Positions 1-64,000 of a DNA stretch of 64,000 bases are shown here, one piece after another. The notes below the pieces were generated by a model that had not been told where the DNA came from, did no database searches, and saw only the letters and a program-made list of their open reading frames with translations. Each line of letters begins with the position of its first letter. The stretch's first letter is position 1. The stretch is from an uncultured Gammaproteobacteria bacterium. GTDB taxonomy: Bacteria > Pseudomonadota > Gammaproteobacteria > Pseudomonadales > JAHEGP01. Location of the stretch: contig CAWBXV010000004.1 in assembly GCA_963792875.1 (NCBI GenBank), positions 665 through 64,664 of the forward strand, written 5' to 3'. The position numbers were made by a program, and so were the translations under genes.

Positions 1-1
1 T

Positions 2-397
2 CTGATCAAGACCACGCCGGGGGAAGAGGGTAAGTGGTTTGCGACAGCCAAGGATTTGAAACTCTATGACTTCGCGTTGCTGCTCGCTGACCAGAGTCCC
101 TGCGAGCCGAAGACGCTGACCCGGGCAGCGCGAGATTTTCTTGAGACGGAACCTGAGTTTGCTCTCGGTGCGGCGATGGCGGCACTTCGCTGGTTGAACG
201 AAGGCTGGGGTTACGAGGTCACCACCATCGATGTGATTGATGCCTTTGACCTGGCGCTGGCAGCCGCTGACAGAGCGCACATAGATAATGTGTTAGATCA
301 GCTTTGTGGTCTGCTAGACGAAAGGCAGGGTGCCGGCAACGCATTCGTCAGGCAGTCGTTGTCGCGCAGGCTCCGCACACCCGGTGACTTAGGATGA
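2..397 (+). CDS. Conserved hypothetical protein, 5'-truncated by window edge
   Basis: Frame open from base 2 (LIKTTPGEEGKWFATAKDLKLYDF...) to stop at 397. Confidence 0.7.
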   Translation: MIKTTPGEEGKWFATAKDLKLYDFALLLADQSPCEPKTLTRAARDFLETEPEFALGAAMAALRWLNEGWGYEVTTIDVIDAFDLALAAADRAHIDNVLDQLCGLLDERQGAGNAFVRQSLSRRLRTPGDLG

Positions 398-410
398 TCA
401 AAATAAGACC

Positions 411-1166
411 ATGACCGACTTTCAACTACTCTTGGATCTCCACCGGCCTGCGGAACGACAGGGGCCTGGTGGGGATGCTGAAACAATACGAGCGCTGGAG
501 CTGGCGGGGCTCGATCGCTCGCGACCTTTGAAGATCGCGGATATCGGCTGCGGTACTGGTGCATCGACCATCCTCCTGGCAAAGGCGCTGGATGCCGACA
601 TCACCGCGGTGGACTTCCTGCCGGAGTTTCTCGATGAGCTTCACGCCAGAGCTGGCGACCATGGCGTGGCGGACAGGATCACCACGCTGAACTGTTCCAT
701 GGATGCCCTGCCGTTTGATGAAGGTGCATTCGATGTGATCTGGTCCGAAGGGGCCGTCTACAACATGGGCTTCGAGGCCGGGATATCAGCCTGGAGCCGA
801 TTCCTGAAGCCGGGTGGAAAGCTCATCGTTTCCGAGATCACATGGCTGAGCGCAACACGACCGACGGAGCTCCAGTCCCATTGGGAGACTGAGTACCCGG
901 AGATCGATGTCGCCTCGGCAAAGATTGGGATCCTGGAGCGGCACGGTTACAGTCCGGAGGCATACTTTGTCCTGCCGGCACATTGCTGGCTTGATAATTA
1001 CTATCGGCCCATGCAGCGTCGGTTTGAAGCATTCCTCGAACGGCATGGCGCGAGCGAGGAGGCGGTGGCCATCGTTGAGGCGGAACAGAACGAAATCTCC
1101 CTCTACGAAAAGTATCGCGACTACTACAGTTACGGGGTCTATGTTTCAAGGAAGCCGATGGTGTGA
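411..1166 (+). CDS. Class I SAM-dependent methyltransferase
   Basis: IADIGCGTG motif I; FDVIWSEG; LKPGG. Confidence 0.92.
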   Translation: MTDFQLLLDLHRPAERQGPGGDAETIRALELAGLDRSRPLKIADIGCGTGASTILLAKALDADITAVDFLPEFLDELHARAGDHGVADRITTLNCSMDALPFDEGAFDVIWSEGAVYNMGFEAGISAWSRFLKPGGKLIVSEITWLSATRPTELQSHWETEYPEIDVASAKIGILERHGYSPEAYFVLPAHCWLDNYYRPMQRRFEAFLERHGASEEAVAIVEAEQNEISLYEKYRDYYSYGVYVSRKPMV

Positions 1167-1428
1167 TGTGATCGTTCCGCTACTCAGTGGAGTCGCAGTC
1201 GTCGGTAGTTTGTTGGTGAGGGCCAACGTGTGTAACTGCGAGCGTCCGACGGGGTTAATCGTCGTTATGCAGGCGGCTCATTGTTCAATGAATTCTGCAA
1301 TTCTGCGTTCCACAGAAGGGACAATTTGAGACGATGAGAGACAAGCGATCGAGATGCCATAAACAAAAAAACCATTTAAGAATCAGCATCCTAAATGGTC
1401 TATCGTGGTCTTTCGACGTTTTTCAAAA

Positions 1429-1515
1429 TGGTGCCCAGGAGAGGACTTGAACCTCCACGGGGTTGCCCCCACTAGCACCTGAAGCTAGCGTGTATACCAA
1501 TTTCACCACCTGGGC
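1429..1515 (-). tRNA. tRNA-Leu (CAG)
   Basis: Reverse complement GCCCAGG...CTAGC-TTCAGGT-GCTAG, long variable arm, GTTCAAGTC, CCTGGGCACCA; 87 nt. Confidence 0.98.
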
Positions 1516-1550
1516 TAACATCGTCCTGCGCTTGGCGAGAACGGAAGCGC

Positions 1551-1579
1551 AAGATACTGGCCTTGGAGCCTGGTGTCAA
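1551..1579 (-). promoter_or_regulatory. Sigma70 promoter of tRNA-Leu
   Basis: TTGACA-17 bp-TATCTT on the minus strand just upstream of the tRNA. Confidence 0.75.
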
Positions 1580-2766
1580 CCAAATTTTTGTGCGCGCGGC
1601 GCCGCGTTGGCGGGGCCGGCGGCGAAGGGGGGTGTCTGGAAAGTCTGGGCGCGGTCGAGTGCGTGGTGGTGGGCGCCGGTGTCGTGGGCCTGGCCTGCGC
1701 CAGGGCGCTCGCCGAGAGTGGCCGCGAAGTGCTGGTGCTCGAGGCCGAGCGGCGCATCGGGGAGCACGGCAGCGCGCGCAACTCGGAGGTCATCCACGCC
1801 GGCATGCTCTATCCGCCGGGTTCGCTGAAAGCGCGCCTCTGCGTCGAGGGCCGCGCGCTGCTGTATGATTACCTTGGCCGCCGCGGCATCGCCCATCGGC
1901 GTCCGGGCAAACTCATCGTGGCCACCTCGCCGGCGCAGTTGCCGGCGCTGCGGCGTCTGCAGGCGTGGGGGCGGGCCAGTGGTGTGGATGATCTGCAGCT
2001 GCTGGAGGCGGCCGAGCTGGCGCGGCTGGAGCCGTCAGTGCGGGGAGTGGGCGCCCTGCTGTCGCCCGCCACGGGTATTTTCGACAGCCACGCCTATCTG
2101 CTGGCGTTGCGGGCCGATGTGGAGTCGGCGGGCGGCACGCTGGCATTCGGCGCGCGCGCCGTCGGGGGGCGCTTGAGCGCCGCGGGCTTCGAGCTGGATG
2201 TCGCGCAGCAGGGGCAGCGCTTTGAGCTGGGCTGCCGGTGGCTGGTCAATGCGGCGGGCCTCGGCGCGCAGCGGCTGGCGCGTGCGATCAGCGGCTTTCC
2301 TGGCCACAATATTCCCCCCGCCTATTATGCTCGGGGCCGCTATATGACATACTCCGCATCAGTGCCATTCAAACGCTTGATCTATCCCATGCCGCAGGCT
2401 GCGGGGCTGGGTATTCACCTGACCCTGGATATGGCCGGCCAAGCGCGCTTCGGCCCCGATGTGCAATGGGTCGGCGCACCTGCCTATGATTTCCCCAAAG
2501 GCTTGCGGTCAGGGTTTGCCCGGGCCATCCGCGACTATTGGCCAGAGGTCGATGCGCTGCGCCTGCAGCCTGGCTACGTCGGTGTCCGGCCCAAGCTGGC
2601 TGGCCCCGGCGAGGCCGCGGCCGACTTTGACATTCAGGGCCCCACGCAGCACGGCATCGCCGGGCTGGTACATTTTTTCGGGATTGAAAGCCCGGGGTTG
2701 ACGGCCTCCCTGGCCCTGGGAGCCTACGCCCGCAACTGTCTGGAAACTACCCATGCCAACAAGTAA
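1573..2766 (+). CDS. FAD-dependent oxidoreductase, L-2-hydroxyglutarate oxidase (LhgO) family; true start probably near 1636
   Basis: VVVGAGVVG, SARNSEVIHAG, GIHLTLD, GIESPGLTAS motifs. Confidence 0.88.
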   Translation: MSTKFLCARRRVGGAGGEGGCLESLGAVECVVVGAGVVGLACARALAESGREVLVLEAERRIGEHGSARNSEVIHAGMLYPPGSLKARLCVEGRALLYDYLGRRGIAHRRPGKLIVATSPAQLPALRRLQAWGRASGVDDLQLLEAAELARLEPSVRGVGALLSPATGIFDSHAYLLALRADVESAGGTLAFGARAVGGRLSAAGFELDVAQQGQRFELGCRWLVNAAGLGAQRLARAISGFPGHNIPPAYYARGRYMTYSASVPFKRLIYPMPQAAGLGIHLTLDMAGQARFGPDVQWVGAPAYDFPKGLRSGFARAIRDYWPEVDALRLQPGYVGVRPKLAGPGEAAADFDIQGPTQHGIAGLVHFFGIESPGLTASLALGAYARNCLETTHANK

Positions 2767-5044
2767 CAAACCCCTCGACCCCTTTGCCCAGCGGGAGGCC
2801 GAGCGCTACGCCAACCCCATCGCCAGCCGCGAGATGATTCTCGACATGCTGGCGGTGGTCGGCCGGCCGCTGAGCCGAAGCGAGCTCGCCAAGCGCCTCA
2901 AGCTGCAAAGCGAGGACGAAGAGGAAGCCCTGCGGCGGCGCCTGCGCGCCATGGAAAGGGATGGTCAGGTCATGTGCACCCGCAAGGGGCTCTATGGCCT
3001 GGTCAGCAATATGGATCTGATCAAGGGCCGGGTGCTGGCGCACCGGGACGGCTTCGGCTTCGTCCGGCGCGAGGGTGGCGGGGGCGACGACATCTATCTG
3101 TCCAGCCGCCAGATGGTCCGGGTATTCGACGGCGACGAAGTGCTGGTGCGCGTCGACTCGATAGACTTCAAGGGCCGCGCCGAGGGCGTCATCGTCGAGG
3201 TGCTGGCGCGCAACACCAGTCAGGTGGTGGGTCGGCTGGCCCGGCAGGGCGGCATCCAGTTTGTCGTCCCGGAAAACCCCCGCATCAACCACGACGTGCA
3301 GTTGCCGCAGGGTGCCGAGGGGAGTGCGCAGCCGGGTCAGATCGTGGTGGTCGAGATTACCGAGCAGCCGGAGCGGCGCCGCAAGCCCGTGGGGCGCGTC
3401 ATCGAGACGCTGGGCGACGCCATGGATCCCGGTCTGGAGATCGAAATCGCGCTGCGCTCTCACGACCTGCCCTGGCAGTGGCCGCAGGACGCGCTGGATG
3501 AGGCCGCCCAGCTCGGCGAGCAGGTGCGCCCGGCCGATAAATCGCACCGCGTCGACCTGCGCGATCTCGATCTGGTCACCATCGACGGCGAGGACGCCCG
3601 CGACTTCGACGACGCGGTCTACTGCATGCCGCTGAGGACCGGCGGCTGGCGGCTGTGGGTGGCCATCGCCGATGTCTCGAGCTACGTGCAGGTGGGCTCG
3701 GCCCTGGATAGCGAAGCGCAGCTGCGGGGCACCTCGGTGTATTTTCCTGAGCGGGTCATCCCCATGCTGCCGGAGGCGCTGTCGAACGGCCTGTGTTCCC
3801 TCAATCCCGAGGTGGACCGGTTGTGCATGGTGTGCGAAATGCGCGTCGGCCGCAAGGGCAAGGTCGGCAGTTACCGCTTTTTCGAGGGGGTGATGCGCTC
3901 CAAGGCGCGCCTGACCTATAACGAGGTCGGCCGCTTCCTGCAGGGGGGCGAAGCCGAGGCCGTGCCGGCCTCGGTGCGCAAGCCGCTGAAAAACCTGTAC
4001 AAACTCTACCAGGCGCTGCGCAAGGCGCGCGATGCGCGGGGCGCGATCGATTTCGACACCGAGGAGACCCGCATCGTCTTCGGTGACAACCGCAAGATCG
4101 AGAAGATCGTGCCGGTCTACCGCGGCGATGCCCACAAGCTCATCGAGGAGTGCATGCTGGCGGCCAACGTGTGCGCCGCGGATTTTCTGGCAGAGCTCAA
4201 GCTGCCGGCCCTGTACCGCGTGCACGAGGGGCCGCGGGCGGAGAAGCTCGAAAACCTGCGCCGCTACCTGGGCGAGCTGGGCTTGTCGCTGGGAGGGGGC
4301 GACGATCCCGAGCCCGGCAATTATCAGGTGCTGCTTGAGCAGATTGCCGGCCGCCCCGATGCGCACATCATCCAGACCATGATGCTGCGCTCGATGAATC
4401 AGGCGGTCTATCAGCCGCAGAACCTCGGGCACTTCGGCCTGCACTACGAGGCCTACGCGCACTTTACCTCGCCGATCCGCCGCTATCCGGACCTGCTGGT
4501 GCACCGCGCCATTCGCAGCGTGATCCATTCGAACGCCAAGACCGCGCGCGTCGAGCGCGTGGCGGGCGCCGAGAAGATGGATACCGGGGTGATCTATCCC
4601 TATGACCTGAAGCGCATGGTGGCGCTGGGCGAGCACTGCTCGATGGCGGAGCGCCGCGCCGACGACGCCACCCGCGACGTGGTGGCCTGGCTCAAGTGCG
4701 AATACCTGCACGAGCGCATCGGCGAGGAGTTCGACGCGGTGGTGGCCTCCGTCACCTCCTTTGGTCTGTTCGTCGAACTGGTCGATGTCTACATCGAGGG
4801 GCTGGTGCACGTCACCTCGCTGCCGCGGGATTACTATCACTTCGACATCGCGCGCCAGCGGCTGGTGGGCGAGCGCACCGGCGCGAGCTGGCAGCTGGGC
4901 GGGCGCCTGCGCGTGCGGCTGGTGCGGGTCGACCTGGACGACCGCAAGATCGATCTCGAACCGGTGAGCGCCGGTGCGGTCGACGATGCCCCGCGCATAC
5001 CGCGCAAGCGCAAGAAGAAGCGGGCCCGCAGCAACGATGGCTAG
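2753..5044 (+). CDS. rnr: Ribonuclease R
   Basis: TIDGEDARDFDDA, HFTSPIRRYPDL, S1 domain, basic tail; upstream of rlmB. Confidence 0.97.
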   Translation: MPTSNKPLDPFAQREAERYANPIASREMILDMLAVVGRPLSRSELAKRLKLQSEDEEEALRRRLRAMERDGQVMCTRKGLYGLVSNMDLIKGRVLAHRDGFGFVRREGGGGDDIYLSSRQMVRVFDGDEVLVRVDSIDFKGRAEGVIVEVLARNTSQVVGRLARQGGIQFVVPENPRINHDVQLPQGAEGSAQPGQIVVVEITEQPERRRKPVGRVIETLGDAMDPGLEIEIALRSHDLPWQWPQDALDEAAQLGEQVRPADKSHRVDLRDLDLVTIDGEDARDFDDAVYCMPLRTGGWRLWVAIADVSSYVQVGSALDSEAQLRGTSVYFPERVIPMLPEALSNGLCSLNPEVDRLCMVCEMRVGRKGKVGSYRFFEGVMRSKARLTYNEVGRFLQGGEAEAVPASVRKPLKNLYKLYQALRKARDARGAIDFDTEETRIVFGDNRKIEKIVPVYRGDAHKLIEECMLAANVCAADFLAELKLPALYRVHEGPRAEKLENLRRYLGELGLSLGGGDDPEPGNYQVLLEQIAGRPDAHIIQTMMLRSMNQAVYQPQNLGHFGLHYEAYAHFTSPIRRYPDLLVHRAIRSVIHSNAKTARVERVAGAEKMDTGVIYPYDLKRMVALGEHCSMAERRADDATRDVVAWLKCEYLHERIGEEFDAVVASVTSFGLFVELVDVYIEGLVHVTSLPRDYYHFDIARQRLVGERTGASWQLGGRLRVRLVRVDLDDRKIDLEPVSAGAVDDAPRIPRKRKKKRARSNDG

Positions 5045-5798
5045 CACCGAGCGCGTCTTCGGCTGGCATGCCGTACTGGCCACCCTGCGCTCACATCCCG
5101 AGCGCGTGGTGGGCTTGTGGCTGGCGCCGGGGGACGACGGCGACCGCCAGCGCGAGCTGCGCGGACTCGCCGAGGCCGCCGGCATCACGGTGCAGCCCTG
5201 CGCCAGGCGGCAGCTCGATGAGTGGGTGCCCGGCAGGCACCAGGGCGTCGTGGCGCAGTGCCGGGTCGCGCCGCCGCCGGGTGAGCAGGCGTTGTCCGCC
5301 CATCTGGCGGGCCTGGCGCGGCCGTTGCTGCTGGTATTGGATGGCGTGACCGATCCTCACAACCTCGGCGCCTGTCTGCGCAGCGCCGATGCGGCCGGCG
5401 TCGATGCCGTCATCGTGCCCAGGGACAGGTCGGCGGGCTTGACGCCGGTGGTGCGCAAGGTGGCCAGCGGCGCCGCCGAGAGCGTGCCGCTGTATGTGGT
5501 GACCAACCTCGCGCGCACGCTGGACGAGCTCAAGCAGGCCGGCGTGTGGCTGGTGGGGGCGGCCGGCGAGGCCGCTCAGAGCCTCTACGAGGTGGACCTC
5601 GCGGGGCCCATTGCCCTGCTGCTGGGCGCCGAGGGCAGGGGCCTGCGCCGGCTGACCCGCGAGCGCTGTGATTTTCTGGTGAAGATTCCCATGGCCGGCG
5701 CCGTGGAGAGCCTCAACGTGTCCGTCGCGGCCGGCGTGTGTCTGTTCGAGGCGAGGCGCCAGCGGCTCATCGCGGAGAAAACCTCCGCTGCACCTTGA
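5037..5798 (+). CDS. rlmB: 23S rRNA Gm2251 methyltransferase
   Basis: LDGVTDPHNLGACLRSA, GAEGRGLR, ESLNVSVA SPOUT motifs. Confidence 0.96.
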   Translation: MASTERVFGWHAVLATLRSHPERVVGLWLAPGDDGDRQRELRGLAEAAGITVQPCARRQLDEWVPGRHQGVVAQCRVAPPPGEQALSAHLAGLARPLLLVLDGVTDPHNLGACLRSADAAGVDAVIVPRDRSAGLTPVVRKVASGAAESVPLYVVTNLARTLDELKQAGVWLVGAAGEAAQSLYEVDLAGPIALLLGAEGRGLRRLTRERCDFLVKIPMAGAVESLNVSVAAGVCLFEARRQRLIAEKTSAAP

Positions 5799-5854
5799 TC
5801 CCGGGGCCCGCCCTCTATAAAATGCCGGGTCCCCTTTTTGGGGTTCCCAATACA

Positions 5855-5905
5855 TCTCCTTGCCTCACCGCTGACAGCGGGAGGCTGCCCAATCCGAGAG
5901 GAGTA
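5855..5905 (+). promoter_or_regulatory. S6:S18-binding autoregulatory leader of the rpsF operon
   Basis: TCCTTGCCTC...GAGGC...AATCCGAGAGGAG: hairpin plus CCG next to the SD, matching the known gammaproteobacterial rpsF leader. Confidence 0.75.
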
Positions 5906-5910
5906 CTCCA

Positions 5911-6345
5911 TTGCGTCATTACGAGATCGTATTTCTGGTTCATCCGGACCAGAGTGAACAGGTTTCCGCCATGATCGAGCGGTATACCAAGCTCATCCAG
6001 GACGACGGCGGCAAAGTGCATCGCCTGGAAGACTGGGGGCGCCGCCAGCTGGCTTATCCCATCGAGAAGATCCACAAGGCGCACTATGTGCTGATGAACG
6101 TCGAGACCTCCGATGCGGTCATGGACGAGCTGACCACCAATTTCCGCTATAACGACGCGGTGTTGCGCAATCTGGTCATGCGTCGCGAAGATGCCGTCAC
6201 CGAGGAATCGCCCATCCTCAAGGTCGAGCGCGAAGGCCGCGATCGCCGTCCCCCGCGCCCGCCCCGCGGTGATTCCGGCAGGCACGGCGGCGCGCCCGTC
6301 GCAGCCGGCGGTGACGACAACGATGATTCCGAAGCTAGCGAATAA
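5911..6345 (+). CDS. rpsF: 30S ribosomal protein S6 (TTG start)
   Basis: [30 protein letters not shown]. Confidence 0.98.
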
Positions 6346-6363
6346 TTTCTGAGGGTTTTCTCC

Positions 6364-6591
6364 ATGGCACGTTTTTTTCGTCGTCGCAAGTTCTGCCGCT
6401 TCACCGCCGAGGGCGTGAAGGAAATCGATTACAAGGATCTGGAAACGCTCAAGGCCTATGTTTCCGAGAACGGCAAGATCGTCCCCAGCCGCATTACCGG
6501 CACCAAGGCCAAGTATCAGCGCCAGCTTTCCACCGCGATCAAGCGGGCGCGCTACCTGGCACTGCTGCCCTACACGGACGGACACCAGTAG
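6364..6591 (+). CDS. rpsR: 30S ribosomal protein S18
   Basis: [20 protein letters not shown]...[13 protein letters not shown]. Confidence 0.99.
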
Positions 6592-6607
6592 CATTCCGGG
6601 GTAACCA

Positions 6608-7468
6608 GTGATGCAGGGCTTGGCGCAGTTTGTCATGCGGGGCCGCCCGCAGGCCCTGATAGTCGCCTGCGTCAGCGCCGGGACGGTGCTGTTCTTCTGG
6701 GTGGGTGCCGCCGCGCTGGCCCTGGTGACGCTCCGCAAGGGGTGGGTCGAGGGTCTGATACTGCTGTTGTGGGCACTGCTGCCCGCCGGTCTGGCGCTGT
6801 ACCTGGCCCGCGAGTTCGCACCGCTGGCCGCGTTCCTGGGCAGCTTTGCGACGGCGCTGGTGCTGCGCACCACGGTTTCCTGGCCGGCGACGCTGGTGGT
6901 GGCCGCGCTCTGCGGTGCGGCCACGGGGCTGGTCATGCTGGGCTTCGCCGGGGCCTACGTCGGCGAGATCAAGGCGCTGGTGGATCAGTTTATCCAGCAG
7001 TACCAGAGCGCGCTCGCCGAGCAGGGCCAGACCCTGCAGCTGTCAGCGCCGTCGGCCGGGTTTATCGTCGGCATATTAGCACTGGTCGATGGCCTGACCG
7101 TGACGCTGTGCGTGATACTGGGCCGCTACTGGCAGGCGGCGCTCTACAACCCCGGCGGTTTCGGCGCCGAGTTCCGGCAGTTGCGGTTGCCGCCGGCGCT
7201 GGCGCTGGCCCTGCTGGCGGTGGCCGTGGGCTGCCTGCTCGCGGGCGGTGCGGCGCTGCCCTGGGGCTATCTGGCGACCCTGCCGTGTTTGTTCGCGGGG
7301 ATTGGTCTGGTGCATGGCATGGCAGGATTGAGGCAGCTTCGGCGTGGTTGGCTGGTGCTGTTCTACCTGCTGCTGTTGCTGATCAACCCCATGAAAGAAT
7401 TGGTCATTCTGGCTGCCGTTGCCGACAGCTGGTTCGATTTCAGGCGCCGCGCTGCGGGCGGCGCGTAA
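6608..7468 (+). CDS. Integral membrane protein (DUF2232/YybS-like) in the rpsF-rpsR-rplI operon
   Basis: Many hydrophobic helices; RYWQAALYNPGGFGAEF motif; position as in Pseudomonadales-like genomes. Confidence 0.85.
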   Translation: MMQGLAQFVMRGRPQALIVACVSAGTVLFFWVGAAALALVTLRKGWVEGLILLLWALLPAGLALYLAREFAPLAAFLGSFATALVLRTTVSWPATLVVAALCGAATGLVMLGFAGAYVGEIKALVDQFIQQYQSALAEQGQTLQLSAPSAGFIVGILALVDGLTVTLCVILGRYWQAALYNPGGFGAEFRQLRLPPALALALLAVAVGCLLAGGAALPWGYLATLPCLFAGIGLVHGMAGLRQLRRGWLVLFYLLLLLINPMKELVILAAVADSWFDFRRRAAGGA

Positions 7469-7526
7469 TAGATTTTCAGGCGCGGCAGCGGCTGCGCCAG
7501 TCAGACAAGTCATGAGGTGAGCTGCA

Positions 7527-7973
7527 ATGGAAGTCATTTTGCTCGAAAAGATCGTCAATCTGGGTGAGCTGGGAGACCAGGTCAGGGTAAAGGCGGGCTA
7601 CGGACGCAACTATCTGATACCTTTCGGAAAGGCCGTGCCTGCGACGCAGGACAACGTCGCGCAGTTTGAAGTCCGCCGCGCCGAGCTCGAAAAAGTGGCC
7701 GCGCAAAGGCTGGCCGATGCGCAGGCCCGCGCGGCGCAACTGGCCGAGCTGATGGTCACCATCACGGCCCATGCCGGCGATGAAGGCAAGCTGTTCGGTT
7801 CGGTGGGCGCGCGTGACGTCGCCGACGCCATCGTTGCTGCCGGGGTCACCGTCGGCAAGCACGAGGTCAAGATGCCCGGCGGGCCGATCCGCGAAGTGGG
7901 CGAGTACGAGGTCGATCTGCGCCTGCATACGGACGTGATGTCCGTGGTTCAGCTGGTCGTCGTCGCCGGCTGA
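7527..7973 (+). CDS. rplI: 50S ribosomal protein L9
   Basis: [33 protein letters not shown]. Confidence 0.98.
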
Positions 7974-7993
7974 GGCCGATCCGCCGCACGCGC

Positions 7994-8031
7994 AAAGCAC
8001 TGCCGGCTTCGCTGTCGCCAGTGCTTTTTTT
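7994..8031 (+). terminator. Intrinsic terminator after rplI
   Basis: AAAGCACTG...CAGTGCTTT stem ending in a T7 run. Confidence 0.8.
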
Positions 8032-8205
8032 GTCCCTGGCGATCGCCGGCAGTCGCCGCGATCGCGCGCGGGGCGCTGAGACCGACAGGGCTGGGTCCGT
8101 GTCGGCCGCTCCGGCGCCGGGCTTTACGCCGCTGCGACCCGACCGCCTCAGGGTTGCTCGGCACGGCAGCTAACGCGTCAACAGTTCAGCAGCAGGCAGT
8201 GTGAC

Positions 8206-9594
8206 ATGGTCGACCACGCAACAGCCGATCGGCGCGATGCCGAGATCGAGCGCCTGAAGATTCCTCCTCAGTCCTTCGAGGCCGAGCAATCGGTGATCGG
8301 CGGTCTGATGATCGCCCCGGACAGCTGGGACAAGGTCGCCGACCGCGTCATGGCGGATGACTTTTACCGCCCGGATCATCGCCTCATCTTTGCCACCCTG
8401 CGCGAACTGGTCGAGGCCAGGCAGCCGCTGGACGTGATCACGCTGTCCGAGGCGCTCGACAGCAAGGGCGAACTGGAGCGCATCGGCGGGCTGGTGTACC
8501 TGGGCGAACTGGTCAAGAACACGCCCAGTGCCGCCAATATCGAGACCTACGCCGACATCATCCGGGAGCGCGCCCTGCTGCGCCAGCTCATCGCGGTGTC
8601 GCGCGAGTCAATGGACGCGGCGTTTCAGCCCGAGGGCCGCAGCTCGGCGCAACTGCTGGCCGAGGCCGAAAACCGCCTGGCCGCCATCGCGGAGGGGCGC
8701 CCCAAGGACGGCGGACCGCAGCACATCACGCCGCTGCTGCGCGAGGCGGTCGACAAGATCGACGAGTTGTTCCGCTCCGAGGGCTCCATCACCGGCCTCA
8801 GTACCGGCTTCGAAGCGCTCGACAATATGACCTCCGGCCTGCAGAAGTCCGATCTGATCGTGCTCGCTGCGCGACCGTCGATGGGCAAGACCACCCTCGC
8901 CATGAACCTGGTCGAGCACGCCGTGATGAGCAGCGACCAGGCCGTCGTGGTGTTCAGCCTGGAGATGCCCGCCAGCTCCCTGATCATGCGGATGCTCTCC
9001 TCACTGGGGCGCATCAACCAGACCCGCGTGCGCACCGGCGCGCTGGAAGAGGACGACTGGCCCAAGCTCACCCAGGCCATCAACAAGCTCAAGGACCGGC
9101 AGCTTTTTATCGACGATACGCCGGCGCTGTCGCCCATGGAGATGCGGGCCCGCTGCAAGCGGATCAAGCGGGAACAAGGCGATATCGGCCTGATCATGGT
9201 GGACTATCTGCAGCTGATGCAGGTCCCCGGGCGGGGCGACAACCGGGTCGCGGAGATCTCCGAGATCTCCCGTAGCCTCAAGACCATCGCCAAGGAATTC
9301 AACTGCCCGATGGTGGCGCTGTCCCAGCTCAACCGCGGGCTCGAGCAGCGGCCCAACAAGCGGCCGGTGAATTCCGACCTGCGCGACTCGGGTGCCATCG
9401 AGCAGGACGCCGACGTCATCGCCTTCATCTATCGGGACGAGGTCTACAACGAGGACAGTCCCGACAAGGGTGTCGCGGAGATCATCATCGGCAAGCAGCG
9501 CAACGGCCCCATCGGCACCTGTCGCCTCACCTTTATCGGCGAGTGCACCCGCTTCGAGAACATGGCCAGCCGCAGCTACGACTACGAGCAATAA
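8206..9594 (+). CDS. dnaB: Replicative DNA helicase
   Basis: PPQSFEAEQ, AARPSMGKT, DYLQLM, SDLRDSGAIEQDAD, KQRNGP. Confidence 0.98.
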   Translation: MVDHATADRRDAEIERLKIPPQSFEAEQSVIGGLMIAPDSWDKVADRVMADDFYRPDHRLIFATLRELVEARQPLDVITLSEALDSKGELERIGGLVYLGELVKNTPSAANIETYADIIRERALLRQLIAVSRESMDAAFQPEGRSSAQLLAEAENRLAAIAEGRPKDGGPQHITPLLREAVDKIDELFRSEGSITGLSTGFEALDNMTSGLQKSDLIVLAARPSMGKTTLAMNLVEHAVMSSDQAVVVFSLEMPASSLIMRMLSSLGRINQTRVRTGALEEDDWPKLTQAINKLKDRQLFIDDTPALSPMEMRARCKRIKREQGDIGLIMVDYLQLMQVPGRGDNRVAEISEISRSLKTIAKEFNCPMVALSQLNRGLEQRPNKRPVNSDLRDSGAIEQDADVIAFIYRDEVYNEDSPDKGVAEIIIGKQRNGPIGTCRLTFIGECTRFENMASRSYDYEQ

Positions 9595-9603
9595 GACTGC
9601 GGC

Positions 9604-9649
9604 TTGCAAGGTGCGGCCTGCAAGGTGCGACCTGCAAGGTGCGGCCTGC
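9604..9649 (+). repeat. 14-bp tandem repeat (CTGCAAGGTGCGRC) x3
   Basis: ttgcaaggtgcggc-ctgcaaggtgcgac-ctgcaaggtgcggc-ctgc directly after the dnaB stop. Confidence 0.85.
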
Positions 9650-9724
9650 CGGTCGGGCATTAGCCCGCGAATGGGCATATACTGGCCCGGTCGGACTCAT
9701 CCTTTGAGCGGGGAGCGATGCGAT

Positions 9725-10198
9725 ATGGCGCAGGAGATCGAGCGGAAATACCTGGTGACCGATGCGGTGCTGCCGCTGCTGCAGGCGGGCACGGCGTACG
9801 TCCAGGGCTACCTGGCCCGCAGCGATCGCCTGGCGGTGCGGGCGCGCATCGCGGGCGATCGCGCCTGGCTCACCATCAAGAGCGCCGGCAGCGGCGGGGC
9901 CGTGCCGGTGCGCCTGGAATTCGAATACGCCATCCCGGCGGCGGATGCCCGCAGCATGCTGGCCGATCTGGTGGAGGGCCCCGTCATCCGCAAGACGCGC
10001 TACCGTATTCGCCATGCCGGCAGCCTCTGGGAGGTGGACGTGTTCGACGGCGACAATCGCGGTCTGATCGTGGCCGAGATCGAGCTCGACAGCCCCGATC
10101 AGGAGTTTGAGCGGCCGCCGTGGCTGGCGCAGGAAGTGACCGCCGATCCGCGCTACCTCAACGCCAATCTAGCCCTGCACCCCTACCGCCAATGGTAG
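9725..10198 (+). CDS. CYTH domain protein (triphosphate tunnel metalloenzyme)
   Basis: EIERKYLV, EFEYAIP, KTRY, WEVDVF, AEIEL. Confidence 0.93.
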   Translation: MAQEIERKYLVTDAVLPLLQAGTAYVQGYLARSDRLAVRARIAGDRAWLTIKSAGSGGAVPVRLEFEYAIPAADARSMLADLVEGPVIRKTRYRIRHAGSLWEVDVFDGDNRGLIVAEIELDSPDQEFERPPWLAQEVTADPRYLNANLALHPYRQW

Positions 10199-11079
10199 CC
10201 CCGGCCGAACCAAAGCCAGCGCTGGCCTTTGTGGGTCTGGGCGTCATGGGTTATCCCATGGCGGGGCATCTGGCCCGCGCGGGCTACCCGGTCAGCGTCT
10301 ACAATCGCAACCCGTCCAGGGCGCTGGCCTGGTGTGAGGCCTTTTCCGGTCGCCGGGCCGCTACCCCGGCCGAGGCGGCAGCGGGCGCGGACTTCGTGAT
10401 GAGCTGTGTGGGCAACGACGACGATGTCCGGGCGGTGCTGGAGGGTCCGCAGGGCGCGCTGGCGGGCATCGGCGCCGGCGCGGTGGTCATCGACCACACC
10501 ACCACCTCTGCCAGCCTGGCGGAGGAGCTGGCGGACGCCTGCGGGCGCCGGGGCGTGGGCTTCCTCGATGCGCCGGTTTCCGGCGGTGAGGCGGGCGCTC
10601 AGCGCGGCCAGCTCAGCATCATGGTCGGTGGTCCCGCCGCGCTGGTCGAGCGGGCCAGGCCGGTGCTGAGCAGCTATGGCCGGACCATCACCCGCGTCGG
10701 TGAAGTGGGCTTTGGTCAGCGCTGCAAGATGGTCAACCAGATCTGCATCGCTGGCATTCTGCAGGGGCTTGCCGAGGGCCTGCAGCTGGCCCTGGCGTCC
10801 GGGCTGGACATCGATGCCGTGGTGGAAGTCGTCGGCGGTGGCGCAGCGCAATCGTGGCAGCTCGACAACCGGGCGCGCACCATGGCCAGTGGCGAGTTCG
10901 ACTTCGGCTTCGCCATCGACTGGATGATCAAGGACCTCGGCATCTGCCTGGCTGAGGCCGCACGCTTGCACATCGACCTGCCGCTGACGCGGCTGGTGGA
11001 GTCGTACTACGAGGAGCTGCAGACCCGCGGTCTGGGCCGCTGCGACACCTCCGCGCTGATTCGCCGGCTGAGGGGCTGA
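10192..11079 (+). CDS. NAD(P)-dependent beta-hydroxyacid dehydrogenase (3-hydroxyisobutyrate dehydrogenase family)
   Basis: FVGLGVMGYPMA, DAPVSGG, KMVNQ. Confidence 0.93.
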   Translation: MVAPAEPKPALAFVGLGVMGYPMAGHLARAGYPVSVYNRNPSRALAWCEAFSGRRAATPAEAAAGADFVMSCVGNDDDVRAVLEGPQGALAGIGAGAVVIDHTTTSASLAEELADACGRRGVGFLDAPVSGGEAGAQRGQLSIMVGGPAALVERARPVLSSYGRTITRVGEVGFGQRCKMVNQICIAGILQGLAEGLQLALASGLDIDAVVEVVGGGAAQSWQLDNRARTMASGEFDFGFAIDWMIKDLGICLAEAARLHIDLPLTRLVESYYEELQTRGLGRCDTSALIRRLRG

Positions 11080-11098
11080 CGACCGCCCGGCGCCAGCC

Positions 11099-11776
11099 TC
11101 AGATGCCGGTCTGCTTGCGCAGCTCGCGCAGGCGCCGCTGGTTTTCCCCTTTGGCCAGCGGCTTGGGTGCCGGCTTTGCCAGCGCGTGCGGCGACGGCAT
11201 GGGCAGCGGCTCGCCGCGGGCGAGCTGCTCGCACAGGTCCCGGTAGTGGCGGGCGAACACCGGGAAGGCCTGGCGTTCGCCGGTGGTGGCGAGAAAATAC
11301 CAGTCGCTGGCGGCCCCGGCGCAATACACCAGCGGATGTGACCAGCCATACTCCGCCTTGGGCTGCGGCGCATTGCACGCCTCCCGGTAGGCGCTGTAGG
11401 CGTCCGGCACACCCTGCAGGCCGCCGGCACCGCCGCAATACTTGAGCAGGCTGGCGATGGTCGGCAGGTACTCCGACTCGCGCACGGCCTGTGAGGCGGC
11501 GGCGACGATGGCCTCCGGGCGGTAGTCCTGCAGGTATTCGAACCAGAGTTTCTTGGCGTAGATGAGCTTTTCCGGCGTCGGGTAGGCCTTCTGATACTGG
11601 TTGTGAAACACCAGCTCGAACTCGGCGAAGAGGCGGTCGATCGCGTCCATGACCGCCTCGCGGCGCTCGCGCCGCCCGGCCCGCTGATCAGAGTCCTTTG
11701 CGCCAGCTCTGGTCGGTGTGTTTTTCGACAAAGCCGCGGCGGTCCGGCTCAGCTGCTGTTTGAAGGTGTCGCCCAT
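11099..11776 (-). CDS. Lambda replication protein P-like protein (putative helicase loader)
   Basis: AIDRLFAEFEL..AKKLW..YLPT..GVPDAYSAYREAC..WSHPLVY resembles the phage P family; overlaps the upstream DnaT-like gene. Confidence 0.72.
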   Translation of the reverse strand: MGDTFKQQLSRTAAALSKNTPTRAGAKDSDQRAGRRERREAVMDAIDRLFAEFELVFHNQYQKAYPTPEKLIYAKKLWFEYLQDYRPEAIVAAASQAVRESEYLPTIASLLKYCGGAGGLQGVPDAYSAYREACNAPQPKAEYGWSHPLVYCAGAASDWYFLATTGERQAFPVFARHYRDLCEQLARGEPLPMPSPHALAKPAPKPLAKGENQRRLRELRKQTGI

Positions 11777-12851
11777 AGCCCTGCCCTGCTGCCTGTTGCC
11801 AGTGGTGGCGGCGTGCCCACTGGGTTTTCACGTATTGCAGAAAGCGCGTGTTCCACGAACTGTACGCCTGCCGGGTGTCGCGCCAGTACACCACGAATTC
11901 TGCCACGAGCGCGCGCGCGAAGTCGTCGTCGATGTTGGCCATCTGCAGGATATCGAACACGTCGTCACAGGGCTCCCAGTCGGCATCGATGGGGCGAGGC
12001 TCGGTGTCGTACTTCAGGCTGCTCTCATAGCGGCCCCACTGCCGGCGGATGTGCGCGATAAAGCGCGTATCCCAGGTATTGCAGACATCGCCCCGGTCGC
12101 GCCAGTAGAGAATAAACTCGGGCACGGCCTCGAAGATGAAGTCTTCGTCGATGTCGCTGCGCACGAGAATGGTGACGGCGTCCTCCCCCGGCTGCCATTG
12201 GTCGTGCATCGCGATTTCCGGTCTGCCCGCGCTGATCAGGGCGTCCGCTTCGCGCTGCGGAGGCTGGGCCTGCTGCTGCTGCCAGGCGCGCAGCGCGTGG
12301 CTCATGAAGCGCGCGTCCCAGGAGAACGTCGACCCGCCACGCTGCGCCCAGTAGGTAACGAATTCGGGTACCAGCTCAGCGGCGAAGTCGGCTGGAATGC
12401 CGTGAAATTCGCTCAGCTTGCGCAACAGCTCGGCGCCTGGCTGCCAGTCTCTGGCGATCGTGCTGGAGCCCTTGCTGCGGGCCGGCGGCGCCACGGCCGG
12501 TCGCGGCGTGCTGACCACCGGCGCCGGGCGCGCTGGCGCCTCGCTGACCTCGTCGAGGGCAAAGCGCAGGGTGTCGGACAGCATGAACGTGGGGTTGTCC
12601 AGGCGGATCACGCCCAGGCTCTGCAGCTTCCGGCTGATGCGGTCGATGTCCTGGTCGCTCCAGAACGGCATCAGCTTGAGCGCATCGTCGCGCGGCAGCT
12701 CCACCCAGACGTAGCCGCCCTGCCAGTCGCTGCGCCGGTGGGTCAGGCAGTCGCCCAGGATCCTCAGCATGACGGCCTCTTCCAGGCCGATGGTGGCCGC
12801 AAGCGACGCTGAGACGACGATGTGCTGTTCTTGGAAGAGCGGGGAGGACAT
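11688..12851 (-). CDS. Protein with three tandem DnaT-like ssDNA-binding domains
   Basis: Three repeats of WxP...(P/A)EFxxYW...W(D/N)xRF. Confidence 0.78.
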   Translation of the reverse strand: MSSPLFQEQHIVVSASLAATIGLEEAVMLRILGDCLTHRRSDWQGGYVWVELPRDDALKLMPFWSDQDIDRISRKLQSLGVIRLDNPTFMLSDTLRFALDEVSEAPARPAPVVSTPRPAVAPPARSKGSSTIARDWQPGAELLRKLSEFHGIPADFAAELVPEFVTYWAQRGGSTFSWDARFMSHALRAWQQQQAQPPQREADALISAGRPEIAMHDQWQPGEDAVTILVRSDIDEDFIFEAVPEFILYWRDRGDVCNTWDTRFIAHIRRQWGRYESSLKYDTEPRPIDADWEPCDDVFDILQMANIDDDFARALVAEFVVYWRDTRQAYSSWNTRFLQYVKTQWARRHHWQQAAGQGYGRHLQTAAEPDRRGFVEKHTDQSWRKGL

Positions 12852-12952
12852 GGGGATTGCCGGGTCTGCTGTGGTGGAATTTTAAAGGCTCGCCCCGATT
12901 TCTGCCAGCGTTTCGGTTAGAATCGCCGTCACTCAGCGAGGCGGGCGGAATC

Positions 12953-14308
12953 ATGGTCAAAAAGCGCGGCAGCGCCTACGTCTGCAATGACTGCGGCGCG
13001 GACTACCCCAAATGGCAGGGCCAGTGCAGCGATTGCGGGGCCTGGAACAGCCTCTCCGAAGTGCGCATGGCGGCGGCGGCGTCGGCGGTCCGCGGCGGCT
13101 ATGCCGGCAGCCGCAGCACGGTGCGCCTGCTCAAGGATATCGATCTGGCGGAGCTGCCGCGCATCCCCAGCGGGATGGCCGAGCTGGATCGCGTGCTCGG
13201 CGGCGGCCTGGTGCCGGGCTCGGCCATTCTGGTGGGCGGCAGCCCCGGGGCCGGCAAGAGTACCCTGCTGCTGCAGACGCTGTGCCAGCTGGCCGAGGCG
13301 CTGCCGGCGCTGTACGTGACCGGGGAGGAGTCGCTCGAGCAGGTGGCCATGCGGGCGCAGCGCCTTGGCCTGCCGGCCGGCAAGCTGCACATGCTGGCGG
13401 AGACCGACATCGACGCCATCATCGGCGCGGCCACCGCGCTCCAGCCGCGGGTCATGGTGGTCGATTCGATCCAGGTGACGCATCAGGCCGACATTCAGTC
13501 GGCGCCGGGCAGCGTGTCTCAGGTCAGGGAGTGCGCCGCGCTGCTGACCCGCTACGCCAAGCGCAGCGGCACCATTCTCATACTGGTGGGACACGTCACC
13601 AAGGACGGCGCCATCGCCGGCCCCAAGGTGCTGGAGCACATGATCGACTGCTCGCTGATGCTCGAGAGCAGCGGCGACACCCGCTTCCGCACCCTGCGGG
13701 GCCACAAGAACCGCTTCGGCGCGGTCAATGAGCTCGGCATCTTCGCCATGGGCGAGCAGGGGCTGCGGGAGGTCAGGAACCCGTCGGCCATCTTTCTCAC
13801 CCGCGGCAGCGAGGTCAGTTCCGGCTCGGTGGTGATGGTGGTATGGGAGGGCACCCGGCCGCTGCTGGTCGAGCTGCAGGCCCTGGTCGACGGCTCCCAG
13901 TTCGGCAATCCGCGGCGCCTGGCGGTGGGAGCGGACCACAACCGCCTGGCCATGCTGCTGGCCGTGCTGCACCGTCATGGCGGCGTGCAGGTGGGCGATC
14001 AGGACGTGTTCGTCAACGTGGTGGGCGGCGTCAAGGTGCTCGAGACCGGGGCCGACCTGGCGCTGCTGCTGGCGGTGGTGTCGAGCTTTCGCGACCGGCC
14101 GCTGGCGCGCGACCTGGTGGTGTTCGGCGAGGTCGGCCTCAGCGGCGAGATCCGTCCCGTGCCAGGTGGCCAGGAGCGCCTGAAGGAAGCCGCCAAGCAC
14201 GGCTTCCGCCGCGCCATCGTGCCGCGCGGCAACCTGCCGAAGCAGGCGCCGCCGGGCATGCAGGTGGTGGCCGTGGAGAAGCTGGCCGGCGCTCTCGAGG
14301 CGATCTGA
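12953..14308 (+). CDS. radA: DNA repair protein RadA/Sms
   Basis: C4 zinc finger, [16 protein letters not shown], Lon-like C-terminus. Confidence 0.97.
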
Positions 14309-14326
14309 GCGCCAGCCGCGCCGCCG

Positions 14327-15992
<1,666 letters not shown>

Positions 15993-16220
15993 GGTGTTGA
16001 TTGCTCCAGATAGTGACCATCCCGCCGAGGGTAACGCCGAGGGGCACGAGGCAGACGGCTGGCTGGGCGAGGTGAAATAACAACGGGTTTGAGTTGGATG
16101 CTCGCATGCGCTGCGGGGCCGGATTCCGGCCGGGCACGGCGCCATGTAAAGCCATCGCCGCATGCATGGAGGTAATGCGGCTGGCGGCCATGACGGCATG
16201 ATAAGGGTTTGTGGGGATGG

Positions 16221-19200
16221 ATGCATAACAATCTGGAGTCGGTGCGGGCGCTGGTCGAGGAAAACGAGGCGGCGACCTTGCTCACCGACAGCGCGGGTGT
16301 GATGCTGCAGATCAACGGCGCCGCCGCGGAACTGCTCGAGGTGGGGCCGGAGCAATGGCAGGGGCGCGATCTGGCGACGCTGCTCGACCCGGGCGGGCGC
16401 CAACAGCTGGCGGTCTGCCTCGACGCGCTGGCCAGCGGCGCGCCGCCCCCGGATGTGCTGCATTACCGCGCGTGCTCTGCCGGCTACGAGGTGCTGAGGC
16501 TGACGCCCATGTCGCTGCATCGAGGCGGGCGCTGCGCCGGCGCTATCTGGTCGCTGCGGCCCGGCGTGGCGCCCGGCCCCGGTGGACAGTTGCGCTGCCA
16601 GCACTTTGAGGCGCTGTTCAATGCGCCGTCACTGCCCGCCTTCGGCCTGGATATCCGCGCGGCCTTCGCCTGGATGGGCGAGCAGGGCGTGCTGGCGCCT
16701 GAGGCGCTGGCGGCGCTGCTGCGTGAGCGCCCCGCGGCGCTGGAGGGCCTGCGCGACTGCGTGCGGCTGCACAGCCCCAACGCCGCTGCCCGCCTGCTCT
16801 GGCAGGTGCAGGAGCACGCGGCAGCGGGGGGCGGGCTGCCGGTAGTCGTCACCGATGAGCAACTGTACCAGGTCGCGCAGCTGGCCGTAGCGATCGGTCA
16901 GGGCAGGGCGCATTTTGAATACCTCTACGACTATCGGGATGGCAGCGGCCAGCAGCATCGCCTGCTGGCGCTGTGCAGTCTGCCGCCGGCCGACCGGCTG
17001 CAGCGGGGTGTGGCGGTCAGATCGGTGGACCTGGCGGAGTTGTCGGACAAGCAGGCCGATAACAGGGCGCGCGAGCGGCTGCTGTCGGCAACGCTCAAGG
17101 CGCTGCCGGACCTGTTGCTGGTCTATGACTATGCCCAGCAGCGCCCTCTGTTCATGAACGATGCGCTGAGTCGCCAGCTGGGCTACGCATGGGAGGACAT
17201 CGAGCGCCTCGGCAGCCGCTTCGTCGCCTCGCTGGTGCACCCGGACGATGTTGCCAGCAGCGACGAACTCGGTGAATTTCTGCAGCGCCTCAGCAGTGGC
17301 GCAGTGGTTGAGCGATCACTGCGCCTGCGCCATGCCGCGGGGCACTGGACGCACTTTCAGTCCCGCAGCACCTGCCTCGAGAAGCGTGAGGGCCGCTGCC
17401 GGCTGGCGGTCATGGTGGCGCGGGACGTGACCGAGCAATTGCTGGCCGAGGCCCGCATCGATCGGCACGAGCAGCGCTACCGCCTGCTGGCCGAAAACTT
17501 CAGCGACATCATCTGCACCACCGATGAGAGCCTCGCCGTCACCTACATCAGTCCATCCGTGGCGCGCGTGCTGGGTTACGAGCTGGAGATGCTCGCCCCG
17601 CGGCAGCTGCAGCGCCTGCGCGAGCGCTCCGCGTACCGGGGCATCTACCAGATGCTCAGCCGCGACCTGGCGCGAGCCCGCCGGGAGCGGCGGCAGCCGG
17701 CCGCTAACTCCTGCGATCAGGTGCGAGTGTTTGAGATCACCGTGCCGCACCGCAGCGGCCGCGCCATCGTGCTGGAGGTGCAGTGCTCGCTGATGTGGGA
17801 CCCCGCCGGGGGTCTGCAGGGTCTGCTGCTGGTGGGGCGTGACGTCACCGCGCGGGTGCGGGCGGAGGCCGACCAGCGGCTGGCCGCGAGGGTGTTCGAC
17901 AACAGTCTGGAGGGCATCTTCATCACCGATCGCGCGGGCAGCATCGTGCAGGTGAACCGGGCCTTCAGCGAGCTCACGGGCTTCTCGGCGCAGGACGTGC
18001 TCGGGCGGCGGCCCTCGCTGCTGGCGGTCAGGGGGCGCAGGGTCAGCTTTGCCGAGGTGATCGGCCCGACGCTGCAGCGCACCGGCTTCTGGCAGGGCGA
18101 GCTGTGGTCGCGGCGCAAACACGGCGCCGATTTTACCGCGGCCGTGAGCATCACCACGCTGGTGGGCAGGGATGGCGAGTTTCTGGGCTACATTACCACC
18201 TTCACCGACGTCACCGAGCGCAAGAACACCGAACAGCGCATCCGTACCCTCGCCTATTTCGATCCGCTCACCGGCCTGCCCAACCGCAGCCTGTTTCTCG
18301 AGCGGCTCGATCAGTCGCTGCGCGCTGCCCGGGGCAAGGACGGTCAGGTGGCCCTGCTCTTCATCGACCTCGACCGGTTCAAGGCCATCAACGACTCGCT
18401 GGGGCATGCCGCGGGCGACCTGCTGCTGGCCAAGATTGCCAGCCGCCTCAGTGGCTGCATCCGTGCCGGTGACAGCATCGCGCGGATGGGCGGCGACGAG
18501 TTCACCATCATCCTCGGTGATATGGCGCAGCGTGCCCGGGCCGTCGCCGCCTCAGTCAGTGTGGCCAGGAAAGTCATGGCGGCGCTGGAGGAGCCCATCC
18601 TGCTGCGCGGTCGGGAGGTGTTTCTCAGCGCCAGCATCGGCATCGCCGTGTATCCGCACGATGGCGGCGACCCGGCCACGCTGCTGCAGCATGCCGACGT
18701 CGCCATGTTCAATGCCAAGAAGGGCGGCAAGAACAACTATCAGTTTTACGTCGATGCCATGAATGCCAGCGCCATCGAAAAGCTCGAGCTGCAGAACGGG
18801 CTCTACCGCGCCGCGGTCAACCAGGCTTTCGAGATCGCCTACCAGCCCATCGTCGAGCTGGCCAGCGGCAGGATCATCGGCGTCGAAACCCTGCTGCGCT
18901 GGAATCATCCCGAGCGCGGCCCGATCGGCCCTGCGGAGTTCGTGCCGGTCGCCGAAGAGTCGGGTCTCATCGTGCGGATCGGCCAATGGGTGCTGGCGCA
19001 GGCCTGTCGCCAGATGGCCGACTGGCTGCGCCAGGGCATCGAGCTGCGCTGGCTGGCGGTGAACATTTCGGCGCGCCAGTTCTCCGAGGGCAATCTGGTG
19101 CAGCACGTGGTGAAGGCGCTGGAGGAGAGCGGGTTGCCCCCGAGCCGGCTCGAGCTGGAGCTCACCGAGAGCATCCTCATGGACGACATGAGCTACACGC

Positions 19201-19571
19201 TCGCCACGCTCAATGAATTGAGAGCGATGGGCGTGACGCTGGCCATCGACGATTTCGGTACCGGCTATTCGTCACTGAGTTATCTCAAGCGCTTTCCCAT
19301 CGACCGCCTCAAGATCGACCGGGCCTTCATTCAGTGCCTGCCCGACGACGAAGAGGACCGTCACATCACCCAGGCCATCATCGCCATCGCCCACAGCTTC
19401 AAACTGTCCGTGGTGGCGGAGGGCGTCGAGAACCCCGCCCAGGCCCGGTTTCTGGGCCAGCATGGTTGTGAGGCGCTGCAGGGCTTCCTGTACGGGCACC
19501 CGATGAGCGCGCCCGAGTTGTCGCGTCGACTGCTCGGCAAGCGCGCCGCAGCGCTGCCCGCTACCGTCTGA
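16221..19571 (+). CDS. Multi-PAS diguanylate cyclase/phosphodiesterase (GGDEF-EAL)
   Basis: Several PAS/PAC repeats, [24 protein letters not shown]. Confidence 0.95.
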
Positions 19572-19668
19572 TCGGCGGCGCGCGGCGGCGATTAACAAAT
19601 CGCCATGCTGATGGGACGGGGTGGCGTATTGGTGTAGAATACCGCCTCATTTTTTGGGGGGTATGACC

Positions 19669-20937
19669 ATGTTCGACGACCAGCTAACCATCGCCCAATT
19701 CGACCCCGACATCTGGGACGCGATCCAGGCAGAGGAGCGCCGCCAGGAAGAGCATATCGAGCTCATCGCCTCGGAAAACTACGCCAGCCCGCTGGTCATG
19801 GCGGCGCAGGGCAGCGTGCTGACCAACAAGTACGCCGAGGGCTACCCCCACAAGCGCTACTACGGCGGTTGCGAATTTGTCGATCAGGCAGAGGAGCTGG
19901 CCATCGAGCGCGTCAAGGCGCTGTTCGGCGCCGCTTACGCCAACGTGCAGCCGCACTCGGGCTCGCAGGCCAATGCCGCCGTGTATCAGGCGCTGTGCCA
20001 GCCCGGCGACACGGTGCTGGGCATGAGCCTGGCCGACGGCGGTCACCTCACCCACGGCGCCAAGCCGAATTTCTCCGGTAAGACCTACCATGCCGTGCAG
20101 TATGGTCTGGTGCCGTCCACCGGCGAGGTCGATTACGACCAGGTCGAGGCCCTGGCGCTGGAACACAAGCCGCGCCTGATCGTGGCGGGCTTTTCGGCCT
20201 ACTCCCGGGTGATGGACTGGCAGCGCTTCCGCGATATCGCCGACCAGGTCGGCGCCTATCTGCTGGTGGACATGGCCCACGTGGCCGGCCTGGTAGCCGC
20301 CGGCCTCTACCCCAACCCGGTGCCCGTGGCCGACGTGGTGACCTCGACCACGCACAAAACCCTGCGCGGGCCGCGGGGCGGGGTCATTCTCGCCCGCGCC
20401 AATGAAGAGCTCGCCAAGAAGTTCAACTCCGCCGTGTTCCCGGGCGGTCAGGGCGGGCCGCTCATGCACGTCATCGCGGCCAAGGCCGTGAGCTTCAAAG
20501 AGGCGATGAGCGACGAGTTCAAGGCCTACCAGCAGCAGGTCGTGGACAACGCCAGGGCGATGGCGCGCACGTTCATGGAGCGCGGCATCGATATCGTCTC
20601 CGGCGGTACCGACAACCACCTGATGCTGGTCAACCTGATCGGCAAGCCCTACACCGGCAAAGACGCCGATGAGGCGCTGGGCCGGGCCAACATCACCGTC
20701 AACAAGAACGCAGTGCCCAATGATCCCCGTCCGCCCTTCGTCACCAGCGGCCTGCGGGTCGGCACCCCGGCCATGACCACGCGCGGTTTCAGCGAGGCCG
20801 AGGCCGTGCAGTTGACGCACTGGATGTGCGACATACTCGATGGGCTGGAGAGCGGCGACGTCGAGCCGGTCATTCAGCGGGTGCAGGCGCAGGTGCTCGA
20901 GATCTGTGCCCGCCATCCCGTCTACCGCAGGATCTGA
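19669..20937 (+). CDS. glyA: Serine hydroxymethyltransferase
   Basis: [27 protein letters not shown]. Confidence 0.98.
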
Positions 20938-21059
20938 GACCGGCGCAGCGCGGGGCCGCTATCGGGCCAGGGCCGCCTTTTTGCCGGGGCGCCGCACGCG
21001 GGGCCTGTGATAGACTCCGGCCTTTGGCGCCTGTATGCGCTGGTGGAGAGCAGGATACG

Positions 21060-21542
21060 ATGCGTTGCCCGTTTTGTGCCGAGGCAGATACCAAGGTGGT
21101 CGATTCGCGCCTGGTGGCGGAGGGAGACCAGGTGCGGCGACGCCGCCAGTGCCTGTCGTGCAGGGAGCGCTTCACCACCTACGAGACGGCGGAACTGCAG
21201 CTGCCCAGGCTCATCAAGAGCGATGGCACCCGTGAGGCCTTCAGCGAGGACAAGCTGCGCAGCGGGGTGCAGAAGGCCCTGGAGAAGCGCCCGGTCGGCG
21301 TCGAGCGGGTCGAGGCCGCACTCAACCGCATTCGGCGTGGGCTGCAGTCCTCCGGTGAGCGGGAGGTGCCGTCGCGGGTGGTAGGCGAGGCGGTCATGAA
21401 CGAACTCAGGCGGCTCGATCATGTTGCTTTTGTGCGCTTTGCGTCGGTGTACCGCGATTTTCAGGATCTCGAGGAATTCCGGACCGAAATCGACCGTCTG
21501 TCCGGCGGCGAGCCTGCGGCCGATGCGTCGGTCTCGGAGTAG
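21060..21542 (+). CDS. nrdR: Transcriptional repressor NrdR
   Basis: MRCPFC...VRRRRQC..C..RFTTYE, ATP cone, VRFASVY. Confidence 0.97.
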
Positions 21543-21545
21543 CTG

Positions 21546-22685
21546 ATGCCGGAAGTCTCCCAGGACGGTATCGATCGCGGCTTCATGAGCCGCGCGCTGC
21601 GCTTGGCCAGGCGCGGGCTGATGACCACTGCCCCCAATCCGCGCGTGGGTTGCGTGCTGGTGAAGCAGGGCGCCATCGTGGGTGAGGGCTGGCACCGCGT
21701 GGCCGGCGGCGACCACGCCGAGGTGATCGCCCTGCAGCGGGCCGGCAGTGATGCCGCCGGCGCCACCGCCTACGTGACCCTCGAGCCCTGCAGCCACACC
21801 GGCCGCACGCCCCCCTGCGTAAAGAGCCTGATCGCCGCCGGCGTAGGGCGCGTCGTGGTGGCGATGGAGGATCCCAACCCGCTGGTGCGGGGGCGCGGCA
21901 TCGCGGCCCTGCGCGGTGCCGGGATCGACGTCAGCCTCGGGCTGCTGGCGGCGGAGGCCAGGGCGTTGAACCGCGGCTTCTGTGCGCGCATGCAGCGGGG
22001 CATGCCCTTTGTCTTCGCCAAGCTGGCCTCCAGCATCGACGGCCGCACGGCCATGGCCAACGGCGAGAGCAAGTGGATTACCAGCCCGGCGGCGCGGCAG
22101 CAGGTACAGCGCATGCGCGCGGCCAGCTGCGCCATCATCACCGGGGTCGACACCGTGCTGCAGGACGATCCGGCGCTCACGGTGCGCGAGGACCTGCTGG
22201 GCGCGCCCTACCCGGAAGCGACGCTGCGCCAGCCCCTGCGGGTCATCGTCGATTCCAGACTGCGCACCCATTCCTGGTCCCGCATCCTCACGGAGCCGGG
22301 GGACGTGGTGATCGCCACTTTGGTGGAGGATCGCAAGCGCATCCGACGCTACGAGGCGCTGGGTTGTCAGGTGGTGACACTGCCCCCTGCCGGCGAGCGG
22401 GTGAGCATGACGGCGCTGCTGCACTGGCTCGCCGAGCAGCGCGCCTGCAACGAAGTGATGGTGGAGTCCGGCGCCAGGCTGGCGGGCAGCCTGCTGAGCG
22501 ACGGCCTGCTGGATGAGATTCACCTGTTCATGGCGCCGACACTGCTGGGCTCCAACGCGCGGCCATTGGTCGAGCTGCCGCTGGTGCACATGGGCGAGCA
22601 GGTGCGGCTGGACCTGCAGGAGCTGCGCGCGGTGGGTGATGACTGGTGGCTGCGCCTGGTGCCCAGCCGCCGCCGCAGGACCTAG
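21546..22685 (+). CDS. ribD: Bifunctional riboflavin deaminase/reductase
   Basis: PNPRVG, HAE, TLEPCSHTGRTPPC, SKWIT. Confidence 0.96.
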   Translation: MPEVSQDGIDRGFMSRALRLARRGLMTTAPNPRVGCVLVKQGAIVGEGWHRVAGGDHAEVIALQRAGSDAAGATAYVTLEPCSHTGRTPPCVKSLIAAGVGRVVVAMEDPNPLVRGRGIAALRGAGIDVSLGLLAAEARALNRGFCARMQRGMPFVFAKLASSIDGRTAMANGESKWITSPAARQQVQRMRAASCAIITGVDTVLQDDPALTVREDLLGAPYPEATLRQPLRVIVDSRLRTHSWSRILTEPGDVVIATLVEDRKRIRRYEALGCQVVTLPPAGERVSMTALLHWLAEQRACNEVMVESGARLAGSLLSDGLLDEIHLFMAPTLLGSNARPLVELPLVHMGEQVRLDLQELRAVGDDWWLRLVPSRRRRT

Positions 22686-22790
22686 CGCCGCCGGGGACGA
22701 TCGTGCTGAACTGGCAATCATGGCCCACGGCGTGGCAGCCGCCGGCATGGGCGGGCATGCGCCCGGCGGGCGCGCCGCTTGCGAAGCGGA

Positions 22791-22796
22791 TATAAT
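22791..22796 (+). promoter_or_regulatory. Candidate -10 element upstream of ribB
   Basis: Perfect TATAAT in a GC-rich intergenic gap; no good -35. Confidence 0.45.
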
Positions 22797-22927
22797 GGCG
22801 CGACATCGCGAGCGCCTGCTGCCGGTCAAGGCGGAACCCGGGCGCGGCGCGCACCCGGCCTCAAGCTGGAGACCCTCGCTGCACAGGGTTACACCCGCCA
22901 ATGTCATTCAGCACGATAGTGAGCCCT

Positions 22928-24049
22928 ATGCCCCTGAATACCACTGAAGAAATTCTCAACGAAATCCGTCTTGGCCGCATGGTCATCCTCATGGATGACG
23001 AGGACCGCGAGAACGAGGGCGATCTGGTGATCGCCGCGGAGTGCGCGACCCCGGAAACGATCAATTTCATGGCCACCCAGGCCAGGGGGCTGATCTGCCT
23101 GACGCTCACCGAGGAGCGCTGCCGCAAACTCAATCTGCCGCTGATGGTGAGCGACAACCAGGCGCGGCACGGCACCAATTTCACGCTGTCCATCGAGGCG
23201 GCCGAGGGCGTCACCACGGGCATCTCCGCTGCCGACCGGGCCCGCACCGTGCGCGCGGCGGTGGCGCACCACGCCAAGCCCAGCGACATCGTGACGCCCG
23301 GGCACATCTTCCCCATCATGGCGCGGCGCGGCGGGGTGCTGTCGCGGGCGGGGCACACCGAGGCGGGCTGCGATCTGGCGCGCATGGCGGGCTTCGAGTC
23401 GGCCGCGGTCATCGTCGAGATCATGAATGCCGACGGCACCATGGCCCGGCGCCCCGACCTCGAGCAGTTCGCCCAGGCCCATGGCCTCAAGATCGGCACT
23501 ATCGCCGACCTCATCCACTATCGCGTCCTGCACGAAAAGACCGTGGAGCGGGTCAGCTCCGGGGCCGTGCAGACGGACTATGGCGAATTCACGCTGCACA
23601 GCTTTCGCGATACCACGGAGGGCAAGGTGCACGTGGCGCTGGTCAAGGGCGACATCGACCCGGCCGAGCCGGCGCTGGTGCGGGTGCACGTGGCTTCCAG
23701 CGTGCGCGATCTGCTGTGCGCGCAGCTGCCCGGGTCGGCGCCGGGCTGGAACATCCGCCGCTGCCTGGAGCGGGTGTCCGCGGCCGGCAGCGGCGTCGTC
23801 GTGTTGCTCGCCGCCGAAGAGACCGGTGATGATATGATGCGCAGTGTCGACATCGCGCTGGGACGCGAGCCGGCGCCGCGTACCACTTCGGAGGGCAGCC
23901 ACAACACCTACCTGAACGTCGGCGTGGGCTCGCAGATTCTGCGCGAACTGGGCGTCGGCAAGATGCGGCTGATGGGCGCGCCGGTGAAATACAATGCGAT
24001 CTCCGGCTTCGATCTCGAAGTGGTGGAATTTGAGCCGGTGGCCAAGTAA
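22928..24049 (+). CDS. ribB: DHBP synthase fused to a degenerate GTP cyclohydrolase II domain (RibBX type)
   Basis: DDEDRENEGD, GHTEA; C-terminal domain has RVHVASSVRD instead of RVHSEC and lacks the Zn cysteines. Confidence 0.92.
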   Translation: MPLNTTEEILNEIRLGRMVILMDDEDRENEGDLVIAAECATPETINFMATQARGLICLTLTEERCRKLNLPLMVSDNQARHGTNFTLSIEAAEGVTTGISAADRARTVRAAVAHHAKPSDIVTPGHIFPIMARRGGVLSRAGHTEAGCDLARMAGFESAAVIVEIMNADGTMARRPDLEQFAQAHGLKIGTIADLIHYRVLHEKTVERVSSGAVQTDYGEFTLHSFRDTTEGKVHVALVKGDIDPAEPALVRVHVASSVRDLLCAQLPGSAPGWNIRRCLERVSAAGSGVVVLLAAEETGDDMMRSVDIALGREPAPRTTSEGSHNTYLNVGVGSQILRELGVGKMRLMGAPVKYNAISGFDLEVVEFEPVAK

Positions 24050-24074
24050 ACGAGCGTGACACAGGACCGACCAG

Positions 24075-24547
<473 letters not shown>

Positions 24548-24551
<4 letters not shown>

Positions 24552-25018
24552 AATCCATCAGCGGCCGCGGCAGCCGGCCGGCGACACCACAACTCGCGCA
24601 GCAGCGCCGCAAGGCGCGGCACTACGGCGTTCAGGCGCTGTACCGCTGGCACTTCAATGGCGGCAGCCCCGGCGAAATTGAGGCCGAGTTCCGCAGCGAT
24701 TACGACTTCAGCCATACCGATACCGAGTACTTCCGGGCGGTACTGGAGGGCGTGATCTATCACCAGGCGGATATCGATGCGGGCTTTGCGGTCTACCTCG
24801 ACCGGACCCTCGCCGAGCTCACGCCCGTCGAGCTGGCGCTGCTGCGGCAGGCCGTGTTCGAGCTCAAGTACCGGCTGGACGTGCCCTACAAGGTCGTGAT
24901 CAGCGAAGCGGTGGCGCTGGCCGGCAAGTTCGGCGCCACTGACAGCTACAAGTACATCAACGGCGTGCTCGACCGGGTTGCCGCCGAAGTCCGCAGCGTC
25001 GAAGTCAAAGGCTGCTAG
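24548..25018 (+). CDS. nusB: Transcription antitermination factor
   Basis: [26 protein letters not shown]. Confidence 0.96.
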
Positions 25019-25030
25019 GGCCGGCACGCG

Positions 25031-25981
25031 GTGGCGCTCTCGGAGTTCGCCCTGATCGCGCGCTACTTTGCGCAGGCGCGCCTCGCCGGCGCCGGCGCCG
25101 ACCTCGGTATCGGCGACGACGCGGCGCTGCTGTCGGTGCCCGGCGATTGCCAGCTGGTGGTGGCCGCCGACACCCTGGTGCAGGGCGTGCACTTTCCCCC
25201 GCTGCTGGCGGCGGCGGATATCGGCTACCGCGCGCTGGCCGTCAACCTCAGCGACCTGGCGGCCATGGGCGCCGCGCCGCGCTGGTACACCCTGTGCCTG
25301 ACGCTGCCGGCAGCCGAAGCGGCGTGGCTGGCGGGCTTCTGTGACGGCCTCGCCGAGGCCGCTGGTACCACCGGTATATCCCTGGTCGGCGGCGACACCA
25401 CGCGTGGGCCGCTGTGCATTTCGGTACAGATCCTGGGGACCGTGAAGGCCGGTGCGGCGCTGCTGCGCTCGGGCGCCGCACCCGGCGACGGCGTCTATGT
25501 CACCGGCACGCTCGGCGATGCTGCCGGCGGCCTCGCCCTCATCCAGGCCGGTGGTGCGGGCAGCGCCTACCTCCAGCGGCGCTTCCGGCGGCCCTCTCCG
25601 CGCCTGCGCGAGGCGGGGCTGCTGGCAGGTCTGGCCAGCGCGTGCATCGATATCTCGGATGGCCTGCTGGCCGACCTCGGGCACATCTGTGACGCCAGCG
25701 CGGTGGCGGCCAGCCTGCAGCTGCCCCGGCTGCCGCTCTCCGACGCGCTGCTCGCCGCCTTTCCCGGGCAGGCGCAGGACTTTGCGCTGGCCGGCGGCGA
25801 CGACTACGAGCTCTGCTTTACCGTGCCGCCAGCGCTGACGGCGGCCCTGGAGCGGCGTTTTGGCGACGCCGGCTGCCGCTGCAGCCGCATCGGCGAGATC
25901 GTCGCCGGGCGCGGCGTTCGCTGCATCGACGCAAATGGTGATACACTGGCCCCAAAAAAGGTGGGTTATGAACACTTCTGA
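25031..25981 (+). CDS. thiL: Thiamine-monophosphate kinase
   Basis: GIGDDAA, NLSDLAAMG, GGDT, DISDG, GGDDYEL. Confidence 0.96.
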   Translation: MALSEFALIARYFAQARLAGAGADLGIGDDAALLSVPGDCQLVVAADTLVQGVHFPPLLAAADIGYRALAVNLSDLAAMGAAPRWYTLCLTLPAAEAAWLAGFCDGLAEAAGTTGISLVGGDTTRGPLCISVQILGTVKAGAALLRSGAAPGDGVYVTGTLGDAAGGLALIQAGGAGSAYLQRRFRRPSPRLREAGLLAGLASACIDISDGLLADLGHICDASAVAASLQLPRLPLSDALLAAFPGQAQDFALAGGDDYELCFTVPPALTAALERRFGDAGCRCSRIGEIVAGRGVRCIDANGDTLAPKKVGYEHF

Positions 25982-26483
25982 ACGGCGCAATCCAACACCG
26001 CGGCAGGTGCTGACCGATCCGGTGCTGCTGCTGGCTTTCGGTCTGGGCAGCGGGCTGGCGCCCAAGGCGCCCGGTACGGCGGGTACGGCGGCGGCCCTGG
26101 TGATCTATCTGCTGCTGCTGCAGCAGCTGCCGCCGCTGCTGTATCTGCTGGTGCTGGTGATCGCCGCGGCGCTGGGCGTCTATCTGTGTCAGGCGGCCAC
26201 TGACAAGCTGGGCGTGCACGACCACGGCGGCATCGTCTGGGACGAGTTCGTCGGCCTGTGGCTGACACTGTTTGCCGCGCCGGCGGGGCTGCTCTGGGCA
26301 CTGCTCGGCTTTGTGCTGTTCCGCGTGTTCGACATCATCAAGCCGCCGCCGATCGGCTGGTTGGATCGCCACATCAAGGGCGGCCTTGGCATCATGGTGG
26401 ACGATGTCGTCGCCGGCTCGTTAGCCTTCGTCTGTCTGCAGTTGCTGGTGGTCTGGGCGTCGTCGCATGGCGTCGCCGCGTAG
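25968..26483 (+). CDS. pgpA: Phosphatidylglycerophosphatase A
   Basis: APGTAG, HDHGGIVWDE, FRVFDIIKP, GIMVDD. Confidence 0.95.
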   Translation: MNTSERRNPTPRQVLTDPVLLLAFGLGSGLAPKAPGTAGTAAALVIYLLLLQQLPPLLYLLVLVIAAALGVYLCQAATDKLGVHDHGGIVWDEFVGLWLTLFAAPAGLLWALLGFVLFRVFDIIKPPPIGWLDRHIKGGLGIMVDDVVAGSLAFVCLQLLVVWASSHGVAA

Positions 26484-26499
26484 CGAGGGCGCGACGCCG

Positions 26500-26748
26500 G
26501 TGAAACTGACGGTTGAAATCAGCATGTACCCGCTGGCGGAGGCGTTTGTGCCGCCCATACGGGCGTTCATCGAGCGGCTGAACGGCTACGACGGGCTGCG
26601 CGTGAGCACCTATCCGACCTGCACCGTGGTGGTCGGCGAGCACGCCGTGGTCATGGACGCGCTGCACGATGCGCTGGCCTGGAGCCAGCGCGAATTCGGC
26701 AGATGCGTGTTCGTGACGAAATTCATCACCGGCTACGACGCCGAATAG
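26500..26748 (+). CDS. Thiamine/HMP-binding protein (YkoF-like)
   Basis: VEISMYPL...FIERL...TVVVGE ferredoxin-like pattern. Confidence 0.75.
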   Translation: MKLTVEISMYPLAEAFVPPIRAFIERLNGYDGLRVSTYPTCTVVVGEHAVVMDALHDALAWSQREFGRCVFVTKFITGYDAE

Positions 26749-27557
26749 CCGCGCTCGTTCAGGCCGTGATTCATTTCCAGGGCCGGGTTGTCGCAGCTGG
26801 GCCGGCCGATCTCGACCGCGGGCACGCCGGCGACCGTGGTGTGCGGGGGCACCTCGTTGAGCACGACCGAGCCCGCCGCTATCTGCGCGCCATCGCCGAT
26901 GCGGATGTTGCCGAGAATCTTCGCGCCGGCGCTGATCAGCACGCCGTTGCCGACCTTGGGGTGGCGGTCGCCGCTCTCCTTGCCGGTGCCGCCCAGGGTC
27001 ACGGATTGCATGATCGATACGTTGTCCCCTACCACCGCAGTCTCGCCGATGACGATGCCGGTGGCGTGGTCGAGCATGATGCCGCGGCCGATGCGGGCGG
27101 CGGGATGAATGTCCACGGCGAACTCCACCGACATCAGGTTCTGAAAGAACAGCGCCAGTTCGCGGCGGCCGTGGCGCCATAGCCAGTGCGCGACGCGGTA
27201 GGTCTGCAGGGCGTGAAAGCCCTTGAAGTAGAGCAGGGAGGTGGAGTACCTGGGGCAGGCCGAGTCGCGCTGTCTGACGGCGACGATATCGTCGCGGACG
27301 GCAGCGATGATGTCCGGATCGGCGACGAAGGCCCGGTCGATCACCTCGCGCAGCAGCAGGGCGGAGGCGGTGGCGCTGTCGAGCTTGCTGGCCAGGTGAA
27401 AACTCAGTGCCGCGGCCAGGCTGTCATGGTTTAAAATGGTCGCATGGAGGAAACTGGCCAGGATCGGCTCTTTGCCGGCTTCCGCGGCTGTTTCCTCGCG
27501 GATGGTCTGCCAGATGGAGTCCTCAGCGGCTCCGGCACCCGTCGCCTCGTTTTGCAT
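26733..27557 (-). CDS. cysE: Serine O-acetyltransferase
   Basis: YFKGFHALQ, DIHPAA, DHATG, GDRHPK. Confidence 0.96.
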   Translation of the reverse strand: MQNEATGAGAAEDSIWQTIREETAAEAGKEPILASFLHATILNHDSLAAALSFHLASKLDSATASALLLREVIDRAFVADPDIIAAVRDDIVAVRQRDSACPRYSTSLLYFKGFHALQTYRVAHWLWRHGRRELALFFQNLMSVEFAVDIHPAARIGRGIMLDHATGIVIGETAVVGDNVSIMQSVTLGGTGKESGDRHPKVGNGVLISAGAKILGNIRIGDGAQIAAGSVVLNEVPPHTTVAGVPAVEIGRPSCDNPALEMNHGLNERGYSAS

Positions 27558-27706
27558 CGCTTGAACTCTGTCTCGTTGCGCTACAGATCGACTTTAACCC
27601 AAGCGCACACAAAAATCATCGCCCTGGACCTGCCCGGGGGCGCGCAGGGAGATCGATCAGCGCTCCTGCCGGCGTCAAACTCGACAATTCTGAGAGCACC
27701 CTCGTC

Positions 27707-28429
27707 ATGCGACAGGATCGACGGCCCTATTGGGTCAAGAAAATCTATATCCGCTACCGCACCTGGTATACCAATCACTTTCTGCGGCCGGCCTGCGATG
27801 AACTGGGCGACTATCACACCGTCATGAAACCCTGGTACGTCCACATCGGCGGCCCCAACATCCGCATCGGCAAATGCGCCACCCTGGTCGCGGAGCCCGA
27901 TGCCTGGGTGCGGCTCGGCGTATGGGGCAGCGCGCCGGGGCGGGGCAGCATCACCATTGGCGATTACGTGATGATCAGCCCCGGCACCCGCATCAGCGCC
28001 TCGGAGTCGATCACCATCGGCCACTCGGTGATGATGGCCAACGGCGTCTACATCACCGACTCTGACTGGCACGGCATCTATGACCGCACCCGGCGCGACG
28101 ACCTGCGGCGGCCGGTGGTGATCGGGGACAACGCCTGGCTGGGCGATAACAGCACGGTGCTCAAAGGCGTCACCATCGGGGCGAACAGCATCGTCGCGGC
28201 GCGCGCCGTGGTCACCAGGGACGTCCCGGCCAATGTGATCGTGGCCGGCAATCCGGCCCGCGTGGTGCGCGAACTGGACCCGGACCGGGGTTACGTGACG
28301 CGGGCGGATTACTTTGCCGACCCGGCCGCGCTGCTGCGCTACTACGATGCGGTGGAGCGCCAGGTGCTGTCGCCCAACGGCCTGTTCAGCTGGCTGCGCA
28401 TGCTGCTGTGGCCGACCACGCGCGATTGA
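27707..28429 (+). CDS. Hexapeptide-repeat acyltransferase
   Basis: ITDSDWH, VVIGDNAWLG, LKGVTIG, VAGNPAR. Confidence 0.9.
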   Translation: MRQDRRPYWVKKIYIRYRTWYTNHFLRPACDELGDYHTVMKPWYVHIGGPNIRIGKCATLVAEPDAWVRLGVWGSAPGRGSITIGDYVMISPGTRISASESITIGHSVMMANGVYITDSDWHGIYDRTRRDDLRRPVVIGDNAWLGDNSTVLKGVTIGANSIVAARAVVTRDVPANVIVAGNPARVVRELDPDRGYVTRADYFADPAALLRYYDAVERQVLSPNGLFSWLRMLLWPTTRD

Positions 28430-28442
28430 CGCGCGCGCCGCT

Positions 28443-29735
28443 TCAGTACTGGTAGAGCGGCACCCGGGCCAGCAGCAGTGCGATCTGCCGGTTGAGTCCG
28501 GCCAGGTAGGGTTCGATCTCTGCGTCGCTCAGGGTGGCCAGTTGCTGGGTGACGTCCTGCTGCGGCAGTGCGCTGGGGCGGGGCAGCAGCTGGTCGTCGT
28601 AGACCAGGCCAGCCACGTCCGTCTGCAGGCGCTGCGCGGTGCCAGGCGCCGCCGCCAGCTCGGCGAAGCGGATGCCGGCCTTGTCGGCCATCAGGTCGGC
28701 GAGGTCGAAGCCCGAGTAGGTCTGGGAGTCGTTCAGCTCCTTCTGCAGGCCCATGAACTCGGCGAGCTTGTCGCCGGCAAACAGCGAGATGAGCGCCGAG
28801 GTGACGAAATGCTGGGCCAGGTCCTTGCGCCGGTGCAGGGTCAGCTCGAGGCGCTTGGCGGGTTGGCCGAAGCGGGAGCCGAGGCGGGTGAACTCCAGCA
28901 GTACGGGGTCGGCCGCGTACATGGCCAGGCTGACCAGCGCGGCGGTGTTTTCCATGGGCGGACTGCCGCCGGCGCCGCTGCGCTGGCGGGCCAGCTCGAA
29001 AGCCGGACTCATCAGCCCGAGCAGCGGATAGCGGTTGCCGCGCAGTCCCTGGCTGATGGGCTCGAGGTGCGCCAGATAGCGCTCGACCAGCTCCGCGTCG
29101 ATGCGGTCCAGCAGCAGCTTTTCCTGGTGCGATGCCACGCTGTCCATCATCGCCTTGCTGTTGCGGTAGCTGATCTGCAGCTGATAGTCGCGGACCCGGA
29201 TGTCCTGTATCGCCTCCCATGTGGCGCGCAGCTCGGCCAGCGACGCGTGGTGCAGCAGTTGCTCGGTGGCGCGCTGTTCGAGCCAGCGCAGCAGCGGCGC
29301 CGGCAGCGGCACATAGCCCAGCCGCAGGCGCTGCAGGTTCAGCGTCTTGCCCTCGGGCTGCAGCGTGGCCTCGAAGTTCAGGTAGCGCCGCGACAGATCG
29401 ACCGGCAGCTCGACGCTGCCCCGCAGCGCGCCGCGCCGTTCGTCGAGCGACACCGTCACGCCCTGCAGCGCCGTCAGTTTCAGGGTCTGCATGCCGTAAA
29501 TGGCGGCGGTGTTGAGTTCCTGCTCGCCCAGTTTTATGACCCTGATGCTCTCGGCATTGTCCGTCGGCCGCCGCTGGTAAAGCAGGCGCTGCAGCCGGTT
29601 GATGTCCTCCTGGCTGAGGTGGGGCGTTGGCAGCGCCATCGGCCCGGTGGCCAGCGCCAGGTAATAGATGGCCACGGGGCTGAGCAGCAGCGCCAGCAGT
29701 GCGCAGCCAAACAGCAATTTAAACAGTCTTCCCAT
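28443..29735 (-). CDS. Membrane-anchored hypothetical protein with a YfiM-like C-terminal motif
   Basis: N-terminal TM helix; DLAQHFVTSA...KELNDS...SGF..DLMADKAG. Confidence 0.7.
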   Translation of the reverse strand: MGRLFKLLFGCALLALLLSPVAIYYLALATGPMALPTPHLSQEDINRLQRLLYQRRPTDNAESIRVIKLGEQELNTAAIYGMQTLKLTALQGVTVSLDERRGALRGSVELPVDLSRRYLNFEATLQPEGKTLNLQRLRLGYVPLPAPLLRWLEQRATEQLLHHASLAELRATWEAIQDIRVRDYQLQISYRNSKAMMDSVASHQEKLLLDRIDAELVERYLAHLEPISQGLRGNRYPLLGLMSPAFELARQRSGAGGSPPMENTAALVSLAMYAADPVLLEFTRLGSRFGQPAKRLELTLHRRKDLAQHFVTSALISLFAGDKLAEFMGLQKELNDSQTYSGFDLADLMADKAGIRFAELAAAPGTAQRLQTDVAGLVYDDQLLPRPSALPQQDVTQQLATLSDAEIEPYLAGLNRQIALLLARVPLYQY

Positions 29736-29750
29736 GCGGGTCTCCCGGGA

Positions 29751-30755
29751 TCAGTGTGTCCAGAGCGTCAGCGGCTCTTCGGCGAGCGCAGCCAGCTGTT
29801 CCCGCAGCTGCAGGATGTGATCGGACCAGTAGCGCGGGCCATCGAACCAGGTGAACGTGCGCGGGAAAGCGGGATCGCCCCAGCGGCGCCCGATCCATGC
29901 CGCCTGCTGCACGATGCGGCGCGTTCGCAGAATCTCCAGCCAGCCCAGCTCGCCGCCCTTGAACGTGTTGAATTCATTATAACCCTCGCTGATCTCGTTG
30001 ACCTGCTGCTCCTGCTCGGCGCGCGACCCGGACAGCAGCATCCAGATGTCGCCGATGGCCGGGCCATTGATGCAGTCGTCGAAATCCACAAACCAGGGCT
30101 TGTCGTCGCGCCACAGGATGTTGCCTGGATGGCAGTCCCCGTGCAGCCGTATGAACGGTGCGCGCGGCAGCCCCGCCAGCCGGCTCTCCACCCGTTTCAG
30201 CAGATCGGCGGCGAGCGTCCGGTGCGCCTCGCGCAGCGCGTCCGGGATGAAGTGGGTGTGCAGGAACTCCAGGTCTGCCGCCAGCTCCGCGGTCACCGCC
30301 AGGGTGGGGCGCGCCTTGAAGGGCGCGATGGCGCCAAGCGCGTGGATGCGCCCGAGATACTGCCCCATGCGGTGCAGCACGTCCAGATTGTCGATGGCGA
30401 TGGGATGGCCGCCGCGGCGCGGGTAGACGGCGAAGCGATAGTCGCCGAAGCGGTGCAGCGTGCTGCCCCCCAGCGCCAGCGGCGCCACCACGGGCAGCTC
30501 GGCGTCGCACAGTTCCTGGCAGAACGTATGCTCCTCGATGATCTGCTCATCGCTCCAGCGCTGCGGGCGGTAGAATTTCGCCACCACCGGTTCGCTCTCT
30601 TCAACGCCTATCTGATACACGCGGTTTTCAAAGCTGTTGAGCGCCAGCACGCGGTAGTCGCAGATCAGGCCCACGCTCTCGATGGCGTCGATGACCGTGT
30701 CGGGGCTGAGTTTGTAGTAGGGATGCTGCGCCGCATCAGGCGTTGGTAAAGTCAC
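29751..30755 (-). CDS. srkA: Stress response Ser/Thr kinase SrkA/RdoA
   Basis: LNSFENRVY, KFYRPQRW, RLHGDCHPGN, VDFDD. Confidence 0.93.
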   Translation of the reverse strand: MTLPTPDAAQHPYYKLSPDTVIDAIESVGLICDYRVLALNSFENRVYQIGVEESEPVVAKFYRPQRWSDEQIIEEHTFCQELCDAELPVVAPLALGGSTLHRFGDYRFAVYPRRGGHPIAIDNLDVLHRMGQYLGRIHALGAIAPFKARPTLAVTAELAADLEFLHTHFIPDALREAHRTLAADLLKRVESRLAGLPRAPFIRLHGDCHPGNILWRDDKPWFVDFDDCINGPAIGDIWMLLSGSRAEQEQQVNEISEGYNEFNTFKGGELGWLEILRTRRIVQQAAWIGRRWGDPAFPRTFTWFDGPRYWSDHILQLREQLAALAEEPLTLWTH

Positions 30756-31821
30756 TGAGCAGTGCCACTCCTTTGATTTGTGCATAGAGAGTTTCCCCCC
30801 GCTGCAGTGCCAGGTGTGCCATCGAGCGGCGCGTGATCAGTGCCAGCAGAAAGTGTCTGCCCAGCGCCAGCCTCAGCATGGCATGCGTTGTGTTCTGCTC
30901 CTGCCAGTCCTCGATGCGCACGGGGAGAATGTTCAGGATGCTGCTGTCGGCGGCACGGCTGCGGCTCAGGCTGACAGAATGGGCCGGTATCCGCAGCCGC
31001 ACCGGGGTGCCCACCGGCGTCGGCGTCGCGCCCAGCAGCAGGCGCATATTATCACCGATGTCCACGGCGCTCAGGCCAAACTCGCGGTCCTGTTCGGCAA
31101 TGACTCCCGCCAGCACGGCGCCGGCGCCGGGCTGGCGGCTGAGCGGAGAATCGAGCGCAGTGCTCAGCTGTTCGATGCCGCCGACGTGCTGCACCCGGCC
31201 GTCGCGCATCAACACGACCCGGTCGGCCAGGCGCATCACCTCCTCGAGGTGGTGACTGACGTAGATGATCGGCAGCGCGATGCGCCGGTGCAGGCTCTCC
31301 AGCAGCCCCATCACGCTCTGCCGGCTGTCCAGGTCCAGGCCCGTCAGCGGTTCGTCCAGCAGCAGCAGGCGCGGCGCGCGGATCAGCGCCCGGGCGATGG
31401 CCACGCGCTGCTGTTCGCCGCCGGAGAGTTCGGCGGGCCAGCGCCGGGCCAGCTCATCGATCTGCAGCCAGTGGCTGACCTGTTCGAGGTCGGGCCCGTC
31501 GGCGTCGAAGCGGCGGCGCCCGGCAAAGCGCAGATTGTCGATGACCCGCAGGTGGGGAAACAGGCGGGCGTCCTGGAACACGTAGCCGATGCCGCGCCGC
31601 TCGGGGGGTACCCAGCGGTGAGGATCCTGCCAGCAGTCGGTGCCGAAGCGGATGTCGGTGTGGGCGCCGCCCCGCTCCAACCCGGCCAATACGCGCAGCA
31701 GCGTGGTCTTGCCGCAGCCGGAGGGCCCGAACACGGCGGTGATGCCCGTGGGCGGCGTGTGCAGGGTTGCCGACAGCGTCCAGCGCTCGCGCCGGTAGGT
31801 CACGGTCGCGCTCAGAGCCAT
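30736..31821 (-). CDS. modC: Molybdate ABC transporter ATPase
   Basis: GPSGCGKT, FQDARLFPHL, LSGGE, SSILNIL/TOBE. Confidence 0.95.
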   Translation of the reverse strand: MALSATVTYRRERWTLSATLHTPPTGITAVFGPSGCGKTTLLRVLAGLERGGAHTDIRFGTDCWQDPHRWVPPERRGIGYVFQDARLFPHLRVIDNLRFAGRRRFDADGPDLEQVSHWLQIDELARRWPAELSGGEQQRVAIARALIRAPRLLLLDEPLTGLDLDSRQSVMGLLESLHRRIALPIIYVSHHLEEVMRLADRVVLMRDGRVQHVGGIEQLSTALDSPLSRQPGAGAVLAGVIAEQDREFGLSAVDIGDNMRLLLGATPTPVGTPVRLRIPAHSVSLSRSRAADSSILNILPVRIEDWQEQNTTHAMLRLALGRHFLLALITRRSMAHLALQRGETLYAQIKGVALLSDFTNA

Positions 31822-32471
31822 CGCTGCGGACCTCGCCGCCACGGCTGCTGGCTGCGGTAGATCAGGGTCAGCGCCGCCAGCGACACGGCGATCAGCCCCA
31901 GCGCGATGCGATGCGCGGCCTCGTAATTGAGCAGCTCGACCTGGTCGTAAAGGGCGATGGCGAGCACCTGGGTTTCGCCCGGGATGTTGCCGCCGATCAT
32001 CAGCACGATGCCGAATTCGCCCACGGTGTGGGCAAAGCCCAGGCTGGCGGCCGCCACGAAGCCGGGCCTCGCCAGCGGCCATACCACCGAGCGCAGGCGG
32101 TCCAGCGGTCCGGCGCCCAGAGTCGCGGCGGCCTCCAGCAGGCCGCGCGGGATGGCGCTGAAGCTGGCCTGCAGTGGCTGCACCACGAACGGCAGTGAGT
32201 AGATGACCGAGCCGATCACCAGCGCGTTGAAACTGAAGGCGAGCTGGGTGCCGAGCAGCGATTGCCACGCCTGACCCAGTGCGTGGCGCGGCGAGAACGC
32301 CAGCAGCAGGTAAAAGCCGATCACCGTCGGCGGCAGCACCAGAGGCAGCGCAATGATCGCCTCGATCAGGGGTTTGGCCGGATTGCGGGTGCGCGCCAGC
32401 CACCAGGCGAGCGGCGCGCCCAGGCACAGCAGGATGAGCGTCGTGCAGCCGGCCAGCTGGACGGTGAGCAC
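31812..32471 (-). CDS. modB: Molybdate ABC transporter permease (start may extend to about 32507)
   Basis: LPLVLPPTVIGFYL, FAHTVGEFG. Confidence 0.95.
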   Translation of the reverse strand: MLTVQLAGCTTLILLCLGAPLAWWLARTRNPAKPLIEAIIALPLVLPPTVIGFYLLLAFSPRHALGQAWQSLLGTQLAFSFNALVIGSVIYSLPFVVQPLQASFSAIPRGLLEAAATLGAGPLDRLRSVVWPLARPGFVAAASLGFAHTVGEFGIVLMIGGNIPGETQVLAIALYDQVELLNYEAAHRIALGLIAVSLAALTLIYRSQQPWRRGPQRWL

Positions 32472-32503
32472 GGTCGCCGTCAGTATGACGTCGCTGGCCG
32501 CGT

Positions 32504-33262
32504 TCAGGGCTCGACTCCGTAACCGTCGGCCAGCAGCAACTGGCGCACTTCGGCGCTGTGCAGAAAGTGCAGGAAATCACTGGCGGCGGGGCGGTGCGCG
32601 GACCGCGCCAACAGCACGGCCTCCTGCCGCAGCGGCGGATACAGCGCCTGGGGCACGCGCCAGTAGCTGTGGCCGCTGCCCGCGCCGCCGTTGTGCCACT
32701 GCCCCAGGCTGACGAAGGCGTAGTCCACATTGCCGGTCAGGAAGTACTGCAGCACCTGCGCCGCGTTCTGGCCGACGGCCCGGCGGCCGCGGGTGAGCTG
32801 CCACAGGTCGAGCGCCTCGAGGGTGCGCTGCGCCGCCAGTCCGTAGGGTGCGGTGGCCGGATTGGCCAGGGCGATGCGCCCGCTGCCGCCCGCCACCAGC
32901 GCTGCCACCCTGGCGCTCGTCGCGTCCTGCAGCGATGCCCCGCGCGCGATGAGGATCAGCTTGCCGTAGGCGTAGAGGATGCGCTCCTCGGGGCGCACGA
33001 GCCCAGCACGCACCAGTTCGCCGGTGATCTGGTCGTCTGCGGCCAGCAGCAGGTCGAAGTCCGCGCCGTTGACGAGCTGCGCATACAGCACGCCGGTGGC
33101 CGCCGAACTGATCCGGCAGCGCGCCGGGTGGCTGCTCTCGAAGCGCGGCACGATCTTCTCCAGGGTGGCACGGAAGCTCGCGGCCACGGCGATGCGCAGC
33201 GTCTCCTCTGCCCCGCAGGCCGTCCAGGGCAGCAATAACAACAGGAATGCGCGAAATCTCAA
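32504..33262 (-). CDS. modA: Molybdate-binding periplasmic protein
   Basis: Signal peptide, AVAASF, ANPATAPYG. Confidence 0.92.
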   Translation of the reverse strand: MRFRAFLLLLLPWTACGAEETLRIAVAASFRATLEKIVPRFESSHPARCRISSAATGVLYAQLVNGADFDLLLAADDQITGELVRAGLVRPEERILYAYGKLILIARGASLQDATSARVAALVAGGSGRIALANPATAPYGLAAQRTLEALDLWQLTRGRRAVGQNAAQVLQYFLTGNVDYAFVSLGQWHNGGAGSGHSYWRVPQALYPPLRQEAVLLARSAHRPAASDFLHFLHSAEVRQLLLADGYGVEP

Positions 33263-33339
33263 AGCCTGGGCCTCACGGGTTGCGGCCGTTAGTGTAATCA
33301 AAAGCGGGCCGGATTGCCTGCGCGCCCCGCCCGGCGCGG

Positions 33340-34053
33340 TCAGGCGGTCGGCGGCGTCCGCGCCAGGCACCACAGGTCGACCCGCTCCACGCCGGCGGCA
33401 AGCAGCAGCCTGGCGATGCTGTCCGCCGTGGCGCCGGTGGTGACCACGTCATCGACCAGCGCAAGGTGCGGCGCCGGCGGCGGTGCGGTGAGTTCGAAGG
33501 CGCCGCGCAGATTGGCCTGGCGGCGCCGGCGGTCGAGCCCCTGCTGGCTGGGGGTCGGGCGGCTGCGGCGCAGGCATGCGGCGTCAAGCGGTATGCCCAG
33601 CGGCCCGCTCAGGTCGCGGGCCAGCAGGTAGGACTGATTGAAGCCCCGCCGCCACTGCCGCTGCCAGTGCAGCGGCACCGGCAGCAGCGCCGCCGGCATC
33701 GGTTCGGCGCCATAGTGCTGGCGCAGCCGCGGCACGAGCAACTGCGTCAGCACGCGTCCCACTGCCGGCTGGCGCTGGACCTTGAAGCGCCGGATCAGAC
33801 CATCCAATGGCGCGTTATAGCAGCCCAGCGGCACGCAGCGCGCGAAGGCGAACGGGCGGGCCGCACACGCGCCGCAGCTGGGCGCGTCCACGGGGGTGGC
33901 CAGACCGCAGTGCCGGCAGGCCGGCCGCGGTCGCAGCAGGTCGGCCTCGCAGGGGCTGCAGAGATCCAGCGCACGGCCGGTCGCCGCGCGGCACAGTATG
34001 CAGCGGCCCGGCAACAGCTGGTGTGCTGCGACTTGCAGCCACTGGTAAACCAT
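33340..34053 (-). CDS. comF: ComF family protein
   Basis: Double zinc ribbon, PVPLH, RGFNQS, VDDVVTTGAT; divergent from bioB. Confidence 0.93.
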   Translation of the reverse strand: MVYQWLQVAAHQLLPGRCILCRAATGRALDLCSPCEADLLRPRPACRHCGLATPVDAPSCGACAARPFAFARCVPLGCYNAPLDGLIRRFKVQRQPAVGRVLTQLLVPRLRQHYGAEPMPAALLPVPLHWQRQWRRGFNQSYLLARDLSGPLGIPLDAACLRRSRPTPSQQGLDRRRRQANLRGAFELTAPPPAPHLALVDDVVTTGATADSIARLLLAAGVERVDLWCLARTPPTA

Positions 34054-34075
34054 AATGGCTCCTGTGGGTTGACAA
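34043..34075. promoter_or_regulatory. BirA operator (bioO)
   Basis: GTAAACC-N15-GGTTGAC imperfect palindrome upstream of bioB, overlapping the comF start. Confidence 0.75.
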
Positions 34076-34183
34076 AAACTGCCGGGCACTTAGTATTGCC
34101 GGGCCTTTCGACACTTGCCCATGAAAGCGCCGGCGGAGCAATGCGTCAACGGATAATGTAGGGAACCAGGGGAGAGAACCAGC

Positions 34184-35218
34184 GTGAACGGGCATACAGA
34201 ACCGCGCATCAGACATGATTGGACCGTGGCCGAGGCCCTTGAGCTGCTGTCGCAGCCCTTCGCCGACCTGCTGCACCGGGCGCAGACCATCCATCGGCAG
34301 TGTTTCGACCCCAATGCGGTGCAGGTGAGCCAGCTGCTCTCCATCAAGACCGGCGCCTGTCCCGAGGACTGCAAGTACTGCCCGCAGAGCAACCGCTACG
34401 ATACCGGCCTCGACCAGGAGAAACTGCTGGAGGTCGACAAGGTGCTGGCCGAGGCCCGCGCGGCGCGCGACGCCGGCGCCACCCGCTTCTGCATGGGCGC
34501 GGCCTGGCGCTCACCGAAGTCCAGGGACATGCCCTACGTGCTGGCGATGGTCAAGGGGGTCAAGGACCTGGGCATGGAGACGTGCATGACGCTCGGCATG
34601 CTGACTGCTGAGCAGGCGCACGAGCTGGGCGAAGCCGGCCTGGACTACTACAACCACAACCTCGACACGTCCCCGGAGTTCTACGCTGAGATCATCACCA
34701 CGCGCCGCTACAGCGACCGCCTCGACACGCTCGCCAGCGTGCGCGCGGCCGGCATCAAGGTGTGCAGCGGGGGTATCCTCGGCATGGGCGAGAGCCTGCG
34801 CGACCGTGCCGGACTGCTGGCGCAGCTGGCCAACCTGCCCGAACACCCCCAGAGCGTCCCCATCAATATGCTGGTCAAGGTTGCCGGCACGCCGCTGGCG
34901 CAGGAGGCAGCGCTCGACCCCATCGACTTCGTGCGCACCATCGCTGCCGCCCGCATCATGATGCCACGCTCGCACGTGCGCCTGTCGGCCGGGCGCGAGC
35001 AGATGGACGATGCCACCCAGGCGCTGGCGTTTCTCGCCGGGGCCAATTCCATCTTCTACGGCGAAAAGCTGCTGACCACCGGCAATCCCGGCGTCGACAA
35101 GGACCGGGAGCTGTTCCGGCGCCTTGGCATCGTCGCCGAGGGCAGCCACGGGGAGCCGCACGCCGCGCCGTGCCCGCAGCCGGATGCCGACCTGTTCTAC
35201 GATGCGGCAGGCGTCTGA
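34184..35218 (+). CDS. bioB: Biotin synthase
   Basis: CPEDCKYC radical SAM motif, YNHNLDT, VPIN, GANSIF. Confidence 0.98.
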
Positions 35219-36395
35219 GCCCGCGCCCGACGTGGATTGGGACAGCCACCTGAGGCAGGCGCTGCAGCAGCGGGCAGAGGCGGCGTTGTACCGGCACCGC
35301 CGCACGCTGGACTCGGCGCAGGGCGTCCACATCGTCGTCGATGGCCAGCCCTGCCTGAATTTCTCCAGCAACGACTACCTGGGGCTGGCCAGCCACCCCG
35401 AGGTCGTAGCGGCCGCGGTCGAGGCGGCCGGGCGTTATGGCCTCGGCAGCGGCGCCTCGCACCTGGTCTGCGGCCACGGCCGCGAACATGACGCGCTGGA
35501 GCAGGAGCTGGCGGCCTTTACCGGGCGCGAGCGGGCGCTGCTGTTTTCCACCGGCTACATGGCCAATCAGGGTGTGATCGGCGCGCTGGTGGGCAAGGGC
35601 GACCAGCTGCTGCAGGACAGGCTCAATCACGCCTCACTGCTGGATGCCGGGCTGCTGTGCGGTGCCCGCATGCAGCGCTTCGGGCACAATGATACGGCGC
35701 AGCTGGCACGGCGCCTGGCGGCGTTGCCCGCCGCAGCGCGCACGCTGATCGCGGTGGAGGGCGTCTACAGCATGGACGGCGACTGCGCTCCTCTGGCGGC
35801 AATGGCGGACCTTGCCCGTGAGTTCGGCGCGCTGCTCATGGTCGATGACGCGCACGGCTTTGGCGTGCTCGGCCAGCGCGGTGCCGGCGCCACGGAGCAC
35901 TGGTCGCTGAGCCAGGCGCAGGTGCCCGTGCTGATGGGGACGCTGGGCAAGGCCTTGGGCACTTTCGGCGCCTTCGTGGCAGGCAGTGACGCCCTGATCG
36001 AAACGCTGATACAGCGGTCGCGCAGTTACATCTACACCACCGCGTTGCCGCCGGCGGTGGCCGCCGCGAGCCGGGCCGCCCTGCGGCTGGTGGCGGCGGA
36101 GCCCTGGCGCCGCGCCCAGCTGCAGGCCCTGCAGCGGCGTCTGCGCAGCGGTCTGGAGCGCCTGCCCTGGCCGCTGCTGCCCAGCGCCACGCCCATTCAG
36201 CCGGTGCTGGTGGGCAGCGCCGAGGCCGCGCTGACGCTCAGCGCCGGTCTGCAGCGGCAGGCCATCTACGTGCCGGCGATACGGCCTCCGACAGTGCCCG
36301 CCGGCGGTGCGCGGCTGCGCATTACCCTCAGCGCCGCGCACAGCGAGCGCGATGTCGACCGGCTGCTGGCGGCGCTGGCGGGGTTGTGTCCGTGA
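35202..36395 (+). CDS. bioF: 8-amino-7-oxononanoate synthase
   Basis: [29 protein letters not shown]. Confidence 0.96.
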
Positions 36396-37969
36396 GCGCC
36401 GCGCTGTCGCTGCAGCCCCTGCGGTTGCAGACCATGGCGACCGGGTCTGTGGGCGATGCCATCGGCGACGTCGTCCTGCTGCATGGCTGGGGTACCGACA
36501 GCCGCGTGTGGCAGCACCTGGTGCCGCTGCTGCGCCCGCGCTGCCGCGTGCACCTGCTCGACCTGCCGGGTTTCGGTGGTAACCGTGACGTCAATCTCTG
36601 GCGCGACGAGCCGGCGCTGCTGGCGGCGCTGGCCGCCGTGCTGCCGGCGACGGCCCATCTGGTGGGGTGGTCGCTGGGCGGCAACGTCGCGCTGGCCTAT
36701 GCGCGGCGCTACCCGCTGCGGGTGCGCTCGCTGAGCCTGATCGCGACCAATCCGGCCTTTGTCGCCAGGGACGGCTGGCCCTGCGCCATGCCCGAGGAGA
36801 TTTTTACCGGCTTTGCGCAGCTGCTCGCAGCACAGCCCGCCAGGGCGCTGCAGCGCTTCGCGCAACTGCAGTGCCATGGAGACGGTCACGGCCGGCGCCT
36901 GGCGCTGTGCCTGCGCGAGCTGCCCGGTGGCCCCCTGCAGTTCGACCGCGGCGCGGTGCGCGATGCGCTGGAATTCCTGCGGCGGGTGGATCAGCGCGCC
37001 TACCGCGCGCAGAGCGCGCCGCTCTACATCCTGGGCGAGGCCGACGCCCTGGTCCCCGCCAGCGTGGCCGCGCAGCTGCCGTGTGTGCGGGTGCTGCCCC
37101 AGACCGCGCACCTGCCCATGCTGACGCAGCCTCAAGCGCTGGCGGAGCTGCTGTTCGGCCACATGGCGCGCCCTGAGCCAGCGGGTCCCGGTCAGCAGAA
37201 GGCGCGGATCGCCCAATCTTTCAGCGCGGCGGCTGCCAGCTACGATGGCGTCGCCGCGCTGCAGCGCCAGGTGGGCGCCGATCTGCTGGCCCGGCTGGAG
37301 CCGCCGGTCAGCGCGGGCCCGGCGCTCGATCTGGGCTGCGGCACCGGCTATTTTCTGCCCCGGCTGCAGCAGGCAGTGCCGGCCTGCGAATGGCTTGGCG
37401 GCGACCTCGCCGAGGGCATGCTGCGCTATGCGCGCGGCGCCAGGGGCCTGGGCGGGGTACCGCTGCTGGCGCTCGATGCGGAGCGGCTGCCGCTGGCGGA
37501 TGCGTGCCTGGCGGGCATCTACTCCAACCTGGCGGTGCAGTGGTGCCAGGATCTGGACGGGCTCTTCGCCGAGGCGCACCGGGTGCTGCGGCCCGGCGGC
37601 TGGTGCGCACTGTCGACGCTGCTCGAGGGCACCCTCGCGGAACTGCGCGCGTCCTGGCGCAGCGTGGACGACCGCGAGCACGTCAACCGCTTTCTGGGTG
37701 ACCGTGAGTGGCGCAGCGCGGCCGAGCGCGCCGGACTGCGACCACTGGTCTGGCGCCAGGAGACGCGCGTGACCTACTACGCGGAGCTGGCCGAACTCGT
37801 GCACGAGCTGAAGGCGCTGGGCGCGCACAACCTCAACGAGGGTCGCCCCGGCGGCTTGACCGGCAAGGGCCGCTGGCGCGCGCTGCGCAGCGCCTATGAG
37901 GCGTGTCGGCAGCGGCAGGGCCTGCCCGCCAGCTGGCAGGTGCTGTACGCGGTGCTCGTGCGTGACTGA
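36392..37969 (+). CDS. bioHC: Fused BioH (pimeloyl-ACP methyl ester esterase)-BioC (malonyl-ACP O-methyltransferase)
   Basis: N-terminal LLHGWG, GWSLGG, AHLP; C-terminal FSAAAASYD, LDLGCGTG, SNLAVQW; one continuous ORF. Confidence 0.88.
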   Translation: MSAALSLQPLRLQTMATGSVGDAIGDVVLLHGWGTDSRVWQHLVPLLRPRCRVHLLDLPGFGGNRDVNLWRDEPALLAALAAVLPATAHLVGWSLGGNVALAYARRYPLRVRSLSLIATNPAFVARDGWPCAMPEEIFTGFAQLLAAQPARALQRFAQLQCHGDGHGRRLALCLRELPGGPLQFDRGAVRDALEFLRRVDQRAYRAQSAPLYILGEADALVPASVAAQLPCVRVLPQTAHLPMLTQPQALAELLFGHMARPEPAGPGQQKARIAQSFSAAAASYDGVAALQRQVGADLLARLEPPVSAGPALDLGCGTGYFLPRLQQAVPACEWLGGDLAEGMLRYARGARGLGGVPLLALDAERLPLADACLAGIYSNLAVQWCQDLDGLFAEAHRVLRPGGWCALSTLLEGTLAELRASWRSVDDREHVNRFLGDREWRSAAERAGLRPLVWRQETRVTYYAELAELVHELKALGAHNLNEGRPGGLTGKGRWRALRSAYEACRQRQGLPASWQVLYAVLVRD

Positions 37970-38645
37970 CGCCTATTTTATCGCCGGCACCGACACCGAC
38001 GTCGGCAAGACGCTCGTCACGGCGGCCCTGCTCTGTGCGCTGCGTGCCGCCGGGCGGACCAGCGCGGCCGTCAAGCCCGTGGCCGCCGGTGCCCGGCTGA
38101 CCGCGCAGGGCTGGCGCAACGAGGATGGCGAGATTCTGCAGCGCTGGCAGAGCGCGGGCCTGAGCTATGGTCAGGTCAATCCGGTCGTGCTGCGCGACCC
38201 GGTGTCGCCCCACATCGCGGCCCGCAACGATGGCCGCAGGATCACCGTTGCGCAGCTCGAGCAGCATTGCCGCGCCGTCATGCGGCAGCCGCTCGACGTC
38301 GTTCTGATCGAGGGGGCCGGCGGCTGGCGCGTGCCCGTCAACGAACGCGAATACCTGTCCGCGCTGCCGTGGCGGCTCGATATCCCGGTGATTCTGGTGG
38401 TGGGGCTCAAGCTGGGCTGTCTCAACCACGCGCTGCTGACGGCCGAGGCCATCGCCCGCGATGGCCTGACGCTGGTGGGCTGGGTGGCCAACCAGGTCGA
38501 CCCCCAAATGGCCGCGGTGCAGTCCAACCTCGATACCCTGCGGGCGCGCCTGCCGGGGACCTGCCTGGGCGCGATACCGTGGCTGCCGGCGGCGGCCCCG
38601 GATGCGGCCGCGCGCTATCTGCAGCCCTTGCCAAAAAATAATTGA
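37962..38645 (+). CDS. bioD: Dethiobiotin synthetase
   Basis: GTDTDVGKT, KPVAAG, EGAGG, LGCLNHA. Confidence 0.96.
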   Translation: MTDAYFIAGTDTDVGKTLVTAALLCALRAAGRTSAAVKPVAAGARLTAQGWRNEDGEILQRWQSAGLSYGQVNPVVLRDPVSPHIAARNDGRRITVAQLEQHCRAVMRQPLDVVLIEGAGGWRVPVNEREYLSALPWRLDIPVILVVGLKLGCLNHALLTAEAIARDGLTLVGWVANQVDPQMAAVQSNLDTLRARLPGTCLGAIPWLPAAAPDAAARYLQPLPKNN

Positions 38646-38840
38646 CAGATAAAGAGTTAGCGATTTACCTGGCAGGTAATTGAACAATCCACCGATGCCG
38701 TCAGAATTGATGCGGGATAACCGTGTCTGCAATGGCGCGTTGCGCTGCAGGTCCAAAGGTCTGAATCGCCGCGTAATTAACGCAGCGCCAAGCCGTTCGC
38801 AGAGCGCAATTGCAGTTTTTTCTAGCGTCGGGAGGTATAC

Positions 38841-40640
38841 ATGTCTGAGTACAGAACGCCGTTTCGGGATATGCAGTTTGTCCTGCACGAGCTTTTCAAC
38901 AGTGAGGAGCACTATGCGGGTCTCGACAGCGCTGAAAAGCTGACCCCGGACCTGCTCAATTCCATCATCGACGGCATGTCGCAGTTCGCGACTGATGTGC
39001 TCCATCCCATCAATCTCAGCGGTGACCAGGAGGGTTGCCACTGGTCCCCCGAGGGCGTGACGACGCCGGCGGGCTTCAAGGACGCCTATCGTCAGTACGT
39101 TGAAGGCGGCTGGGCCGGGCTGTCCGCGGACCCGGCCTACGGCGGCCAGGGCCTGCCCGGTTCGGCCAGCTTCCTGGTGGATGAAATCATGGGCACGGCG
39201 AACTGGTCGTGGTGCATGTATCCGGGGCTGAGCAAGGCCGCGACGCGGCTGCTGTCCGCAGCGGGCAGCGAGCAGCAGAAGCAGCTCTACCTCACCCACC
39301 TGGTGTCCGGCGAGTGGAGCGGGACGATGTGCCTGACCGAGCCACACTGCGGCTCGGATGTCGGCATCCTGAAGACCAAGGCGGAGCCGAGCGCCGATGG
39401 CAGCTACAGCATTACCGGTACCAAGATCTTCATCAGCGCCGGCGAGCACGATCTGACCGACAATATCCTGCACATGGTGCTGGCGCGGGTCAAAGGTGCG
39501 CCCAATGGCTCCAGAGGCATTTCGCTGTTTCTGGTGCCCAAATTCAACGTCAACGACGATGGCAGCCTCGGTGAGCGCAACGGCGTGCACTGCGGGTCGA
39601 TAGAGCACAAGATGGGCATCAAGGGTTCGGCCACCGCGGTGCTGAATTTCGATGGCGCCAAGGGCTTCCTGATCGGCAAGGAGAACGAAGGCCTGCATCA
39701 TATGTTCATCATGATGAACGCAGCCCGCGTCGGCACCGCCATGCAGGGATTGTGCGTGGCCGAGTCCACGATTCAGCGCTCGGTGGACTACGCCCGCGAA
39801 AGGCTGCAGATGCGCTCTCTCAGTGGCCCCAAGAATCCGGAAGGCCCGGCCGATCCGATCATCGTGCACCCCGACGTGCGCCGCATGCTGCTCACGCAGA
39901 AGGCGTTTGCGGAGGGCAGCCGCGCGTTTCTGTACTGGCTGGTCATGCAGGTCGACAATACCATGTACGGCAGCGATGAACAGAAGGCGCAATCGCACAT
40001 GCTGCTGGAGCTGTTGACGCCGGTGGCCAAGGCCTTTGTCACCGAAGCAGGGCTGGAGTGTGCCAACCTTGCCGTGCAGGTGTATGGCGGCCATGGCTAT
40101 ATCCAGGAGCACGGCGTCGAGCAGATACTGCGCGATGCCCGCATCGCCACGGTCTATGAGGGTACTACCGGTATTCAGGCGCTGGACTTGCTGGGCCGCA
40201 AGGTGCTGGGTACCGGGGGCGAGACGCTGAAGGGCTTCGCCAAGGTGCTCAACGCGTTCTGTCAGGCACACAAGGATGACGACAACCTGTCTGCGATGGT
40301 CGCCCGCCTCACAGAGTTGAGCAAGGAGTTGGGCGAGCTGACCATGTTGGTCGGGGCCGCGGCGATGAATGATCCGGAGGAGGTCGGAGCGGCATCGGTC
40401 GATTACCTGATGTACAGCGGCTATCTGGTGCTGGCCTGGTTCTGGGCGCAGATGGCGGAGGTGGCGCATCGCCAGCTGGCCGCAGGAGCCGGTGACCCGA
40501 ATTTCTACACCGCCAAACTCCAGACCGCCCGCTTTTACTACGAGCGCATTCTGCCCCGCACGCTGGCACACGCGGCAGCGGTGCGGTCCGGCGCGGCCAA
40601 CGTCATGGATATGGCGGCCGAGAACTTCTATCTGGGATAG
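38841..40640 (+). CDS. Acyl-CoA dehydrogenase (about 600 aa type)
   Basis: MCLTEPHCGSD, GTKIFIS, EHKMGI, QVYGGHGY, YEGTTGIQ. Confidence 0.95.
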   Translation: MSEYRTPFRDMQFVLHELFNSEEHYAGLDSAEKLTPDLLNSIIDGMSQFATDVLHPINLSGDQEGCHWSPEGVTTPAGFKDAYRQYVEGGWAGLSADPAYGGQGLPGSASFLVDEIMGTANWSWCMYPGLSKAATRLLSAAGSEQQKQLYLTHLVSGEWSGTMCLTEPHCGSDVGILKTKAEPSADGSYSITGTKIFISAGEHDLTDNILHMVLARVKGAPNGSRGISLFLVPKFNVNDDGSLGERNGVHCGSIEHKMGIKGSATAVLNFDGAKGFLIGKENEGLHHMFIMMNAARVGTAMQGLCVAESTIQRSVDYARERLQMRSLSGPKNPEGPADPIIVHPDVRRMLLTQKAFAEGSRAFLYWLVMQVDNTMYGSDEQKAQSHMLLELLTPVAKAFVTEAGLECANLAVQVYGGHGYIQEHGVEQILRDARIATVYEGTTGIQALDLLGRKVLGTGGETLKGFAKVLNAFCQAHKDDDNLSAMVARLTELSKELGELTMLVGAAAMNDPEEVGAASVDYLMYSGYLVLAWFWAQMAEVAHRQLAAGAGDPNFYTAKLQTARFYYERILPRTLAHAAAVRSGAANVMDMAAENFYLG

Positions 40641-40700
40641 GGCGCTTGCCAGCTTCGGAGCGTCCGCTACACTAGGCGCTCCGGATGCAAGAGGTGGACC

Positions 40701-40886
40701 ATGGCTGACAAAGAACGATTGTCCGATGAGGACATGCAACGGGTCGAACAGTTCCTGCGCAGCGGCTACAACGACACGCCGCGCAAGCCTTTTCGGCCCC
40801 TGCTGCTGATGGTGGTGCTCACCGCCGTCGTCGCCGCCTTGAGTTCCCTGAGCCTGTGGATCGCCCGCCTGAACGGCGTCTATTGA
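40701..40886 (+). CDS. Small membrane protein (DUF3094-like)
   Basis: RLSDEDMQRVEQFL...RKPFRP plus a TM helix. Confidence 0.75.
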   Translation: MADKERLSDEDMQRVEQFLRSGYNDTPRKPFRPLLLMVVLTAVVAALSSLSLWIARLNGVY

Positions 40887-40912
40887 CGCCACCCCACCGC
40901 GGCGGTACCTGA

Positions 40913-41227
40913 CTAGAACGTCAGCCGCATGCGCAACGCCAGGCCAATGCCCAGGGTGTCGATATCGTAGCGGAACGGCCGCGTTGCAAGGCGTTGTGCT
41001 GATGCGCCAAGGGCCAGCCGTTCGATCATGGCTTTGATCGGTATCGTGACGGGCTCCGTGCCGCTGAGCCGCGGGTTGGCGTAGTGCCCGGACATGTCCT
41101 GGTGCACACCCTGAGCCAGGTCCTGCTCTCCCAGCGCCGCTGGCGAGGCGGCGATCAGCGCTATCAGCGAGAGTGCCGGCGCCAGCGGAAGGTTCCTTAG
41201 CGAGCTTTGCCTGCCGTGCCTGTCCAT
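40913..41227 (-). CDS. Hypothetical exported protein
   Basis: Hydrophobic signal-like segment; ends in beta-strand-like LRMRLTF. Confidence 0.45.
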   Translation of the reverse strand: MDRHGRQSSLRNLPLAPALSLIALIAASPAALGEQDLAQGVHQDMSGHYANPRLSGTEPVTIPIKAMIERLALGASAQRLATRPFRYDIDTLGIGLALRMRLTF

Positions 41228-41401
41228 TGTAAGCCTCCGGCGCCATTGCCATGGGTTAGACTTTCAGCATACCAAACCAGCGGCCGGAGGCTATCGGCAC
41301 CCTCCGTTTGTGCGAAGTCATGCCGTCCCGCTGAAGGAAATGTGATGGGATCATTGTTCCGGGGGACGGCTCGTCGTGTTGCAATAGCGATGCAAGACCT
41401 G

Positions 41402-41430
41402 TTCAGATTGGCCGAGTAATCTGCTATAGT
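41402..41430 (+). promoter_or_regulatory. Sigma70 promoter of tRNA-Pro
   Basis: TTCAGA-17 bp-TATAGT with an extended -10 TG. Confidence 0.6.
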
Positions 41431-41456
41431 CCGCAGCGCGCTGAAAATTGAAGTAT

Positions 41457-41533
41457 CGGAGTGTAGCTCAGCTTGGTAGAGCACTGTCTTCGGGAGGCAG
41501 GGGCCGGAGGTTCAAATCCTCTCACTCCGACCA
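41457..41533 (+). tRNA. tRNA-Pro (CGG)
   Basis: CGGAGTG...CTGTC-TTCGGGA-GGCAG...GTTCAAATC...CACTCCGACCA; 77 nt. Confidence 0.98.
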
Positions 41534-41606
41534 AATAACCTTATAAAACAATGACTTGCAATGAGTCGTTGCGCGCTTTTTCGTTATTGGTCGCTTTATC
41601 CTCGAT

Positions 41607-41628
41607 TTGGTACACAGCTTGGTACACA
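41607..41628 (+). repeat. Direct repeat TTGGTACACA x2, possible integrase arm-type sites
   Basis: ttggtacaca-gc-ttggtacaca about 75 bp past the tRNA 3' end. Confidence 0.55.
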
Positions 41629-41968
41629 CATCGAAGTGTGTGGCAGCCCGCTGTGCTGACCGCTTGTCATGCCCCCCGCCGCACCATATTGATCGCTGAA
41701 CCCGTCAGGTCGTCTCCGACGCCTGATCATCTGAGCTTTGGCAGGCGGCACCAATTGATTTAGATCAAAAGCATCCGCATAACCATAAAATATGTATGAC
41801 TTTTAATGAAGCCAAGCTCGCTCAATCCTGTAGAATCCCGCCGGCTTGCGAAAGTCCTTGCTAATTTAACCCTGGCTAACGCAGCCGCGACGCAGACGCC
41901 TCGCCGATCTCATTGAGTGCGGTGAGGGCGTCGGCGCAGCGCCTTTATTCTGCAGATGGAGATTTCTC

Positions 41969-42596
41969 ATGAAGAGCCAATTAGCAGTTGCAGCCACATC
42001 CTTTCTGCTCGTCGGGCCTGTACTGGCTGATAAGGCAGGCCCCTACGTCGGCCTGGGCGTAACCTCCAACGTCTACGGCAGTTCCGGCGACGATGACTTC
42101 GATAGTCTGTTCGAGGACGAGCGGGTCACCGGCTGGCGCCTGGAAGGCGGTTACATCTGGGACCTGGGTAAGCCCGGAGGTTTTCACCTGGGCGTGGTCG
42201 GAGCCTATAACGATTTCGGCAAGGCCACCATTGAGGAGTACTACTGTAGTGTCTGTAAGGCGGAACTGAGCGTCCAAGCGCAGGCGCTGTCCGTGCTGCT
42301 GGTCATCGAGCAGGAGATCGCGTCCTGGGTGGACTTCGTGTTCAAAGTGGGACCGTCTGCTGTAGCCTATGATGTTGAATTGGACTGATTATTATATCGG
42401 TGGCTATTATCAGGACTCCGAGAGCTCAACCGAGCCGGGTGCAACCGCGGTGATTGGCTTTACCTTCTTCCCGACCGAGTTCCTGGCCATCGAACTGGCC
42501 AGCCAAGGCACCGCGTTTGTCTATGACTATGCCTATGGTGGCGATGAGGTCTACACGGCATCGAGCCTGTCACTGTCCCTCCAGTACCGCTTCTGA
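41969..42596 (+). pseudogene. Outer-membrane beta-barrel protein (8-stranded type), frameshifted near 42385
   Basis: Signal peptide, GPYVGLG, amphipathic strands; C-terminal LSLQYRF beta-signal in another frame. Confidence 0.75.
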
Positions 42597-42968
42597 CGTG
42601 CGCTCAAGGGTGGTGCTGCTCGCTCAGTGCCGCCCGGAAACCCTCCTGAATCAGCGCTGCTCAGATCACTCATGTCCGCGTAGGAAGCGGATGGTGGTGG
42701 TGTCGGGATTGTCGATCGAACTTCGCCCCTGCAGTCGCGCATCCCCAGTAACTGCGCCGCCGTGGATGCAGCGGGAGCAAGAGAACAGCTAGTTCCCCCG
42801 TCAGTCCCGAAGCAGGATTGCCTCTGGTACCTATCCGGGTATCACTGCGCTGGCACCAGTCCCTGATCCGTGATCCGGGTTCGCGGCGATGACGGGGACA
42901 ATGCGGACCCTGCCGGGTCGCCGTCGAGGGTGCGGGGAGCGGGTCCGTGTCCGCGGTCGATGGGGTTT

Positions 42969-43355
42969 TGTCCGGGGTCTGTCCGGGTGAAAGTCGGCTG
43001 CAGCCCGCATAGGTCCTTGATGTCCGGGTTGTCCGGGTTATTTTATAGAGAGATAATTTAACTGTAATACAGCCCACCAATACTTCGGACAGTTTTTGAG
43101 CTTTTGCAGCTAAATCAATGACTTGCATTTTCGAGCCAATATCCGCAACTCGTTGAAAATAACGTGATTATGCGAAAACTGTCCGAACCATTGGCCCACA
43201 ATACCCCCCCTCTCCTGGTATCCCCGCAGCCGCATCCAAAACAACTCGATTTTACCCGGACAACCCGGACACCCCGGACAAGCCCAGTGAATCCGGGGCC
43301 TGCAGCGCTTCTGCGGGGCGCTTTTCAGGCGGACAACCCCAGACATACCCGGACA
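42969..43355. repeat. Inverted arrays of the CCCGGACA octamer (iteron-like origin)
   Basis: TGTCCGGG at 42969, 42980, 43021, 43030; CCCGGACA at 43255, 43264, 43273, 43348 plus degenerate copies; AT-rich core. Confidence 0.75.
43078..43193. mobile_element. 116-bp MITE with 19-bp terminal inverted repeats and a 6-bp target duplication
   Basis: CAATACTTCGGACAGTTTT / AAAACTGTCCGAACCATTG; GCCCAC at 43072-43077 and 43194-43199. Confidence 0.88.
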
Positions 43356-43371
43356 GCTGCGGGCTATGATC

Positions 43372-43436
43372 CACCCGCACCCGCACCCGCACCCGCACCC
43401 GCACCCGCACCCGCACCCGCACCCGCACCCGCACCC
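43372..43436 (+). repeat. Hexanucleotide microsatellite (CACCCG)10
   Basis: Ten perfect units plus a partial unit. Confidence 0.95.
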
Positions 43437-43576
43437 CACAATCTGCCGCCGGCAAATCCCTGATCGCGCCGGTCAGATGCCGGTCGGCATGGTAAAATAG
43501 GCAAATATTCGGCCCAGCCCTTCCGGGTTTATAAAAGTACGGGACACACCGGGATCGATAGTGTATAACAGGTTCC

Positions 43577-45313
43577 ATGGAGAGCGCTGCTGACATTACC
43601 GCCGACCGATCGTTGCTGCAAAGTTACGATGATGTCCTGGCCAGAAATCCTTTCTCGCAGCAGCAGGTGACGATCAGCAAAGCCGAGCATATAGATCTTA
43701 TCCATCGCGCACACTATTGGGAAGCACTGCACGCCCAGGTAAAACAAAAGTGTGCGCGACTGGAGGAGGAAAGCCAGCGCAAGGATGCCCGGATCAGAGA
43801 TCTCATCAACCGGGTCTTCGGCAAGACGAGCGAAAAACAGAGCACGGCAACATCGGAGAAGTCGGAGCCTTCGACGGCCAATCGCCCTCGGGGCCAGCAG
43901 CGAGGGAGCCGTGGGCATGGTCGCACCGCGCGCCCGAATTTGCCGGTTCTCAACGAGAAAGTCGACCTGCCGGATGATAAGAAGTGCTGCCCTGAATGCG
44001 GCCTATCGCGTTTACCACGGCCGGCCCTGGATGAAACCAGTGACATTATTGAGGTCGAGGTACGGGCCTACATCCGCCGTATTCATCGGCCGGCGTATGC
44101 GCGCAATCCGGGCTGCCATTGTTCGGACGTTCCTGCGATTATCACCGCATCGCCGCCCCCTCGCCTGATACCCCGCAGCCCCTACGGGATTGGTTTTTGG
44201 GTGGAAGTCTTATTGAGTAAATTTCAGTATTCGCAACCCACCCACCGCCACTTACAAGATCTTAATGACAGGTCCCTGCCGGTTTCACCGGGCACTGTCG
44301 CCGGCGGCCTGCAGACTATTGCCCCGCTGTTCAAGCCCATCATGGAAGGCCTCTATCAAAAACAGATGACTGAAGCCCTGTTTCATAATGATGAGACCCG
44401 CTGGGAAGTGTTTGTCGAGATGGAGGGCAAGGTTGGCCATCGCTGGTATTTGTGGGTGACCAGGTCACAATCGGCGATCTACTTTGTCCTCGACGCCAGC
44501 CGTAGCGCCGATGTGCCGGGCGCCCATTTTGCCGGATTGCAGGCAGAGCGCGTCATCATTGTCTGCGACCGCTACAGCGCCTACAAAAAACTGGCCCGGT
44601 TAACCGATGCGATCTTGTTGGCATTTTGCTGGGCCCATGTGCGTAGGGATTACCTCGATGCCGGTCGCAGTTACAAAGCACTCGAACCTTGGGCGCTGGA
44701 CTGGAAAGCACGGATCGGCGAACTCTACCATCGCAATCACTTGCGTCTTGAGCATTGGGACAGTGAACGCCCACTCGACCAACAAAGTGAGAGCTTTGAC
44801 CAGCACCATCAAGCCGTGCAGGAAACCCTGCAGGGGATGCTCGAAGAAGCCACCCGCCTCAGCGAGGACGATCAAGAACGGCTGGACGAGACGACACTCG
44901 CATTGTCACGCAGCGCTCGCAAGCAACAGCGCAAGGTCTGCAAAAGCTTGCTCACGCATTGGTCTGGCCTGACGCTGTTTATGGAAAACCCCGAGGTTCC
45001 CCTGGATAATAACCTGGCGGAAAATACCATTCGCGGCCCGGTCACCGGGCGCAAGAATTATTATGGTTCGGGGAGTTTGTGGAGCGCCCTCCTTGCGGCC
45101 TCAGCCTTTTCTATATTCAAGACCCTGGGCTTATGGCGCATCAACACCCACCATTGGCTGAGCGCTTATCTTACCGCCTGCGCCGAGAACGGCGGCGAGC
45201 CTCCCGCCGATATCACGCCCTGGTTGCCCTGGTCGATGGACCAGGCCCGACGCGATGAACTGGCCCGTCCACCACCCACCCGCTTGTCGCCAGCCACCCC
45301 GGATACCTCGTGA
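43577..45313 (+). CDS. IS66-family DDE transposase
   Basis: Coiled coil, CPECG, HNDET, CDRYSAY, CWAHVRR, DNNLAENTIR. Confidence 0.93.
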   Translation: MESAADITADRSLLQSYDDVLARNPFSQQQVTISKAEHIDLIHRAHYWEALHAQVKQKCARLEEESQRKDARIRDLINRVFGKTSEKQSTATSEKSEPSTANRPRGQQRGSRGHGRTARPNLPVLNEKVDLPDDKKCCPECGLSRLPRPALDETSDIIEVEVRAYIRRIHRPAYARNPGCHCSDVPAIITASPPPRLIPRSPYGIGFWVEVLLSKFQYSQPTHRHLQDLNDRSLPVSPGTVAGGLQTIAPLFKPIMEGLYQKQMTEALFHNDETRWEVFVEMEGKVGHRWYLWVTRSQSAIYFVLDASRSADVPGAHFAGLQAERVIIVCDRYSAYKKLARLTDAILLAFCWAHVRRDYLDAGRSYKALEPWALDWKARIGELYHRNHLRLEHWDSERPLDQQSESFDQHHQAVQETLQGMLEEATRLSEDDQERLDETTLALSRSARKQQRKVCKSLLTHWSGLTLFMENPEVPLDNNLAENTIRGPVTGRKNYYGSGSLWSALLAASAFSIFKTLGLWRINTHHWLSAYLTACAENGGEPPADITPWLPWSMDQARRDELARPPPTRLSPATPDTS

Positions 45314-46167
45314 GCGTCCGCTATTGCGGTCGTGACTTCAGCGACGAAGAGCTCACCCAAATCCGCCGCCTGATTGCCGAGCATCCGACATGTCATCGCG
45401 CACAGCTGTCGCGGATGACCTGCCAGGCTCTGCAGTGGTACAAGCCCGATGGCGGACTCAAAGCGATGTCCGCACGGGTCGCGATGCTGCGCATGCAGGA
45501 CGATGGGTTGATTAGCTTGCCACCGCCACGTCGCACACGCCCCGACCCAACCGTTCACCTGACGGATCGCACCGCACCCGGCACACCCATTGCACGACCT
45601 GCCGGCGCACTCAGGCCGTTGACCATGCAGCGCGTCCAATGTAAACCGGAATCGCAACTGTGGAACGAGTATATCGAACGTTACCACTACCTTGGCCACA
45701 AGCCCTTGCCTGGGGCTCAGCTGCGCTACTTGATCTACGCCGATAATCAGCTCATCGCATTGCTTGGCTTCGGCGCAGCCGCCTGGCAAACCGCGCCCCG
45801 TGACCGCTATATTGGTTGGGACCATGAGCAGCGCAAAAAGAACCTCCACCTCATCATCAACAATGCACGATTCCTGATTCTGCCCTGGGTACAATCAAAG
45901 AATCTCGCCTCGATGATACTGGCCATGGCTGCCAAGCGTCTGCCTGATGACTGGCAAGCGCAATACGCTTATCGGCCGGTATTGATGGAGAGCTTTGTTG
46001 AGAAACCCCGCTTTGAAGGAACCTGCTACAAAGCCGCTAACTGGCGTTATCTCGGGCAAACCAAGGGGCGTGGCAAGCTCGGTCCAGCCGGTAAACAGAG
46101 CGTGCCAATCAAAGACTTATGGGTCTACCCCCTGAATACGGCCTTCAAGGATCGGCTAACTGATTGA
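45310..46167 (+). CDS. DUF4338 (DruA-like) domain protein
   Basis: RYCGRDF, RYHYLG, RDRYIGW, NNARFLILPW, NLAS, GTCYKAANW. Confidence 0.85.
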   Translation: MSVRYCGRDFSDEELTQIRRLIAEHPTCHRAQLSRMTCQALQWYKPDGGLKAMSARVAMLRMQDDGLISLPPPRRTRPDPTVHLTDRTAPGTPIARPAGALRPLTMQRVQCKPESQLWNEYIERYHYLGHKPLPGAQLRYLIYADNQLIALLGFGAAAWQTAPRDRYIGWDHEQRKKNLHLIINNARFLILPWVQSKNLASMILAMAAKRLPDDWQAQYAYRPVLMESFVEKPRFEGTCYKAANWRYLGQTKGRGKLGPAGKQSVPIKDLWVYPLNTAFKDRLTD

Positions 46168-46240
46168 TTCTTGGGGGTAGGGGCAGTCCGAATGTTCACT
46201 AAAATAGCGATGTATCCTATTGTAATTAAAGGGGATTATC

Positions 46241-46618
46241 ATGAGCATCAACGCCGCGCGGCAGCGCTTCATCGACGAATATCTGGCGGCGCCGGCCAAC
46301 GTCGCCGAGGCCGCGCGCCGGGCCGGCTACTCGCCGCGCCGCGCCAAGGAGACGGCCTGCGAGCTGCTCAAGCTGCCGGCGGTGCGGGAGCGCGTGGCCG
46401 CCGGCCAGGCCGCGATCCGCGGGCAGCGGTCACTGGACCGGGACCGGCTCAGCGAGCGCCTGCTGGCGCTGTGCCAGTCCGAGAACGCCACCGGCCTCGA
46501 GGTCGTGCGCGCGGTCAGGCAGCTGGCGCTGCTGCATGGCCTGTACCCGTGTCAGTGCGCCGTGAGGAAGGCGCCAGGGCGCGCTCAGGGGCCGTTTGCG
46601 CGGGAGGTCGCGGCATGA
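46241..46618 (+). CDS. Phage/satellite terminase small subunit-like protein
   Basis: RQRFIDEYL..NVAEAARRAGYS..A..LL..P.V HTH signature; RBS upstream. Confidence 0.8.
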   Translation: MSINAARQRFIDEYLAAPANVAEAARRAGYSPRRAKETACELLKLPAVRERVAAGQAAIRGQRSLDRDRLSERLLALCQSENATGLEVVRAVRQLALLHGLYPCQCAVRKAPGRAQGPFAREVAA

Positions 46619-46914
46619 CTGAAGTCCCGCAAGCGCCGCCGCGCAAGCAGTCAGCGTTCGACAACGCCGGCCAGACCGTATTGATCTATGCTATCTGCCT
46701 GTCGCCGCTAGCGCTGTTTGTGGCAATGGTGTCGCCGTTCCTGCCCACGGAGTACGACGCTTCTGGCAACCTCCAGTATGACTTCCTGGGCGGCTTGGTG
46801 CCGTCGTTGGAGCACTATCTGGTGGTAGTCTATTTCTTTGTGGCCAGCGGCCACTGGATTTGCGGCCTCTTCGGCGCTGCCCGGCAACGCCGGCAGGAGG
46901 CGGGCGTGCCCTGA
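46615..46914 (+). CDS. Small two-TM hypothetical protein
   Basis: ATGA overlap with terS, GGAGG RBS, two hydrophobic segments. Confidence 0.6.
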   Translation: MTEVPQAPPRKQSAFDNAGQTVLIYAICLSPLALFVAMVSPFLPTEYDASGNLQYDFLGGLVPSLEHYLVVVYFFVASGHWICGLFGAARQRRQEAGVP

Positions 46915-46994
46915 GCGAGCCATCGCGGCCCGGGGGCGAGGCAGCGGGTAGCGGTTCCGTACCCCGTACCCCGTACCTCGGACACGGGTGCGGG

Positions 46995-47524
46995 TCACGG
47001 GCCCTCGGGATGGGCTGCCCGGTACTCCCGCCAGAGCAGGAACAGGGTGACGGACTTCTGCTTGAGCCCCTGGTGGATAACCAGCCAGTCAGGAATGCCG
47101 CGGAGCTGGGCCGGCAATTCCGGTGGTGGCGCGAACAGCAGCCGTTCCAGACGGGCATCGTCCAAATCGGCCGGCAGGGGCCAGCGCACCCCGGCCTCTT
47201 GGGCCCGGCGCAGGTATTCAGCGACGGTGGGGCGGCCAATGCCGCTGCTGGTCGCAATCTGGCGATTGCTCATTCCCTTGCCCCATTTGAGGCGCAGGAC
47301 TTCTTTGATTTTACGCATGGATAACCTCTTGGCAGGCATCTGATCCCCTCCGGTTGGAAAGGGGCTGAATACCGGTTAGTTATCCCGCGTCGGTTGGCTC
47401 CGAGGGAAGATCTCAGGCGCTCTGCCGGGGTGGCAGCTTTGCCGTGGAATCAGTGGCAGCATTCGCGTGGAATGGGTGGCAGGCTTCGTCTGGAATCAGT
47501 GGCAGGCTTGGTCTGGAATATGCA
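46995..47524 (-). mobile_element. IS21-family remnant: left end with four 23-bp repeats and truncated istA (46995-47339)
   Basis: MPAKRLSMRKIKEVLRL...VTLFLLWREY; terminal TG and GTGGCAG...TGGAAT repeats at 47430-47521. Confidence 0.85.
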
Positions 47525-47818
47525 ACACCGCCGGTCGAAAGACATAGCGACAAAGCCGTTGCAGTTCGTCGCACTGATTGCGTCTCTGTCGATACCGCGG
47601 CATAAAGCGACTCCAGACAGCGCCAGGCCTTCCCCGATTTGCGAACACGCTCCCATTTCCAAGTGTCAGCGCTCAATCGGCTGATTCGTTTTCTATATTT
47701 CTGCAAGCAGAGCTGTATGCCTCAAATCGGGAATTCCAACAGGAAAACAAAGGGAACTTGGGAAATGATTGCCGGCGACTAGATACGCCGGCGTGCGAAG
47801 TTGTAGGCGGGGAGGAAG

Positions 47819-48934
47819 GTGCCAGTGTTCGGTATTTCAGCGTCCGGATCGCTCGAGAGGAATGCCGGCAACGGCGATGCAGCCGCCTCGTTGCAACCAA
47901 ACGTCCTGGGACCCTTTAATGATTGCGAAGCGCGATGGCCGGCAAGCTGGCAAATGCGCGGCACTCAGGTGCCAGGCTTTTGCGCGGGCACGCGAGTCTA
48001 TCGAAAATTCTATGACGCCGGCGAGTTGATAGACCGCGGCGTGCAGCGACTCTTCGGCGTCACGGGTTCGAGGGTGGTCCGGTGGCAGGAGAGGCTCACT
48101 CATCGGATCGGAAACGTTAGGTTGTCGAGTCGACGTCACGCTCTCATCACCAAGGAGCAGATAGCCAGCGTTGGCAGCCATCTTCTGCCCGGTGATCTCC
48201 TCCTGGAGCGCCAGGAATTCTTTATTTCCAACCTGGCAATGCCAGGCTTCTGGAAACACTCGGCCATTCACGTAGGGACACCATCCCTTCGACGCCAGTA
48301 TTTCGACTGTCCTGAGGTGGCTGCCTGGGTTCGCCTGCAAGGCACGAAGAGCGGATGTCTCGAGGATTTGCTGAGGCAGCGAGACCCGGGGACCTATGAG
48401 CAATGCCTGCTTTTCCGCGATGGGAGGCCGGTTCGCATCCTCGAGTCGCTCGGTAGCGGAGTCACGTTCACGAGCCTCGAATACACTTCCGCCGTCGACT
48501 CGCTCGCCGTGCTCAGGCCCAGGCTCACAAAACTGGCCAAGGCCCAAGCGCTGGCAAACGCGTTCTCCTTTGTGGGGCGCCCCTACGACTACCGCTTCGA
48601 TTTTGCGACGGACGACAGCCTGATCTGCAGCGAGCTCGTCTACAAGTCCTTTCACTCCCGCGCGGGTCAGGAAGGCCTTGGGCTTGCGGTGCGGGAGATT
48701 TCCGGAAAGTTCGCCATGCCCACCAACGATATCGCCCGCTTCTATGCCCAGCGCAATGCCAGTTCCAAACAGGAATTGGACCTCGTCGAATTTCTCGACG
48801 GCAACGTGTTAGCCGAAGTTGCAGTGCAGTCGCCACCTTCGCACTTTCTCGAAAGCTGGAAGCGTCACCCGTGGCGACCGTCCTTCCCCGCCAACCCCGT
48901 TGAACTGCCAGCCCTGGAGTGCCAGATACCATGA
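47819..48934 (+). CDS. Permuted papain-like NlpC/P60 enzyme (YiiX/YebB family); start uncertain
   Basis: PGDLLL, PGFWKHSAIHVG (His), GRPYDYRFD, ICSELV (Cys) in permuted order. Confidence 0.82.
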   Translation: MPVFGISASGSLERNAGNGDAAASLQPNVLGPFNDCEARWPASWQMRGTQVPGFCAGTRVYRKFYDAGELIDRGVQRLFGVTGSRVVRWQERLTHRIGNVRLSSRRHALITKEQIASVGSHLLPGDLLLERQEFFISNLAMPGFWKHSAIHVGTPSLRRQYFDCPEVAAWVRLQGTKSGCLEDLLRQRDPGTYEQCLLFRDGRPVRILESLGSGVTFTSLEYTSAVDSLAVLRPRLTKLAKAQALANAFSFVGRPYDYRFDFATDDSLICSELVYKSFHSRAGQEGLGLAVREISGKFAMPTNDIARFYAQRNASSKQELDLVEFLDGNVLAEVAVQSPPSHFLESWKRHPWRPSFPANPVELPALECQIP

Positions 48935-50748
48935 GAGACGCCTTTCCCCGCTTTACGTGTCCTGTCGTCAGACCGGGGGACGGGCGGTCCTACCGCCTCG
49001 CCCAGTACCAGTATGCGTCGACATCCCAACCCACGGAGCTGATGTCGCCGGGAGCGATCATCTCTCCGAGGGGCGCCAGCGCCGACGAGGATGTCTTTCG
49101 AGCTCTTGCCTATGCCCGGGATCGTGGCATAGCGGTGGCCGTCCGCACGGGAGGCCATTGCTACGCGGGCACATCTTCGACGAGCGGGAAAAACATCCAG
49201 CTCGACCTGAGCCAGTCCTACACCGACTGGCGCTACGACGAGAACACGGGACTCATTCGCTGTGGTGTGAGCCGGACATTGCACGACTTCAAGTTGCGTC
49301 TCGCGCGACATCGACGCGCCGACGGCACCCCCGATCACCTCTTTATGCCCGTCGGGCAATGCTACGCCGTGAACCTGGGCGGTCACTGTATGACGGGCGG
49401 CGTGGGCCAGCTGACCCGTGCCTTCGGCATGCTCGCTGACCACGTCATCACTGCGGACGTCATTGTTGCGGACGGGAGTCGCAGGTGTATCGGTCCCGCG
49501 AGCGAGAGCGAGCAAGACCGGGCGCTGTTCTGGGCCATGTTCGGCGGGGGGCCGGGAGACTACGCCATACTCACCCACATCACCTTCAGGCCGCTGCGGG
49601 ATGCCGATCATGCCTACGCAAGGGGCTTTCGGCGAGTCATACCCTACGATCCCCGGGTGGACACGGAAAAGCTGGTGCAACTCATCGACCTGGCGGTCAA
49701 ATTCCAACACGCACCCCAGGACTACGACCTGTGTATCAGCGCCGGGTCGGGCGAAACCGGCTTCTTTGGGCATCGTCTGGGCGTGACCAATCGGGACGCC
49801 TTCATGTCAGCCTTTCATGCGCCTGATCGCCCCTGGTTTGTGGCCAACAAGAGCTCGCCAGCCGCGGGTCTCGCGGTATTTTTCCAATATTCGAATCTCG
49901 ATGGCCAGCCCGACTCCTACGATCCGTCGTGGGTCGAAGCGATTCGCAGCGCCTTGTCCCGGGGCGGCAGGGGGAGTGTGTTTCACCGCTTCAAGGCGCG
50001 CGGCGCGGAACTCCTGAGCCGCACGCCCTTGCTGCCCGAAGCGCGGAACATCGACGATGACCTGCCCCGCCCCATCTCGGAGATGATCACCAGGCACTGG
50101 GCTTTCGGCGGCGTGCGGGAGTACAGCTATCCGTTCATCAAGAATGACGCCATCACCCGGCAAGAGACCGGCCCCGGCTTCTCGCGATGGGCTGCAGAGC
50201 GCATGAACGAACTCTTCAGGAGCAAGGCTGACGGGCTGATGGCGTCCATGCAGATCCAGCAATTCGGCGGCGCGGACTCAGGAAAAGTCAAACATGGAGC
50301 GCGCGGCGAGACCTCCTACCATTGGCGGGACGGAATGGTTGTGGGGCTCAACGTCTTCTACGACCCGTCGGTGGCGGGCGCCCCCGACAAGGCAAGAGCC
50401 TGGCAACAGCGGATCGACGAAGAGGGCACGGGCGATCGACCCGGCTACACCTCACCCGCGATGTACCGCTGGTTCAGCTTTCCCACTGGCAGTCAGGTGA
50501 TGTCCGAAGTCTGGCCCGCCTATTTCACGGAGGAGAACTACATACAATGCAGAGACGTCAAGCGAAGGGTCGACCCCTGGGGTGTCTTCAGCGCGACGCC
50601 TTTTTCCATCGGCTTTGACCTCCCCCGCGAGCGTGAGGCCACCGAAGTCGAACAGTACCCGAACAGCGCTGCGGCTGACCAACCGGAGCGCAACACGCCC
50701 CCCAGAGCAGCAGCGATCGCCAGTTTGGCAGTTTTGGAAGACGCCTAG
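48931..50748 (+). CDS. FAD-linked oxidase, BBE-like, predicted bicovalent FAD
   Basis: VRTGGHCY, PVGQCYAVNLGGH, LFWAMFGGGPG, C-terminal KRRVDPWGVF. Confidence 0.88.
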   Translation: MRDAFPRFTCPVVRPGDGRSYRLAQYQYASTSQPTELMSPGAIISPRGASADEDVFRALAYARDRGIAVAVRTGGHCYAGTSSTSGKNIQLDLSQSYTDWRYDENTGLIRCGVSRTLHDFKLRLARHRRADGTPDHLFMPVGQCYAVNLGGHCMTGGVGQLTRAFGMLADHVITADVIVADGSRRCIGPASESEQDRALFWAMFGGGPGDYAILTHITFRPLRDADHAYARGFRRVIPYDPRVDTEKLVQLIDLAVKFQHAPQDYDLCISAGSGETGFFGHRLGVTNRDAFMSAFHAPDRPWFVANKSSPAAGLAVFFQYSNLDGQPDSYDPSWVEAIRSALSRGGRGSVFHRFKARGAELLSRTPLLPEARNIDDDLPRPISEMITRHWAFGGVREYSYPFIKNDAITRQETGPGFSRWAAERMNELFRSKADGLMASMQIQQFGGADSGKVKHGARGETSYHWRDGMVVGLNVFYDPSVAGAPDKARAWQQRIDEEGTGDRPGYTSPAMYRWFSFPTGSQVMSEVWPAYFTEENYIQCRDVKRRVDPWGVFSATPFSIGFDLPREREATEVEQYPNSAAADQPERNTPPRAAAIASLAVLEDA

Positions 50749-50776
50749 ACCGCCGATGACAACAGGAGGCACACCA

Positions 50777-52631
50777 GTGCTTGCCATATTCTTACTTTCG
50801 AGCTGTTTCATTGGTGGACTGGTCAGCGCAACGGCGCTTTGGAGCGCGCGGCAACGCGCCCGCCGAGGCGCACTCGCCGCGCTGCCCAGACCCGCCGCGC
50901 ACCACCGACTACCCGAACTGCCCTCTTTCCAGGGCAGCGTTTTCCTGCCGGATCACCCGCGCTACGACAAAGCACGCTACCAGTACGCGACGACGTCCTA
51001 TCCACCGGGAGATATGTCCCCGGGAGCCATCGTGCGGCCGCGACACCCCGACGCTGACGCCGATGTGCGGGCCGTGCTCGCCTATGCCAAGGCAAAGGGC
51101 GTCCGTGTGGCGGTGCGAACGGGAGGCCACGCCTACAACGGGACCTCGTCCTGTGGCCCCGACGCACTGCAGCTCGACCTGCGCGAGGCGTACCGGGACT
51201 GGGACTACGACTCCGAGGCAGGCACAGTTCGCATGGGAGTCAGCTTCAGCCTCAAAGAGATGTATGCACGCCTGCGCGCCATCGAAACCTCCCCCGGATA
51301 CTCCCTGTTTCTCCCGATTGGCCAGTGCTGTGACGTCCATGTAGGGGGACACTGCCAGACAGGAGGCTACGGGCAGCTTGCCCGGGGCTTTGGCCTGCTC
51401 GCAGACTTCATCCTCTCTGCGGAAATCATCACCGCTGACGGTGAGAAGCGCACCATCGCACCTGATGCGGAGGACCCGCTTGATCGCGAGCTGTTCTGGG
51501 CAGTATTTGGTGCCGGACCGGGTAACTTCGGTGTCCTGACCCACATCACAGTCAGGCCCGGTCGGGACGAGGACCACCCGGACTCGCGAGCCTACCGTCG
51601 CGTGGTGCCATACGAGAAAGGCAGGGACGCCTGGCTGCTCGTCGAACTCGGGGAGATCGTTCAGGAGTTTGAAAGAGCGCCGCGCGGATACGACATCTGC
51701 ATCACCTGGTCCTCGGCGGAGGAGCGCTTCTTCGCCAACGTCTTCGGTTTCGGCGGTCAGGCCGACGGCCAGGGCCCGCCGACCAAGAACCTCTCTGCGG
51801 CGCCCTATCCCTGCATAGTCGTGTACTTTCAGTACTCGAATCCAGCGGGCGGAGACGAAGTCTACGACCCGTCGTGGTGTCAGCGCATCAAGGACCTGCT
51901 CGGGCGGCACAGCCGCACCCTGCCCGGCACACTCTTCTCGGCTTTCGTTTGGTCCGTTCAGGGCGCGCGCGGGAAGCTCCCGGACGATGCCCGCCACACT
52001 CCCATCTCGCGCTCGATGTCCCACCTGTGGATGTTCAACGCGACGCGCGAATTCAACTACCCGGTGAAGAAGTACACGGCGTTCACCGACAGGCCCGCCT
52101 CGCCGGAGTTCGCCGCCTGGTGCGTAGACTGCGTGGATCCGCTGATGCGGCGCGAGGGAGACGGAATCATGGTCATTCTGCAGTACCTGCAGCTCGGTGG
52201 CACGGCCTCCATGCACCGGAAGCACGGTGATTCCTGCAAGACCGCGTTCAGTTGGCGTGATACCGGTTTCGTGGTGGTCATAGACATTTTCTACAATCCC
52301 GATCACCCCGGCGCAGAGAACGAGGTCGAAGCGTGGCACCGGAAGATTCTTTCCGAGGGCATGGGGCCCGGCGGCAGGATCTGCGACCATGACCGCCGCT
52401 GGATTCTGGTCGCCCTACGGCGAAAAAGACATGCGCGTGGTGTGGAAAAACTATTTCGACTCCCGCGAGAAGTACGAGCGGGCTCTGGCCATCAAACGGC
52501 GGATCGACCCTAACAAGGTCTTTACCGCCTCCCCCTTCCACCTCTGCTACGGCGAGCAAGAGGCCACGGTCTCGGCGCCACCGCCCAGGAAGGAAAGGGA
52601 GTCCCGCTGTTCGCTGCTGCAATCCGCCTGA
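50777..52631 (+). CDS. Second BBE-like FAD-linked oxidase with N-terminal TM anchor; +1 frameshift near 52403
   Basis: AGGAGG RBS, VRTGGHAY, PIGQCCDVHVGGH; BBE tail (KRRIDPNKVF) in a different frame. Confidence 0.82.
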
Positions 52632-52632
52632 C

Positions 52633-53451
52633 ATGAGAGTCCGAGTGACGCCTCTGGGGCACGCTACCTGCCTGATAGAGATCGGCTCTCTGCGGCTCAT
52701 CACCGACCCGATTTTCGACGGGCCGGGAGGTGCGCTGCGTCGCTTTTTCTTTGCGTCGAGCCGGAGGCAACCGCCCCCGATCCTCCCGGAGGATTTACCT
52801 TGCATCGATGCCGTGCTCCTCTCCCACGCCCACATCGATCACACGGACAAGTATTCTCTCAGCCGTTTGCCCGAATCGGCGAGGGCGATCTGCCACTGGC
52901 GCAATGGAAATCTGCTGAAGCGCTTCCCGGATCGGCGACCGCTGCGCTGGGGCGAAGCTACGATCATCCGTAACGCGCACGGGGACACAGCGAAAGTGAC
53001 GGCGATACCGGCGGGCCACTACGGTGCCCGCCTCTTACTTGACCGTTGGCGCGGCTACGGGGGCTTCCTCATAGAGATCGATCGGCCGCCGTCCGGCGCA
53101 GCGGGTGCCGGCCCCATGACGCTCATGTTTGCCGGTGATACGGCTCTTACCGACGAATACGCGAAGCTCCGGCAACGAAGGGGCGGCCGGGGTGTGGACC
53201 TCGCCATCATGCCCATCGGCGGCTATGACCCGTGGATTTGGAACCATTGCTCACCCGAGCAAGCGTGGAAGATGGCCGTGGGGGACCTTGGGGCCGCACG
53301 CGTCATGCCGATCCACTATGATGTCTTCCCCCTCTCCCGCGAGCCGGTCGGCGAAGCGATGCAGCGCTTCAGGAATGCGGCCGATGCCGTTGGCGAAGGG
53401 TACCGGCTGGTCGGGACGAGAATCGGACACCCCTGTATCGTAGACTGGTAG
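52633..53451 (+). CDS. MBL-fold metallo-hydrolase, NAPE-PLD/RomA-like
   Basis: LGHAT, TDPIF, SHAHIDH, FAGDT, MPIGGY, HCSPEQA, PIHY. Confidence 0.88.
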   Translation: MRVRVTPLGHATCLIEIGSLRLITDPIFDGPGGALRRFFFASSRRQPPPILPEDLPCIDAVLLSHAHIDHTDKYSLSRLPESARAICHWRNGNLLKRFPDRRPLRWGEATIIRNAHGDTAKVTAIPAGHYGARLLLDRWRGYGGFLIEIDRPPSGAAGAGPMTLMFAGDTALTDEYAKLRQRRGGRGVDLAIMPIGGYDPWIWNHCSPEQAWKMAVGDLGAARVMPIHYDVFPLSREPVGEAMQRFRNAADAVGEGYRLVGTRIGHPCIVDW

Positions 53452-53521
53452 CAAAGCCTGACGGAAGGCAGCGCGGGCGCGCTGGGCGTTGGACCAGAGC
53501 AAGTGATGGCATAACAATTTT

Positions 53522-53704
53522 TTGCCGATGCAGACGGCCTTTTTGGGCCCGATCAGCTCGCAGTTTGCGTCCGGTTCCTTCCAAAAAGACCCCCTGTCGG
53601 TGGGTTGTCTCATCGAGTCCATCAAGGCAGAAGCTCTCGTGGGCACCATGGAAGCCATCGTTCAAGCCGAAGATCCCGGCGCAGCCCTCAAGCCGGCTTT
53701 CTGA
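53522..53704 (+). pseudogene. Possible C-terminal transposase remnant
   Basis: VGCLIESIKAEAL..EDP resembles transposase C-termini; recalled similarity only. Confidence 0.3.
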
Positions 53705-53744
53705 GGGGGTAAGCAGCGTTTCCAGCCTTTAAATTGCCTATATT

Positions 53745-54296
53745 TTGATCAATCGCTGCTCAATCGCCGCCGTAGCGAAACGACCGCTTTTCCTCACCAT
53801 TGAAATGAGGCAAGGTGCCGTTTTCGTTCAGTCTGGAATTCGATCAGTGGAAGTTGTAGGCGAAGAAATCAGAACAGAGGCGATGGATCATCATGGTCTG
53901 GTGGCGGCAGTTTGTAAAGAACTCAAAATTGCCGAAAGAATCGACCAGGTACTGTATCAGGAAGATACCGGCCGGGTCGTAACGCCGGGGGAATCGGTCG
54001 TCGCGATGATCATCAATGGATTGGGTTTCACCAATCGCCGATTGTACTTGATGGGGCAATTTTTCAAGAACAAGCCGATAGAAAAGCTCATCGCGCCGGG
54101 CTTGAGGGCCGAAGATATCACCTACGACGCGCTGGCTGCCACGCTGGATGATATAGGGCAGTATGGCGAGAGCCGACTGTTCGGCGAAGTGGCGCTGGAC
54201 ATTGCACTGGAAAACCAGTTGCTGGGCTCTCTCAACCCGTCAGTTGCATACGCCAGCGCGCCCTGCAATCGTAACTCATTGATTCAAATGCTTTAG
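53745..54296 (+). pseudogene. IS1634-family transposase N-terminal fragment
   Basis: DHHGLVAAVC, AMIINGLGF..RRLYL..QFF; truncated. Confidence 0.8.
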
Positions 54297-54384
54297 TTTG
54301 ACTTACGCGCCAATCTCTGGATTTCACCCACGGTGAGATCCAGAATCGTTCGAAAAACCCATGAATTTCAGCATATATAAAAAA

Positions 54385-55442
54385 GGGGGTGGTCAGCTAG
54401 CGCCTCCAACCACTATATGTTGTGGTGTTGCCAATCAAAACCATGAGCAATTTCGTGCTCGATTATGGGGTTCGTATTGACAGCCTGTTCAAGTAATCTG
54501 AAAAATACCAGTCCACGACAACGTGATGTGCGACGGTTGAATCGGAAAGTAAATTCTTCAAGGTACGATTGCAAATGCTCATTGCCAACAGATCCCTGGT
54601 GTGTGCCGAGAATCCATCGTTTGAGAAGACTCGCAATACGGTGAACGCCCGGCATAGAAACGTGTGCAGGATCATCGTTGGATGAAAGTATCTTCTTTTG
54701 GTGCACATAACCATTCTGTTGTAGTTCATTGTAGCCACCCCAGCCATCTGTTTGTACAGTCGTACCCGGTGCCACCCCATCACAGACAAATGGAACCAAG
54801 CTGTCCCCCGATGCATCAGGAATATGGCGCATCCGAATGCGACCAAACCCCTTTGGCTCTTTGAGCTCAACAGCAATAACAACGATGGCTTTATCAGCAC
54901 CGCGCCCTCGCTTTCCGCCACGATCGATACCCCCCACAAAGCTCTCATCGATCTCTACAATTCCAGAAAGCTGTTCTCGTTCGCTCCGCACCATGGCAAT
55001 ACGGTACCGATGAAGCATCTTCCATGCTGTACGGTAGCTTGTGCCCAATGTTCTCTGCAGCGTTTTTGCAGATAAGCCATTCTTGGCCGTCGTCATGTGC
55101 CATGCAGTTTCAAACCAAGTCGTAAAAGGCGTGCGCGTTTTGTCGAATATTGTACCTCTAGTTGCGGTTGTTTGATGACGACATCGAGGGCAAACCAGTC
55201 TCCCACGAGTTTGACGCCACGGCTCCGAAACAGAACTACAGGCCGGGCAGATAAAACCATTCGGCCAACGTAGCTTCACAAGATAGGCGATACAGGATTC
55301 CTCATCAGGAAACCACTCCACAAATTCCCGATATATTCGTGGGTAGTCAATCCCTGCTTTTGGGGTTGTCCGTGTTTGCGCTTGATCTCGTAAATCGTTC
55401 ACCCCTATATCTTGTGCCAGGAGGCGCTAGTTGACCACCCCC
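54385..55442 (-). mobile_element. IS1595-family element
   Basis: 23-bp IRs GGGGGTGGTCA(G/A)CTAGCGCCTCC; no matching TSD. Confidence 0.88.
54413..55402 (-). CDS. IS1595-family transposase
   Basis: RWPNGFICPAC zinc ribbon, VEIDE, TDGW, YLEEFTFRFNRR. Confidence 0.93.
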   Translation of the reverse strand: MNDLRDQAQTRTTPKAGIDYPRIYREFVEWFPDEESCIAYLVKLRWPNGFICPACSSVSEPWRQTRGRLVCPRCRHQTTATRGTIFDKTRTPFTTWFETAWHMTTAKNGLSAKTLQRTLGTSYRTAWKMLHRYRIAMVRSEREQLSGIVEIDESFVGGIDRGGKRGRGADKAIVVIAVELKEPKGFGRIRMRHIPDASGDSLVPFVCDGVAPGTTVQTDGWGGYNELQQNGYVHQKKILSSNDDPAHVSMPGVHRIASLLKRWILGTHQGSVGNEHLQSYLEEFTFRFNRRTSRCRGLVFFRLLEQAVNTNPIIEHEIAHGFDWQHHNI

Positions 55443-55645
55443 TTAAGATCTATATGCTCGGCTTTGCTGATCGTCACCTGCTGCTGCGAGAAAGGATTTC
55501 TGGCCAGGACATCATCGCAACTTTGCAGCAACGATCGGTCGGCGGTAATGTCAGCAGCGCTCTCCATGGAACCTGTTATACACTATCGATCCCGGTGTGT
55601 ACACCGTACTTTTATAAACCCGGAAGGGCTGGGCCGAATATTTAC
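55443..55645 (-). mobile_element. Truncated second copy of the IS66-DUF4338 element left end
   Basis: Near-identical reverse complement of 43501-43700. Confidence 0.92.
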
Positions 55646-55723
55646 GGCAAGCTCGGCTTAACCCATTGATATAATGGGCGTTACGCCAATAACGCTTCGG
55701 AAGAAGCTAAACCGAGCTTGCCC

Positions 55724-56344
55724 ATGAGCCATTCTACCCCAGAGCAATTGTCGTTTTCTCCTGTCAATGGCTTTACCGTCCGAGGCGATTTCAGCGGTGG
55801 TGCACTGTCTTCCGACTTCGGGCCCATGATCCTGCGCGGGGTCGACCAACAAACGGGTTTGATTCGGCAATTGAGTGCTGCTATCCGGGATCAGCGGCAC
55901 CCCTCCTATATCGATCATCCCCTTGAGGACTTGCTGCGGCAACGCATCTTTCAGGTCGCCTGTGGCTACGAAGACGCCAACGACGCCAATGCGCTCCGCC
56001 AGGACCCGTTGTTCAAGCTAGGACTTGAGCGCACACCCCTGGATGCTGATCAGGACCTGGCCAGAGGCCCCACCTTTTCACGTCTGGAAAACGCGGTGAC
56101 AGTGCGCGACCTGTACCGTATGGCCCGGGTTTTTGTCGATCAGTTCATTGCCAGCTACACCGAACCGCCCGAGTTGATGGTGCTGGACATGGACCACTCG
56201 GAGGACCCCGCCCACGGGCGTGTGGTGCAGTACAAAGACCGCATCAAGCTGCAGCTGCCTTGCCATTGCCCCGTCAAGCACCTCCTGCATCGCGTGACAG
56301 CGATCCTCTACCAAGTCGAAGCGCCTACCTGGAATACCAGCTGA
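55724..56344 (+). pseudogene. IS1380-family transposase with a large in-frame internal deletion
   Basis: FSGGALSSDFG, GYEDANDA, PTFSRLEN, LDMD..DPAHG joined directly to the C-terminal RIKLQLP. Confidence 0.8.
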
Positions 56345-56673
56345 CCCTGGAAACGGCCCGCCCTTCCCCCTCTATCAGTCACACACCTGAGCGCAGGAGG
56401 GCTGACCTTGGCTTGCGTCCGAGAATTGATCATTTTTTAGCCGGAAAGCCTGGTAAGACCGCCCCACCCAGAGCGAACTTCGGCACTTTACAACTCGTCG
56501 AAGCAGGAAAGCGAGCTGCGACGATCACGATTTGGGTTCGCCAAATGGTTGAGCAGGCCGTTTATGAAATGATCGGGTTAGGTTCATAATTCCCCTAAAC
56601 TGCTGGCAACTTGCCAAAAAGTAGTCACTTATATAAAATGACATCAATGAATGCATTTATAGTAGGTGATGCC

Positions 56674-56925
56674 ATGGCAACTCTGACAGTTCGTAATTTG
56701 CCCGACGAGGTCCATCGCGCGTTACGTGTGCTCGCTGCAGGCCACGGTCGCAGCACTGAAGCCGAGGTGCGCGCCATACTGGAAGATGCGGTAAGACCCG
56801 AAGGGCGACTGAAGCTAGGTTCCTTGCTGGCGGATATTGGTCAACAGGCTCGACTAACCGACGAAGAAGCGGAGTTGATGACTCGGCGTGACCAATCCCT
56901 GCCTAGCCCGGTAAGTTTCGAATGA
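56674..56925 (+). CDS. FitA/StbC-like ribbon-helix-helix antitoxin
   Basis: MATLTVRNLPDEVHRALR..AA.HGRSTEAEVRAIL. Confidence 0.9.
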   Translation: MATLTVRNLPDEVHRALRVLAAGHGRSTEAEVRAILEDAVRPEGRLKLGSLLADIGQQARLTDEEAELMTRRDQSLPSPVSFE

Positions 56926-57341
56926 TCCTGATCGATACCAATGTCATCTCAGAACCGCTGCGTGCGGCGCCGGAACCCAAGGTTGTCGAGTGGCTCGACA
57001 TGCAACCACTGGAAACGCTCTATCTTTCGGTGATAACAATCGCTGAGCTGCGTTTCGGCGTAGCGCGGTTACCGGCTGGGAAGCGACGGAATACTTTGCT
57101 GGAACGACTGGAAACCCAAGTCATTCCATCGTTCGCTGGACGCGTGCTTACCTTCGATCTCGCTGCAACCCAGGCCTATGCCGACCTGATGTCCAAAGCA
57201 CAAAGTGCTGGGCTCGTCATTGGCATGGCCGATGGCTATATCGCTGCAATCGCTACAGTCAATGGCATGACGGTTGCCACGCGCGATGTCGCACCTTTTA
57301 AGGCAGCGGGTGTTTCCGTCATCAACCCTTGGTCTTCCTAA
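56922..57341 (+). CDS. vapC: PIN-domain toxin (VapC/FitB/StbB)
   Basis: ILIDTNVISE, AELRFG, ADGYIAA, ATRD; ATGA overlap with the antitoxin. Confidence 0.92.
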   Translation: MILIDTNVISEPLRAAPEPKVVEWLDMQPLETLYLSVITIAELRFGVARLPAGKRRNTLLERLETQVIPSFAGRVLTFDLAATQAYADLMSKAQSAGLVIGMADGYIAAIATVNGMTVATRDVAPFKAAGVSVINPWSS

Positions 57342-58407
57342 TGAGCCCCTGGTGCTTGAGCACTTGCTGGCAGGCCAGCATGGCCTTGGCATCGCGCTGA
57401 AAGCGCCTGATGTAGGGCTTGCAGGGAGGGAGTTCATCCAGGTTCGCCCGCAATCGAGCGAGCATCGATCCGGTGGCGGCCTCCCCGCTGGGGGAGTGCT
57501 TCAGCAGCGGATCGGCCCAATTGACCAGGCGGTGCAGGTTCATGAAGCGCGCCCTGGTGGAGACTTTGGGTGGCGCCAGACTGGCCAGCATTGTTTGCTT
57601 GAGATGTTTCGATACCCGTCCGCAGGCCGACACAGACGTTGAAAACAGCGGGTGTTCGCCATAGGTGTGTTTGAACAGGTTCGCGATCACATGCGACAGA
57701 TCAGCGATCGCTGGGTAGGGCCGCCCGCGTTCGGCCAGCAGGCAAACGGCCTTGTTGAGGTCGGTGCCGCCATCTTTCAGGATGGCACTGGGTGCGCCGG
57801 TCCTGGCGATCACCCGCTCCAGAAAGTCCGCTATCGAGGCCCCGTTCCACGCGTCCTCTACTGCCACCGCGACGCACCGCACATCCCGTAGGCGAGGCGC
57901 CACAGCGTGGGTGCCATGGTGCTGCAGCGGGAGGGTCAGCACGCTGAGGATCTTCCCTGAACCCAAGCCGATACTGAGGTCGATCATCCACACGTGGCCC
58001 TTGGCGAAAGGCGGCATCAGGGGGGTGTTTATGACCGCGGAGAGCGCTTGCATCCTGACCAGGGACAAGCGCGTGACCCAGTGGCTGACCGTTTGGGCGC
58101 AAGGCGCCTTGGGCAAGCCCCCGTGAGCGGCAAACACGGCCAGCGCGCGGGCGATGGCGCGGAAGCCGAGGCGAGCCTCGACAAACAAGCTCAGGGCCAG
58201 GTGGACCAGCGCGGTCTTCTGCCCGCCCGGGGGTGCCAGCTCGCTGCGCTCGGTGACTGGCACTGGTGTCGCCGCGGCCTTGAAACGGTCGCACTCCACG
58301 CTGAGCCGTGTGATCGTCCTGCGCTGCGCTCTGGCCGTCGCCCCGCGCTCGATGGCTTTTTGCTGCCACCGGTCCCGGCTTTGTTGTAACTTCCACCGTT
58401 CACTCAT
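57322..58407 (-). pseudogene. Probable unclassified DDE-type transposase, 3'-truncated
   Basis: Coiled-coil N-terminus, WMIDLSI, ILKDGGTDL, DLSHVIAN; lies among IS debris. Confidence 0.55.
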
Positions 58408-58478
58408 CCCGAAAAAAGACGGGATGATAAATCCAAGCGGCGCGTCGGGCTGCCCCCAAACGGTTGATGACCCCCCTC

Positions 58479-58781
58479 ATGACGGATAACGATCGCACCC
58501 AGGCCTCACCCATTCCAGGCGAGCACTGTCGCTTCTGCGGCGACACATCGGCACCGTTGGTGCAAACGCCGTGTTGTCACCAGTGGATTTGCTGTGACAC
58601 GGCCTGGGCCTCCTTTCAGGGCGGTGGTCGCTGTCAGTATGCGCACGAGCGCTTCAGCCTGTGCTACTCCCACTACATCGATGGCCATGACGGTCCGTGG
58701 CAGCGCTGCCAGACCTGCAAAGACTTCTGGGACCCAATGCAGTACGAGGAGCTGTCCAGAAACGCCATCCCCAGATTCTAG
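58479..58781 (+). CDS. Small Cys/His-rich hypothetical protein
   Basis: CRFC, PCC..WICC, C...H, C..H...H, CQTC. Confidence 0.65.
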   Translation: MTDNDRTQASPIPGEHCRFCGDTSAPLVQTPCCHQWICCDTAWASFQGGGRCQYAHERFSLCYSHYIDGHDGPWQRCQTCKDFWDPMQYEELSRNAIPRF

Positions 58782-58854
58782 AAAAGTGGCTGCATGAGCG
58801 ACGGATGGGGCCTCAAACCTCGGGTCCAATTCCTGGGGATGAAAATACCCCTAA

Positions 58855-59336
58855 ATGGGGCCCTTTTGGACACCCCACTTCAAACGGCAGGTCAAGGTGG
58901 TGTTACTGCGTCGGGGGGTGGCCGGCAAAGTGGGTCACGCGCTGTTGTTTTCCACCGATCTGACGCTGGATGCGCAGCAGATCATCGCCTGGTACAAGGC
59001 GCGCTTTCAGATTGAATTCCTGTTCCGTGACGGCAAACAATTCGCCGGTCTGATGGATTGCCAGGCGCGTTGCAAGGAGGCGATCCATACGCATATCAAT
59101 GCCTCGCTGACAGCGCTCGATCTGATCAAGCTGGAGGATCGGCGCAACAAGGGCACGAATCGACCGACGGTGATCTCGATCGCGTCCTGGCGCCGTAAAA
59201 AATGCAATGAAAATCTGATGGATAGACTTTTTGAGCGCTTGGGTCTGGACACGGATCGTACGAAAAAGTAGCACAGATTTATAACGAGTTCAGTGATTAC
59301 GGCGCTATAGCGGCATGAAAACTGTCCGAACCATTG
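58855..59336 (+). mobile_element. IS4-like transposase 3' fragment with right IR
   Basis: YKARFQIEFLFRDGKQ (YREK motif); IR AAAACTGTCCGAACCATTG at 59318-59336. Confidence 0.82.
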
Positions 59337-59547
59337 GTACCCGGAAAGGCCGCTCAACCTAGTCTGCTTTCCGGCGCCAGTTCAATTCCTGTTTGGGAAT
59401 CGAACCCGCGTCCGACGCCCCGACCAAATGCACACCCATTTACACCCATTCGAGCCGGGTGTCCTTGGATGCAATGCAACTGCATTGACAAGACAATGCG
59501 ACCGCATTACCAGTCAAGCATCAACCCCAGATCCGCAGGAGACTGCC

Positions 59548-59877
59548 ATGGCCGCGACCCTCGAAGTCGAATCCACACTCACCGATCGCTACCAGACCAC
59601 GGTGCCGGAAACCGTGCGTCGTGCCCTCAAGCTGGGCAAGCGCGACAAGATCCACTACACCATTCGCCCCAGCGGAGAGGTGGTGCTGACGCGCGTCGAA
59701 GCATCCGACGGTGATGACCCGGTGCTCGGTCAGTTCCTCGGCTTCCTGGCCGCCGACATCACTCGCCATCCCGAGCGGCTGCAAGCTGTAGATGCCGGCC
59801 TCGTCCAACGCATCCAGACGCTGGTCGGCGGCGTCGATGTCGATCTCGATGCCGCCCTGTCGGAAGGCGATGAATGA
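59548..59877 (+). CDS. prlF: PrlF/SohA antitoxin
   Basis: STLTDRYQTTVPETVRRAL, DDPVLGQFLGFLA.DI. Confidence 0.92.
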   Translation: MAATLEVESTLTDRYQTTVPETVRRALKLGKRDKIHYTIRPSGEVVLTRVEASDGDDPVLGQFLGFLAADITRHPERLQAVDAGLVQRIQTLVGGVDVDLDAALSEGDE

Positions 59878-60353
59878 GCGCAGGGAAGCCTGAGCCCTTG
59901 GTCATTCATGGCTGGACGGTCTTCGCCCATCCACTGTTCCTGGCGCAGATTGAAGCGCTGGCGCGGCAGGCGAGACTCTGAAGCAGAAGGACCCGGCCGG
60001 GTACGTAAAAAAGAACGCCAGCAAACGGCTGGTCGCGATCACCAAGCTGGCGTTCGATGTCGTCCCGCAAGATCCGACGCGACCCGGAGTACCGCCAGGG
60101 TGGGACGCTCGGTGACGATCACAAGCACTGGTTCCGGGCCAAGTTCTTCCAGCAGTGCCGTCTATTCTTCCGTTACCATGCTCCGAGCAAGGTGATCGTC
60201 TACGCCTGGGTGAATGACGAAGGCACCAAACGCGCCTACGAAAGCAGCGACGACGCCTACCGGGTGTTCCGCAAGATGCTGGAAAGCGGGCATCCACCTG
60301 ATGACTGGGATCAGCTTCTGGCTGAGGCGCCGAAAGAATCGCAGCGGCTGTAG
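59874..60353 (+). pseudogene. yhaV: YhaV toxin, two frameshifts (near 59970 and 60083)
   Basis: HGWTVFAHPLF / KKNASKRL / YRQGGTLG..HWFRAKFFQQ..AWVNDE spread over shifted frames. Confidence 0.85.
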
Positions 60354-60535
60354 GAATCACTGGCCGGGGCGGCAGCAGCACAGTGATGGCGGCACGCGGC
60401 ATTCTGAGTGAGGCGAATGAGCCGGCCAATCTCCGCAAAAACTGCGGTGAATGGCCAGCGTCTCGAAAACTCTTGGCTCGCGGGCGGAACAGCGCCTTCA
60501 TGGACTCCTGCCAACTCATTCGGACGGAGACCAAG

Positions 60536-60748
60536 ATGGAAGTCGCTCACCTCAACCAAAAACAACTGGCCGCCCACTGGAGCATCAGCGAGGCCACCCT
60601 GGAGCGCTGGCGCAGCGAGTAGATCGGGCCCAAGTTCCTGAAGCTCTGCGGCCGGGTGCTCTACCGGCAGGTCGACATCGAGGCCTACGAGGAGTCGTGC
60701 CTGGCGACATCGACGAAGACCGCCACGGCGCAGGTCAGTGCCGGCTGA
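60536..60748 (+). pseudogene. AlpA/excisionase-like HTH protein with an in-frame TAG at 60620
   Basis: HLNQKQLAAHW.ISEATLERWRSE*IGPKFLKL.GRVLYR. Confidence 0.8.
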
Positions 60749-60896
60749 GAGGTTCCGTTTCGTCGGTAGATACCGACGGGCGCATTCCCGAATCGTGGGC
60801 ACATGAGCGTCGATACTTCTAAGGATGGGCTTTAAATAGGCTGCCCAAGGCGCTACGTTACCGGCCATTTTTGTTCGCGCAAAGACGGTCAATAAC

Positions 60897-62308
60897 ATGA
60901 GCAAGCACTTGGGCAGCAGCGTCATTGTTACAGATATCGAGGCTCGTATCCAAACATTGACCGAGGCATTCTGGCAGGTCGCTTCGACTGATGAGCTTCC
61001 GACCTCAGCCGCAGAGCTCGAAGCGCGGGAGCAACAATTACAGGGTCAGACGCGCGAGTTGGCAGATTTGTTGGTAGCACATCAAGTGCAGCAGGCACTC
61101 AACAGCGCAGAACTCGGGCACGGCGCGCAGGAGTTGATAAGACGCCAACCAGGGAAATTGCGGGACTGCGGCCGGCGATTGGTTCGGATCCGCTTCGCCG
61201 GCGGGACTGCCGTGTACTTGACTATTGCGCGAGGAAGTGCGACGAGAAGAGGGCCTCCGGCAAACGAAAGAAGGGAATGTTTCCCGGCCTGTACCTCCTG
61301 GGCATTCACGAGCGCTGCACGCGGGATTGGCTGCAGAAATAGCCCTGACCAGCGCTGCGTTGTGTCTGTCTTGAGGAAGCCCGGCAGATGCTGGATAACC
61401 ACGGGAGTCTGCTCAACATCAAAACCATCCGCGACGTGGTCAAGCGCTTTGCGGCCCGTGCCCGGGTGGCGCAGCAATAATCAGGCGACAGCGAATGGGT
61501 GGCGGATCAGGCGTCGGTTCAGGGACGCCGTGTGGTCGTGTCGACGGATGGTGGACGTCGGCGTATTCGCGAGAAGCGAGGACCGAAGGCCCGCAAAGGG
61601 TATAGCCGATACAAAACGGATTGGCGTGAACCCAAGCTGTTTATCATCTATATCGCCAACGATGAGGGGCGGCAGGAAAGGTGCTTCCGCCCTTTCCTGG
61701 ACGGCACCCTGGAGGGGCCTGATGCGGTGTTCGGTATGATCGCTTACTACCTTGATAAGCTGAAGGTATCGGCTGCCGACCAGGTTCTTTTTGTCGCTGA
61801 CGGCGCCCGTTGGATCTCGGGATCGAGTCAAGCCTCTGCTGGCCGCTTTGGGGCCGAAGGCCAGCCAGCATTTCGAGTTGATCGATTTCTATCATGCCGT
61901 TGAGCATCTGAGCGCATTCGCCAGGTTGAAGCCAGGCGCTGGTCGACGCTGGAGCGGAGACAGCTGGGTACCGGAAGCAGCGACGACGCCTGCGGAGGAG
62001 ACCACGTTGAGGCGGTCGTCGAAGAGCTCCGGTTGGAGTGCAAGGGTTACGAAGAGGCGCCTTGCTGCGTCGAGGACGTGACTGCTTCATCAGAAACCAG
62101 ATGCGCATGCGCTCTGGCAAGGTGTCTGATGCGCAGATGCCCATTGGCAGTGGCGCCAATGAGAGAGTTGGATGCTCCGCCGCGTCGTGAATATGCGCTT
62201 GGAGGGTGCCGGCATATTCTGGAATGATGACACTGCCAACGAAATGCTCATGCTGCGCTGTTACTACAAGGCCGGGCGGTGGGACGACGTAAAATCCGGG
62301 CTCTAAGA
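60897..62308 (+). pseudogene. ISKra4-family transposase, multiply frameshifted
   Basis: VSTDGG, WREPKL, ADGARWI, IDFYHAVEHL, PIGSGA, GIFW pieces in several frames. Confidence 0.75.
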
Positions 62309-62325
62309 ACCCGGAATTGCTCAAT

Positions 62326-62530
62326 GCCCCCTATAAGGGGGCTCTATAAGCCAGCCTTCTGAGAAGGCTGGCCGAGTTGTCCCAGTTCGGCCCTATCTAT
62401 CCAGCTTCATTTTTAATTGAAGCTCTTCCTGCTTCTGCTGGTAGCGCACGTATTTGCGGATCATGTCGGCATCAACTCCGACAGTATCTACACAGTAACC
62501 ATTGGCCCAAAAATGGTTACCCCAATAGGG
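62326..62530 (-). mobile_element. IS200/IS605 tnpA 3' fragment with right-end hairpins
   Basis: YWGNHFWANGYCVDTVG...IRKYVRYQ; hairpins at 62326-62342 and 62350-62372. Confidence 0.82.
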
Positions 62531-62828
62531 GCAGATGCCAGGCTTCCACTCATTGCCGCAGGCCGGTGAATAGCCGGAGGTACCCTTGGCCGACTCCCAG
62601 CGCAGGGGGTAGACATCTTCGCGCCCCCGGAACAGGCGGCGGAAGAGGGCGATCTTGTCGTCGGTGGTGAAACGGGTTTGAAGCTGCTGCCGATGCCGTT
62701 GGGGCGGAAATGTATGCATGAGCGGTCTGCTCCTCCCAGGCGATGCCGTGCTGGGTCAGCAGGTCCATGATGCAAGCGTTCTCCTCGCGCAGCCGCTGCA
62801 GTTCATCTTGTTCGCCACCCGATACCAT
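62530..62828 (-). pseudogene. N-terminal fragment of an AEP-primase/DEAD-helicase (TOTE-type) protein
   Basis: KIALFRRLFRGREDVYPLRWES..GYSPACGNEW; frameshifted and cut by the IS200 fragment. Confidence 0.7.
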
Positions 62829-62913
62829 CTCTTGTGAACATCTCCATCGAACTGAAATGCCATGGCCCATTTGTCAGAAACCATGTCGTGAGTTTGGCGC
62901 TAGTTTTCCTCTA

Positions 62914-63928
62914 CTACTCGTCAGCATGGTGTTGCAGCCAACGCTGGCCTTTACCCGTCAACCGATAGCGCTGGGTCGGACTGCGCGGGGAATCGGGTTG
63001 CGTGCGCTCGATCCATTCGTCTTCCAGGGCCGGGTTGAGGTAGTTGTTCCGGAACGTGGGACGGTGGGACAAACCCAAAGCCTGCATTAAATCGTTGCTG
63101 CCCAGCTCGCCGCTCCCAATCGCACGGATCAAGGCCGCTACTTGGTCGCCTACTTGGTCGCCTACTTGGTCGGTCGACACAGCTTCGCGCACGGCATCGT
63201 GCAACGCACTCAGCATGAACTCGACAAAAGGAGTGGCATCCGCCTGCTGATCAGCCACCGCGAGTACCCGGTAATAATCCTCCTGACGATCACGGATCAC
63301 TGTCTCCACGGGCAGGTAAGCCAGCAGTGGCTTCCAGTTCCGGAGAATCAGGGGTTCGCCATACTCGGCCCATGCGGCCGTTGCCGTCGGCAAAGGGGTG
63401 GATGAACTCGAATTCGTAGTGAAAGATGCAACTGACAACCAAGGGATGCTCGCGGGTAGTTGCAAGCCAACCCAGCAGATCCGCCATCAGCTTGGACGCG
63501 TTCAGCGGGAGGAGCCATGTGTACCAGCTGCTCTCCCCGGAAGATGCCGACTCCGCCGGATCGATAGCGACCCGTTTCATCCACCAGCCCGCGCATCAAC
63601 AACTCATGAGCCGCCAACAGATCCTTCTCGACACAGGTGTCCCAGTCATCCATGGCTTCGTAGGTCGCAAAGGCGTTACGCACCTCCTGAACTTCGCGTG
63701 GGTGCCCCAGCACCCGTTTGCCCTCAATCACGGCGCTTACCTGTTCAAGGGTGAGCGTGTTGTTCTCTATGGCCAGCGAAGCCTGATGGTGCGGATGCGG
63801 TTCTCCCGGCGCAGACGCGGAGTGAGGTTCTGTTCGGCCAGCACAGAGTAACGGCCGATGGTTTCGGCGATCTCGGCGACCAGATTCACAATCGCCGGAG
63901 TGATGGTGTAGGGTGGCTGATATTTCAT
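62914..63928 (-). pseudogene. Fic-family protein with C-terminal HTH, three frameshifts
   Basis: YQPPYTIT, SLAIENN, HPFADGNGRMGR, SPTQRYRLT across frames. Confidence 0.85.
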
Positions 63929-64000
63929 CTTATCTTCAGCGCTGGAAACCCCTTCCTTCAGGTAGGTGAGGAAAGCACTGTCGATAGTTTGCTCTCACAC

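Follow-up and report, generated by a model that had tools for sequence, protein, structure and literature searches.

Do four tightly packed genes lying among insertion sequences encode a pathway, and on what substrate might it act? For the 64,000-nucleotide stretch analysed here (the window), the original prediction was an operon encoding a permuted NlpC/P60 enzyme, two bicovalent-FAD oxidases and an NAPE-PLD-like hydrolase, interpreted as a possible mobile N-acyl lipid module. The family assignments were upheld by Pfam, structure matches and motifs, and no description of an operon of such composition was found in the literature searched. The reading favored here, with a probability of about 0.35, is that a horizontally acquired three-enzyme core would act on an N-acylated amino-alcohol lipid head group, a second oxidase having been added at this locus.

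Gene organization and mobile surroundings

All four genes lie on the forward strand. A short-clade YiiX/C92 permuted NlpC/P60 cysteine enzyme (47819..48934; Pfam PF05708, alignment and model) is followed by oxidase 1, a BBE-like flavoprotein of 605 aa (48931..50748; Pfam, alignment and model), oxidase 2, a divergent paralogue of oxidase 1 (50756..52631; Pfam, ORFs and orthologue alignment), and an NAPE-PLD-like metallo-beta-lactamase (MBL)-fold hydrolase of 272 aa (52633..53451; Pfam and 4qn9 alignment). The predicted co-orientation and spacing were confirmed: the C92 gene and oxidase 1 overlap by ATGA (48931–48934), 7 nt separate TAG 50746–50748 from ATG 50756, and a single nucleotide, 52632, lies between oxidase 2 and the hydrolase. 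Alignments of C92 homologues begin only at about residue 46–50 of the GTG-47819 frame, so that ATG 47954 is as likely a start as GTG 47819; residues of this protein are numbered from ATG 47954.

The cluster lies in a unique segment of 6 kb with IS material to its left and right, as had been claimed. Upstream is a complete IS66-family element of 2698 bp (43503..46200, forward strand; Pfam and genome copy), for which the genome has a 99.9% identical copy at C6:746865-749562. Its transposase gene (43577–45313, forward; DDE_Tnp_IS66, E 8.4e-51) is overlapped by a DruA/DUF4338-like passenger gene (45310–46167, forward; DruA, E 7.7e-51). The left border of the unique DNA is an IS fragment (46995..47524, reverse strand), recognized from HTH Pfam models only, repeats and a genome copy. 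It contains a helix-turn-helix N-terminal fragment (46995–47339, reverse; HTH Pfam models) and 23-nt repeats at 47428–47519 (repeat family D3), and positions 47001–47524 are 97% identical to C6:81100-81619; we take this fragment and its repeated ends to resemble IS21-family IstA. The right border is a multi-copy IS fragment (53593..54296, forward; copies on C6, C1 and C5) with a DUF4277 N-terminal fragment (53745–54296, forward; Pfam E 4e-31). Next to it, an IS1595-family element bounded by 45-nt inverted ends of its own (54383..55444, reverse; DDE_Tnp_IS1595, Zn_ribbon_IS1595 and inverted repeat I3) is inserted into a truncated, inverted copy, about 200 bp long, of the upstream IS66-family element's left end (55444..55645, reverse; inverted repeats I1 and I2, 99% and 94% complementary).

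The IS66-family end motif occurs exactly twice in the window; genome-wide, the end is present four times. Because of the inverted end at 55444..55645, the cluster is bracketed by IS66-family ends 11.7 kb apart. These inverted ends (43503–43700 and 55444–55645) might mark a composite transposon, which would call for two copies with intact ends and a target-site duplication; IS1595 truncates the right copy to about 200 bp, no obvious duplication is seen in the bases read beside the ends, and other IS fragments lie inside. A FitA/PIN pair is located near the cluster, at 56611–57341. A search of 40 related genomes, six of the same genus and 34 of the same order, gave no match to the oxidase. The predicted mobile context is supported by the IS surroundings and by this absence, and the cluster, which is small and rare, was probably acquired horizontally.

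Features of the encoded enzymes

The C92 protein matches Peptidase_C92 (PF05708) in Pfam with 47.5 bits against a cut-off of 27 (E 2.7e-12). His102, Tyr211 and Cys225 are invariant in all 21 aligned sequences, and we infer from invariance alone that Glu164 is the third catalytic residue. The order is permuted, with His before Cys, and the Tyr/Cys motif PYD...CSE aligns with that of YiiX in the profile match; residue roles in the YiiX-type catalytic site have been described (PMC3142127). The structure model (pLDDT 85.4) could be superimposed on YiiX (2if6_B) with a Z score of 15.6 and an rmsd of 2.2 for 147 aligned residues, and on BcPPNE (3kw0_A) with a Z score of 13.2. The best Foldseek match was also 2if6 (probability 1.00, E 1.6e-3). 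Further structural matches are the lipid-acting permuted enzymes TseH (Z 7.5), PLAAT4 (Z 6.5, a remote match over 94 residues) and RID (Z 5.0). The protein is a family member only and not a YiiX orthologue, as it scores 23.2 bits against the cut-off of 216 for the NCBIfam equivalog NF007458. Membership in the LRAT/PLAAT sequence family was likewise rejected, only Peptidase_C92 being matched in Pfam at E <= 0.01.

Both oxidases contain FAD_binding_4 (PF01565). The predicted RxGGH His and GxC Cys are present in both; H76 (RTGGH), G142, C144 (GQC), V147 and H152 are invariant in all 18 family members, these two included, and H76 and C144 correspond in the alignment to RSGGH and GxC of AknOx and GilR. 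In an excerpt of PMC4898691, Gly at Cys-2, Val at Cys+3 and His at Cys+8 form the pattern of oxygen-reactive bicovalent enzymes. Both oxidases carry the full bicovalent-FAD and oxidase motif, from which FAD linkage and turnover with O2 are predicted. The oxidase 1 model (pLDDT 79.2) has a BBE-like fold over its whole length, with TM (target) values of 0.70–0.80 to EncM, PpBBE1, BBE and GOOX and E values down to 9e-21. The C-terminal BBE domain (PF08031) had no Pfam match in oxidase 1 at E <= 0.01. In oxidase 2, the C-terminal piece that is out of frame reached 18.8 bits, under the cut-off of 20.6, and the BBE-domain region aligns weakly to AknOx and GilR. The family is small and separate (165 representatives at E <= 1e-30 among 1.84 billion), and to our knowledge it has no characterized member.

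Oxidase 2 is 40–43% identical to oxidase 1. The prediction of two oxidase genes holds as to family, but oxidase 2 is not uninterrupted: frame 2, starting at 50756, meets a stop at 52513, and the conserved C-terminal part lies in another frame (52389–52631). The break is due to one extra T at 52404/52405 in the assembly, which is missing in both covering contigs (X1 and X3) from two other metagenome runs; when it is omitted, oxidase 2 becomes one open frame and reads like its 73%-identical orthologue P0212. Since both other contigs are open, the frameshift may stem from misassembly or have arisen very recently. The membrane anchor ascribed to one oxidase is a real, strongly hydrophobic N-terminal helix of oxidase 2 (Kyte-Doolittle 19-residue mean 2.13, residues about 4–29), but it is missing in P0212 and P0214. 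Oxidase 1 has no hydrophobic segment (Kyte-Doolittle maximum 1.20).

The hydrolase matches Lactamase_B_2 in Pfam (80.8 bits, E 1.3e-22). Its best solved relative is human NAPE-PLD (4qn9, E 1.8e-19), followed by TM_1162 (E 1.8e-5), and a weaker match is the isothiocyanate hydrolase SaxA (E 5.8e-4). All nine motif residues, HxHxDH included, are aligned to NAPE-PLD, the hydrolase/4qn9 pairs being D25/D147, H65/H185, H67/H187, D69/D189, H70/H190, H129/H253, D169/D284, H205/H321 and H228/H343. The nine 4qn9 residues are presumably the metal and catalytic residues of NAPE-PLD. The protein consists of the catalytic core only, aligned to chain residues 125–366 of 4qn9; the N-terminal extension of NAPE-PLD, its first 124 residues, has no counterpart. 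The di-zinc site of NAPE-PLD is built from conserved motifs (PMC4819959).

Linkage of a three-gene core

The conserved unit is made up of three genes, namely those for C92, an oxidase of the oxidase-1 type and the hydrolase. At a Myxococcota locus (L005, genome G041), the MBL, C92 and oxidase genes are adjacent on one strand (53%, 47% and 68% identity, in that order), with a different gene order and a single oxidase. Thus, neighborhood conservation holds for the core, whereas the four-gene form was seen at no locus but this one. Among 401 genomes of that phylum, only G041 has a close C92 homologue (E 5.3e-84; next best 1.6e-57) and, at E <= 1e-40, a close MBL homologue (E 1.5e-82). Close homologues of all three were found on contigs of the same two lengths, 10067 and 51848 (the latter a Sandaracinus MAG), and those of C92 and the oxidase on contigs of three further common lengths, 5805, 2840 and 162034. 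These equal-sized contigs in the hit lists suggest that core genes co-occur on five more assemblies. In the oxidase tree, all seven oxidases with C92 evidence fall in one eight-row clade (SH-aLRT 99). The original prediction was to be abandoned if homologues never co-occurred; the three-gene core does co-occur, and the prediction survives on this point.

The linkage is limited to a handful of assemblies and stops short of more distant relatives of each gene. Of 48 oxidase-family loci followed out to at most 8 kb (some are short), 47 lack both partners. The nearest outgroup of the C92 clade is a long clade of YiiX/YebB-like proteins, none of whose 80 loci has the oxidase and 79 of which have no MBL gene. 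At 23 of these 80 loci, the gene adjoins glycolipid or phosphatidate genes, i.e., those for an MGDG-synthase-like glycosyltransferase, an APP1 phosphatidate phosphatase or a GT1_3 glycosyltransferase. Glycerolipid neighbors were found at none of 29 loci in the phylum of G041, with flanks of only 1.5 kb.

A possible N-acyl lipid pathway and its relation to known systems

In the favored lipid reading, C92 would be a short YiiX-type permuted cysteine acyl-hydrolase or acyl-transferase, the MBL enzyme an NAPE-PLD-type two-metal phosphodiesterase, and the oxidase an O2-using bicovalent-FAD enzyme. The MBL enzyme would cut the phosphodiester of an N-acyl-phosphatidylethanolamine-like lipid, releasing a free N-acyl amino alcohol, and the oxidase(s) would convert its primary alcohol to the aldehyde and then the acid, so that an N-acyl amino acid, for example an N-acylglycine, would form along with the by-product H2O2. 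C92 would handle the fatty acyl group via a Cys thioester, either loading it onto the amine in a PLAAT-like biosynthetic step or acting catabolically, as an amidase of the kind suggested for YiiX, to release it from the N-acyl amino acid formed at the end. What the substrate would be, and in which order and direction the steps would run, is what we infer. Since the products have no signal peptides, the pathway would probably operate at the cytoplasmic face of the membrane. According to an excerpt of PMC5193443, N-acyl-PE has been detected in bacteria.

Of the predicted module, then, the families, the core linkage and the mobile context stand, while the lipid substrate is suggested by family resemblance. 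The putative lipid or N-acyl-amide role is indirectly supported by the YiiX fold, the glycerolipid neighbors, the NAPE-PLD motif and the SapB precedent. Against it, the hydrolase is one member of a very large family (1785 matches) with no assigned function and is without the N-terminal part of NAPE-PLD, the core linkage reaches only a handful of assemblies, the oxidase fold match does not discriminate among substrates, and a cytoplasmic H2O2-forming oxidase would cost the cell. The oxidase 2 frameshift and non-conserved helix also count against it, as does the origin of the glycerolipid neighbors in a different C92 clade. No lipid gene adjoins the cluster in the window or at L005.

The same enzymes might instead tailor or break down a small molecule other than a lipid, such as a xenobiotic, a secondary metabolite or a compound from algae or plants. 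C92 would then serve as an amidase, the MBL enzyme would hydrolyze an ester, a lactone or some other bond, and the BBE-like oxidases would act on an alcohol or amine. This is a serious, if doubtful, alternative. Characterized bacterial BBE-like oxidases are mostly natural-product tailoring enzymes, and AknOx, GilR, TamL, EncM and CrmK are the top oxidase matches in sequence and fold. SaxA appears among the weaker MBL matches, a methyltransferase-like gene lies just upstream in L005, and oxidase relatives often adjoin large cyclase-AAA_16-TPR regulators. However, polyketide, peptide-synthetase and sugar genes are absent beside the cluster in the window and L005 alike, the MBL enzyme is nearer to NAPE-PLD than to SaxA by 14 orders of magnitude, and the C92 structural relatives of known substrate all act on fatty-acyl linkages, as far as the excerpted text of PMC12994826 describes them.

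A role in conflict is improbable. The permuted NlpC/P60 enzyme would then be a phospholipase-type toxin (cf. Tox-Act1 and TseH) or an anti-phage effector carried on mobile DNA, with damage added by the H2O2-forming oxidases. TseH is the third-best structural match of the C92 model, permuted NlpC/P60 T6SS effectors are phospholipases in the excerpted part of PMC12994826, and the cluster sits among IS elements near the FitA/PIN pair and the DruA-like gene. Yet none of the four proteins matched a PADLOC model at E <= 0.01, the cluster has no signal peptide, secretion-system gene, immunity-like gene or toxin-delivery domain, and the DruA-like gene is part of an IS66-family element copied elsewhere in the genome without the cluster. 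Decaying cargo, i.e., a non-functional remnant caught between insertion sequences, is equally improbable, although oxidase 2 is frameshifted in the assembly, IS fragments abound in the region and the oxidase is missing from the related genomes. The other three genes are intact with all catalytic residues kept, and the oxidase 2 frame is open in both other contigs. RNA-library contigs also match three genes, a weak hint because such libraries can contain DNA.

Each enzyme can be compared with known systems. The C92 protein shares its fold, permuted His-Cys order and PYD...CSE motif with E. coli YiiX and B. cereus BcPPNE (PDB 2if6 and 3kw0), but it is only about 15–20% identical to them and has a ~45-residue insert after the catalytic His and an N-terminal helix pair. 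We know of no link between YiiX and an MBL enzyme or oxidase. For the YiiX/BcPPNE pair, lipid binding and a function as fatty-acid/amino-acid amidases have been suggested (PMC3142127). The catalytic domains of the long-clade metagenome proteins (~500 aa) are 35–47% identical to C92 with the same invariant residues; unlike C92, these proteins carry an extra N-terminal hydrophobic segment and a ~250-residue helical domain. The oxidases share FAD_binding_4, the His and Cys sites, the Gly/Val gatekeepers, the His at Cys+8 and the whole-length fold with SapB, CrmK, Dbv29 and AknOx/GilR, although sequence likeness is restricted to the FAD domain (E about 1e-17) and the oxidases here are ~100 residues longer. 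SapB, CrmK and Dbv29 are bicovalent BBE-like oxidases that oxidize an alcohol twice, and SapB converts an N-acyl amino alcohol to an N-acyl amino acid, as stated in an excerpt of a review (PMC11375781).

The animal route, in which PLAAT, an LRAT-family permuted NlpC/P60 N-acyltransferase, is followed by NAPE-PLD, whose cleavage of N-acyl-PE yields N-acylethanolamine and phosphatidic acid, likewise pairs a permuted NlpC/P60 enzyme with an MBL-fold enzyme. In contrast, the cysteine enzyme here belongs to YiiX/C92 and not LRAT/PLAAT, although PLAAT4 is a detectable structural relative. The hydrolase has no equivalent of the first 124 residues of NAPE-PLD. Here the genes also share an operon with flavin oxidase genes, for which the animal pathway offers no equivalent. 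The cluster brings together a cysteine enzyme that would handle fatty acyl groups, a relative of the animal enzyme releasing N-acylethanolamine signaling lipids, and flavin oxidases predicted to use oxygen.

Gene layout and the interrupted frame of oxidase 2

The window spans positions 665–64664 of a 66.5-kb contig (C4) of a 3.86-Mb genome assembled in 10 contigs, and the four genes of the cluster occupy positions 47819–53451, all on the forward strand. The tight packing described in the original prediction holds throughout: the TGA of gene 1 overlaps the ATG of gene 2 (ATGA, 48931–48934), gene 2 stops at TAG 50746–50748, shortly before the ATG of gene 3 at 50756, and the region of gene 3 ends at 52631, leaving the single base 52632 before the ATG of gene 4 at 52633. 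Pfam assigns gene 1 to Peptidase_C92 (47.5 bits, cut-off 27), the permuted papain-like family of YaeF and YiiX, genes 2 and 3 (oxidases 1 and 2) to FAD_binding_4, and gene 4 to Lactamase_B_2 (E = 1.3e-22). In gene 1, similarity to homologues begins only at about residue 46–50 of the frame starting at GTG 47819; translation may equally well start at ATG 47954, from which residues of the product are numbered here. A promoter and terminator scan of 47300–53900 gave counts not above those in shuffled sequence.

Of the two oxidase genes proposed, oxidase 1 stands as such, whereas oxidase 2 is not a single open frame in this assembly. Its frame from 50756 reaches a stop at 52513, and the conserved C-terminal BBE-like part lies in a different frame (52389–52631), where Pfam gives a weak BBE match (18.8 bits, below the cut-off of 20.6). 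The break comes from one surplus T in the TT at 52404/52405. The comparison included contigs from three DNA metagenome runs and one RNA run; only those of runs X1 and X3, which belong to different studies, cover the site, and both lack the extra base. Without it, oxidase 2 is a single open frame reading RRWIWSPYGEKDM across the junction, and the identical motif occurs in P0212, an orthologue of 599 aa with 73% identity. Since the covering contigs lack the base and the open frame matches P0212, the frameshift either stems from the assembly or has arisen very recently, and the population carries the gene in open form. The membrane anchor predicted for one oxidase corresponds to an N-terminal hydrophobic helix of oxidase 2 (Kyte–Doolittle 19-residue mean of 2.13, residues about 4–29); it is not a conserved trait, being missing from P0212 and from the related P0214 (maxima of 1.23 and 1.17, respectively).

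Enzyme families of the four proteins

The best solved relative of the metallo-β-lactamase-fold (MBL) hydrolase encoded by gene 4 is human NAPE-PLD (PDB 4qn9; E = 1.8e-19, chain residues 125–366), compared with E = 1.8e-5 for the second-best, TM_1162. Residues D25, H65, H67, D69, and H70 align with D147, H185, H187, D189, and H190 of NAPE-PLD, and H129, D169, H205, and H228 align with H253, D284, H321, and H343; we take these nine to be the metal and catalytic residues of NAPE-PLD, and their pairing, together with the ranking of the matches, upholds the assignment as a NAPE-PLD-like hydrolase. The bacterial protein corresponds to the catalytic core alone. In NAPE-PLD, conserved motifs build a di-zinc site (review PMC4819959). 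The hydrolase has a large family: 1785 matches reach E ≤ 0.001, and most of them are annotated as UlaG-like or as MBL-fold hydrolases.

In the gene 1 product (the C92 enzyme), H102, E164, Y211, and C225 do not vary across an alignment of 21 relatives. The alignment profile retrieved Escherichia coli YiiX from the PDB via the PYD...CSE motif (E = 8.7e-6), and a model built from the same alignment (pLDDT 85.4, pTM 0.85) matched YiiX (2if6) with a Z score of 15.6 and an rmsd of 2.2 over 147 residues, followed by B. cereus BcPPNE (3kw0, Z 13.2), the permuted NlpC/P60 enzyme TseH (Z 7.5), PLAAT4 (Z 6.5, 94 residues aligned), and the MARTX RID domain (Z 5.0); YiiX ranked top in Foldseek as well. Both the Pfam score and this fold agree with the permuted NlpC/P60 enzyme originally proposed. 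A peptidoglycan-hydrolase reading of the gene was rejected because of the permuted type, the YiiX fold, and the lack of an export signal. The catalytic residues of YiiX are Cys128, His49, Glu64, and Tyr115 (Xu et al., PMC3142127). According to PMC12994826 (2026), fatty-acyl linkages are what permuted NlpC/P60 enzymes act on, and phospholipase activity has been demonstrated for Tox-Act1 and TseH. The C92 protein is a member of the YiiX family but not an orthologue of YiiX by the NCBIfam equivalog model (23.2 bits, cut-off 216), and Pfam does not place it in the LRAT/PLAAT family by sequence.

H76 (RTGGH), G142, C144 (GQC), V147, and H152 are invariant in 18 aligned oxidases, oxidase 2 included. 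The RxGGH histidine and GxC cysteine attributed to both enzymes are therefore retained, and in the alignment with AknOx and GilR, H76 and C144 fall on the RSGGH and GxC sites. As stated in PMC4898691, glycine at Cys−2 and valine at Cys+3 open the oxygen pocket of oxidases, leucine is a dehydrogenase mark, and histidine at Cys+8 is typical for bicovalent enzymes; both oxidases follow all three rules as given there. A model of oxidase 1 (pLDDT 79.2) matches EncM, PpBBE1, BBE, and GOOX over its whole length with TM values of 0.70–0.80, and no substrate clue was found among these structural relatives. The family is small: a search with oxidase 2 found 165 representatives at E ≤ 1e-30 among 1.84 billion, from bacteria of many phyla and from Glomeromycotina fungi at 31–34% identity. 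In a quick tree restricted to proteins of at least 450 aa, oxidase 1 falls in a 10-row clade (SH-aLRT 99), and oxidase 2 forms a separate clade with P0212 and P0214. Given these separate clades and the 40–43% identity between the two enzymes, a recent tandem duplication was rejected.

Several other features of this family were observed. The fungal proteins (P0022–P0029, from Gigaspora, Racocetra, Rhizophagus, Glomus, and Acaulospora) form one clade of the quick tree within an otherwise bacterial family. Oxidase forms of about 970–1030 aa that begin with a long N-terminal region occur at loci L043, L044 (6642–9560), L046, and L048, and Pfam finds two FAD_binding_4 stretches in those of L044 and L048. 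Very large cyclase proteins stand beside distant oxidases at L006 (3920–7933), L007 (9785–13816), L018 (4628–7846), and L019 (132–3614), and such adenylate/guanylate-cyclase–AAA_16–TPR proteins are also present at L014, L021, and L027 (domains from Pfam on four proteins; the protein cluster spans nine loci).

Conservation and origin of the cluster

A scan with the oxidase alignment, using one genome per species, yielded 48 loci. By tblastn with the window proteins, C92 and MBL partners were found at one of them, L005, in a Myxococcota MAG, where the order is MBL, C92, and oxidase on a single strand, with 53%, 47%, and 68% identity, respectively; at the other 47, several of them short, neither partner was detected in up to 8 kb of surrounding sequence. 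The MAG has only one oxidase of the family. Among 401 genomes of its phylum, some C92 relative (E ≤ 1e-25) occurs in 62, and this MAG is the only one with the close C92 form (E = 5.3e-84; next best 1.6e-57) and the only one with the close hydrolase (E ≤ 1e-40). At L005 itself, a 399-aa protein with no Pfam match is encoded tail-to-tail with the oxidase (5054–6253, minus strand) and a methyltransferase-like gene lies upstream (209–1198); the window contains nothing corresponding to either.

Further pairs emerged when close homologues with the same source and an equal-sized contig were matched across the three protein searches. Oxidase, C92, and hydrolase homologues go together on a 10067-bp contig (P0002, P0036, P0093) and a 51848-bp contig of a Sandaracinus MAG (P0005, P0037, P0094); oxidase and hydrolase on a 12109-bp contig (P0008, P0103); and oxidase and C92 on contigs of 5805 bp (P0004, P0038), 2840 bp (P0003, P0040), and 162034 bp, the last from a Myxococcales MAG (P0006, P0039). 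Equal size suggests, short of proof, that the contigs are the same. Oxidases P0007, P0009, and P0010 (17227-, 4657-, and 9552-bp contigs) have no close C92 or MBL partner among the matches listed, which is not evidence of absence since the lists are incomplete and miss the C92 protein of L005. All seven oxidases with C92 evidence fall in one 8-row clade of the quick tree. By contrast, a metagenome scan with C92 returned 80 loci of a long clade (about 500 aa, 35–47% identity) with no oxidase at any and a distant MBL at one, 3 kb away on the opposite strand. With L005, its genome, and the equal-sized contigs on one side and partnerless wider relatives on the other, sequence comparison identifies the conserved unit as the three-gene core of C92, oxidase-1-type, and hydrolase genes, limited to one small clade per family. 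A second oxidase beside the core was observed only in the window. The expected co-occurrence of homologues thus holds for the core.

As predicted, IS remnants bound the cluster, which sits in DNA unique within the genome (about 47525–53592). Its left flank holds an IS fragment (46995–47524) with a copy on contig C6 of the same genome and a complete 2698-bp IS66-family element (43503–46200) that is 99.9% identical to C6:746865–749562; its right flank holds a multi-copy DUF4277 fragment, an IS1595 element, and a 200-bp inverted copy of the left end of the IS66-family element, which the IS1595 element interrupts. The IS copies that C4 shares with contigs C6 and C3 argue for its place in this genome. 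At E ≤ 1e-20, the oxidase was not found in 6 genomes of the same genus or in 34 of the same order, its closest homologues are from Myxococcota, and the G+C content of the cluster is 0.58–0.65 versus 0.64–0.68 for the contigs. The cluster is well supported as accessory and horizontally acquired, in line with the mobile module first envisaged; a working composite transposon is at most a possibility. Near-identical pieces occur in marine-sediment, estuary, and marine metagenome contigs. Contigs of an estuary RNA library match 49178–49396, 51934–52119, and 53213–53362 with 0–3 differences, a weak hint of transcription only, because DNA can occur in RNA libraries.

The surroundings show additional features. 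The IS66-family element, present in the genome as two full copies and two more left ends, carries a DruA/DUF4338-like gene (Pfam DruA, E = 7.7e-51; weak Mom match) whose start overlaps the transposase stop; since it is carried by a copied element, this gene is an IS passenger outside any Druantia system. Directly upstream of the element is a CACCCG hexanucleotide run of about 11 units (43372–43437). Immediately after a tRNA gene (41457–41530) come 1.3 kb (41563–42865) with 95.5% identity to C6:78579–79883, and the DNA from there to the contig end is IS-rich, which looks like a tRNA-associated island. Overlapping genes for a FitA-like ribbon-helix-helix antitoxin and a PIN-domain toxin, a VapBC/FitAB-type pair, lie at 56611–57341.

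A tentative N-acyl lipid pathway

Each gene comes from a known superfamily. In agreement with the original prediction, no operon of this composition was found described in full-text literature outside subscription journals. ESM Atlas gave neighbours at the family level only and no structure for either of the proteins looked up. Our leading reading, with a probability of about 0.35, is a pathway acting on an N-acylated amino-alcohol head group, all steps of which we infer. The NAPE-PLD-type phosphodiesterase would release an N-acyl amino alcohol, one or both oxidases would convert the alcohol to the aldehyde and then the acid, and the C92 enzyme would put on or take off a fatty acyl group. There are precedents: according to the review PMC11375781, the BBE-like oxidase SapB turns an N-acyl amino alcohol into an N-acyl amino acid, and CrmK and Dbv29 likewise oxidise alcohols twice; the occurrence of N-acyl-PE in bacteria is documented in PMC5193443.

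Part of the C92 family does point to lipids. Long-clade C92 genes have an MGDG-synthase-like glycosyltransferase as neighbour at 13 of the 80 loci, an APP1 phosphatidate phosphatase at 9, a Glyco_trans_1_3 protein at 5, and any of the three at 23, which suggests a membrane-lipid remodelling operon. The C92 gene is often directly upstream of these neighbours (L054 6717–7982, L087 3393–4460, L077 2095–3282, and 20 more), and tandem C92 copies occur at some loci (L054, L057). No such neighbour was found at 29 C92 loci from the phylum of the L005 genome, in flanks of 1.5 kb, and the glycerolipid link covers part of the nearest C92 outgroup, not the cluster itself. That the four genes form a module for a non-lipid small molecule is nearly as likely as the N-acyl pathway. 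A role in conflict is improbable; none of the four proteins has a PADLOC match, and a defence reading was rejected on that result. We give equally little credence to decaying cargo.

The narrowest form of the N-acyl pathway, in which the YiiX-type enzyme would N-acylate PE and the freed N-acylethanolamines would be oxidised to N-acylglycine-type lipoamino acids, is unlikely. If true, it would represent a second, GNAT-independent origin of N-acylethanolamine and lipoamino-acid signalling lipids and a first function for an oxidase family that bacteria share with arbuscular mycorrhizal fungi. In animals and in the exchange between hosts and microbes, N-acylethanolamines and N-acyl amino acids act as potent signalling lipids, and we know of no bacterial N-acyl-PE pathway that has been defined genetically. 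A conserved operon joining a lipid-acyl cysteine enzyme with a NAPE-PLD homologue offers a testable handle on a bacterial N-acyl-PE/N-acylethanolamine pathway, and the cluster is of moderate-to-good interest because such a pathway becomes directly testable. First functions would follow for three uncharacterised clades: the short YiiX-like clade, bacterial NAPE-PLD-like hydrolases, and the 165-representative oxidase family that extends to Glomeromycotina; should the substrate be non-lipid, the cluster would still supply, in compact form, a new type of bicovalent flavin oxidase. As a self-contained, horizontally mobile bacterial mirror of the animal PLAAT–NAPE-PLD pathway, the narrowest form of the proposed route would extend that pathway with a new clade of bicovalent flavin oxidases.
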